Positions 1 through 64,000 of a stretch of DNA of 64,000 nucleotides are shown here, in pieces. Source of the stretch: Heptranchias perlo. Lineage: Eukaryota. The notes beneath the pieces are model-generated. The model had not been told where the DNA came from. It did no database searches and saw only the letters and a list, made by a program, of their open reading frames with translations. The number at the start of each line of letters is the position of its first letter. Positions within the stretch are counted from its first letter, which is position 1. A program made the position numbers and the translations under genes. The stretch is from contig NC_090344.1 of NCBI RefSeq assembly GCF_035084215.1, positions 43,152,001-43,216,000 on the forward strand. The letters run 5' to 3'.

Positions 1-58
1 GTTTCCATGAGAGTCCACTTTCAGGAGGTTTCCATACAGAGTATCAAACACTAACCCC
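1..58 (-). CDS. NT5DC4: NT5C2-like nucleotidase, coding exon 4 (partial, continues beyond window start)
   Basis: Minus strand reads ttttattttgcag|G GGG TTA GTG TTT GAT ACT CTG TAT GGA AAC CTC CTG AAA GTG GAC TCT CAT GGA AAC = (R)GLVFDTLYGNLLKVDSHGN, matching cN-II RGLVFDTLYGNLLKVD. Phase 2 fits the previous exon. Confidence 0.9.
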
Positions 59-339
59 CTGCAAAATAAAAAGAAACAGGTTAAAATGGAGGCTTGTCGT
101 AAGATGCATACAGACAAAAGAAGGTGATTGATTCACACCACAAGTGGCAGTTAATTGAGGGTCAGATCACTTTTTCTGGTCATGTATTTTAGTTTCCACA
201 TTCCACTATCGTTTCTCAAACTGTCTCTCACTAAATGCAGACTGTAAAGCTCCAAGGATTTAGCACCCTATTTTTAGAAGGCGCCTCGGGCAAACACTCA
301 GTTACCCTGAGATGGAATCTATGCTTTCTGATTTACTTC

Positions 340-600
340 GAATCATGAAATCTTACAGCACAGAAGGAGGCCATTCAGCCCGTCGTGCCTATGCCAGCAT
401 TTTGAAAGAGCTGTCCAATTCAGTCCCACATCCCAGCTTTTTCCCCATAACCCTGCAAATTAGTCCTCTTCAAGTACATGTCCAATTCCCTTTTGGAAGT
501 TGCTACGGAATCTGATTCCACTGCGCTTTCAGGTAGTGCGTTCCAGATCTTAACAACCCTCTGTGTGAAAACATTTCTCCTCATTTCCCCTTCACTTCTT
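340..600 (-). mobile_element. CR1 LINE 3' end fragment
   Basis: The ORF tail FTQRVVKIWNALPESAVE...ELDMYL is the CR1 ORF2 C-terminus, followed by the typical 3'UTR (ctgtgctgtaagatttcatgattc). Confidence 0.85.
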
Positions 601-2764
601 CTTAACTTTCCCACAGAATATAACCAAGCCAATGAGCAGTTGACTTTATTCAGATTTACCACTTTAATAACTGGACCTTTGCAACTGAGCATCAGCTAAA
701 ACGCTCTGGTAGAGGAGTCAGCAACAGCAGGTAGGTTGAGTGTAGGTCCCATCTGTGCTTTAAATCCCACATTCATGTGAAAAGTCCACTCGTTGTCACA
801 CCATCAAAAATATCCATCATGGAAAGCTGCTGAAAGGCCTGAGCTATTGAAGTCCATAAAATTAACAAAGTTGACAAAGTTGTTTAGCAGACCCTAAATG
901 TATTGGTCAGATGAAAATTGCACGTAATAAAAAGGGCAAAGATGGAAAGACGGTGACGTGCCACCCAACAATTCATCCTGTGGCAAGAAAAGATCGGGCA
1001 GGGAAGGCAATATTTCCAGGACTTGTTAATGAAATAGAGAGTTGTTTTAAAAATGGATAATAGTCAGAACAATTTTCATAATTTCAAGCCAATAAAAATA
1101 TCAGATTGGTTGATATTCCAAACAGAGGCCAGGACTAGACCGATGTGGATTGGGTCAGATGTAGCTGCAATGGATGTGGAGAGAGGGTACAAAGCTAAGT
1201 CAGGGTTGGGATGTGTGGAGCTTAGAAGCATGCAAGCTGGGGTTGAAGCCAGACCCCGAGTCAGATTCTGGCATGGCAAGACTGCAGGGAAGGTGCTGAC
1301 AAGGGCCCGAGGCTTAGGTTGAGTGGGGATTCAGGTTAGAGTCAGTGGCGATCGCTCAGCGTGAGATCAAGCATGAAAAAACCCAACGGCATTAGCAACG
1401 GCTGCTGAATCGACTTACACAATTATTGCTGCTCTTCAAAAGGAATTCATAGTGTGAACTGCTTTCAAACGTTTCAACTTGATAAAGTGCTTTATAATCA
1501 CTGTATAGTATTTAACTCTCCCAAGTATTCTGCGTACATTCAATACAGTGTATTTCGTAGAAGTGCTGCTATGTATATGCCATACCATGTACTTCATGCC
1601 ATGCAAGCAATTTGTATGGGAGATTGTATATTGTGGAAATACCAGCACCTTTGTCAACAGTACAGCCTGTACAATTCTCAAATGCCACATCCTCTTCACT
1701 AGTAAGTGTACAACCACCCATCTTAACAGTACATATGCCTTTAGCTAAGCTCACAAAGAACACAGATCCACATTGATGATCACCTTTTCCCCCCATATAA
1801 GTGATTTCCTCATCGGTTCGTTTTCAGAAACAGGCAGGCAGTCCATTTCGAGTTAACAAAATAACCGTCATGAAATAACTTTGATGTCTATACCCAGTTA
1901 TTCAAATTTCACAAATTTACCTCCAAATTAACAATTTTTACTGGTAGTCAAAGGCAGGGAGTACACAGTGTGACAATGTGATAATCTGGGAAATTCAGGG
2001 GTTTGATATGATGCACGGATGAAGGGTCAAGTTGGGCTTGTTGTCGATTATGCATTGCATTTGGTATTTTATGTAACGTAACACAAGATATAAATTACCA
2101 CTTGATACTGTGAAATTCAATTCTTCAGTAAAGGCCTAGAAAGGATTTTTGTCTAGAATTGATCTGGTATTGACTTCTTTCATTCTTAGTCATAATATTT
2201 GTTCTAATACATCGCTGAGCTGGGCATATCAATATTTATCTGTTTGATTAAGAACAATCAGAAGATGGTTCACCAAGTTGAACTCAACTGGGTTTTCTTT
2301 TAATCATTGCTAATCAGACAGTTAATTTTATTAGGCTTAAAAAAAAATCCAAGTTACAGTTACAGTCATTGAACTCAACATGCTACTCAGAAAAAAAGTG
2401 TTCATGCTTTGGAAATGCTGGCATTTGTATTAAGCCCTTAATGTGTGTTCAGGCCTCTGTTTGCACTATTATAGTGTAACAGATAAGAGAAGGGTTCATG
2501 CTGGACATGGTTACGTTACTGAGGTTACTCTTGGACAGCTAAACAAACAAAGTTGCACCAAGCACTCCTGATTTGACCTCCACTCTGAATGAAAGGTATC
2601 CTCTGAACGTGGGCTCATCATGCTCCTATTCTGGGTGCCAGTGTCACATTAATGAATAACCATACACAAGCGTAACCATCGCAGAACTCCTCTAACTCCT
2701 TGCGTGCATGTATTCACTTGTGCAGCCCCAGAAAATGGACCACAGATAAATTCATGCAAAGCAC

Positions 2765-3190
2765 TTACAGAATCAACAATCCAAAAGGAGGCCATTCAGC
2801 CCATCATTCCCAAGCTGGTGATAGCTCTTGAACAGGAGCTGTCTACTCTAATCCCACTCCCCGCATTCTTCTATATTCTTCCTTTTCAAATACTTATCCA
2901 ATTCCCTTTTTAATAAATTTATTGTCTCAACAGCCATTTGTGGAAGGCACTCCATGTTCTAATACCCCTCTACGTTAAAATATTTCTTCCAACTTCCTCT
3001 TCATTCTTCTAGCAATAATCCTGAGTCTATATCCCCTTGTTACCAATTTCACAATTAATGGCAACATCCTTCCACCATGAAGCCTATCAAAAACTTTCAG
3101 AAATTTGAAAACCACTATCAGATCCTCCCGTAACCTTTTTATTGGGGCGAAGCTGCACAATAATATATGATTCTCCACATTAAACTCCAT
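2765..3190 (-). mobile_element. Degraded CR1 LINE 3' fragment
   Basis: RLREDLIVVFKFLKVFDRL...TRGYRLRI resembles CR1 RLRGDLIEVFKI...TRGHRFK. Confidence 0.7.
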
Positions 3191-3612
3191 TTTTCATTGC
3201 AGGATTTCTCCAGGTTGATGTAAATACTTTCCATCTCATCACTGAACCCCTGACCACATAACTTGGTGTCCTCAGTAAATTTCATAGCATTACTAGCAGC
3301 ACCCTATCTCATATCATTTACCAGGACTACCATGAGCTTCTACCTTACTTAAAAGCTTCAAATGTGGAACCTTTTCAGATTACAGATCGATCTCTCTCTG
3401 ACACTGCAGAGTAATCCCAATAAGAGAAGCAGAGTACCACCCCCTCCATAGACATAACAGAGCAAACCCCAAATGACAGACCAGAATATCCCATCCCCAT
3501 TTGAACATTAGTTTCTCCCTAGGAGTAACCACAGACAAGTAATAGCCTTGCAAGGAATGAGCACTGAGTAAAACTATCTCCTTAGTCGAGGTATATCACT
3601 AAACTGGTTTTA

Positions 3613-3774
<162 letters not shown>

Positions 3775-4069
3775 TCATAGATCATTAGACAAGATCAATG
3801 CAATGAAAAACACAATCAACATGATTCAGTGAAGTGTTTCTTCTCATTTTTTTTAAGCTGTCCTCTTGTAAGTCATTTACTTTGAAATTAAAGCAGCTAA
3901 TTTTTGTTAAAGCCCATAGCCAGGATGTATTTATCTTTGTATATTATGTAATTATTTAAAAATATTGTAACCACGAACAGTACCTACTTATCTTTTTCAC
4001 GTTCCTGTAAGTGGCAATGAATTATTTTGCAGACACTAACAGGCTTTTTCTTTTAAAACATTCAGTTTT

Positions 4070-4634
<565 letters not shown>

Positions 4635-4951
4635 TTACACAAATAGGAAAAAAGGTGGCACCATGGCATAGGGCCCAGTATTTTCAACACAATGTTCCTT
4701 AGTGGCAGGACATGCTCCCAACAAAGGCTATGCTGATCTCAGGTGTTCTGTCAAAAGTCAGCTCGGAGTAAAGAGAGCGAGCCATTCCGAATTGGTCTTG
4801 AGAATTACCATGTAACTGGTTTGAGAGTAGGCTGCCTGCCTTTAATATTGTATTGGGGAACAGTCCATGGCAGATAAGAGAACTAAAAGGATGGGGAGCT
4901 AGATTGAAAACAGGTAAAAAATTGAGACTGGGAGTAAAATAACTTTAAATA

Positions 4952-7900
4952 TCCCAGTGTGGGTACTGTACGTACCGGTCTCAGTCCTGACCCAGTGTGC
5001 ATACTGTACGTACCGGTCTCAGTCCTGTCCCAGTGTGCATACTGTACGTACCGGTCTCAGTCCTGACCCAGTGTGCATACTGTACGTACCGGTCTCAGTC
5101 CTGACCCAGTGTGCATACTGTATGTACCGGTCTCAGTCCTGACCCAGTGTGGGTACTGTATATACCGGTCTCAGTCCTGTCCCAGTGTGCATACTGTATG
5201 TACCGGTCTCAGTCCTGACCCAGTGTGCATACTGTACGTACCGGTCTCAGTCCTGTCCCAGTGTGCATACTGTACGTACCGGTCTCAGTCCTGTCCCAGT
5301 GTGCATACTGTACGTACCGGTCTCAGTCCTGTCCCAGTGTGCATACTGTACGTACCGGTCTCAGTCCTGACCCAGTGTGCATACTGTACGTACCGGTCTC
5401 AGTCCTGACCCAGTGTGCATACTGTACGTACCGGTCTCAGTCCTGTCCCAGTGTGCATACTGTACGTACCGGTCTCAGTCCTGACCCAGTGTGCATACTG
5501 TACGTACCGGTCTCAGTCCTGACCCAGTGTGCATACTGTACGTACCGGTCTCAGTCCTGACCCAGTGTGGGTACTGTATATACCGGTCTCAGTCCTGTCC
5601 CAGTGTGCATACTGTATGTACCGGTCTCAGTCCTGTCCCAGTGTGAATACTGTACGTACCGGTCTCAGTCCTGACCCAGTGTGGGTACTGTACGTACCGG
5701 TCTCAGTCCTGACCCAGTGTGGGTGATGTATGTACCGGTCTCAGTCCTGACCCAGTGTGGGTACTGTATGTACCAGTCTCAGTCCTGTCCCAGTGTGAAT
5801 ACTGTACGTACCGGTCTCAGTCCTGACCCAGTGTGGGTGATGTATGTACCGGTCTCAGTCCTGTCCCAGTGTGCATACTGTATGTACCGGTCTCAGTCCT
5901 GTCCCAGTGTGAATACTGTACGTACCGGTCTCAGTCCTGACCCAGTGTGGGTACTGTACGTACCAGTCTCAGTCCTGACCCAGTGTGGGTGATGTATGTA
6001 CCGGTCTCAGTCCTGACCCAGTGTGGGTGATGTATGTACCGGTCTCAGTCCTGTCCCAGTGTGCATACTGTATGTACCGGTCTCAGTCCTGTCCCAGTGT
6101 GCATACTGTATGTACCGGTCTCAGTCCTGTCCCAGTGTGCATACTGTATGTACCAGTCTCAGTCCTGTCCCAGTGTGAGTGATGTATGTACCGGTCTCAG
6201 TCCTGACCCAGTGTGGGTACTGTATATACCGGTCTCAGTCCTGTCCCAGTGTGCATACTGTATGTACCGGTCTCAGTCCTGACCCAGTGTGCATACTGTA
6301 TGTACCAGTCTCAGTCCTGTCCCAGTGTGGGTGATGTATGTACCGGTCTCAGTCCTGTCCCAGTGTGCATACTGTATGTACCGGTCTCAGTCCTGTCCCA
6401 GTGTGAATACTGTACGTACCGGTCTCAGTCCTGACCCAGTGTGGGTACTGTACGTACCAGTCTCAGTCCTGACCCAGTGTGGGTGATGTATGTACCGGTC
6501 TCAGTCCTGTCCCAGTGTGCATACTGTATGTACCGGTCTCAGTCCTGTCCCAGTGTGCATACTGTATGTACCGGTCTCAGTCCTGTCCCAGTGTGGGTGA
6601 TGTATGTACCGGTCTCAGTCCTGACCCAGTGTGGGTACTGTATATACCGGTCTCAGTCCTGTCCCAGTGTGCATACTGTATGTACCGGTCTCAGTCCTGA
6701 CCCAGTGTGCATACTGTATGTACCAGTCTCAGTCCTGTCCCAGTGTGGGTGATGTATGTACCAGTCTCAGTCCTGACCCAGTGTGGGTGATGTATGTACC
6801 AGTCTCAGTCCTGTCCCAGTGTGGGTGATGTATGCACCAGTCCTAGTCCTGTCCCAGTGTGAATACTGTATGTACCAGTCCCAGTCCTGACCCAGTGTGA
6901 GTACTGTATGTACCGGTCTCAGTCCTGACCCAGTGTGGGTGATGTATGTACCAGTCCCAGTCCTGTCCCAGTGTGGGTGATGTATGTACCAGTCTCAGTC
7001 CTGACCCAGTGTGCATACTGTATGTACCGGTCTCAGTCCTGACCCAGTGTGGGTGATGTATGTACCGGTCTCAGTCCTGTCCCAGTGTGCATACTGTATG
7101 TACCGGTCTCAGTCCTGACCCAGTGTGGGTGATGTATGTACCGGTCTCAGTCCTGTCCCAGTGTGCATACTGTATGTACCGGTCTCAGTCCTGTCCCAGT
7201 GTGGGTGATGTATGTACCGGTCTCAGTCCTGACCCAGTGTGGGTGATGTATGTACCGGTCTCAGTCCTGACCCAGTGTGCATACTGTATGTACCAGTCCC
7301 AGTCCTGACCCAGTGTGGGTGATGTATGTACCGGTCTCAGTCCTGACCCAGTGTGCATACTGTATGTACCGGTCTCAGTCCTGTCCCAGTGTGGGTGATG
7401 TATGTACCAGTCTCAGTCCTGTCCCAGTGTGAATACTGTACGTACCGGTCTCAGTCCTGACCCAGTGTGGGTGATGTGTGTACCGGTCTCAGTCCTGTCC
7501 CAGTGTGCATACTGTATGTACCGGTCTCAGTCCTGTCCCAGTGTGAATACTGTACGTACCGGTCTCAGTCCTGACCCAGTGTGGGTACTGTACGTACCAG
7601 TCTCAGTCCTGACCCAGTGTGGGTGATGTATGTACCGGTCTCAGTCCTGACCCAGTGTGGGTGATGTATGTACCGGTCTCAGTCCTGTCCCAGTGTGCAT
7701 ACTGTATGTACCGGTCTCAGTCCTGTCCCAGTGTGCATACTGTATGTACCGGTCTCAGTCCTGTCCCAGTGTGCATACTGTATGTACCGGTCTCAGTCCT
7801 GACCCAGTGTGCATACTGTATATACCAGTCTCAGTCCTGTCCCAGTGTGGGTGATGTATGTACCGGTCTCAGTCATGTCCCAGTGTGCATACTGTATGTA

Positions 7901-10562
7901 CCGGTCTCAGTCCTGTCCCAGTGTGAATACTGTACGTACCGGTCTCAGTCCTGACCCAGTGTGGGTACTGTATATACCGGTCACAGTCCTGTCCCAGTGT
8001 GCATACTGTATGTACCGGTCTCAGTCCTGACCCAGTGTGCATACTGTATGTACCAGTCTCAGTCCTGTCCCAGTGTGGGTGATGTATGTACCGGTCTCAG
8101 TCCTGTCCCAGTGTGCATACTGTATGTACCGGTCTCAGTCCTGTCCCAGTGTGAATACTGTACGTACCGGTCTCAGTCCTGACCCAGTGTGGGTACTGTA
8201 CGTACCAGTCTCAGTCCTGACCCAGTGTGGGTGATGTATGTACCGGTCTCAGTCCTGTCCCAGTGTGCATACTGTATGTACCGGTCTCAGTCCTGTCCCA
8301 GTGTGCATACTGTATGTACCGGTCTCAGTCCTGTCCCAGTGTGGGTGATGTATGTACCGGTCTCAGTCCTGACCCAGTGTGGGTACTGTATATACCGGTC
8401 TCAGTCCTGTCCCAGTGTGCATACTGTATGTACCGGTCTCAGTCCTGACCCAGTGTGCATACTGTATGTACCAGTCTCAGTCCTGTCCCAGTGTGGATGA
8501 TGTATGTACCAGTCTCAGTCCTGTCCCAGTGTGGGTGATGTATGCACCAGTCCTAGTCCTGTCCCAGTGTGAATACTGTATGTACCAGTCCCAGTCCTGA
8601 CCCAGTGTGAGTACTGTATGTACCGGTCTCAGTCCTGACCCAGTGTGGGTGATGTATGTACCAGTCCCAGTCCTGTCCCAGTGTGGGTGATGTATGTACC
8701 AGTCTCAGTCCTGACCCAGTGTGCATACTGTATGTACCGGTCTCAGTCCTGACCCAGTGTGGGTGATGTATGTACCGGTCTCAGTCCTGTCCCAGTGTGC
8801 ATACTGTATGTACCGGTCTCAGTCCTGACCCAGTGTGGGTGATGTATGTACCGGTCTCAGTCCTGTCCCAGTGTGCATACTGTATGTACCGGTCTCAGTC
8901 CTGTCCCAGTGTGGGTGATGTATGTACCGGTCTCAGTCCTGTCCCAGTGTGCATACTGTATGTACCGGTCTCAGTCCTGTCCCAGTGTGGGTGATGTACG
9001 TACCGGTCTCAGTCCTGACCCAGTGTGCATACTGTATGTACCAGTCCCAGTCCTGACCCAGTGTGGGTGATGTATGTACCGGTCTCAGTCCTGTCCCAGT
9101 GTGGGTGATGTATGTACCGGTCTCAGTCCTGTCCCAGTGTGGGTGATGTATGTACCGGTCTCAGTCCTGACCCAGTGTGGGTGATGTATGTACCGGTCTC
9201 AGTCCTGTCCCAGTGTGGGTGATGTATGCACCGGTCTCAGTCCTGACCCAGTGTGCATACTGTATGTACCAGTCCCAGTCCTGTCCCAGTGTGGGTGATG
9301 TATGTACCAGTCCCAGTCCTGTCCCAGTGTGGGTGATGTATGCACCGGTCTCAGTCCTGACCCAGTGTGCATACTGTATGTACCAGTCCCAGTCCTGTCC
9401 CAGTGTGGGTGATGTATGTACCAGTCCCAGTCCTGTCCCAGTGTGGGTGATGTATGTACCAGTCCCAGTCCTGACCCAGTGTGCATACTGTATATACCGG
9501 TCTCAGTCCTGACCCAGTGTGCATACTGTATGTACCAGTCCCAGTCCTGTCCCAATGTGGGTGATGTATGTACCAGTCCCAGTCCTGACCCAGTGTGGGT
9601 GATGTATGTACCAGTCCCAGTCCTGACCCAGTGTGGGTGATGTATGTACCAGTCCCAGTCCTGTCCCAGTGTGGGTGATGTATGCACCGGTCTCAGTCCT
9701 GACCCAGTGTGCATACTGTATGTACCAGTCCCAGTCCTGTCCCAATGTGGGTGATGTATGTACCAGTCCCAGTCCTGACCCAGTGTGGGTGATGTATGTA
9801 CCGGTCTCAGTCCTGACCCAGTGTGCATACTGTATGTACCAGTCCCAGTCCTGTCCCAGTGTGGGTGATGTATGCACCGGTCTCAGTCCTGACCCAGTGT
9901 GCATACTGTATGTACCAGTCCCAGTCCTGTCCCAGTGTGGGTGATGTATGTACCAGTCCCAGTCCTGTCCCAGTGTGGGTGATGTATGTACCAGTCCCAG
10001 TCCTGACCCAGTGTGGGTGGTGTATGTACCAGTCCCAGTCCTGTCCCAGTGTGGGTGATGTATGCACCGGTCTCAGTCCTGACCCAGTGTGCATACTGTA
10101 TGTACCAGTCCCAGTCCTGTCCCAGTGTGGGTGATGTATGTACCAGTCCCAGTCCTGTCCCAGTGTGGGTGATGTATGCACCGGTCTCAGTCCTGACCCA
10201 GTGTGCATACTGTATGTACCAGTCCCAGTGTGAATACTGTATGTACCGGTCTCAGTCCTGACCCAGTGTGAGTACTGTATGTACCAGTCTCAGTCCTGAC
10301 CCAGTGTGGGTGATGTATGTACCAGTCCCAGTCCTGTCCCAGTGTGGGTGATGTATGCACCGGTCTCAGTCCTGACCCAGTGTGGGTGATGTATGTACCA
10401 GTCCCAGTCCTGACCCAGTGTGGGTGATGTATGTACCGGTCTCAGTCCTGTCCCAGTGTGAATACTGTATGTACCGGTCTCAGTCCTGACCCAGTGTGGG
10501 TACTGTATGTACCAGTCTCAGTCCTGACCCAGTGTGAATACTGTATGTACCGGTCTCAGTCT
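4952..10562. repeat. Intronic tandem satellite, 38-bp unit, about 147 copies
   Basis: Unit CCCAGTGTG(CATAC/GGTGA)TGTA(C/T)GTACC(G/A)GTCTCAGTCCTG(A/T) repeats without spacers for 5.6 kb and explains all ORFs from 4957 to 10261. Confidence 0.98.
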
Positions 10563-13500
10563 TGATTCCCGTTGCCAGAGAATTTTGGAAAATTATGGTT
10601 CGTAATTCATTTTTGCCAGTTTAAGTTGGTGACGTAATGTAAGACTGCATGATAAATCTCTGAGCAGTTCATGGAAGCTATTTGAATGCTGATCTGTGAA
10701 TCTGAAAAATGAGAACAGTCAGTTGTAATGTTATCTGTGTAAAGTGGACATTAACCTGCGAGCCTGAATACTGGGTTGGCACCTGCTCACTGAGCTTTAT
10801 CCTGTCCGGAAATTCAGGGAATGTACCTGCAGATCCAAGGACTCAGCTGCAGGAGGTTCCAGCGCTTTGCACAAGTTACTGAATTACTTGCAACGCAATC
10901 TATATTTGTTCTCGCTGAAAGTAAAACCATTTTAAATTATTATCTGGAAACAAGTTTTTCTCCCGATGGGAATGGGTTCCGGGGTTTGATCCTTCTCTGA
11001 TCTTCTTGTGTAATTTCCCATTGAAAACGATGTCCTCTGCCAACACCAACCTGTTCCATGCAGTGGAAGTGGCACTGCAATTCAAGTTACAAATGGAATT
11101 GGCTCCTCAAATCGCTCAGCAACTTTATCCAATGAGTCCTTGACCCATCTGTACCTGGAAGGTCTGCACCTCTGACCTTTCCGCCTCGGGGTTATTTAAG
11201 TAGAGGAAGCAGGCCCCTCAGCTATGGTGCCCCATGGGGTCGCAGTCAGCCTGTGCTGCCTGCAGAAAATTTACCGGGCTGTTCTTGAGCCTGTGCAAGG
11301 CCACGCTCGCTGAGCACAGATGCCAAAAAGGAGAAATCGGAGCCCCACTGTTGTCAGGAAAATGCTGGACGCCTTGGTCGTACCTGCACACACCGGAATC
11401 AGAAGAGTGCTTTCCGATTTACAGAGGCCAGCCTACACAGGGTGGTTGTCTGCCAACGTTAGACAAATTGGGAAGATACAGCCGGGCACATTCTTCACTG
11501 CCAACCCGGGCACTGGGGAAATGGTGGGTTAGCGCAAAAAGGCAGGAGCGAGAAGGGCACATCCCCAAGCACCTTCACCCCACTCCTTCACTGACCCAGA
11601 TACACCAAATGAAAATCAGCAGGGGGCGGGGAGGAGAATCAGAGAGCCTGAGCCTCACTGACTGAGCGCACACATGAAGAATGGGCATTTAGACAAAGCA
11701 CTGGAACATATCCAGCACCCAAACAAGCCATACCCCAGCAAGAATCAGCACTTTCAGGGGAAAATATTTATAAAACAAGGGGGAAAAACTACACTGAACC
11801 CCGATGCTTGCATCTTTTTGTTATTCAGTGATACTCGCTGATTAAACTTGCCTATCAGTAACACAATCCAAACTCAATGGGGATGAAAACTCAACTGCAA
11901 CTCGCATTTATATAGAAAATTTATCCAGCACCTTCATGTAGAAAAATGCCCAAGGTGCTTGAGGCATAATCAGACAAAAAATCTTCCGAAATATGTGCTT
12001 AGTGGCCCAAGCATTTATCCCACAACCAAAAGTGCTTTCTGGACTGTTACTTAAATCTACCTGACCTGCCTGAAATGCTCTGATCTGTTCGCCAGTGTGT
12101 CGAGTCATAGTGGAGCAGCAGTGTGCTGCTGGGATAAGTCTCTAATAACAGAGCATCAGCGTGTGGTCAGGCTGTTGGGAGGAGGTCCCCATAAAACAGC
12201 TCTAGCTTGTGGTGAGGCCACTCGGAGGACTGGTAACAAAAATAAAAAAATCAGTGTGTGGTCAGACCCCTGGGTGGAGGCCCTGATAACTGTGTCAAGG
12301 GGTTTGCTGGATAGCGGCCCTGATAACAGTGTCGGGGGGTTGATGAGACCCCTGGGTAGTGACCCTGATAGCTGTGCTGTTGCACAGTCAGACCACGGGC
12401 TGAAGGATATTGTTGGGAGTGTTGTACCAGGGAGCTAAAGGAAGCTCAGTAAAGAGCAGTGTCCCACACAGGGAGAGTAGGCTGGGAAACTAGATTGAAA
12501 CCAGCTCATCAAAGCTGAAATATAAAAATACACGCTGATCATTTTAAGTAACCTCAGAAACGACACTGTGCCTGAGGCAAACAGAACGCCACGTCAGGCA
12601 AAAATAGAAAATGCCACTGAATTGTTTCCACAGGGAAGCATTCTTAGTTGAATTCTTTGGAGCAAAATGACAGCCGTCTTTGCCATTTCTTACCATTCAC
12701 AACCTGACGGGAAGAATAAATTGAACACACACAAAAGCGTGCAGCAAAGGCATCTTCTTTTCGTATTCAAGCCGTGATGATGTGGAATTCCCTTCCTCAA
12801 TTGACTGTAGATTCTGCAGCTTACTGTTCTTTTCAGAGATTTAAAGATGGCTGTATAGTTATTTAGTGAACAATTAAGCACATTTTGCAGTTTTTTATGT
12901 GGTTTATATTTCCCAAAGCCAGGTTAACATATTTTGTGTTGTCCCATTATTTGATTCTCTATGATTTAAATGAAATAAAATGAATGTCACTCAGTCTGTA
13001 CCTTCCAGATGGTTCATGTCTACACATCTTTAATTTCTGTTTCACTAACTTCTCTCCAAGTACATTTGACACAGAGCATTCCGTATGGTATCGGTCGTTC
13101 CTGCTACTGAGTGTTAAAAGGTACAAAATAAATGGGAAAGCTGTGACGTGTTTGGAAGTCTGAGCCAAGCAAAGTAATGCTTTACCCTGGGGGCAAAAGG
13201 CAACTCTGCTGCATTGTAAACTAAATCCAGGAGTGCGTTTTGTGTCGCAGTAAGAAATCTGATTCACCAAGCCTTTCAGCAGAACCCTGAACAGCGCCTG
13301 CTTTGACTACGTTTCCGTACAATATTGTGACTTTTACTAAATAAACAGTGATAAGCAATAATTGATGAGCTGACGTGCATCTCTACCTGTGAAGTGCTTT
13401 AAGAGTTGAGAGCGCTATTATACTTCCGCAGTTCACGTACTGAAGCTGGATAGGTAGTTTGCAGGTTTTCTATTTAGGAGAGTCCAGAGTATTTAAGTGA

Positions 13501-13693
13501 AATAAGATTGTTGCTGGTGTCAGATGCCAGCAGAATCCTATCCTATTTTTCAAACAGCTCATAATTTTAATACAAATATGTTTAAATTTCTAGCGAAAAT
13601 GTCTGAACCTATTGGATTTGTACAATGACGCTCTATGCTTTGGCTCTGAACAACCATAACTCTACGAAGTATCTGTGAATGGTTTTTTTTTAC

Positions 13694-13833
13694 CTGTGGT
13701 GATAGTCTCTTTTCAGTTGTCGATAATCAACATGATGACAATCCCCTGCACTTCGGAAGTTGATGTGGTTCTCGTGAGGTGAGTGCTGATTGCTCTGCCC
13801 TGAGCATTCGCCTGGTACACTTCCCATACTCAT
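13694..13833 (-). CDS. NT5DC4: NT5C2-like nucleotidase, probable first coding exon
   Basis: ATG at 13833 opens MSMGSVPGECSGQSNQHSPHENHINFRSAGDCHHVDYRQLKRDYHH(R), ending CACAG|gtaaaa. The 140 nt give phase 2, joining exon 4596 in frame; KRDYHHR resembles NT5C2 RREAYHR. Confidence 0.75.
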
Positions 13834-14092
13834 CACTGTCGTTCTAACTTGTTGCAGTGTAAGGTTCTTGTGTAACACCGTGTGGAGAGAGCTGGAGAAT
13901 CAAGCCAGTCGACTCACCGCTCAAGGAGAAATTAGTCAATTCACTTCCAGTTCTTCATTCGTGATACACTATCAGTCGAGCCCAGCTGAGAGGCTCCAGT
14001 TTATCACTGGAGCTGTGTGCTTGCTGTGACAGGGAGCTCAGCACGTTTCAGCAGCTGCTGCAGTAAGGTCGAAGAAACCCTTGGCGACCTCC

Positions 14093-15349
14093 TGATGATT
14101 GTGTGACAAATAAATAACGGCAACTATCTCCGCTCCGCAAACCCTTCCCAAGTCTGGAAAGAAACTTGCACAATGTCACAAAACGCTCCCATGGGCGAGC
14201 ACACAAACAAAACCCAAATTCAATTATCTGCAGATGTTTTCATACCTCTCCACTTCAGCAAACCTCAGGCATCTTAAGTACAGGAAAATCTGTTTAATAG
14301 GTCACAAACAAGCCTTCCATTTTATACTTATCATAAATACTTCATCCAGTTCTTAATTAGTGCAGCACAGAAACTGATATAGTAAAATAATATTTTACAC
14401 CAGTTTCTCCAGGTTCCTTCATTTCACTAAGAGAAGTTTTTTAAATGGTATGGAGAGTATTGGAGAATAAAGTTTTCTCCAGCAGAAACAGCGCTAAATA
14501 CTTTTAAACTACATTCCTAGTAAAGTGCTGTCATCAGTTTGAGGTTGCTCGATTATCTATTTGTTCTGATCAGTTGCTAGTGTGGATCAGGGGATTATGA
14601 GATTAGACCTGACTCAAACAATTTAAGCTCATCCCTGAAAGTGACAATCAGAACAGTGCGAGGGGTGCACTGCATGTCACAGGCATCGGTCTTCAGATCA
14701 AACAGTAAGCCACGGTCACATCTGCCTTTCCTGGAAGATGCAAAACATTCTATGGCACTTCTCATAAAGTGTAGGGCTAAGCCCCAACATTTACCAGGAG
14801 GACTCACTGCAAATAAAACATAGCATCTCATGAGGTTCCTCATGTTCTACAGCTGGGACACACTCAGAACATCATTCTCCTTTGCCCATTCTCTCGGCAC
14901 TGAATGCTGGAATGAATATGTAGAACGGGCTTCAGGGGGGCAGTGGGGGGGTCTAAGATCTGAGCCCATTTAAGGGAAATGGGTGAAACAAAGACCATCA
15001 AATAGCTTGTCCAATTCTAACAGGCAATCAAATGAAGGAACCCGGAGATTTGTTTTCCCACATCAGTTTCTATGCTGCACAAATTAAGAACTAGGTAAAG
15101 TATTTATGATCACAAGTATAAATTGGAAGGTTCGTTTGTGATGTGTGTTAAACAGGTTTTCCTGTACTTAAGATGCCTGAGGGTGGAGAGCAATGAAAAC
15201 TCCTGCACATAATTGGATTTGGGTTTTGTTCGAGTGCCCAGACCATGCGAGGGTTTTGTGACATTGTGCAAGTTTTTTTTCCCCATTCCCAGGAAGGGTT
15301 TGCGGAGTGGAGATAGTTGCCGGGCCATTTATTTGTCACACAATCGTCA
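14093..15349. repeat. Diverged inverted repeat: arms 14093-14378 and 15062-15349
   Basis: For example cctcaggcatcttaagtacaggaaaa (about 14263) is the reverse complement of ttttcctgtacttaagatgcctgagg (about 15157). The arms are colinear over about 290 bp with scattered mismatches and indels. Confidence 0.9.
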
Positions 15350-16899
15350 CAACATAAACAGTCCTTCATTTTACCTCCAGAGAAGAGGCCTGCTTATCAA
15401 CATGCTGTGCAGCACAATCCCTCACACCACAATTTTCCAATGATGATCATTGTATCCGCAGCGAGTACTTTTAAAAACATGCACTGATCTGTGGTTCAAA
15501 CAGGCAGGTTCAGGATAAACCAAAAAAAAAAATTCTTCGGCACAAACGAGACTGTGTGTGTTTAAATGTAAAATACAGGCAAATCCGCTTACAAACGAAT
15601 CAGAGTTTTAGCTGATTTGCAGGACAATTCACCAATATTTAACAGATTGCAGTAAATTTTCCGCAGAGGCAGCTTATATTGCATAAAGTTGTTCAAATCG
15701 CATTAAGTTGCTCTGCCGAGTGCTTTTACAAACCACGCACCATTCAAAGGATTAGTGAAGCAACACTGCAAAAACAATAAATAAAGAGTGACTGGTCAGC
15801 GGCCAGCACTTTGCCTGAGCTCACCTCTGGTTATTGCAGAGAAGCTCTCTGCCCATGTGTTCTGATGGAGGGGGGCTACCCTCGCCCTCTCCCTCTCCCT
15901 CCTTCAGATCTTGACTGACTCGTGTACATTTCCAGCTATTGCTGTTTTTATTTGGGACTCTCTGCCCATGCCCAACACTCTTGCACAGATTACCACAAAA
16001 TGAGACAGTAGATCCGCCAAAAATAAACCAATATTCATCATAAACACTAAATAAGACAGGCAGCACTTGTGAGGGTGGACCAAAGCCCACAGTGACTGCA
16101 TTCTCATCTCCCACCCGGTGTAGAAATCTGTTGGCTCTGACATCAAAGATCACTTTGAGCAGAGGAACCATGACCAGCTCCTGCCTTAGTCCTCATGAAG
16201 CAGACCCGTTGGGAGGGCTGACAACTGAAGTGACGGGGAGTGAGGAAAATGGTTTATAATTCCTGCCAGCTGATCTGCAGGATTAACCCGTCCGGGGTCC
16301 ATGTGGCTGGGCTCGTGCTCCTTAAATAGCTTGTTACCTGTGAGGTGAACCTTTCACTGCAGCCTTCTCACCCATCCATCCCATCCTTTGTGAAAGTACA
16401 AGCATTTAGCTGACCTCAGCGAGCACATCCGGCGGAAGGAACATCTGGAGCAGCTTTCATTCCTGCTTGCTGACGGAGCGCTGAAATTCATTTTCTGAAG
16501 TGGTACTGGCTGAGTTTTACTGGTGAGCTGTGAACACAGCAAAACTCAGCAGGGGCTGCTTCACAATGTCAATCATGGCCCTGGCTGGTACGTACAGATG
16601 GTGGAGATATCAACATCCAGCGCTCCTTATGGAGCTCCCTGACAGAACCAAAAAAACAATTGTGATATCAGCTGAATAGCTCTCTAACTAAACATTAGTC
16701 TTTTGATTCCTGTGGAGCCACTCAGAACAGTTACTGTTCACTGGAGTTGAAACAAGACAACTCTCAGTAAACACAAACACTTGGCTCATTAATTCTGTTT
16801 TAAATACACTGCTGTATTTGATAGATCCTTGTTTTTATTTGTACATATTTCTCTTAAAAACAAAAATCCCTCCTTCCCATAGCCCATAACTCCCTCATT

Positions 16900-17200
16900 T
16901 CTCCCTCTGCTTCTCCTGAAAGCATGGAATTCTTTCTAGGGTACACTCGTTAATTGTCCTGTGGCACATCATCCAAGTCGCTATGATTCATGTGTGAGCT
17001 GGAATGGTGAATGTTGGCAAACGATGTGACCACATCTGGCAGAGGTCGCTGGATGGCAATCAGGAACAGGAACCCTCACCAGTTTTCTCCTCCCTCCGCA
17101 GGGATACTCAGGCCATTTGTAACATCGTCGGTTAAGATAAGCTAACTTGGCATTAACCTAGGACTGATGACTCAATACTCAGTGCCTTAAACAGCTGAGC
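16900..17200 (-). mobile_element. Degraded AmnSINE2-like SINE
   Basis: Shares ggatggcaatcaggaacaggaaccc and ttcatgtgtgagc motifs with the copy at 4070-4445. Confidence 0.5.
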
Positions 17201-17629
17201 GATGGGTGGGGCCCCACTCTTTATATTCTTGGTATCTTTAATATGGGCCGCCCATGGTCCCTAATAGTCAAGTCCTAGTCAAAAAAATCCAGCAGGCAGC
17301 ATCATTCAACACCCCCAATTTGCCAATCCACACTCAGTGAGTGTGCTTCCCTCTAATTAACACCTCCACATTGTCTCACTGACGTCATCTGATGCAAAGT
17401 GCAGACACTGCTTGGTCTTAGTCTGAACCTGGACCTTGTATCTCAGTTGCTCTTTGGGATAACAAGCAGGGGATAAATAGAAGCAAACTGGTGGACAAGG
17501 CATTATCACCTCCGGCTCCAGATTCAGAGTATCAGCCAAAAATTGTATAGATCCCTCAGTGCCTAAGACTTTTCATTCACATCATCGGTCACAAACTGCC
17601 CAACATTTCGCAAGGAACAGACAGGTGGG

Positions 17630-17765
17630 AGAACCGTCACCACACGGACTGCAGCGGTTCAAGAAGGCGGCTCACCCACCACCTTCTCGAGGGCAATTAG
17701 GATTGGGCAATAAATGCCGGCCTCGCCAGCGACGCCCACATCCTGTGAACGAATTTTAAAAAAAG
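17630..17765 (+). mobile_element. LINE/SINE 3' tail (ggcaataaatgc...gcccacatcc family)
   Basis: ggactgcagcggttcaagaaggcggctcaccc...gggcaataaatgccggcctcgccagcgacgcccacatcc followed by an A-rich end; same tail as the 49765-50600 element. Confidence 0.7.
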
Positions 17766-19471
17766 GTGCTGGGGATAACTTCCAGTTCAAAGCTGAACCA
17801 GTTTGATAGGTGTCTCGATGTCTGAAATACATATTGGTGGCAACAAAATTAGCTCCATGACATCTACCCAACTGGGCACTTGGTGATTTTTTTTTTGCTA
17901 CCAACTGTTGTGTTGTCCTCCACATTTCTCTAAAGACAGCTACTTGCTACGTGTTTATCTCAATAATAGGAGCACTTCAGTAATGTGATCAGAGCTGGAA
18001 AGTAAACTCTTCTGGGGGAACAATGGAATGCAGAACTATTAGTGTTCTTAATTTAAAAGTCAGGACAAGTCATATCTTTTCTCTTCAAATCTGATTATAT
18101 TGACCATAACTTTACCTAAAAGAGAGCGAAATGAAGCTTTGTTTGTATGTTTCCTCCAGTAAACGAACAAGCTGTGTCGAGGTGTTGCTTACTCAACGCA
18201 TTCATTAAGAAGACGATAAAAGCTTAGAGGAGACAAAAGACGACAAACATTTACAGCTTCAAGGCTTCATGAGATATTATGTCAAATTTCTGTACGTGCT
18301 GGTACATTTGTCATCATCGTTTGAGTCTGGGGGCGACGCACAGCCTGCTCCCCAGCAAGCTGCCACCAGTCCACAACCATACTTGGCGTCAGAATTTCAA
18401 GGGAAATTGGGTACATTTTCAGACGATAGCAAACTAGGAGAGGCTAATGAATCTGAGAAGGCAGCTCAGGAACTCCAAAACGAGTTGGACAAAATATGTG
18501 AGTGGGCAGAACAATGACCAATGAAATGTGTATGGTCTGATGTAAAGTATCTGAAAACAGGTGACATAAGTGGTGTTGAAATCGGTAAGAATGAAGTTGA
18601 AAGTGTTTGAGGAGTCACTTATACGTCCAATCAATCTGGACCAGTGGTCAACAAAACCATTGGAATACTGAACTCTGCAGCCAAAAACAGTGACGCCCAT
18701 CGGAACCTGCCATGCATGTGTAAAGAAAGATCCCACTGGCTTTGGGCGGGTGCCCTTGCCATCTACTCAGTAGAGCAGATTACAATCGGGAACAGTCAGT
18801 TCCCGGTGGCTTTAGGACGGGTAAGTAACCTGGGTGATTTTAACTGCCCACTCGCCAGGTTTCCAGCAGGCGGGTAGAGTTACAATCAACCTCATTGTTC
18901 CAAATCCTTGCAATCACTGTTGAGATTGTGACATCTCATCAGCCTCTCCAGCTACTGCTATTGCAGCCTGACTCCACATAGCACTAAACTTCAAGCAGTC
19001 CCTCCCCCACTTCCTTCCCCCCCACTATTGGCGGTCATGCCTTCAGCCGTCAAAGATGGATATATTTTACACTCTTCATTTGATAAAGTTAACTGATTCT
19101 CTTGTGGATGCAATGACACACAGACTGACTGGGCAGCTTAAACTGGGCTCTTCAATACTTCAGTGCAGAGATGTCTCACTGTGCGCTACAGGATGCTGGA
19201 TAGAGAGTGGACAGTGAGGGCAAAAAGGGAGAAGAGGGCCAAGGAAGCAGCACAAGCAGACGAGAAGTGCCTTAAAGAGGTTTTTGAAGGCAGGGAGGAG
19301 GGAGGCAAGGCAGATCGCTGAGGGGCAAACTTGCTGAAGGACAGTAGATATTCACAAAAATACACCCCATTCATACATACATGTTCATCCTTGTTTCTGT
19401 GTCCAGTGCACCTCAATTTTATAATTCTCATCTGTTCAAATCCCTCCATGGCTTCGCCCCTCACCAACCTC

Positions 19472-20738
19472 GTGCGCCGCGACAGTCACCCGAGCCATCT
19501 TCCGCTTTGTCTGGAGATCAAAAATGGACCGTGTCCGCAGGGTCACGATGTACAAATCTCCAGAGAGAGGGGGGAAAGGCGTGCCCAACGTGGCCCTCAT
19601 CCTGATGGCCACCCTTGTGTGCGGCTGCATCAAGCTGTGCATAGACCCTCGGTACGCAAACACAAAGTGTCACTACGTGCTGAGGTTCTACCTATCCCCG
19701 GTGTTGAGGAGGATGGGCCTGGCCACGCTGCCACGGAACGCTCCGTCCAGTTGGACCGTTCCGCCCCACCTGTCCTTCGTGGAAAAGTTTGTGCAGAAAA
19801 ACACCTTTGACCACAAGGCGATCAGCAAGTGGTCCGCACGTAACGTCCTCGAGACCCTGCGGGAAAAGGAGATGGTGGATCCTGTCGGTTGGTTCCCCGA
19901 GCAGACTGTCAATGTCATTTGGCAGAACGCCTCATCGCCAGAGCTGTTAAACAAGCACCAAGACCTAGCTTGGCTGGTGGGGAGAAGGGCCCTTCCCGTC
20001 AGATCCTTCATGCACTCCCGGGCTCTCAGCGCCACTGCGCGCTGTCCCCGAGGAGGCTGCACTGGAGACGAGACCGTCAGCCACCTCCTTCTGGAATGTG
20101 CCTTTGCAAAGAAGGTCTGGAGAGAGATGCAGTGGTATCTGTCCAGGTTCGTCCCGAGCTGTTCTGTAACACAGGATTCTGTGCTCTACGGGCTGTTCCC
20201 GGGGACGCACACCGAGACGGACATCGGCTGCTGCTGGAAGACCATCAACTCGGTGAAAGACGCCCTTTGGTCTGCCCGAAACTTGCTGGTCTTCCAGCAC
20301 AAGGAGCTGTCCTCGACCGAGTGTTGCAGACTGGCACATTCCAAGGTCCAGAACTACGTGCTCAGGGACGCACTGAGGACGGGTGCGGCCGCCGCAAAGG
20401 ATCTGTGGGGAAAGGCAACCGTTTGGAGCCTTCCCGCCAATGTATACAGAGGGGCTGCAATCAGGGAAAAACCCCCTCGAGCAGAATGTAAAATTCTAAT
20501 TGAACCTGTAAAAAATCTGTAACATACCTGTTATCAATAATCTGTATTGAGTGTAATGCAATGAGGCACCCAAGAGTGTCATGAACTGCAATTATGTCCA
20601 ATGTGTTCATTGAACTGTACTTCATGTAACCTGCAAATTGTATGATCTGTATTGTGTACGTTTGGAATGTGATATGACAACTGTATTGTATGTATTGCTG
20701 CAAATTTTATGAAGAAAGTATATTTTTTGAAAAAAAAA
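19472..20738 (+). mobile_element. 5'-truncated Tx1-clade (L1 superfamily) LINE inserted in an L2-type remnant
   Basis: The 332-aa ORF is an ORF2 C-terminus with a zf-RVT knuckle (CPRGGC...ETVSHLLLEC...VW). An AT-rich 3'UTR, an A-tail at 20729-20738 and an apparent 6-bp TSD AACCTC (19466-19471 / 20737-20742) follow. Confidence 0.88.
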
Positions 20739-21005
20739 CCTCCAGCCCTGCAACCCTCCAGGGAACTCTGCATTCCTCCAACTGTGGGCTCTTGTCCCTC
20801 CCCCACTTCCTTCCCCCCATTATTGGTGGTCGTGCCTTCAGCCGTCTCGGCCCTAAGCTCTGGAATTCCCTCCCCAAACCTCTCTCCCACTCTCTCCTTT
20901 AAGACCCTCCTCACCGTCCAAGCTTTTAGTCGCCCGACCCAATATCTCCTTCTTTGGCTCGTTTTACGACGTTAAAAGTTCTCTATAAATGAAAGTTGCT
21001 GTTAT
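20739..21005 (+). mobile_element. L2-type LINE 3' end (its 5' part lies at about 19385-19470)
   Basis: ctccagccctgcaaccctcc...gccttcagccgtctcggccctaagctctggaattccctccc is the same tail as in 28600-28990. Confidence 0.75.
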
Positions 21006-22214
21006 TGTAGTAGCAGTAATCCTACGGGTGCAATGACTCATGGACAAGTGTAACCTTTCCATTTTAAACAAAATGGCAACTGGAACCAAGGCAACAATCA
21101 ATGCAGAGAAGCAGTTACAAGCACAGATATTGGGGTAGCAATATGTACAGGTCATACAAAGCACAGCTGAGATTTCAAACTGCCTTTTATTCATGTACTT
21201 GCTGAAAAAAGCTGCGTTCATATTGATTCAGATCTTGCTTCTTTCCCACTGCCCTCACTCTGGGAACATTTTTAATCGTACAGGATTACTGCTGCACTGA
21301 TGTTGTGACCTTGCTCAATGACGTGATGCTTTCTGACTGATAAGCGAGTTTGGAGTCTGACCTAATTACACACTGCAATTTAACTGCGCAGAGTGCGAGA
21401 CGGGGGTGGGGGGGGCGGTGGAGAGAGAGACACACAGACAGACAGACAGACAGTGAGGGAGAGAAGGAAGATGCTGAACAACAAACTGATTCTACATCAA
21501 GGCACAGACTGACAAACTGAAAGAAAAGACTGAGGGAGAGAACAGAGAAAGGAATTCTTCATTATGTGACTGTGTGAATGGCAGAGGAGGTCTCTGAGAG
21601 CCCAATACAATTATATTTTATTTTAATACAAAAATTCACACATTATGGGACTGATGCACCCACGTAGATAAAATACAATTGTTTCTTTGGTAACCATATT
21701 AAGGCTAACATCGACAATAAAGCTGTAGATGTGAAATTTCAGGACTACATAGTTGAAGTGAATAATGAAATTTAGACAGGCAGTTAGTCTGTTTCACAGG
21801 AGCAGTAACACAGCCAGCTAAACTCTCACACATACACAGTTAAACTCCCATAACTGCACATTCAGAGGCAGTTTAGGCCCTGCAGTCTGCACATTCCAAT
21901 TTTTGCACCCCAGTATCCTGATTTCCCATCATCTTTCTGCCTTCTCAGAAGTTTGTGTGATCTGCTGCCACCCAGTGGATACACCATGTCATAAAAGTAC
22001 AAAATAAAAAGCAGGTCATATGAGTGCTGTGATTAACAGACCAGGCTCAGGCTGATCAGATTCTGTCTGACTAGATAAGAATGTTTTCTTTTCGGAATTT
22101 AACATTTTCTTCTACACAGGAATTTACGTAAAAGACTAAACCACTCATCTTACAGGAACTCACTGACCAATTTTTACGTGAAGTCACTGTACAGACAAAC
22201 GTGTCCTCAACAAT

Positions 22215-23115
22215 TGACACACTTTTCAAAATTTGCAGATGACACTTGGAAGTGTATAAACAGTGAGGAGGATAGTGATAGACTTGAAGAGGACGCAGAC
22301 AGGTTGGTGGAATGGGCGGACACGTGACAGATGAAATTTAACGCAGAGAAGTGTGAGGTGATACATTTTGGGAGGAAGAACGAGGAGAGACAATATAAAC
22401 TAAAGAGGATGCAGGAACGGGGACACCTGGGGGTATATGTACACAGGTCATTGAAGGTGGCAGGACAGGTTGAGAAAGCGGTTAAGAAAGCATATGGGAT
22501 CCTGGGCTTTATAAATAGAGGCATAGAGTACAAAAGCGAGGATGTTATGTTGAACCTTGATAAAACACTGGTTCGGTCACAATTGGAGTATTGTGTCCAA
22601 TTCTGGGCACCGCACTCTAGGAAGGATGTGAAGGCCTTAGAGAGGGTGCAGAAAAGATTTACTAGAATGAGGGACTTCAGTTACGTGGATAGACTGGAGA
22701 AGCTGGGGTTGTTCTCCTCAGAGCAGAGAAGGTTGAGAGGAGATTTGATAGAAGTGTTCAAAATCATGAGGGGTCTAGACAAAGTAAATAAAGAGAAACT
22801 GTTCCCATTGGCGGAAGGGTCGCAAACCAGAGGGCACAGGTTTAAGGTGACTGGCAAAAGAACCAAAGGCGACATGAGGAAAAACTTTTTTACGCAGCGA
22901 GTGGTTAGGATCTGGAATGCACTGCCTGAAAGGGTGGTGGAAGCAGGGTCAATTGTGGCTTTCAAAAAAGAATTAGATAGGTACCTGAAGAAGAAAAATT
23001 TGCAGAGCTTCGGGGAAAGAGCAGGGAAGTGGGACTAGCTGGATTGCTCTTAGAGAGCTGGCGCAGGTTTGATGGGCTGAATGGCCTCCTTCTGTGCCGT
23101 AACCATTCTATGATT
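22215..23115 (+). mobile_element. CR1 LINE, 3' part of ORF2 plus 3'UTR
   Basis: KFADDT remnant, MKFNAEKCEVIHFG...LEYCVQFWAP...RRLRGDLIEVFKI...WNALPE; ends attctatgatt. Confidence 0.95.
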
Positions 23116-24374
23116 TTGTTTTAATGTCCAGCTCACTGTATAAAATGTGGTCAATTCATGATTTAGTTCTTGACATTTGTTGAAAAACATATGGGAGCAC
23201 CAATTTAACAGGAAATAAAACCAGGAAGCTTATATTGTATCCACATAAATCTATACATTAATTGAATTTACACGAATGTAATGGTATCCACTACTGTATA
23301 ACTCTATATGTAAACCATCCAAATCTCTCCATTAATTTCCAAACAGCAACTCCCAGATATATTACTGATGGAATTTCACAGGGCTTTGCTGCCAGCATGG
23401 AGCTTCGCTGGACACAAGTAGGGAGACAGAGAGGAGTCTGCTAACACTGTAGCCCCAATTCTCAGACACACCCTCACACCAACCCCTCTCTCTATATGTA
23501 CACCATTCAAACCCCTTGACTACCTTTTAGTCTGTAACCCCTTGATTATAATGTAATCTCCTGACATTTTTGCCATCTGTTATCCCTGACCTCTGTGTAA
23601 GGAAACTGTATTTACAATATAGACACTAACAAGTAGTTTAGAAAAAATAATTGTCATAGATGCCTATAATCAATTTGCATGCATATCCTTTTCACAGTGA
23701 GAATATCTGTACAGAGCTCATAGTAAGATCGGAGAGACAGACAATCTGACTTAAAGGAATGGGGAAACATGACGGTTTCCCGTAACAGTGTGGTGGGAGG
23801 GGGAGGACACACAAGTTTGTGCTCGATATCCAACCTAGCACATTCCCAATCTCACCTGTCATCAAGGATCGAACATCACCTCAGTCACTTTCACACTCTT
23901 CAGACCAGGCTGTTCAAAAGGAGTGGAGGCAGGCAGCTTCATATGCGCCCTCGGAATTGGAAACAGTAAGTGCCCACAAGGAAGCCTAAAAAGGAGAAAA
24001 TAATTTGAAACTGGTGGACTATAAAATAAATAAGAACAGCCAGTTTCTGAAGAAGTCTGTTCCACACAGTGCGAGAATCAGCCAATAAACAAACCTTTAA
24101 CACACCTTCTCAGTCAGACAGCAGACTGAAGAAATGTAGCACAGATCCTGCAAATGGAAATTCTTCCTTCGATGAAAGTACCACCACAGAAAGGATTCAA
24201 ACTCTCTCAGAGCCACAGACATCAGCAACATTCACAACAACCCTAAATTAACACAATCAAAAAGCTGACACACATCTCGTTTCTATTCCAATGCTATCTA
24301 CGCTGATCACATAATCACCAGTATCAACGATAGCAAGATTATGAAATGTACAATTGACTCTACAATTTTTTTCA

Positions 24375-27010
24375 TTTAGTATGGTACAGCACAGAAGAAG
24401 GAGGCCTTTCGGCCCATCGTGCCTGTGCCAGCTCTTTGAAAGGGCTATCCAATTAGTCCCAATCCACCGCTCTTTCCCCATAGGCCTGTTTCCCCTTCAA
24501 GTATTTGTCCAATTACCTTTTGAAAGTTACTATTGAGTCTGCTTCCACCACCCTTTCAGGGAGTTCATTCCAGATCATAACAAGTCGCTCCATAAAAAAG
24601 TGATTCCTCATGTCACCTCTGGTTCTTTTGCCAATCACCTTAAATCTGTGTCCACTGGTTACCAACCCTCCGCCACTGGAAACAGTTTCTCCTTATTTAC
24701 TCTATCAAAACTGCTCTGAACACCTCTATCAAATTTCCTTCACCTTCTCTGCTCTAAGGAGAACAATCCCAGATTCTCCAGTCTCTTCACATAACTGAAG
24801 TCCTTCGAGTAAATCTCTTCTGCACCCTCTCTAAGGCCTTGACATCCTTCCCAAAGTGGGGTGTCCACAATTGAACACAATACTCCAGCTAAGGCCTAAC
24901 CAGTGTTTTATGAAGGTTTAGCATAACTTCCTTGCTTTTGTACACTCTGCATCTATTAATAAAGCCCAGGATCCCATATGCTTTTTTAACAGCCTTCTCA
25001 ACTTGTCCTGCCACCTTCAAAGATTTGTGTACACACACCCAGGTCTCTGTTCCTGCATCCCCTTCAAAATTGTACCATTTAGTTTATATTGCCTCCCCTC
25101 ATTTTTCCGACCAAAATGTATCACTTTACACTTCTCCATGTTAAATTTCATCTGGCACATGTCTGCCCATTTCACCAGTCTGTCAACGTCCTCCTGAAGT
25201 CTGCTACTGTCGTCCACATTGTTTACTACATTTCTGAGTTTCGTGCCATCTGCAAACTTTGAAATTATACCCTCTATACCCAAGTTCAAGTCATTAACAT
25301 ATATCAAAAAGAGCTATGGTCCTAATAGCGACCCCTGTGGGACACCACTGTATACTTCCCTCCAGTCTGAAATACAACCGTTCACCACTCCTCTCTGCTT
25401 TTTGTCCCTTAGCCAATTTCGTATCCACGCAGCCACTGTCCCTTTAATCCTCTAATAATTTTTCTACGTGGTACTTTATCAAATGCCTTTTCAAAGTCCA
25501 TATACACATCAACCACACTACCCTTATTAACCCTCTCCGTTACTTCATCAAAGAACTCAAACAAGTTAGTCAAACACGATTTTCCTTTAACAAATCCATG
25601 CTGACTTTCATTTATTAGCCCAGACTTTTCCAAGTGCCAATTAATTTTGTCTTGAATTATTATCTCTAAAAGTTTCCCCACCACCAACGTTAGCATGACT
25701 GGCCTGTAATTGCCAGGTTTATCCCTCTCCCCTTTTTTGAATAGGGGTGTAACATTTGCAATCCTCCAATCCTCTGGCACCGCCCCCATATGCAAGGAGA
25801 ATTGTAAGATTATGGCCAGAGCCTCCACAATTTCCACCCTTACTTCCCTCAGTAGCCTAGGATGCATCCCATCTGGACCGGGTGACTTTTCTACATTGAG
25901 TCGCACCAATCTTTTAAGTACCTCCTCTTTATCTATTTTTATCCTATCCAATATCGGTAGTACTTCCTCCATTACTGCTATGTTGGCAGCATCCTCTTCT
26001 TCAGTGAAGACCAATGCAAAGTATTCATTTAGTACCTCAGCCATGCCCTCTGCCTCCACAAGAAGATCTCCTTTTTTGTCCCCAATCGGCCCCATCCTTC
26101 CTTTCACTACTCTTTTACTATTTATATGTTTATAAAAGATTTTTTGGTTCCCTTTTATGTTAGTCACCAATCTATTCTCATACTCTCTCTTTGCCCCTCA
26201 TTTCTTTTTTTAGGTCTCCTCTTTACTTACTGTATTCAGCTTGGTTCTACTGTATTATGAGCCTTACATTCGTCATAAGCCTCCTTTTTCTGTTTCATTT
26301 TAATCTCTATATCTTTAGTCATCCAAGCAGCTTTAGCTTTAGATGCCCTTCCTTTCCCCCCTGGGAATGTGTCTACTCTGTACCCGAATCATCTCCTCCT
26401 TGAAGGCCTCCCATTGTTCAATTACTGTTTTGTCTACCATTTTTTGATTTCAATCCACCTGGGCAAGATCCTTTTTTAACTCACTGAAATTAGCCCTCCT
26501 CCAGTTAAGTATTTTTACGCTTGATTGTTCCTTGTCCTTTTCCATAACTATTTTAAACCTGATTATATCTTGATCACTGTTCCCCAAATGCTGCCCCAAT
26601 GAAACATGCTCCACTGGCCCCACTTCATTCCCCAGAACTAGTTTGAGCAGTGCTTCCTTCCTTGTTGAGCTGGAAACACACTGATCAAAAAAGTCCACTT
26701 GTTCACATTTCAGGAATTCCTCCCCCTCTTTCCCCTTGACACCATTACTGTCCCAGGCTATATTGGGATAATTGAAGTCCCCCATCATCAGTACTCTATG
26801 GCGTTTGCATCTTTCTGTAATTTCCCTGCAAGTTTGCTCCTCTATCTCCTTCCATTATTTAGTGGTCAATAGTAATGTAAAGCTCCTCTATTATTCCTTA
26901 ATTCGAACCAAATAGATTCGGTCTTTGACCCCTCAACTACATCATCCCTTTCCAGTGCTATCATAGTTTCTTTGATCAATACTGCCACCCCCCTCCTTTC
27001 TTTCCTTCCC
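24375..27010 (-). mobile_element. CR1 LINE, degraded ORF2 (endonuclease and RT) plus 3'UTR
   Basis: ORF pieces GDFNYPNIAW (APE endonuclease), KSPGPDGMHPR...NYRPV...QHGF...DFEKAFDKVP and SKFADGTKL (RT), with several stops, frameshifts and an internal deletion. Confidence 0.95.
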
Positions 27011-28599
27011 TATTGCTTTGAACTGTACAGCGAATAATGAACAGCTCAATAAGCGTCAACACAGAAGACCTGTATGGATCTTGTTCTCTTAATGATTGTT
27101 ACTGTTCATCATCCCCAGCTTTGCTTCAGCCTCCCTGGACCAGCTTCCAACCCCCTCCCTTTAAAGTCTCAGTTCTCGCTGCTCATGTCAGATGACGACT
27201 GGGCACCAGCTCCTGCTGCATTCTCTTCCTACGTCGATTGCTTTGCTGCGGCACAAGCTGATCGCCATCTCTTTCGCTCCCACCCACCAAGCTTCAGCTC
27301 TAGTTGTTGAGCGCTACCTCTTGCAGCATCACCACTCCCATTCACTGCCAGTAACGATGGGCTTAAAACAATGTTTTGCAGTGAGCCAGATCCGCAACCA
27401 GAGAATAGAAATAAAATGAAAAGACAAAGCAAATAAACTGAACGAGCTAAATTAAAAATCGTGAAGAAAGCTTCAATAAAAATCAAAGAATAAATCGCAA
27501 ACTTAAAAACAGTGGGGGTGGGGGGGGAAGAAAAAAAGAAACCAGCAAAAGCCCAATTTTTACAATGAACTTCAATTTTCATGAACAGTCATATTTTTCA
27601 CCACAGGCAAAAACACAGGAGATCCATTGGTACATATGTAAATTCAGGCGGTCTTAAATTTCTCTTGTACTGCACAAAGTACCTCAAACTCTATTCAATT
27701 GTCGCACCAAATCATCGATGGTGCCACACGCTGGAGCTGATGGCACTACACCACATTCACTTAATTATGCATACGGTCAGGGTTACGTGCCTGCTCTGAA
27801 GTTCTTCAGGTGTCCCAATTTTCCTGGCAAGGTAAATGATTTGAAGTCTGAAAGACTGGTGCCATTTGTCAATCGGCACTGGGATAATGGTACATTGCAA
27901 CAAAATGACTTGTACTACAAATATGGCAACTGATTGGCATTTTGGAATTTGTTTTGTGCTCCATTACTTTCAGTATCAGTTCTTTCTTTGGAGCTATTAC
28001 CTGCAGTGATTCCATATTCAAAAGGGCCTATCTCCACTCAGGGCAGTGAGAAAAAGAGAGGAAAAAGGGAATCAATTAAGGATAACTTCTACCAGGTAGA
28101 TTTTTTTCCCTCAATTTTACTCTCCAAGTCTTTTCAAACTGGATCACCGCTGTCTGATAGATATATTCCTGTTTAAAACAACTGGCAATACTGTTTGTAT
28201 GGGTAATGCTGTTGTGGGAGAAGAAGCCATGATCGCAAGCTTTCGACAGGAAAAGAACTGTGCATATCGTACACCATGACAGCTATGAAGATGAGTGCGC
28301 ACAAGGGAATTCTCTGACAGGCTCACCGTTATGTCACTAACTACTATCAGACCTTGCCTCTAAATTCTGACAGCATTTTCAGCTCAGCTTTAAATGGAAC
28401 ATCAGAGATGAAAGGGAATATCGATAAACATTTCACAAACACAAGTATAATGTGCTACGTTTTGGGCCATGGAACCTTTAGATGCTCCCAAAATGGGCGT
28501 GAGCCCTGACAATATAGATAAAATGCAAAATGTTATACGCTTAACCACCTTAGGTCAATATGTACTGGGGACACTAAATGCAGTCGATCCCTCTTGATT

Positions 28600-28990
28600 C
28601 AAATCATCTGATAATCTTTTTGGCCGGCCTCCCATCTTCCACCCTCCATAAACTTGAGCTCACCCAAAACTCTGCTGCCTGTATCCCAACTCCCACCAAG
28701 TCCCGTTCACCCATCACCCCTGTGCTCGCTGACCTACATTGGCTCCTGGTCCAGCAGCGCCTTGATTTTAAAATTCTCACCCTTGTTTCCAAGTCCCTCC
28801 ATGGCCTCGCCCCTCCCTATCTCTGTAACTTCCTCCAGCCCTACAACCCCTACAAGACCCCTGCGCTCCTCCAATTCTTGCATCCCCGATTTTAATTACT
28901 CCACCACTGGCAGTCGTGCCTTCAGCTACCTTGGCCCTAAGCTCTGGAATTCCCTCCCTGAACCTCTCCGCCTCTCCACCTTCTCCTTCG
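28600..28990 (+). mobile_element. L2-clade LINE 3' fragment
   Basis: LAGLPSSTLHKLELTQNSAA...SPITPVLADLHWL...FKIL is the typical L2 ORF2 C-terminus. Confidence 0.88.
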
Positions 28991-30904
28991 ACCAGTTAGA
29001 TTTGCTTGCTACTTTCAGTTCTCCTGCAGCAGTACAGACAGGTTGGCAACTCACCTTCCCCATGGACACTGCATGGGGTGTGACAAAAGCTGCTCATTTC
29101 CCTTCCCATCCCTTCTTGTGCAAAAACAACTCAGTAACATAGCACATTAGCACACTGAGCTTCAGTAGCACTGTAACAGTATGGTAAGTTATGAAGTTAT
29201 ATAATTAGGACAAAATTACATAATAAAATGATGAGAGGTCAACAATGCTGTGTGCATCTGAGACTGAAGTCTACGGATTCAATTATGTAAATCGCCTGTG
29301 TCAATTTGGTGAAAATTTAGTCAAAAAGTCAACCTATGAGCGACGCAGCATCTAGAACTTTATGTTCCAACAAGAGTTTTACCAGGAATGCGATATGCCA
29401 GCACTTCACACACTTGATAATAACATCAGTGCTGCCCATATGGAACTCAGAGATAAGCCACTCTGCACAGCCTGTCACTGAACACTTGCATAACATGAAC
29501 CACAAAGTCAGGACTGGGCCCCACACTGCAAACATTACCAGAGGAAAAGCTTCTGCTGCAATCGGTCACCTTTTGGCTCCTTGTCAGTGCAGACTTTGTT
29601 CCTTGATATGACCGTCCTCTCCTGGCAACTACACGATGGTAAGTACAGCAGGGTGAGAGTTAAGGACGTGGTTATTACAGCAGTGCGATGTTTACACAAT
29701 AAGCAGGCATCGCAGCGGTGTAACGGTCTCCTGGTGAGTGCCAGGGTGATTTACAGATTAAAAGCTCCTTCTAATAATTTTCTCCCTCCTCCTAGTCCTG
29801 AAGGTGCTGACTCCTTGCTGGGTACAGTTCCACAGATGCACATTGCACTCCCACTATCTCGATCGATGTTTCTGCTGACCTGTGAAACCTGCATTTGGCG
29901 AAATAATGCAGCTGAGACAGTGACAAGTGGGGCCATGTTGGTGCCTTCACAGGGAGATCCCCCCTGCTGTCAGAAGGAGGCCGAACTCCACCACGCAGAA
30001 AGAGACATGAAGAGATTAGTTGCATAATTCTCCCAGGCCGCTAATGCTCATCACTTGCTGGCTGGCTAAACAGCAGTGTTTGCAGGATCTGGGAGTTGAT
30101 CTCTGGCCAGATGGAGGATGGAAAACAAAATTACATTTTCCATTTACCATTTCGGGGTGGACATAAGAAAAATGCGATTGAAAATCTGTTTGTATTTCTA
30201 ATTCCAAATGACATTTCAGTTCTAAAGGGGTTAAATTTGTTCTCTTCACTGAACGTAAGCCGATCGTCACTGGGAAAGTTACATAACAGTGACATTAAAA
30301 GCTAGTTCAGACCGCAAGAGCTTTACCATCCTGTGCTCCTTCCGTTTCCTGTAAATACTGCCCCAGTATGAACAGGTCTCCAGAGCAGTTTAAAACAGAG
30401 CTGTTCAATCCCATTCTCCCCTAAAAAGCTGTTGCTGCTGGGGGTCAATTGAAAATTTCAAAACTGAAATCGATAAGATTTTTGTTAGGTGAGGTATTAA
30501 GATATCTCTGAAAGAAATGTCCATTTAGTCCCAGTTCCCTGCCCTCTCATCCCATTGGTGATCATAAATTTATACCCTCTAGTTACTGACTCCCTGACCA
30601 GTTTTTTTCTCTTCGCCTATCGAAACCTCTTGTAACTTTGAACATCTCTCTCTGATTTCCTCTTAACTTTCGCTGTACTAATGAAAAACCCTCAGTTTCT
30701 CTCTTTAAACCTGATATGCCGCCCCATTTCAGTTGATTCCGCTCAAGGATCCAATGACATCCAAGTTAGCCCTCATGTTCATGAATCTTACATTTATAAG
30801 AAAGAAATGGAAAAAAAACAATAGCATAGAAAAAATAATGTAAAAATACAAAACAGATGTAAAAACTATGAAATGTTAACAACGTAAAAGGAAAAAGAAA
30901 AAGG

Positions 30905-31910
30905 TAGAGAGGCAGGGAGAGATTTAGCGAGCAAACTCCAGAGCTTAGGGCCTAGGCAGCTGAAATCACAGCCGACAATGGTGGAGCAATGAAAATTGGG
31001 GATGTGCAAGAGGCCAGAACTGGAGGAGCGCAGAGATCTCGGAGGGTTGTATGGCTGGAGGAGGTTACAGATATAGTGAGGGGCGAGGCCATGGGGGGAT
31101 TTGAAAACAAAGATGAGAATTTTAAAATCAAGACATTCTCAGACCAGGAGCCAGTGTAGGTCAGTGAGCACGGGGGTGATGGGTTTATGGAGGGTGAAAG
31201 ATGGGAGGCCAGCCAGGAGAGTTTTGGAATAGTCAAGTCTAGAGGTAACAAAGTCATGGATGAGGGTTTTAGCAGCAGACGAGTTGAAGTAGGGACGGAG
31301 ACGGGCGATGTTACGGAGGTGGAAGGAGGCGGTCTTGGTGATGGAGCAGATATGTGGTCGGAAGCTCATCTCAGGGTCAAATAGAATGCCAAGGTTGCGA
31401 ATGGTCTGGTTCAGCCTCAGACAATGGCCAGGGAGAGTGATACAGCTGGTGACTAGGGAACGGAGTTTATGGTGGGGACCAAAGACAACGGCTTCAGTCT
31501 TCCCAATATTTAGTTGGAGGAAATTTTTGCTCATCGCGGACAAGCAGTCTGACAAATGAGAATCAGTGGAGAGGTTGAGAGACGTGGTGATGAGGTAGAG
31601 GTCGGCGACATCAGCTTACATGTGGAACCTGACATTGAGTTTTCGGATGATATCGCTGAGGGGAAGCATGTAGATGAGAACTAGGAGGGGGCCAAGGATA
31701 GATCCTTGGGGGATTCCAGATGTAACAGTGCGGGAGCAGGAAGAGAAGCCATTGCAGGTGATTCTCTAGCTACGACTGGATAGATAAGAATGGAACCAGG
31801 CAGGTGCAGTCCCACCCAGCTGGACGACAGAGGAGAGGCATCGGAGGAGAATGGTGTGGTCAACTCTGTCAAAGGCTCCAGACAGGTCGAGAAGGATGAG
31901 AAGGGATAGT
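30905..31910 (-). mobile_element. L2-clade LINE RT fragment
   Basis: [41 protein letters not shown]...SRLDY...ITPVLTDLHWL. Confidence 0.92.
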
Positions 31911-32374
31911 TTATGTAATAGCTGGTTATAAAGCAGAATGTGCGACGGCCAGGAGCAGGTCATCTGCCCAACTTCTCCCTGACAGAATGCGAAATGTTGG
32001 GAACTTAAACAGGGTGAACAAATGGATTAGTAATACATCTTTGAAGTGACAATAATTGTTTAAACATTGCACAAAAAAAATGCTTGGGGCTAGAATTTAA
32101 ACTCGAGTACTGTTGGTCTATTGTGACATTATATTTACCACGTAAACGAGGATTACATAAACTGGACGCAGAGAGGATTCATAGTTAGGACACTCAGCTG
32201 AAGTCAAACAAGGACAGAGATGGGAACCTGCCACCCCCACTCGGGCTGGCTTACACGTGACTCCAGTCCCACACTACATGGTTGACTCTCAAACCATTCA
32301 GTTGTCAGGATGGGAAGTAAATGCTGCATCGCTGGCATCCTGAGTAAAACAAAAAGCAACAATAAAAGGAAAAA

Positions 32375-32555
32375 AATAGCAAAAGCGAAAATGTTGAAAA
32401 TGCATGCACACCAGTCAGTATCTGTGAAGAGAAAAGACAGGTTCTTGAAATTGTAAACACATTGATTAGTAATACTTTCAGTTACACACCCCTAACATCA
32501 ATAACTGATATAATTGCTGATTGAACTGCTGTGCATTTCCAGCAATTTCTTTTTT
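32375..32555. mobile_element. Short element with imperfect terminal inverted repeats (MITE/SINE-like)
   Basis: 5' gaaaatgttgaaaatgcatgcacaccagtca pairs imperfectly with 3' ctgctgtgcatttccagcaatttc; a related end occurs at about 35085-35125. Confidence 0.45.
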
Positions 32556-32929
32556 TAAGAGAAACAAAGTACCTGGCAGAAAACCTAGAAGCAAGCTGCC
32601 AAACATTTGCGTTGAATAATCCTTCTCCATAACTGTATAACCAGATAGCTCAGCTGAGAAACTGAAACTGAAGGTAGCATAAATATTAAGTAAGAAACAT
32701 TGCCACCAAGCGCAATATATTCAGATGCATGTGCTTGCCTTGCAGCCAGCCCTCGTCTGCCTCCAGCGCTACCCCTCCACTGCCTGCTTCCCAACGCTGC
32801 CACTATTGTCTCCCCAGCGTTGCATGCTCTCCCTGCTGGCCCGACACCACATGCTGCCGCTATTGCCTCCTACCAGTGCTCCCTACGCTGCAAACACTAC
32901 CCATTCTTGCCTTCCCCCCCCCCACCCAG

Positions 32930-33050
32930 TGCTGATCCTGGGGGGCGGGGGGCGGGGCTCGCACGCGCGGAAGGCGGTGACGATGCGCGTTCGGGTTCCA
33001 CGACGTCACGACGCCTATAAGAAGCGGCGAGGCGGGGCTGAGCGTTAGAT
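32930..33050 (+). promoter_or_regulatory. SLC20A1: SLC20A1 core promoter in a CpG island
   Basis: GC boxes GGGGCGGGG (32942-32957), a CRE-like CGACGTCA (33001-33008) and TATAAGA at 33016-33022. The sequence is CpG-dense from about 32930 to 33660; TSS expected near 33045. Confidence 0.75.
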
Positions 33051-33329
33051 GGCGGACAGCTGGTGACCGGGACGGTGGATTAAAATTTTTTAAAATTATT
33101 ATCGTGATACAGAGCGCGAGAGCCAACGTCGCACCGAGCGAAAGCCGGAGAGCCCGGTACCCGTTCGCACCAAGGCGACATCCGTTGCTGTGAGGGGGGG
33201 GTTGTGTTGAGCGCTGTATAGTCACCGAGTGGTTTGGAGCACTAACCGGAGAGCGCGGCTGACCCTCGCCGCGCGGACGATCCGCTCGAACTTTGCCCTC
33301 GCACCCGATTAGAGTCGCATCGTTAATTG
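33045..33329 (+). other. SLC20A1: SLC20A1 non-coding exon 1 (start approximate)
   Basis: Lies downstream of the TATA box and ends at a strong donor aattg|gtaagt (33330). Exon 2 begins with an acceptor upstream of the ATG, so a 5' exon is required. Confidence 0.7.
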
Positions 33330-33663
33330 GTAAGTGCGGCCCTTGCGTTCCGCGGTATGAGGATTACTTCCCTTCGGCGTTTGGGGACCCCCCTTTTTTT
33401 TTTCCTCCTCGCTTTCGGGCCTTCTGCATGCGGTGGCGGCGGCGGCGGCATATTCCGGAACAATCCGGCGTGATGGCCTCATTCATTCAGGAGGCGCCTG
33501 CCTGGAAGACCCGATGCAGCAGGCGCGAGGGGGAGCTAGCGGAGCCGCACGGACAACTGCAGCTGTTGCCGCCTGACTGCCTCCCGAATGAGGCGCGAAG
33601 GGTGTAAGACCGCGCGCACGGCACGGGGGGGGGGCTGTCTATACTGAGCCTGCGCGGGGAACG

Positions 33664-34690
33664 TGGGGGGGGGGGGTCGGTGTCTATTGGGGGTGGACTT
33701 GGGGGGGGGGCGGATCGGTGTCTATTGGGGGTGGACTTGGGGGGGGGGCGGATCGGTGTCTATTGGGGGTGGACTTGGGGGGGGGGCGGATCGGTGTCTA
33801 TTGGGGGTGGACTGGGGGGGGCGGATCGGTGTCTATTGGGGGTGGACTTGGGGGGGGGCGGGGCGGATCGGTGTCTATTGGGGGTGGACTGGGGGGGGCG
33901 GGGCGGATCGGTGTCTATTGGGGGTGGACTGGGGGGGGCGGATCGGTGTCTATTGAGGGTGGACTTGGGGGGGGGCGGGGCGGATCGGTGTCTATTGGGG
34001 GTGGACTGGGGGGGGCGGGGCGGATCGGTGTCTATTGGGGGTGGACTGGGGGGGGCGGGGCGGATCGGTGTCTATTGGGGGTGGACTGGGGGGGGGCGGA
34101 TCGGTGTCTATTGGGGGTGGACTGGGGGGGGCGGGGCGGATCGGTGTCTATTGGGGGTGGACTGGGGGGGGCGGGGCGGATCGGTGTCTATTGGGGGTGG
34201 ACTGGGGGGGGGCGGATCGGTGTCTATTGGGGGTGGACTGGGGGGGGGCGGATCGGTGTCTATTGGGGGTGGACTTGGGGGGGGGGGGCGGGGCGGATCG
34301 GTGTCTATTGGGGGTGGACTTGGGGGGGGGGGCGGGGCGGATCGGTGTCTATTGGGGGTGGACTGGAGGGGGCGGGGCGGATCGGTGTCTATTGGGGGTG
34401 GACTGGGGGGGGCGGATCGGTGTCTATTGAGGGTGGACTTGGGGGGGGGGGGCGGGGCGGATCGGTGTCTATTGGGAGTGGACTTGGGGGGGGCGGGGCG
34501 GATCGGTGTCTATTGGGAGTGGACTTGGGGGGGGCGGGGCGGATCGGTGTCTATTGGGGGGGGCGGGGCGGATCGGTGTCTATTGGGGGTGAACTTGGGG
34601 GGGCGGGGCGTCTATTGGGGGTGGACTGGGGGGGGCGGGGCGGATCGGTGTCTATTGGGGGGGCGGGCGGGCGGATCGGTGTCTATTGAG
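33664..34690 (+). repeat. G-rich minisatellite (about 33-41 bp unit, about 28 copies) in SLC20A1 intron 1
   Basis: Unit GGGGCGGATCGGTGTCTATTGGGGGTGGACT(T)G7-12C with variable G runs; explains the Gly-rich ORFs 33663-34738. Confidence 0.97.
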
Positions 34691-36564
34691 CATCGGCCGC
34701 TTGTGCATTCTCCCCAGAGCCGGTCCTGGAGGGGATAGAAATCATTCATTTGCGATTTAGCGGGATGAGCCATCGCAGTGGGCGGGGAGCTGTGGGAATG
34801 AGCCTCCGCTCTCTCAGGGGGACGGTCCAGCCTTCCTGACTTTATTTCGGAAAGATGGGATCGGGGAACGTTCCTGTATCTTCGAAGCAAGCCTAGTTGA
34901 TGGTGGAAATGGGGGAGCGGTGTGTTGGTGATGCACCGATCCCAGCCCGGTGATTGCAGAGAGCTGCGAACTGATTGGGAATCGGCTGGCAGTTACCAGT
35001 GTCCCGACAAATAAGTGGGATGCGCCCTGGGGTCCCTGTGTGGGATTGGTTTTAAATGGACTGGCCGTTTTGATGCTGGCGGGTGCTGCTGTTTCCAGCA
35101 TCCGCAGTATTTTGCTTTTGATTTTATGCTGGCGGGAATGTATTTCCTGTTTACTGATTTCAAACGTTACAAAGAGGCGCGAAAAGGATGGCGCTTTAAA
35201 ATTGAAAAAGGGAATTGCTGAAAACAACCGTGTCTTAAGTACCGTTCAAATCGGATTAAGATTATAACGACCGGGATTTCCACTAGATGGGGAATTTTTA
35301 ATCAAAGCCCCTACCGACAATATTATTACGCATAACTTTGTTTCCAGCGTGTAAATTTTTGGCTAAATGAGAAAGCTGAAATCGCATGAAAATTTAATAC
35401 GCTGATTTCAATCGAATCAAGTTGCAATCAAAACTGTGCACGAAATTTGGTCACGATGTTTAAAAGCTCCTTTGGCTCAACATCCATTTCTTAAAATTGC
35501 GCCGCTGTTTTTCTACATTGAAAGCGTTATATAAATGCGACTTGCTGTTATTTCCCACGAGTTCATTTGTCCAAGTAGTAAATATTTTGAACCTTTACAT
35601 AGAACTATTATACTAACTTTTTAATGTGATCGTGTTATAAGCAGTTGGGCAAAGTATTAAATGCTTTTGAAGTGAAAAACATCTCAAGGCGTTTCCAAGG
35701 CGTGGTGAGAGAGGGACGCCAAACCAGAGATATGAGGGAGGGATGGCCAAAGGCTTGGGCAAAAGGATGGGTTTTAGGGGGTGGAGAAGTTTAAGGGGGG
35801 GAATTTTAGAGTGGCCCTAGATGCCTGAAGCCATGGTCCCCATTGGTGGGAGAAGAGATGGGGTGCACAACAGGCCAGGTCAAGAAAGGAGAGTTGTGGG
35901 AGTTGGAGGATGTAAACAGGGCAAAGACTGTAGATGGATCATTTTAATTTTGGGCGATTGGAAGCGAATGCAGGTCTTTGGAGGCCAGAGATTTGGGATA
36001 GATATGTTGCAGAATTTTGATGAGCTGTGCATTTTGGAGGGAGGAAGATGGGAGGCTGATTAGCTTCTCGTTCCACTAACACATTTCGCAGGACAGCAGA
36101 TTATCGAGTGGATTGCTGCAGTTGAGGGTGCTATGGGTTTTCTGCTAGTTCTTGCTGGAGTGTAGTTCTGTGGGTGTTGGCAGCCTGCTGGTATCTTGTC
36201 CTGGTAGCCATTCTTTGTGAGTTTAGACAATGTGTGTCAGCAGGCCATTGGATTGTGGGGGTTTTCGCAGCCAAGTCCAATGCTGTTTCCACCTGACATG
36301 TATTTCCAGCAGAAGTAGCAGTGATCAGGAACTCCAACTGTGTGCTCTCTCTCACTCTCTCATCAGTGGTGCTGTGGCTAATTGTCCCAGCGATATTTGT
36401 GACTAATGTCAGTTAATTCAGCCCAGAGCAAAGTATCGAGGAACAAATTTTGGAGTTCCTCACCTTTTATGGCTTGGTATTACATCGAATGCTGCATTTG
36501 CCCAGAGGTTGTTATGGGGAGCTCAATTGGAAGTGGTTTCTGTTAGAAACATGAAACTTTCACT

Positions 36565-36692
36565 ACTCACCTGATGGAGATAATCTCTGAAAGCTTGTGA
36601 TTTTCAAATAAAATTGTTGGACTATAACCTGGTGTTGTAAGATTCCTTACATTTGTCCACCCCAGTCCATCACCGGCATCTCCGCATCATTT
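36565..36692 (+). mobile_element. Penelope-like element terminal fragment with degenerate hammerhead motif
   Basis: tcac-CTGATG-gagataatctct-GAAA-gctt-gtga followed by aataaa and ...ggactataacctggtgttg, the arrangement typical of vertebrate Penelope termini. Confidence 0.55.
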
Positions 36693-37158
36693 TTAGATTC
36701 TAATAGTGATTACAACTCAAGACAGCTCAAGTTAGATGGCTTTTGTCTTCTGCTTTTTTTTTCTCCTTTATGTAAATATAATTGAAGTCTTCTAATTAAG
36801 ATTGTAGTGGGACTTTACACAACTACCTCTAGTAAACTGATTGTTGCCAAAGTGTATGGGCAATATCAATTTCTTTTTTAAAAATAAGAATTATTGATGC
36901 ACACAATTATCTGGTTTGAATTCTCTTAACTGATCGATCTGTGCTGCTGACGGTGAAATGTTGTGCTACACTTTTAACGAGTAGACTTTCATTTCCGTTT
37001 AATAATACAGAATCTGAAATTGAGCGCTTGAGGATGGAAAGAAAATAATGTGATTCAAGGAATTTATTGAGTTATTGCTTTTAGGTCTCTGGCAAGACTT
37101 GAGTAATTGTGCAATATTACTGCATGTTTATAATTTGTGCCCTTTGCTTTTCCACAGG

Positions 37159-37218
37159 ATGAAGAACAGCCCAAATCTGTTGCTGTGTCCACAATGGGTT
37201 TCTCTACTATCATTCTAA
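37159..37218 (+). promoter_or_regulatory. uORF1 in SLC20A1 5'UTR (19 aa MKNSPNLLLCPQWVSLLSF*)
   Basis: ATG lies one base after the exon 2 acceptor (ttttccacag|G ATG); TAA at 37216-37218; weak Kozak context after splicing. Confidence 0.6.
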
Positions 37219-37271
37219 TTGTTGACTGTTGTAAAAACTGTGCAAGACAGACTATTAAACACAGTGGATAG
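37194..37271 (+). promoter_or_regulatory. uORF2 in SLC20A1 5'UTR (25 aa MGFSTIILIVDCCKNCARQTIKHSG*)
   Basis: Strong Kozak ACAATGG; TAG at 37269-37271; no further ATG in the 164 nt before the main start. Confidence 0.7.
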
Positions 37272-37435
37272 CAATTACTGCTGCACAATACTTGAGTGCA
37301 GTACATATTAATCTTATTCTATTTAATCAGTCATTTATTACATATCAAGATATTTTGTTACCTCATTTTGTATATTTAAGTGAATAGTATTTTTTTAAAT
37401 TCCGTACCACTAAAGCATTACAAGCTCGAGTGACC

Positions 37436-37724
37436 ATGGCGCTAGATGAGTATGTATGGATGGTTGTAGTTGGTTTCATCATTGCATTTGTTCTGGCGTT
37501 CTCGGTGGGAGCCAATGATGTTGCCAATTCATTTGGGACGGCGGTTGGTTCAGGAGTGCTGACACTCAAGAAAGCCTGCATCTTAGCAACAATCTTTGAG
37601 ACGGTGGGCTCTGTGCTGCTGGGTGCCAAAGTCAGTGAGACCATCCGGAAAGGAATAATTGATGTGCAGATGTTCAACTCGAGTCAACAAGTGCTAATGG
37701 CTGGGTCGATCAGTGCCATGTTTG
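37436..37724 (+). CDS. SLC20A1: Sodium-dependent phosphate transporter 1 (PiT1), coding exon 1 (exon 2 starts at 37158)
   Basis: ACCATGG start; [40 protein letters not shown] carries the PHO4 GANDVAN signature; donor G|gtaagt. Full join 37436-37724, 38001-38141, 38863-38948, 40831-40927, 42004-42123, 43406-43693, 44772-45336, 46116-46301, 47192-47276, 47644-47799 = 2013 nt, 670 aa. Confidence 0.97.
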
Positions 37725-38000
37725 GTAAGTAATGAATGTTGAACTTGCATTTATCTTGCACTGTAATTTTGTATAAAAACAGACAAGGTGGTGATTGTGG
37801 CAAGGTGCCTTGGACAGAAGGGAATAGTTTTTCTAAAACCACCTTGACAGTTCATGGCACACAGTACCCTTAAATTAATTGAAGTATCCTGGACAATTGC
37901 TATTCTAGTTGGTCAATATTTTGGAAATGGAGTAATTGATAAAGTATATTTGAGTTGATTGTGGATAATGACATCAGATGTAATTGTCTGTCCTATCCAG

Positions 38001-38141
38001 GTTCTGCTGTCTGGCAGTTATTGGCTTCATTTTTGAAGCTCCCTATATCAGGTACCCACTGCATTGTGGGTGCTACCATTGGCTTCTGTTTGGTGGCTAC
38101 AGGTACTCAGGGTGTGAAGTGGCTGGAGCTGCTCAAGATTG
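38001..38141 (+). CDS. SLC20A1: PiT1 coding exon 2 (141 nt)
   Basis: ccag|GTTCTGCT...GATTG|gtgag; [28 protein letters not shown]. Confidence 0.97.
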
Positions 38142-38862
38142 GTGAGTTTATAACTTAAACTGGGATTATGCTTTCAGTGCTGTTCAAACATGCAAGGCCA
38201 CTGATTTTATGGTTTTCACAAGGGAAAAAATGAACAAAATTGCAGAATACCAAGGCAAGCCCTGTATCCATTGTCATTAAGTTAGTGGCCCAGGTAATTT
38301 TGTGTAACTGTAAAAGCAGGTGGTGATAGTGTTTGTTACAAATCTAACACTTCTGGAAGAATTTCATTTTAATCGTAAACTCTGGGTTGGGGTTAAGAGA
38401 GTATTTCCTATTTCTGTTTGTTTTTATTTTAAAACATCACCCATTATGGCTGTCTCCTTGTGGTGTTTGTGCTGTAGATTCAGTGTAATTCTAGTGATCA
38501 TATAATTTAATATCCCATTTGGTACTGAGGGAAAAATGGCTGAAAAATAGAATAATGCTATTGGGGAAATTGTGGACACAAGTCTCTCTTTGATTGATCT
38601 GGCACAGAGTACTGGTACATTTTTTTGTAAAGAAAGGATTGTACATAAATTGCTATGTTGTTAGTACATTTGTTACGATCACAAATGTGCAGACTGAAAT
38701 ATGGACACATTGATGTGTATTGCACATAATTTGTTGGTGTTTAATGTGGTGACCACAGCAGCTACGGACACCACTAACCCAAAACACACATTGTGAGCTT
38801 GTACTGAATTTGTAGGCCTGTGTGTGTGTTCTGACATTCTTTTCATTCTCCAATTAATACAG

Positions 38863-38948
38863 TGGCTTCCTGGTTCATCTCACCACTGCTGTCTGGGATC
38901 ATGTCTGCTGCTGTCTTTTTCTTTGTCCGCTTCTTCATTTTACGCAAG
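38863..38948 (+). CDS. SLC20A1: PiT1 coding exon 3 (86 nt)
   Basis: tacag|TGGCTTCC...CGCAAG|gtaag; ASWFISPLLSGIMSAAVFFFVRFFILRK. Confidence 0.96.
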
Positions 38949-39109
38949 GTAAGGGCATCTGATCGGAATCACCTTATTAAGGAATATGGTCTGGGTCAGA
39001 CTAGGGCAGCCTATCACTGAAGTTAATGATTTTTTAAAAAAAAAATTGCAGTTGGTCTTGGACATTTCTCTTAAGTTAGCATGCTGCTTAAATGTTGCTT
39101 CAGGTTCCC

Positions 39110-39500
39110 CTAATGGCTTAGTTGGTAGTGGACAGTATGAAACTGAGCTGTAAAGACCTGAAGTTCAATTAGCAATCTCAACTGAGCAATTATTGCACCC
39201 AGGGTAATAGTGGGTATGTTACAATTAGCCTCAGTACTCTGAACTAGAGGGTGGAAAGGTACCTCGGATGCTTGCTTCTGATTGCAATCCACTGAGACTT
39301 GGTTGGGGTTTTGGAGGGGTGGGGGGGGGGCAATGGGTGTTCATTGTATGTTAGGTGAGGACAGGATTGAGCTCTGCTCTGAAGGCCTTCCCCACTTCAG
39401 TAGCCTGAAGGGACTCGCCTGGGCTCATGAAAAATAGTAAATTCTAGAGGTATTGGGGAGTGATTGTTGTGGGACAGAAGTTGTTCAGGAGAGGAGAAAC
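39110..39500 (+). mobile_element. Degraded AmnSINE2-like SINE
   Basis: tRNA-like head (atggcttagttggtag...gttcaatt), then ggtgaggacaggattgagct and ctgggctcatgaaaaatag motifs; a second partial copy lies at about 40030-40270. Confidence 0.5.
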
Positions 39501-40830
39501 TGGCAGAAATATTTAAGCGAGTAATTCCTTGTGTTTCTTTCTGGATAAATTGCTATCCATATTGCCTGTAAAACTGACCGATTGTATGCTGTTGCTCCGC
39601 ACATAAGAATGGGAAATGCCCACCATCTGTAACAAGCGATGGGAGGCAGCTATCCAATCCATTCTCGTCAGGCTTTAATTTGCACTGCTGGTTAAATGCC
39701 ACGGAGAAGTTAAATATGCTGCAATATCAATTTTGCTTGCTACAAAATGGTTACTTGGACTTCTGGAATAACTTGTTGAGTTACTAAACCATGGCGAGCA
39801 GTTCCATTGTGCTTGATTAGGATATTGCTGAAGTTGCATAACAATTTTTTTTAATACTGATTCAACCTTGGGTTAGTGAAAGCTGCACTGTATTGCACGT
39901 TGCAAGGTCAGTTCATCAATTTAAATTGTTCTTGTTTGTGACCTTGCACCATGCTTCACTCCTTGGAATGCAGTTCCTTCATCTGTTTTTATAATCCTAG
40001 TACACTGGTACTGAACTATAAAGATCAGAATCCATTCCTGAGATTTGGGATATCTTGGGTGGCAGAGAGGGCTGCTACAACAGAGCTCAGCCTCCAGACT
40101 AGGAAAGGAATAATGGGTTCAAGTTTCTTGTTTATGATTGCTATCCAGTCTCTTAATTTGGAAGGGGACAGTAATTAATTTGCCTGTGATGGGCCTGCCA
40201 ATATTTTGAGTCCAGGCTTGCATATGAAGAATGGTGACCTGGGTAAAATGAAGAGCTGCCATCACTCTGAGGAAACCGTATTATTTGGTTACCGGTATTC
40301 TTTAAATGACGAGACGGTTCAGTGCAGCTATTTTTAGCCTTCAGCTAGTAGTTTGAGGAAACTGGTGACCTAGGAAGCTCAAACTTGAAATACAGGTCAC
40401 CTAGATGTGATCGGACAGACATTCTGTTGGCTTTGATTGAAACAAAGCACTTGCCAGGTGCTGAGTTGAAATTTAAGTTTGCAGATATTAGCAGTCAGCA
40501 GCTAGCCTTTCAATTCGGGGAAGGGTGCTGTGATCACTGTCTGATTCAGAAGGGCATGGGTAGTAGAATCTGCACAGTGGATTTGAGACTCTGTTCTGTC
40601 TCCTTCTTAGTTTGGTGCCAATCACAGCATCAGGACCCAAGGGAAAATCAGCTAAGCTTTTTACTTCGTTGCTTCTTTAACTTTGCAGGCTTGCCACAAA
40701 GTGGGACTAGCGCATGTTGTACAGATGGTGCTCCTTTAGGCTGGTTTCTGAAAATATAGATTGGGGGTAGGGGTGGAATTAATGCCATTAAAGGGTTTTC
40801 TTTCTTGTTGAACTTAACATTGTTTTGCAG

Positions 40831-40927
40831 GCTGACCCTGTGCCAAATGGACTCCGAGCTCTGCCTGTCTTCTATGCCTGTACAATTGCGATCAATCTTT
40901 TCTCTATTATGTACACGGGAGCGCCTT
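40831..40927 (+). CDS. SLC20A1: PiT1 coding exon 4 (97 nt)
   Basis: tgcag|GCTGACCCT...GCGCCTT|gtaagt; [32 protein letters not shown]. Confidence 0.96.
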
Positions 40928-41304
40928 GTAAGTACTACCTTCTTGAATTGGAGCTTTTATTTTAAACCTTGTGTAGTTATCTTATCAAGTTCAGTTCATT
41001 CTTTTCTATCAAGGCTTTCTGTTGCATCGAAGGCATTTGGCTACAGAAATCTTCAAACTAGAGTAAATCACCTCTGTGCTTATTAATTTGTGCATTTCAG
41101 TAACTGTTTTTCCTTCTGAAGGCCTTAGTCCCTATAAAAAAAAAATTGTGGGTGGTCACTTTTTCTGTTGGCTGATTCGCTTTCAATTTTCAAAAAAGCT
41201 AGTTATACTCAGTCCCTGTTAAAGCAAGTGGCTTTAAACAGAGCGATGCCAACTGGTGAACTAAAATTATAAACTTGAACTGTGAACATTGTAGAAATTC
41301 ATTC

Positions 41305-41839
41305 AATGGGAATCTCTGGGGATGACAAAAATGAGTGAATTCTACATTTAGAACCGTACATAAAACTCAAAATACATGACTATCTAAGGAAGGCTGCCAT
41401 TTAAAAAGATAGCAGCATAACAAAAACAATGTCAATAACTATTTTAAGCCTGGGTCTGAGCAATATATATGAGGTGATGAATAATCAAGGCCTTCCTCTC
41501 TAAAGGAAGTCTTTACATTCTGTCCCCACATCAGATTTATATAGTTTTCCATCGCATGTCTTCTGGGTTCAAGACTATGGATAAAGACCTGATTTGGATA
41601 TTTGGCTTCCTAATAATGAAACAGTGGGAGAGGTGTACTCTGGCCTTATAATTCTTGGGCAATTTATGGAGAGCAAATTCCAGTGACTCCAAAGCTGGGT
41701 GGGAGTTATTGACATTGTTTTTGTTATGCTGCTATCTTTTTAAATGGCAGCCTTCCTTAGATAGTCATGTATTTTGAGTTTTATGTATTGTTCTAAATGT
41801 AGAGTTCACTCATTTTTGTCATCCCCAGAGATTCCCATT
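41305..41839. repeat. Near-perfect inverted repeat (136-bp arms 41305-41440 and 41704-41839, 263-bp spacer)
   Basis: The arms are reverse complements with 3 mismatches by my manual comparison. Confidence 0.95.
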
Positions 41840-42003
41840 AGTTTCCCCAAAAGTTTTCTTGTTTCCAGTTGGTACATTTTTACTTTTTGGTTGTGAGGGC
41901 GGTGGGGGGGGGGGGGAGGGGAAAGAAAGAGGGATAGAGATGCTCATATATTAGAGGGCACATTGTTCCTTGTGATTATAAAGTGGATGTTTTCTCTTCC
42001 TAG

Positions 42004-42123
42004 TACTAGGATTTGACCGGATTCCACTCTGGGGTACAGTGCTGATTTCATTGGCGAGCGGTCTGATCTGTGTATTCTTCGTCTGGTTCATCGTCTGTCC
42101 CAGAATGAAGAGAAAAATCGAAA
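42004..42123 (+). CDS. SLC20A1: PiT1 coding exon 5 (120 nt)
   Basis: cttcctag|TACTAGG...ATCGAAA|gtaagt; LGFDRIPLWGTVLISLASGLICVFFVWFIVCPRMKRKIE. Confidence 0.95.
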
Positions 42124-43405
42124 GTAAGTGAAATTTAGAGACTTCCCTGTTCGAAATGCCACGGTGAGATTTCAGGTGAGTGTGCAAGGATGCTGGAGGT
42201 GTGGGATAATATGAAGATCTGATCGGTGTATAAATTGTCACTTTTTCTGTTTAATAAATTTATTGAAATAGGGATGTCCTGGGATCCTTTACTTATCTAT
42301 TGCTAAATGTAAATAACTTTTTTTATGATTCACAATGTAAATTTGCTGTGGTTAAAGTGAAATCAGAAAAGAAGTGTCACCAGGCCACCGAAGGGAAGAA
42401 GGGAACTTTGCACTAGATTTGAATGTAGTCTCCCCCTCTCCTGTTTCTCCTCTTTCCCTCCCCTCCCCTCCCCACCCCACCCAAGAAGCTGGGAAAAGTA
42501 ACTATAAAGCTGGCCTTCGGTTTCTTCAGGCAACTGGAGATGCTAAGTCGTAATGCACCGAAGCTGTAAGAAGCAGCTCTCGTTAATAACATGTACTGCA
42601 GTTCCTTTCACTATTGTTTTATTGTCCTTGAGTTTCTGATGTGGTGCTCATTACTTTGGGGGGTGGATAATATCTATTTCGATTTGGACTTTGTTCATGC
42701 ACTATTGACTGAAAGTGGTTTCCTTGATTTGCCATAATTAATTGCACTTTTTTGTAGTTTAGCTGAAACTAACATGGTGAATGTTGATTGGGAGTAAAGT
42801 GAATCCAAGAGCAGATACTGCCTTCGAGTGACAGTACTTGGAAGTAATGTACATTTGGATTGAAGTAGCCTGCAGTACAGCTAGCTTATTGCAGGGAATG
42901 ATGGCAAGTAGTATGGTGTGAAGCCAAATTATAGTAATTTTGTATTGTCCTAATATGACCAGTCACTGTCTCCAACTGGACCAGTGGCATGACGCATGGG
43001 ATGTCTTGGTTGAGGAAGCTAGCACTATATGTATATTCCAATGACCATCTTAATGCTGCTTAAACTAGTCTGTCAAGACTGCAAACTGTGTTAATATGCA
43101 GAATGTTGTATGCTTCTCATCACCTTACCATTTCAGTGGGCTGCTTTCAGCAATATTGCTGCTGTACTGTTCTATACTGGTGAAATTTGTATGCTTCCTT
43201 GATTGAAGAAAGTACATATTCAGTAATGTTATAAAGTGGCTTTATGATCCATTGCCCAAGTCCTTAATTCAAAGAATGATTCCATTCAAGGGTTCAGTAA
43301 GGTCTGTTAAATGGGAAAATTGATACTTGATCTTGTGTACATTTCATGTTCTGTGATTTAAGGATGAAGATGACATTGACCTTTTTTGGCATATGTGCTT
43401 AACAG

Positions 43406-43693
43406 GAGAGATCAAAGTCTGTCATTTAGACAGCACAGCACTGGATAAGAAGAGTGATGATTACCACCCAGTACCCAAGGATGACCTGGAAGAGACCCAT
43501 TTGAAGATACCACTGACTGATGCAGCATCTGAAATCAAAACTCCTGTGACTGATGGGATTTCTGCTGTTCTGCCTGTCAAGCAGAATTTGGAGAAGCAGA
43601 GTGGAAGAATTGCTTTTATAGGGGATTCGGCAGAGGATGTAGGGAAAGACAGTGGAGAAATGAAAGAAACCAATATTGACCATGTGATGAATG
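43406..43693 (+). CDS. SLC20A1: PiT1 coding exon 6 (288 nt, large intracellular loop)
   Basis: aacag|GAGAGATC...AATG|gtaag; (R)EIKVCHLDS...NIDHVMN, phase 1/1 consistent. Confidence 0.9.
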
Positions 43694-44771
43694 GTAAGAT
43701 ATTAAATGTGTGGAAAATGTAGACTGTGAAGTTGGCCAGCTAGTATATCACTGTTGATGTACTAACTTCCTGAGTGAGTGACTGGTTCTTGCCCAGAGCT
43801 CCTGATTACTGGAAGTTAGGCACGTGAGCTGGCTTGCATCTGCTCACTTGGTAGCCAGTTAGCTTGGGCAGAGGTGACTAAATTCACCAAACTAAATTGT
43901 GGACTTTAACATCCAAGTAAGTTCCTTAGAAACCCCCGCAGGCCTATTTTAGGCCACCGGTCCCAAATGACATATAATCTTTAATAGCCACTTTAGAACA
44001 GTCAAAATGGATTCCTCTTTGCAGGGGGCATTTAGGGATTGAGAAACAGCTGCAGAAAGAAAGCTGTCTTCTCACCAAACAATATTCAAGTTGAAAACAC
44101 TTTGAGCCAGGCATAAATGGAATATATCAAACATTTGTGCGTTGAAATTGCCAACTGAGAAAGTGTATATTTGCTGTTCTCAACATCCTAATTGGTTATT
44201 TTCGTGCCTTTGTAACAAATGTGATCACATTTTATGTGACAAACTGACCTTTGAAGCAAGTACCAGTTCTTAAAGGTAGTGTTTTATCATTTGGAAGTTC
44301 AATTTGGTACAGGATTTGAAAGCTTATGCTTAGAAATTGTATTTCACTGAGGAGCAAGGTTGCTTATTTTCTTTCAGATAAGAATGTCTCAAATTCTAAG
44401 AATTTAAAGGGACTTGTTTGCTGATCTTTGATTCACCACTTGTAAACTGTATTGAACTATTCAGAATCTCGCCTATATCGCTTCTTTAATAACTCAATTG
44501 GCCAATTTAATAGTTTAGCTTATTAGTGAATGGTGTGGCTACTGTGCATCTTTGAACTGAGCAGGCAGTGAAATCCTATCCAGTAACTGGTTTACAGTAA
44601 ATTGAAGCATTTTGCCCAGCAGCATGCTTTATCCCATATGCTAAATTCTTGTGGTTAAGCTTCTGATCAGGGAATGTGGGCTCATCTGATGCAACAAACA
44701 AAATAGTATTAGTAAAGTAGAGGCAGCTTGCCAGATGCCTTTTAATGGTTTTCTGTTCATACATGATTTAG

Positions 44772-45336
44772 GGACTCTGCAATTTGGAAGCAACCATGTG
44801 CAGTTCAACCAGGTTATCAGTAACCAGACGAGTACCAATGGCTACAGTGGTCACTATCACACCGTACACAAGGATTCAGGATTGTACAAAGAACTTCTTC
44901 ACAAGTTGCACTTAGCCAAAATGATCGACTGTGCTGGAGACTCGAATGAACCAGACAGCAGGCCACTACGTCGAAACAACAGCTACACCTGTTACACCAT
45001 GGCAATCTGTGGCATGCCTCTTGATTCCTTCAAACCCAAAGAAGGGGAAGCAAAAGCTGAGGAAATGGAAAAACTGACAGCATCTGGCTTAGAATCGAAG
45101 AAACGTATCCGACAGGATAGTTATAGCAGCTACTGTAATGCTATGGCTGACTCCAACAAAACTCCTGAGGATGAAGGTGTGAAGCTTGAAATTGAATTGA
45201 GAGATCGCAAGTGCAGTGATGGGTCTGTGGAAGAGTGGCGTGAGCAGGAAAAACCTGAGGTTTCAACCCTGTTCCAGTTCTTGCAGATACTGACTGCCTG
45301 CTTTGGCTCCTTTGCTCATGGTGGCAATGATGTCAG
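44772..45336 (+). CDS. SLC20A1: PiT1 coding exon 7 (565 nt)
   Basis: tttag|GGACTCTG...GTCAG|gtgag; HYHTVHKDSGLYKELLHKLHLAK, RRNNSYTCYTMAICGMP and FGSFAHGGNDV (second PHO4 signature). Confidence 0.97.
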
Positions 45337-45559
45337 GTGAGAAGTTTTGTTTGGTTTCTGACAACAGAAATTAATATATGGTCTTCAGTTCTCAGAACAT
45401 TCAGTTTCAAATGGCTGCTTGATGTGGTAGGGAACTCCTTCATTATCTAAGGATTTTATAATTTTTTTTTCTGTCAGGAAAACACCCAACATTTATGATG
45501 TGAAAGCAAGGAAATGATGAAATTGTACACGTTAGTGGTTAGGCCAGATGACCTGTTGC

Positions 45560-46015
45560 TTGCTGTTTTTGGTGCCCTATTGTAGGAAGGATATTTGAGG
45601 CATGGACAGCGTACAACTAAGATTCATGAGAATGATATTTGGAATGAGAGGTTATAGTTTAGGGTTCAATGGTGGGGCTTTTTCTTACAAACAAGAGGTT
45701 CAGGGATACTGTGAAGTTTTTAAAGTTGAGGATTTGGGAAGACAAAAAGTAAAAGATTGTCAACTAGTTGGTGAATTTGTAATGAGGGAGTTTGGGCTCA
45801 TTTATGACCAGTGGAATGTAAGGGGAAGTTGGAAACATCTTGGGGCTATGAACATGGAATGTTTATCACCAAGTGGTTATTGAGGCAGAAAGTAACATGT
45901 TTACAAGGGAATTGGATTAGTATTTGAAAAGGATGAATATAAAGAAGTGGGATTGAAGTAGACATTTCCAGTTGTGGAACTAGTATTGGCTGGCCTACTG
46001 TACGATAAATTCTAT
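45560..46015 (+). mobile_element. Highly degraded CR1 3' fragment
   Basis: RFMRMIFGMRGYS resembles RFTRMIPGMRGLS; the end has CR1-like aagggaattggattagtatttg...attctatg. Confidence 0.55.
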
Positions 46016-46115
46016 GTGGGAAGACAAATGATGTATCATGGTAAAACTATATAATGCTTGGGCATTTCAACTTGCCTTTACTTCACAGCCCATTAAACTC
46101 TCATTTGTTTTTCAG

Positions 46116-46301
46116 CAATGCAATTGGTCCTTTGGTTGCTTTGTGGATGGTTTACTACACGGGAGATGTTAATTCGAATGCTGACACTCCAATCTGGCTT
46201 CTGTTGTACGGAGGTGTGGGAATATGTCTTGGTCTGTGGGTCTGGGGGCGGAGAGTTATTCAGACCATGGGCAAGGATCTGACACCAATCACTCCCTCAA
46301 G
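46116..46301 (+). CDS. SLC20A1: PiT1 coding exon 8 (186 nt)
   Basis: ttcag|CAATGCA...TCAAG|gtgag; [10 protein letters not shown]...[19 protein letters not shown]. Confidence 0.97.
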
Positions 46302-47144
46302 GTGAGCAATCAGTCTCTTTAACTGTTCGCTCGGATTTGAATGTGTTGAGTATACTGAAGTTGAGCTGATCCAAATTCATGTGTGGTATGGTTGATGGGC
46401 TCCCATAAATTGGCTGAAATTGTATCTGTGACCTTTTCATATGGTACTTCCTGGTTTGGAACTTAATCTGGCTGTTTCCTCATCCAAGAATTGTATAATT
46501 GGTCTCTGAGGGAGGTTTTTTTTGTTGAGTATGAACATTGAACATCTGGATATAATATGAAGTTTAATTGCTTAAAACTTTTTCTTGGTTAAGTTCAAGA
46601 TTAGCTGTCTTTTAAACTGTGCTTGAGATGAGCAATGGCATTGAGATGGCACTTTCCCATTTCAGGAATCCAGTATTGGCATTGAGCTCTCCCAGGTCAG
46701 GTATAGTTAAGTAAAGAGTAAAGTTCCTTCTGCTCTATTTCCAGAGGTAGGTCTCTAGTACAGCCTGAGAAGTATACTCCCTGCACCAGAGTGACTTCTT
46801 TTTACAATAGCTGTCTGTTTTGTGCTGTGGGCCCATGCCCCTAAAATGTGGGTTGAAGCTGGCTGTGGTCCTGGTGCAGGTTAATTCCTTTGGGTAACCC
46901 TGCAGCTACCATAACAAAAGGAATGAAGGCAGTAATATTTCAGACACTGATCCCTTATCATTGTCCTGTTTGCCACTGTGATCTTCTGCAGGATTAACTA
47001 ATATTCACGCATGAAGTGACTACATCTGGCAAACCAGAAACACCTGGCTGAGCATTATTGGATTCATTATCCAATATCAAAGCATTTGATGTAGTTGAAG
47101 AATTGCCAGTAGGATATTCTGTTCCAACATGAATGGACCAATGA

Positions 47145-47327
<183 letters not shown>

Positions 47328-47643
47328 TGAAGCAAAATGTATAATTTTTTTTTTTAAATGGTAGACAATGTTCTTGGACTTTTCTGAAGTGTGGAATTAG
47401 TGTTGAGAGGTTGCATGGGACGGTCCCAAGTTTCAATTATCACCACAGTAGATTTTAAGACATACGGTGTGGATTTAAGACCAGGTCATGACATTCTGCA
47501 CATAGGGCACCATATTCATGATAGAATTTATGTGATTAAACTTAAACTACCATTACCATGGTACATAAAATGCATCCTTAAGGAAATCTGTCAAACTGCA
47601 CGTTAACAAAAGCACTGATTAACACTACCACTTGCTTCTGCAG

Positions 47644-47799
47644 GTTGGCTCGGTTGTAGCCGTTGGCTGGATGCGTGCAAAAAAAGCTGTTGACTGGCGC
47701 CTCTTCCGAAACATCTTCATGGCGTGGTTCGTTACAGTCCCAATCTCTGGTCTTATTAGTGCTGCCATCATGGCTTTATTCAAGTATGCTATCTTGTAA
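47644..47799 (+). CDS. SLC20A1: PiT1 last coding exon
   Basis: tgcag|GTTGGC; [54 protein letters not shown]. Confidence 0.97.
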
Positions 47800-48408
47800 A
47801 TGTGCTGAGCAACTACCTGAGCACCACCTATCTTCAGAGCAGCATTGCTATGGATGTGACCCTGTGCTTCAGTAGAGCAGTTTATTCAGATTGTTTAATG
47901 TGAAAACTGTATTATGAAAGTCAAAGCTATCCCTTGAGTCTTTAACATCAGTATGTGTTTAAATGGAGTCCAACTTGGCTGAATGTGTGCTGTAGAAATT
48001 GTAAAATTTCATTTTTAACTTTTTTTTTTTGTTTTGAGCTTTGTGCTGCTTAAATACTTTCAATTTGAGAACCATTGTAAATTTTCTGTATAGTGTTTGA
48101 GTTTATTACTGCATGTTTTTAAATTAAGAAGGCGGTTTGCTGTTTAACACTGTGAATGATGAGCTGGATGAGCTTCTTTTTGACATTTAACACTTGAAAT
48201 AAGTATGCAGAAAGCACTAGGATTCTGATTGGGCCACATGGTGAGCCACTTACATGTCCACTTTGGTACCTCTACATTACCCAAAGAGTGGGCCAATCAA
48301 GTGCAAGATTCAAACATGCACAGTTATTTTACTAAGTCTTCCATTTCCATTTAAACCTAACAAATTAGAGAAAATTACTCCTTGTAATTAAAGTGAAGTT
48401 AAATGTTC

Positions 48409-48455
48409 ATTAAAGATTAGCACGCCTTGCACTATTGTTTTTTGTATTTTTTAAA
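48409..48455 (+). terminator. Candidate SLC20A1 polyadenylation signal
   Basis: ATTAAA at 48409-48414 is followed about 20 nt later by GU/U-rich tattgttttttgtatttttt; an alternative AATAAA lies at 48775-48780. Confidence 0.45.
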
Positions 48456-48544
48456 ACATTTATGAAAGCAAAAAGTGGAGGTAGTATCCTGAGCAGAAAA
48501 TGTAAGGAAGGTATATTGTATTTACCATAAGTTCATGGAAGGGT

Positions 48545-48725
48545 GGGGAGGAAATAACACTTCTGGACAAAGATGCATTTAAAGGGAAGCTAGATAAGCA
48601 TATGAGGGAGAAAGGAAAAGAAGGTGATCTTATTGGGGTTAGATGAAGTAGGTAGGGAGGAGGCTCGTGTGGAGCACAAACACTGCCATAGATTAGTTGG
48701 GTTGAATGGCCTGTTGTGCTGCACT
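48545..48725 (+). mobile_element. CR1-type 3'UTR fragment
   Basis: gcatttaaagggaagctagataagcatatgagggag...gaatggcctgttgtgctg. Confidence 0.6.
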
Positions 48726-49764
48726 TTTTCAAATTTGTTGTGGATTAGTTAATTTGCATTTCCCAATTTACTGAAATAAATCTTGATTTTGGATCTATCT
48801 GCCAATGAGATGATAACACTTCAGGCTCAAAATTGAGTTGACTGGGCTTTGACAGCCAGATTTACATGGCCTGGCGGTGATAAGTTGGACATCCCTGCCA
48901 TCAGGCATATACAATATAAATAGACGACAGCATAAAAGATGATGGAAAATAAAACTCGCACACCACAACCAGGTCAAAAGGACACTTTCAATATGGTTGA
49001 AGTTTTCTAAAATGAGGAAACTCTGCCTCCTTTTAAGCGAATGGGAAGCATGGTAGAGTTTAGTGTCTACACTTCAGGTGCTGTTGTACTACCTCTCTTC
49101 CTGAATAGGTGTTAAGATATTCCAAGTCTTTGCAGATCAACCTGAGAGATCACTGTAGGACTGGATTTAACTAACTTTTCTGTTTGGTGGAGAAGTAACA
49201 TCATGGAGCTGCAATACACTGCACAACCAACTTGCTTATATGTTTCTTCATGTTTTGGTTCCATACATATCAAAATAATTGAGTGCAGGAACAAGTTTGA
49301 CATTCTGATCTCAGCAATGAAGCATGATGTAGTTTCCTCTTGTACCCTAGGAATGTGAGCAGCAAATCGAAATATTTTGATAGGTTGTCCACAAGGAGCT
49401 CATTCAGATTAATTTGGGGGTTGGGTGGGGGGATACCTGGAGCTGAAAGGCATCTATAATCTCATTCTGTAATCTTGTTAAACGTATCTCTTAATTGTAT
49501 TTAAGTGTGAGTTTTTTTTTCTCTCTCTGCCCATCCTCAATTTGTCTGACTTATTTCTACTTTGTCTAATTGTTGATTCATATTTTTAAACTGACTTGCA
49601 TGGTGTTGAAGTGGCCAATGCTGGATTCCTATCTGGCTGTTAACTCAGTACCTCACACAAGGAGAGGGACTAATCACAACTCTGCCCTATTTTTTCCTTC
49701 GGTTTTTGAGGGTAAATTTCAATGTTGCTGACATTGAAATATAATGATAGGCACTTTTTAAAAA

Positions 49765-50600
49765 TATTATTCATTCATGGGATGTGGGCATCGCATGGCA
49801 AGGCCAGTATTTATTACCCATCCCGAATTGCCCTTGAGGTGGTGGTGCAGTCAGTGTGCTGAATGTTTTCCCACGGTGATGTTAGGGAGTTCCAGGATTT
49901 TGACCCAGCAATGATGAAGGAATGGCGATATATTTCCAAGTCGGGATGGTGTGTGACCTGGAGGGGAACGTGCAGCTGGTGGTGTTCCCATGTCCCTGCT
50001 GCCCTTGTCCTAGGTGGTAGAGCTCACTGATTTGGGAGGGGCTATCGAAGAAGCCTTGGCAAGTTAATGCAGTGCATCCTGTAGATGGTGCACACTGCAG
50101 CCATGATGCACTGGTGGTGAAGGGAGTGAATGTTTAGGGTGGTGAATGGGTTGCCAATCAAGCGGGCTGCTTTGTCCTGGATGGTGTTGAGCGTCTTGAG
50201 TTGTTGGAGCTGCATTCATCCAGGCAACTGGAGAGTATTCCATCACGCTCCTGACTTGTGCCTTGTCGATGGTGGAAAGGATTTGGAGAGTCGGGAGGTG
50301 AGTCACTCACCGCAGTATACCCAGCCTCTGACCTGCTCTTGTATTTATGTGGCTGGTTCAGTTAAGTTTCTCGTCAATAGTGACCCCCAGAATGTTGATG
50401 GTGGGGGATTCGGCGATGGTAATGCCGTTGAATGGCATAGGGAGATGGTTAGACTCAATTTTGTTGGAGATGGTCACTGCCTGGCACTTGTCTGGTGCGA
50501 ATGTTACTTGCAACTTATCAGCCGAAGCCTGGACGTTGTCCAGGTCTTGCGTGCGGGCAAGGACTGCTTCATTATCTGAGCGGTTGCGAATGGAACTGAT
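49765..50600 (-). mobile_element. LINE 3' fragment (CR1/L2 superfamily, gcccacatcc tail)
   Basis: Minus ORF piece STIDKAQVRSVMEYSPVAWMNAAPTT is a LINE ORF2 C-terminal motif; tail ggcc...gatgcccacatcccatgaatgaat. Confidence 0.85.
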
Positions 50601-53600
50601 CGTATAGATTATTAAATAAGCTAGTTGGCATTAATATAATACAGAGCTAAAACAGTTGTTAGACTACAACATGGGTTTTTTATCACGGGGGAATGTAAAA
50701 GAAAGAAATTATTGCAGTATATACTTTAGAGTGCAAGGAATAAGACATCAAAGGCATATACAACTACACTATATGGTTTGGGAGGAGCAAAGTTAGGAAG
50801 TGGTGATATGGTGTGACAGGACTTAAGCTCCCCCATAATTGTCCAACAATCTGTTCAATAATCTAAGGATCATAAAACTCCTAGTAGAATTGAAGCCAGC
50901 AAGAACTAAAGAAAATAGGATAAAAAGAGATACAACGTTTCATTCGGTAGAAACTTTTTTGACTACCTTCAAGACCAGGTGCTGTGAACAGCTTTGGATA
51001 AGCAACGCTCACGATTTCATGCTAGAATTTCTCTACCTGTTATAGACATAAGGCTAAATGTGTACTATTCTGTATGAAGTTATAAGATGAATGTTTTGAA
51101 ACAATAAATGAAGTTAATTGCCAGACATATTACTGACTCTAAATTTACAAATCTGTTAGGATAGTTCCTTCCTTATCCTTAACAGCACTGGTTAGAACTC
51201 ATTTGCGTTAGTGTGCGCATTTTTGGGCAACCTGCCTTTTGAAGGATAGATTCGTCTTAGAACTCAACAACAATTCAGAACAATGATACCTCGGATCACA
51301 AAAGTAAATACAGGTGAGTGAGCTCGCTCAGCCTGTCATTTCCTGGATACATCACCGGGTCCAACTGTCTCTTGAATTAGTTCAGAGTTTTTCCCTCTAA
51401 TGCTCTCATTCTTTGTTTCTGGTTTAAGTCCTGAATGTTTGTTTTACCAGTTCCAATTTCCCTTGTCCTGTAGTTGTGGTTGAACTTGAGGTAGTACTCA
51501 GGAGTGAACTTTTCTATTCCACTTAGTACAAGTACAAGTGTATTTCCGAAATTGCAACAGTGATTACACTTCAAAAGTACTTCATTGGCTGGCAAGTGCT
51601 TTAGGACATTGTGGTTGTGAAAGGCACTTTATAACTCCAAGTTTTTCTTTGCAAGTCTTGTAGTATCATTCGTGCCTCCCTCTTGCCTTTTTTCCAAGGC
51701 TGAAGTTCAATTCTGTTTTAATCTTTTCTAACTGTCCTATCATAATAGGCATCAGCCTCTTGCTTCTTTCCTGTACTTTTCCGTGGCCTCATTATTTTAC
51801 TTCCTTATTTCCCAGAGATTGAGGTTCAGGAGTGAAATATTGAAGGGTTTAAAGTAGGGAATGGGGTGCTTAATTCTAATTTTAAGGTTCTAAAAATTAG
51901 AATTAAGCACTTAAAAGTAAATACAAAAAAAAGTTTTCTTCATAAGGTGTGAGGGTGGATGCATAGATGACAATTGAGCTGTTTAAAAGAGAAATGAAGG
52001 TATGAAGAGTGGAGACTTGAGAATTATCATAGAATTGTACAGCACAGATAATAAATGAAGAACTGCCGTTGCTGATGAAAGAGGCCTCAATGGGCCTATG
52101 GCTTACTCTTGCGTTCCATTGCTGAGAAACATTGAGAGCAAATGGAACTTGGCTGACTGCCTACCCTCAGCCACAAATATTGCATAGCAGAAGTAGATCA
52201 TAACTGAGAAACAAAAATTGTCTACAAAAATATAAATGCTTGGATGAATTTGAACCAGCGCTGCCAAGATAACAGCCGTGGTCCCATTACTCCAACTATA
52301 AAGCTTTGGTGTGTTGTGATTGTAAGATGCTCTCTTCATTACAATTTTCATCAGGAACTGTCTTCGGTTACTGGATGCTGCTGCGGAGTAAATTGTTATA
52401 GTAAAATTGTACACCAGTTTTATCAACACACCATTACTGACTAGTAGCGTATATTTCGAGAAACTAGACTGACCTTTAAGCAAATTTGATACTGGATAAT
52501 TAAACAAACTGCAACTTGTCATAAGTGTGATTACAGGTCTGTCAGTGTATCACATACTAATTTAGTTAATTACAGCTTAGCTGAGTAGGTCATAAACATG
52601 TTTCTTAAGCTTTCGACTCAAATAAAAGCTAAACTGTGGAATAAAACATTAAATGAAATTACATCTTGTACATGGTTAAGATTTATAGAAGTAGGACATT
52701 AAATTCCTAAGCAATTTAATCACTGGTTTTCTGGAATATAGATCAGCAAATATCCCACAAAGACTAAATTTCAACCACATTGCAACATTTGGTTTTTTTT
52801 TCCCCATTGGCCAATATTTGTTTCTCACCCAGTTTAATATATTTATTGATAATACTATCAACTCAATTTTAATATACACATCCTAAGAATGAGCTATCCA
52901 TACTTTGATATTCCACATTAACTAATAGAAACCATGTGACTCAGGTGCTCACCACTCTTATCTCTTAACCTGCAGTTTGATTTCTTACCCCATCCCTTTA
53001 CAATAATCAGGTCCAATCATGCTTGCATAACTGAGCCAAACCTTGGGATACCTGCACGTGTTCCCATTACAAAGAAAATCTCCTTATTTCTCCACTCCCG
53101 CCTTATTTTTAAAGCAATACAGCTTTTTTCCCCCACTTCTCCCTAAGTACATCCAATGTTTTCTGATGCTCACGCAGTCAGGTATGTTCAGGGCCCAACT
53201 TTCACCACCTTGCAAGAATGCACTCTTCTGCATTTTCCATCCTTCGTTAATGCCACAGAGAATACATAATTTGTAGAATTATATTTGTGGTTAACTCTGA
53301 CTTTAAGATTAGATGATTTTGTAGTTATATTGTAGCAGCAGTTTTCCATGATATGAATCGTGAATTATATTGAATGGCAAGCAACTCATTGCTGAGGTAA
53401 AACTTGAAAATGTGTTTTGTATTTCCTCAAAATTTTAGCTCCAACTTCACTCCATTCAAACACCAGACTGTGGAAAACCGGTTACTCACATAACACAGGA
53501 ATCAATGGCATTATAATGTGAATTACTAATCACAATTAAGACTTTTATATCAGTTGTACATACAACTTTACAATTACTAAGCAGAGCAGAATTAAGGATT

Positions 53601-54231
53601 ATCACCACGTGCCTCAGCTTTATTCACGTTGATGATCACATCTTGGGCTGACATGCATTTGAACACATCCAGCTCTCATCAGATACAATATGCATAGCAT
53701 TCATCGTTATAGCCTGCTTTACTTGATACAATCAACAAACAAATTTTAAGACCAGTTTTGGCTAACCATCCATTAGCCTCCTTTAGACTATGAGTAACTG
53801 GATTGCATGTAGCAAATCAAAATATAAGAGATGTAAGCGTTATACTTAGGAGACGAGGTGATGTAGAAAGTTGAAGACACCTATGAACAACTCCAGCCCA
53901 AGTTGATGGAAGATTCTCCTTACACTGCCTTTAATGGCTGAATGTGAAAAGTTTGGTTAATCAACCCTGTTCCCAGTGCCATGGATTTCCAAAGCACAAG
54001 GCCACCTGCAATTCAACCTAATTTCACTTAGTGTGGAGAAATAAGTTTAGCCACCATTGGCATTCTGTTCCAAACTTATGGAACATTGTTCATATAAGAC
54101 TTCAAACTCTGTAGCAAAGCATAGATGATGTAATCTCAAGGCATTACTTGGATTTATACCAGTTCTTTCAGTGAGGCAGGCGGTAAGTAAACATGACCAC
54201 AAATAATCAGGTTTTAAAATATAAAACTCAT

Positions 54232-55810
54232 AAGAACATAAGAAATAGGAGCAGGATTAGGCCACACAGCCCCTCGAGCCTGCTTTGCCATTCAGTAAGA
54301 TCATGGCTGACCTTCGACCTCAACTCCACTTTCCTGCCTGATCCCCATATCCCTTGATTCCCCCAGAGTCCAAAAATCTATCTGTCTTAGCCTTGAACAT
54401 ATTCAACAACTGAGCATCCATAGCCCTCTGGGGTAGAGAATTCCAAAGATTCACAACCTCTGAGAGTAGAAATTCCTCCTCATCTGTCTTAAATGGTTGA
54501 CGCCTTACCCTGAGACTATGCCCTCTAGTTCTAGACTCTCGAACCAGGGGAAACAACCTCGAATCATAGAAAGGTTACAGCACGGAAGGAGGCCATTCGG
54601 CCCATCGAGACCGTGCCGGCTCTATGCAAGAGGAATCCAGCTAGTCCCACTTCCCCGCCCTATCCCCGTGGCCCTGCAAATTTTTTCCTTTCAAATACTT
54701 ATCCAGTTCCCTTTTGAAGGCCATGATTGAATCTGTACTCCCTCAGGCAGTGCATTCCAGATCCAACCACTCGCTGTGTAAAAAAGATTTTCCTCATGTC
54801 ACCTTTGGTTGTTTTGCCAATCACCTGAAATCTATGCCCTCCGGTTCTTGACCCTTCCGCCAATAGGAACAGTTTCTCTCTGTCTACTCTGTATAGACAC
54901 TTCATGATTTTGAATATCTCTATCAAATCTCCTCGCAAATGTCTCTGTTCCAAGGAGAACAACCCCAGTTTCTCCAGTCTATCCATGTAACTAAAGTCCC
55001 TCATCCCTCTCAGCATCTACCCTGTCAAGCCCCTCAGGATCTTATGTTTCAATGAGATCACCTCTCATTCTTCTAAACTCCAGAGAGTATAGGCCCATTC
55101 TACTTAATCTCTCCTAAGGAAAACTCATCCAAGGAATCAATCTAGTGAACCTTTGTTGCACCACCTCTAAGGCAAGTATATCCTTCCTTAGATAAGGAGA
55201 CCAAAACTACACAGTACTCCAGGTGAGGTCTCAACAAAGCCGTGTACAACTGTAGCAAGACTTCCTTACTCTTGTACTCCAACCCCCTTGCAATAAAGGC
55301 CAACATGCCATTTGCCTTCCGAATTGCTTGCTGCACCTGCATGCTAACTTTTTGTGTTTCTGTGTACGAGGGCACCCAAATCTCTGAACGCCAACATTTA
55401 ATAGTTTCTCACCATTTAAAAAATACACTTTTTCTATTCTTCGTACCAAAGTGAATAACCTCACATTTCCCCACATTATACTCCAGCTGCCACCTTCTTG
55501 CCCACTCACTTAACCTGTCTATATCGCTTTGCAGACTCTTTGTGCCCTCCTCACAGCTTACTTTTCCACCTAACTTTGTATCGTCAGCAAACTTGGATAC
55601 ATTACACTTGGTCCCTTCATCTGAGTCATCAACACAGATTGCAAATAGCTGAGGCCCAAGCACCAATCCTTGCGGCACCCCCCGAGTTAGAGCCCGCCAA
55701 CCTGAAAATGACCCGTTTATCCCTACTCTGTTTTCTGTCTGTTAACCAATCCCCTATCTGCACGAATATATTACCCCCAACCCCACAAACCCTTATCTTG
55801 TGTAATGAGC
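54232..55810 (-). mobile_element. CR1 fragment containing a nested second CR1 (54561-55007)
   Basis: The host CR1 (PQGLVLGP, KFADDTKL, RPHLEYC; 3' end tatttcttatgttcttatg) is split at gggaaacaacctc|...|tcagcatctacc by another CR1 3' end beginning gaatcatagaaagg. Confidence 0.9.
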
Positions 55811-56325
55811 CCATATCTTGTGTAAAACTCCAAGAACTACTGCAGAGGCTGAAAGAAGAGAAACTTTGTATTTTCAGGGTGAATGTGAACACAATATGGA
55901 AGATCATCCACTATTTTTTGATCCTATATACACTGGGAAACCTTGGTTGAGGAGCAAGGTTCAAATTGTAAGACAACAAAGGTTGAAAACAGTGGGAGAC
56001 ACCAAAAAACCTGAGGTGTCCCAAAGCATTTCACAGCCAATGAAGTGCAAACAGGAAACATAAGAGCAGCACAGATCCTTGAAGTATCAATAAGATACAT
56101 AAATGTTACAAAAGAGAGATTGGAAGTTAAAGAAAAATTGCCTATCAGTTATGTTTTGTTTATCTTCTATGCTGCCCAGGACTGCTAGAGATGTATTAAA
56201 ACAGCCTCTCTTTCCCACCCCCACCCAGATGAGAATGTAGTATCGAACTCTTGGATGAATTTGGGCTTGAGAGAATTAAGAATTGTTGAAGAGAAAGGTG
56301 TTTGATAAAATAAACCAAGGCTTTT

Positions 56326-59062
56326 CATAGAATCATAGAAGTTACAACATGGAAACAGGCCCTTCGGCCCAACATGTCCATGTCGCCCAGTTTATACCAC
56401 TAAGCTAGTCCCAATTTCCTGCACTTGGCCCATATCCCTCTATACCCATCTTACCCATGTAACTGTCCAAATGCTTTTTAAAAGACAAAATTGTACCCAC
56501 CTCTACTACTGCCTCTGGCAGCTCGTTCCAGACACTCACCACCCTTTGAGTGAAAAAATTGCCCCTCTGGACCCTTTTGTATATCTCCCCTCTCACCTTA
56601 AATCTATGCCCCCTCGTTATAGACTCCCCTACCTTTGGGAAAAGATTTTGACTATCTACCTTATCTATGCCCCTCATTATTTTATAGACTTCTATAAGAT
56701 CACCCCTTAACCTCCTACTCTCCAGGGAAAAAAGTCCCAGTCTGTCTAACCTCTCCCTATAAGTCAAACCATCAAGTCCCGGTAGCATCCTAGTAAATCT
56801 TTTCTGCACTCTTTCTAGTTTAATAATATCCTTTCTATAATAGGGTGACCAGAACTGTACACAGTACTCCAAGTGTGGCCTCACCAATGCCCTGTACAAC
56901 TTCAACAAGACATCCCAACTCCTGCATTCAATGTTCTGACCACTGAAACCAAGCATGCCGAATGCCTTCTTCACCACCCTATCCACCTGTGACTCCACTT
57001 TCAAGGAGCTATGAACCTGTACTCCTAGATCTCTTTGTTCTTTAACTCTCCCCAACGTCCTACCATTAACGGAGTAGGTCCTGGCCCGATTCGATCTACC
57101 AAAATGCATCACCTCACATTTATCTAAATTAAACTCCATCTGCCATTCATCGGTCCACTGGCCCAATTTATCAAGATCCCGTTGCAATCCTAGATAACCT
57201 TCTTCACTGTCCACAATGCCACCAATCTTGGTGTCATCTGCAAACTTACTAACCATGCCTCCTAAATTCTCATCCAAATCATTAATATAAATAACAAATA
57301 ACAGCGGACCCAGCACCGATCCCTGAGGCACACCGCTGGACACAGGCATCCAGTTTGAAAAACAACCCTCTACAACCACCCTCTGTCTTCTGTCGTCAAG
57401 CCAATTGGCTACCTCACCTTGGATCCCATGAGATTTAACCTTATGTAACAACCTACCATGCGGTACCTTGTCAAAGGCTTTGCTGAAGTCCATGTAGACC
57501 ACGTCTACTGCACAGCCCTCATCTATCTTCTTGGTTACCCCTTCAAAAAACTCAAATTCGTGAGACATGATTTTCCTCTCACAAAACCATGCTGACTGTT
57601 CCTAATTAGTCCCTGCCTCTCCAAATGCCTGTAAATCCTGTCCCTCAGAATACCCTCTAACAACTTACCCACTACAGATGTCAGGCTCACCGGTCTGTAG
57701 TTCCCAGGCTTTTCCCTGCCGCCCTTCTTAAACAAAGGCACAACATTTGCTACCCTCCAATCTTCAGGCACCTCACCTGTTGCGGTGGATGATTCAAATA
57801 TCTCTGCGAGGGGACCCGCAATTTCCTCCCTAACCTCCCATAACGTCCTGGGATACATTTCATCAGGTCCCGGAGATTTATCTACCTTGATGCGCGTTAA
57901 GACTTCCAGCACCTCCCTCTCTGTAATATGTACACTCCTCAAGACATCACTATTTATTTCCCCAAGTTCCCTAACATCCATGCCTTTCTCAACCGTAAAT
58001 ACCGATGTGAAATATTCATTCAGGATCTCACCCATCTCTTGTGGTTCCGCACATAGATGACCTTGTTGATCCTTAAGAGGCCCTACTCTCTCCCTAGTTA
58101 CTCTTTTGCCCTTTATGTATTTGTAGAAGCTCTTTGGATTCTCCTTTGCCTTATCTGCCAAAGCAATCTCATGTCCCCTTTTTGCCCTCCTGATTTCTCT
58201 CTTAACTCTACTCCGACAATCTCTATACTCTTCAAGGGATCCACTTGATCCCAGCTGCCTATGCATGTCATATGCCTCCTTCTTCTTTTTGACTAGGGCC
58301 TCAATCTCCCGAGTCATCCAAGGTTCCCTACTTCTACCAGCCTTGCCCTTCACTTTATAAGGAATATGCTTACCCTGAACCCTGGTTAACACACTTTTGA
58401 AAGCCTCCCACTTACCAGACGTCCCTTTGCCTGCCAACAGACTCTCCCAATCAACTTCTGAAAGTTCCTGTCTAATACCATCAAAATTGGCCTTTCCCCA
58501 ATTTAGAATTTTAACTTTTGGGCCAGACCTATCCTTCTCCATAGCTATCTTAAAACTAATGGAATTATGATCACTGGTCCCAAAGTGATCCCTCACTAAC
58601 ACTTCTGTCACCTGCCCTTCCTTATTTCCCAAGAGGAGGTCAAGTTTTGCCCCCTCTCTAGTCGGGCCATCCACATACTGAATGAGAAATTCCTCCTGAA
58701 TACACTCAACAAATTTCTCTCCATCCAAGCCCCTAATGCTATGGCTGTCCCAGTCAATGTTGGGAAAGTTAAAGTCCCCTACTATTACCACCCTATTTTT
58801 CTTGCAGCTGTCTGTAATCTCCTTACATATTTGCTCCTCAATTTCCCGTTGACTATTTGGGGGTCTGTAGTACAATCCTATCAAAGTGATCTCTCCCTTC
58901 TTATTTTTCAGTTCTACCCATATAGACTCAGTGGGCGAACCCTCGGATATATCCCCTCTCACTACTGCCGTGATGTTCTCCCTAATCAAGAACGCAACTC
59001 CCCCTCCTCTCTTACCTCCTGCTCTATCTTTCCTATAGCATCTGTAGCCCTCGGCATTGAAC
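56326..59062 (-). mobile_element. Young 5'-truncated CR1 LINE with nearly intact ORF2
   Basis: The 509-aa and 387-aa ORFs cover the APE endonuclease (YYRPP, GDFNFP, SDH) and RT (DFSKAFD, GVPQGSVLGP, FADD), with one frameshift near 57555. The 3' end has (ttctatga) repeats. Confidence 0.97.
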
Positions 59063-59729
59063 ATTTAATGCAATGAGAAGCAAAGCTGATTCCAACAGGA
59101 TTAATAAATGAAAAAGGATCAAGGGTAAAGGCAATGGTTAGGTTTGCAAGACACAAAGAAACTGAAAGGCACTGAGATTTTCACTGCCCCCAAAGGGGAA
59201 TGAAAGAGGCAAAAGACAGCGATCAACTGAGAAGAATGTATGTTGCACAATCTGAAGGAAGTTGATGTCGAGTGAAGTCATCAGATGGGGAGAAAAGTAG
59301 AAATTTAGGCAGAATATTTCAGACCATACCACAGAGAGCTGATGACTTTTGCCACCAATTTTGGAGCAGAGGGAAGTGGGGGAACATAGAGAGATTAAGA
59401 GGCAGGGACAGGACTGCAGAAATTTTGCCAGGAGGCAAATAAAATCGGCAAAACTCTTATCAATCTTAAGTTGGAGAAAGTTCTGACATTCAATTTCATA
59501 TCAGAAATGTAGCCTGACAGTACAGTGACAGACATGGGAGTCAAGGGTGGTGGCAAAAAGAAGCTTATTGCAATCGATAAAGATTTGTCTCGTATGTTTA
59601 CTGTTGCACTCAGGACAAGTCTCCAGCTGATCCGGGTAGGTCTGCGGAATGAACAATGTTACTCAGATTGTTTGTGCCATTCTTAACGGGCTGGGTGTAG
59701 AAAATTGCCACATGAGAAATCCAAAGACA

Positions 59730-60087
59730 TACCCCGGGCCGCAAATGGTGGGAAAGCGACTAAAATGGCGGCCGGGCCAGCCCGAGTTATCCAACTCTGA
59801 TGGACTACAAGCCACTAGTAACCACACGGCGGGTTTTTATTCCAATTACGACGGCGTCGACAGATTAACAACCTCGGCCACAAAACCCCAACAATTCATC
59901 AATAGACAACTTATGAATGTGGCTCTGGGCGTGCGTTGTCCGTTTCTCAGACAAGAGGGGCAAGGTACGGCTCAGATGCCCATAACCATGGAAACCGCTC
60001 AGCTCTAACCCGGAAGCAGACGTTTTTTGGAAGAGGTCGTGTGTTTGGGACGTCGTGCGAGCGTGAGGAAAGCAGACAGCGGCAATC
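59730..60087 (+). promoter_or_regulatory. SNRNP200: SNRNP200 CpG-rich TATA-less promoter / 5'UTR
   Basis: YY1 AAAATGGCGGCC (59762-59773), ACTACAA (59804, ZNF143-associated motif) and ETS CCGGAAG (60010-60016); elevated CpG. Confidence 0.65.
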
Positions 60088-60132
60088 ATGGCGGATGTAA
60101 CTGCTCGCAGCCTGCAGTACGAGTACAAAGCG
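60088..60132 (+). CDS. SNRNP200: U5 snRNP 200 kDa helicase (Brr2), exon 1
   Basis: ATGGCGGAT... = MADVTARSLQYEYKA, the SNRNP200 N-terminus; donor GCG|gtgagt. Confidence 0.97.
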
Positions 60133-61073
60133 GTGAGTGAGGCTGGCGGTGTGAGGAAGGCTTGCGCTCGGCATTCACCGGGGGATTTGGCATCGGTTCG
60201 GCCTGCTTGAAATAAAGTGGGCGGCTCGGGTGCGATCCGGTCTGGCGCGGATAAACTGAGAGCAGGGCTTCGGCCTGTCCTGCTCTGCTGTGGTGATGAG
60301 GACAGGTATTCAGTCGGTGGTGGACTGTGCTGGGAAATTGGTGGGGATGCGAGGGGATCAGGGCAGCAGAAAGCGAACATCTGAATAAAGCGATAGCTTC
60401 AAATGGCGAAGCCCGGGATCCTGTGTACGAACTTCCACATGTGAACTAGGAAGGAGCCGGATCCGTTTTATAATCTGGGAAAACGGTTCAAAATGATATT
60501 CTCACATTGTTTCTCTTTGGGGCAGTCTATAGATATACTGTGCATTGTGGTGGATTGATAGTTTTTATTAGAATATAGTCTAATAAAGAGTATAGTCCTC
60601 AGGGGTCCATTTAAACATAAATATAGATACAACGAATTATGATTAATACCTATGTGCTTTGGATCTATATTTTTGTTTAAATTTTATAAGAGAATCCAGG
60701 GCAACAAAAGGCTCTTCAGACCATCAAGATCACTCGATCCAGAGTCCGTGTGTGATTATTCTATTTTGCACATCCCTCCCAAAGGCCCTTTGCTTTAAGT
60801 CCACAATGTTTATTCCCGATCTCCTCCAAAAAAAACAGTAGTATTAAATACATCTCTAACCTTCAATTCTGTTTCTCAACTAATATAAATGCAACTCCTT
60901 TTTGAAAGTGCCAATTGACCCTGAACCACCTTCCTTCTCTGGCAGTTTGTCCCACACGTCCAGTATCCTGTGGGTGGGGGATGAATTTGTGATTGTGAAT
61001 TTTTTTACAGCTTTATATATAAGTGCAGTTGCTGATATTGGGTACTGTATTGATTTACTGTACATCAGGATAA

Positions 61074-61277
<204 letters not shown>

Positions 61278-62165
61278 TAAGGACCATGTGTATTACCAGC
61301 ATTCCAGGATACCAATAATGCAAAAAAAACCATTCTTCTATCCTGATGGTGTTCATTCACATGTATTTATTCAGTTAAATTTAGAACAGGAGAATATGAG
61401 GATTGGTCAATCTGAAGGACTTGAAACGTTTTTGTTTGAAGTTCAATATTTTTAATGATGCCTTACAATTTGCAAAGTTCCCTGATGAAACAACAATTCA
61501 ACTGAGATCTGATGTTATATTAACTTAACAATTACACTTTGTTTCTTCATGGCTGCACCTTACCAGGACAATAAATTACATGGTAGAAAACTTCTGCCCA
61601 TAGCACATCATATGAACTATCGTAAGCATCGCCATAGACCGTCCACTAGCATTTGTGTGTGTATATGTTGTTTACATCTAAAAGCATACATTCAGCATTT
61701 CCTGTCCACCACACTCCAGTGATTACACTTTGCTACAATGCAAATCAATCTTGGAGGCGCAGAACAAAAAACAGATTATCTGGTCATTCATCTCATTTTT
61801 GTTTGTGAATTCTTGCTGTCTACAAATTGACTGCTGCATATACCTCCATAACAACGGTGACCATGCTTCAGATGTGAAGAGCACTGTGGACATTCTGATT
61901 GGCGTGATAAAACACTACATAAATGCAACTTTTCTCTTTACCTGGCATAACAGCCCTATTTTTATAAAATGTATTTGCCTCGGTGTGTACAACGTCATGA
62001 GAGATCCACTAATAAATATATGTGGCATACAGTTGTGGGAGGTTTGCAGATGAGTCTGGCAGATTTCGAACTTTTTTTACCTTTCCGTTTGTTGCAGAGG
62101 AGTTTGGAAAAACATTTCTGATCAGGTTGGCCATTTTGCCCAACCCTGTCAGCTGGATGGTTTGA

Positions 62166-62537
<372 letters not shown>

Positions 62538-62592
62538 TAAAGTTTTGACTGTCGAGCTCCACTGTTTCTACTTATATTCTACACATCTTATA

Positions 62593-62750
62593 TTCAAGGC
62601 TGAGATAGATAGATTTTTGGACTCTGGGGGAATCAAGGGATATGGGGATCGGGCAGGAAAGTGGAGTTGAGGTTGAAGATCAGCCATGATCTGATTGAAT
62701 GGCGGAGCAGGCTCGAGGGCAGTTTGGCCTACTCCTGCTCCTATTTGTTA
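62593..62750 (+). mobile_element. CR1 3'UTR fragment
   Basis: Reverse-complement match to 54240-54400 (aatcaagggatatggggatc...ctcctgctcctattt). Confidence 0.8.
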
Positions 62751-62769
62751 TCTGTTGATTTGAGCATAT

Positions 62770-62885
62770 AATCTACGCTGATACTTCAGTGCAATGCTGA
62801 GGGAGTATTACATTGTCAGGGGTGCTGTCTTAAAGATAAGACGTTGACCGTCTGCCAATGCAAGAAATTCCGTCGCACTGGAGAG
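62770..62885 (+). mobile_element. DeuSINE (SacSINE1/AmnSINE1-like) core fragment
   Basis: cagtgcaatgctgagggagtattacattgtcaggggtgctgtctt...gataagacgtt resembles the Deu domain as I recall it; a similar remnant lies at about 14660-14760. Confidence 0.5.
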
Positions 62886-63104
62886 TTCCCAGTCTCTTTC
62901 TTTCTGTCTGGACAGAGATCTGAACACTATGGATATAGTTTTATATTCAATTCCTGTGTATTTAATCTGGCTTGTGTAAAATTGGAGCAAGAAGGATAAA
63001 TAGCCTCTTGACCTGAGGGAACTGCTAACAGTTCAACATAGAATAGAATTTAGAGATTAAGAAATATATTTATCTTGGTACACCGGAATATTCACTGGAG
63101 AATT

Positions 63105-63370
63105 TAGAATCTTAGAATCATCGAATGGCTACAGCACAGAAGGAGGCCATTCGGCCCGTCGAGCCTGTGCCGGCTCTCATCAAGAGCAATCCAGCTAGTC
63201 CCACTCCCCCACCCTTTCCCCGTAGCCCTGCAAATTTTTTCCCTTCAAGTACTTATCCCATTCCCTTTTGAAAGCCACGATTGAATCTGCCTCCACCACC
63301 CCCTCAGCCAGTGCATTCCAGATCATAATCACTCGCTACGTTAAAAAGTTTTTCCTCATGTCACCTTTGG
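63105..63370 (-). mobile_element. CR1 3' end fragment
   Basis: Same family as 54561-55007 (acagcacagaaggaggccattcggccc...tttttcctcatgtcacctttgg). Confidence 0.85.
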
Positions 63371-64000
63371 TAATTTGTAAGATAAGGAAGTAGGAAATCT
63401 TCATCATGTATGGTGGTACTGCTACAGGTTTCACGGAGACATTTAAGTTTCTCTTAAGGTTGTTTTAAGATGAGAATTTTTAGGAACAGGATAATCCAAT
63501 AAGACTGCATCTTCTTGCCGTACTATTTTGGGAATTTTTTTTGTCCCAAAGGAATTAATTCCAGGACCAATGTAGACTGGTATTTGAATTAATCAGATAC
63601 AAACCAGCTCTTGTACATTAATAGCATAGCAGTATAAAGAAAATGAATCTTGGTGAGGCACTGATAATTCAAATGTTGACTGGTTTTCACTGGATACACG
63701 AAGTCGAGCGTTCTGTGGACATGTCTTTACCATCTTCAGGACTGCATTGGTCTCAGTCTCGATAGCTGGCATGTTAAATATGACCAATAACTGCTTACCT
63801 AAAATTAGATGACATCTTGTAGAAATCAATTAGTTTTTCACTATTTAGCATTTTAAAATCTATTACATCACTGAGACAGGACACCAAATCTGCTAAGGCA
63901 ATCACTCTCTTTTTCTATTGGTTAAATTCTGACCAGTTCATATTTCAATACTTATTTTCGTATGCATTAGCTTTCCTTCATATTATTTTGGCTTTTGCCC

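Follow-up and report, generated by a model that had tools for sequence, protein, structure and literature searches.

The SLC20A1 leader and its presence in spliced RNA

The window, that is, the whole 64-kb stretch of DNA analyzed, contained a PHO4-family phosphate transporter gene. Two PHO4 genes were found by the genome search: the window gene and one on C4 (locus L002). In the last exon, 22 of 26 residues of the window gene were identical, by eye, to a published human SLC20A1 fragment, compared with 18 of 26 for the C4 gene (PMC4568590), indicating that the window gene is closer to SLC20A1 than to SLC20A2. On this sequence likeness the window gene was taken as SLC20A1 (PiT1) and the C4 gene as SLC20A2. 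Matches to the searched part of the PMC4568590 supplement (six of seven hits; nine of 16 files) were coding sequence fragments only.

The features of the SLC20A1 leader and its surroundings are collected in Table 1. The ORF reading agreed with the initial annotation on the positions and lengths of both uORFs and on the stretch without an ATG ahead of the main start. In spliced mRNA uATG1 lies in a weak context (T at -3, A at +4), and the main ATG has A at -3 and G at +4. By itself the ATG-free spacer was a modest feature, arising in 3-7% of shuffles; a length of exactly 25 aa was found in 0.9% of ATG-started ORFs in the window.

Table 1. Features of the SLC20A1 5' region, in window positions
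Feature	Position	Strand	Remark
TATA-like word (33016) and exon 1 to the G/GTAAGT donor	33016..33329	+	Loose ends of spliced contigs match the 3' end of exon 1; exon 1 start approximate
Exon 2 first base (splice acceptor)	37158..37158	+	Joined to exon 1 in 4/4 runs
uORF1, 19 aa, weak context	37159..37218	+	25-nt overlap with uORF2, other frame
uORF2, 25 aa, strong start context (A at -3, G at +4)	37194..37271	+
Near-invariant nucleotide block around the uORF2 stop, including TAG-CAA-TTA	37244..37292	+	10-nt word in common with L005
ATG-free spacer, 164 nt, tolerant of indels of any size	37272..37435	+
Small stem CTGCAC/GTGCAG	37281..37301	+	Unsupported as a conserved structure
First coding part of SLC20A1/PiT1 (PHO4 family)	37436..37724	+	Main ATG at 37436

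Spliced contigs from four of four runs joined 33329 to 37158 and also had the next intron removed (joint 37723>38000). In four of four further runs, exon-1-like letters preceded exon 2. None of these runs is on record as RNA and their RNA status was guessed; splicing is shown by the joints. Because contigs carried both the exon 1-exon 2 and the exon 2-exon 3 joints, uORF1 and uORF2 are both present in spliced RNA, and in all four runs they lay in the mature mRNA 5' of the main ATG. The acceptor seen at 37158 in each run is the one expected from the proposal that exon 2 opens at G/ATG. An acceptor downstream of 37196, named beforehand as evidence against a functional uORF pair, was absent from the spliced contigs of the four runs, an assembly form that loses rare isoforms.

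Exon 1 has an ATG of its own, opening a five-codon frame (33049-33066) about 30 nt past the TATA-like word, where it may sit at the cap and may be part of the mRNA. In human SLC20A1, exon 1 contains a 14-aa uORF rated mammalian in the catalogue rows of PMC10032668.

Several other features were seen around the gene. Intron 1 contains a G-rich tandem array some 1 kb long (~33690-34680), with a strongly G-skewed sense strand. A long tandem array and several ORFs resembling retrotransposon fragments were noted by eye at ~5000-10300, 19425-20522, 22328-26854, and 55409-59064. Exons of SNRNP200 (Brr2) lie downstream on the same strand (61113-61276 and beyond), with a CpG-rich stretch nearby (60001-60500); human SNRNP200 is presumably on the same chromosome arm as SLC20A1. 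In the SLC20A2 gene the same PHO4 segment was matched twice at nearby positions (G000:C4:97813868-97813960 and 97812852-97812944), possibly a duplicated exon.

Layout in relatives, distant vertebrates and the paralogue

Eight of 24 listed runs, spanning all seven coded organisms, were compared. In all six other organisms (seven runs) uORF2 had zero indels and zero listed changes at its start or stop, so that start, stop and frame were kept across species, with uATG2 of organism F lying in a zone of unlisted differences. These relatives are close, C and D being identical at every listed place, and differences near contig ends are unlisted; the zones concerned cover uATG2 in F and uATG1 in C, D, and E. 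Elsewhere, uATG1 was fully listed in B, and it was read directly in F and G. Indels within uORF1 were 3-nt deletions only (B and F near 37181; G near 37162), and of the five spacer indels listed in one set of the relatives, four were 1 nt long. In organism B, 6 of 278 leader bases differed, vs 15 of 109 bases compared within an intron (p 3e-5; a single contig of depth 2.8). A common phase between uORF2 and the main ATG at three loci was considered and dismissed because spacer indels in the relatives shift this phase.

Among 80 metagenome loci four leaders were read, and L005 was the sole informative one. This contig comes from a non-shark vertebrate and carries an SLC20A1-like exon 2, window-like at ten diagnostic residues and L002-like at six. 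Its uATG1 stands at +2 and its uATG2 follows 35 nt on, the same offset as in the window, opening a 23-aa frame that is followed by a 257-nt ATG-free spacer. The two L005 uORFs overlap by 13 nt (25 nt in the window) in the same relative frame. L005 and the window have an 8-nt word in common at the uORF2 start and a 10-nt word in common at its stop. The full L005 layout, with tolerances picked after data inspection, arose in 0 of 20000 shuffles, and only 4 of 1000 shuffles aligned as well as L005 and the window did over the first 140 nt.

The human SLC20A1 leader contains two Ribo-seq ORFs, c2riboseqorf74 (25 aa) and c2norep137 (17 aa), which overlap by 25 nt (PMC10032668, catalogue rows). The human pair therefore resembles the window pair in uORF2 length, in the 25-nt overlap, and in relative frame, while the offset between the two uATGs is 29 nt in human vs 35 nt in the window, and the human pair is catalogued as young and de novo. 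The initial annotation had given a 25-aa human peptide, and this is letter-for-letter identical to c2riboseqorf74 in those rows. Its broader expectation of a two-uORF layout conserved over a deep distance agrees with the relatives, with L005, and with the published human coordinates, and translation in mammals is supported by published Ribo-seq data.

That layout also has a counterpart in the paralogue, which the initial annotation had missed. The L002 (SLC20A2) leader contains a 24-aa uORF with a strong start (L002:2030-1956, minus strand), beginning at +40 from the acceptor, which is a prediction, vs +37 in the window; the spacers are 170 and 164 nt. This geometry arose in 368 of 20000 shuffles and, with a strong start, in 16 of 20000. 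When the window and L002 uORF peptides were compared, only 171 of 20000 shuffles aligned as well, and the local score beat 340 of 340 background ORFs. Alignment of the two leaders as DNA was not significant (440 of 500 and 141 of 1000 shuffles scored as well), so the case for homology of the SLC20A1 and SLC20A2 uORFs is built on their geometry, the context of their stops, and a peptide match that is weak.

The human SLC20A2 uORF, c8riboseqorf45, is 24 aa long in the rows of PMC10032668. It has the same length as the L002 uORF, with 7 of 24 residues identical, and it is constrained in humans: in the available part of PMC11909976 its mean phyloP is 4.18 vs 2.71 for the gene, and five SNVs were seen where 19 were expected. 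It is set apart by its catalogue label of young, and L002 is without a uATG1. Since human and the window species each have both genes, the duplication predates the species split and, by inference, so does the uORF; the uORF element is likely older than the SLC20A1/SLC20A2 duplication.

Further observations were made in these leaders. At L002 (2025-1981, minus strand) a second ATG lies 5 nt inside the SLC20A2 uORF, out of frame, and opens a 14-aa frame; an ATG at the exon start is absent. The leaders of the two paralogues have an 8-nt word (window 37235-37242) at the same position, +78 relative to the acceptor. In L007, a more remote PiT homologue, the leader contains a 35-aa uORF with a strong start (190-297).

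Features that persist in uORF2

The initial annotation had proposed a conserved hydrophobic micropeptide, and the evidence does not support this. Among the relatives 18 of 21 distinct changes in uORF2 were non-synonymous, with a pN/pS of 1.6 vs 0.18 for the CDS (21 changes only), and one relative carries I7P, I9T, V10A, and D11G. The L005 peptide matched no better than shuffles did (7969 and 8439 of 10000). The human catalogue rows give PhyloCSF values of -344, for SLC20A1 uORF2, and -201, with 0 MS studies (PMC10032668). Purifying selection on the amino acids of uORF2 was thus not found, by pN/pS or by PhyloCSF. Third codon positions of uORF2 (37197-37268) varied least among relatives (3 of 21 changes, p 0.046), a pattern opposite to the one that coding selection leaves. 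In the overlap of uORF1 and uORF2, six of ten changes were synonymous in the uORF1 frame; this was not attributed to peptide selection, because the same codon positions are favored beyond the overlap.

Other observations hint at some peptide constraint. Ungapped identity to the human peptides was 6 of 25 for SLC20A1 uORF2 (by eye; binomial p 0.01-0.09) and 7 of 24 for SLC20A2 (p 0.002-0.02); with L005 there was none. Codons 18-25 of uORF2 had zero listed amino-acid changes among relatives. Missense variants in gnomAD exomes were depleted in the two human ORFs (6/20 and 12/29), with the exome signal not repeated for SLC20A1 uORF2 in the genome set (9/11), where SNVs of that uORF showed no overall depletion (27 seen, 20 expected), according to the accessible part of PMC11909976.

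The nucleotides around the uORF2 stop were more uniform. Two listed variable places occurred in the 49 nt of the stop block vs 18 in the preceding 47 nt, and changes in uORF2 were concentrated 5', sparing this block (65 of 20000 permutations were as extreme). The TAG-CAR-T context terminates three of three uORFs (window, L002, and L005) vs 9 of 1647 ORF stops in the window, in a test that was post hoc. A programmed readthrough product was also considered; the leaky context is present, but the extensions of 7, 30, and 27 codons are not conserved.

The letters of the small stem downstream are present as first described, and its reading as a conserved structure did not hold. The segment had a folding z of 0.35, 117 of 200 shuffles folding as well. 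The change 37300 A>C breaks a stem pair in C, D, and G, and the changes in the 3' arm are uncompensated, so that neither a stable fold nor compensatory changes were seen. An Rfam search gave no match in 37100-37500. The features that persist are the strength of the start, the TAG-CAR-T context of the stop, and the ATG-free spacer, and mostly not the peptide.

Interpretation and known systems

The SLC20A1 uORF2 is real and ancient, and likely has a regulatory role. Probably, it acts as an ancient cis brake on PiT synthesis, one that owes its action to the strong start, the context of the stop, and reinitiation and not to the peptide. A TAG-CAR stop is a slow, leaky terminator. In the proposed mechanism most scanning ribosomes would initiate at the strong uATG2, and translation of uORF2 would end at this slow, leaky-type stop. 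Some small subunits would stay bound, cross the ATG-free spacer, and reinitiate at the main ATG with the help of DENR; termination at the conserved stop would set the share of ribosomes that rescan. In SLC20A1 only, ribosomes starting at the weak uATG1 would terminate past uATG2 and so bypass the brake, a route that SLC20A2 (L002) would be without.

Published mammalian data bear on this mechanism. One AUG uORF in human SLC20A1 ranks high among Ribo-seq examples, which uORF being unstated in the accessible text of PMC8262740. In mouse, Denr knockdown lowers translation of the Slc20a1 coding sequence and shifts ribosomes to the leader, as reported in the available part of PMC6547434. The drop is a small one (log2 -0.37, adjusted p 0.0045), not assigned to uORF2 in particular (PMC6547434); another uORF lies in human exon 1 (PMC10032668). 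The idea put forward in the initial annotation of a functional uORF acting on PiT1 is partly supported, by conserved layout and mammalian translation, without its micropeptide and stem.

The brake reading could be extended by analogy with plants, where uORFs are gated by nutrients, as by boron at NIP5;1: phosphate, or a linked metabolite, would alter termination or reinitiation at the uORF2 stop and make it a phosphate-responsive switch. Both importers keep the uORF and its TAG-CAR-T stop, in keeping with such a switch, but the reported ESCRT-dependent post-transcriptional control of PiT1 abundance offers an alternative route (PMC9123275, in the part available), and we regard the switch as unlikely. 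The fuller version, in which both PiT importers inherited a pre-duplication uORF whose conserved, leaky-type stop lets phosphate influence termination or reinitiation, is doubtful to the same degree. Somewhat less likely again is that the 24-25 aa peptide, nascent or free, is the functional unit, as a stalling peptide or micropeptide. The ungapped human identities, the paralogue peptide match, and the unchanged codons 18-25 in relatives would fit such a function, as would the placing of both human ORFs among 104 missense-constrained sORFs (PMC11909976, available part). Human differs, however, at six of the eight final residues, and the non-synonymous changes in relatives, the L005 peptide, the negative PhyloCSF, the 0 MS studies, and the missense signal missing from the SLC20A1 genome set all speak against it.

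Conservation at the nucleotide level continues beyond the stop and third codon positions are the least variable, as would be expected if the beginning of exon 2 held a conserved element acting at the level of RNA or splicing, with the uORFs as mere passengers. Yet the words shared with L005 coincide precisely with the start and the stop of uORF2, indels either stay out of the frames or leave them intact, and neither an Rfam match nor a stable fold was found, which makes this account quite improbable. The catalogue reading, under which the uORFs are young chance products that arose independently in each lineage, draws on the label "primatomorpha - young, de_novo_ORF" given to all three human ORFs (PMC10032668; table rows) and on the paralogue leaders being unalignable. 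It is largely refuted by the matching 25- and 24-aa lengths, the shared 25-nt overlap, the rarity of exactly 25-aa frames in the window, and the absence of the L005 layout from shuffles, and has only a very slight probability.

If the brake reading is right, two catalogue entries labeled young and de novo become a paired control element, likely ancient, that is common to the two phosphate importers, and uORFs can be given a wrong age when they are dated by peptide. SLC20A2 has a link to brain calcification (PMC11909976, in the part available), and SLC20A2 uORF variants, or relief of the uORF, could alter transporter dose. Should phosphate tune the uORF, the way in which animal cells adjust uptake to supply would become directly accessible; a phosphate-sensitive stop would amount to an animal phosphate sensor located where ribosomes terminate, and to a means of changing SLC20A2 dosage in brain calcification. 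No literature on the age, paralogue pairing, or phosphate control of the SLC20A1/SLC20A2 uORFs was found in a search that took in few subscription journals and part of the supplements.

The nearest known systems each match in part. Conserved-peptide uORFs and the nutrient-gated uORFs of plants (NIP5;1, PHO1) also include uORFs placed before a nutrient transporter, whereas uORF2 differs from the conserved-peptide class in failing the test of peptide conservation. The leaky UAG-CARYYA stop of the tobacco mosaic virus type is matched by TAG CAA TTA in the window, and L002 and L005 keep TAG-CAR-T; unlike the viral case, the full motif is found in the window only and there is no conserved extended product. 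At 25 codons uORF2 is long for efficient reinitiation, which separates it from the uORFs that use DENR-dependent reinitiation. It resembles them in being non-overlapping with the CDS and in having a spacer before it, and mouse Slc20a1 is a listed target (PMC6547434, available part). The human uORFs are already catalogued; the ancient paired element is likely a well-supported new case of a conserved regulatory uORF.
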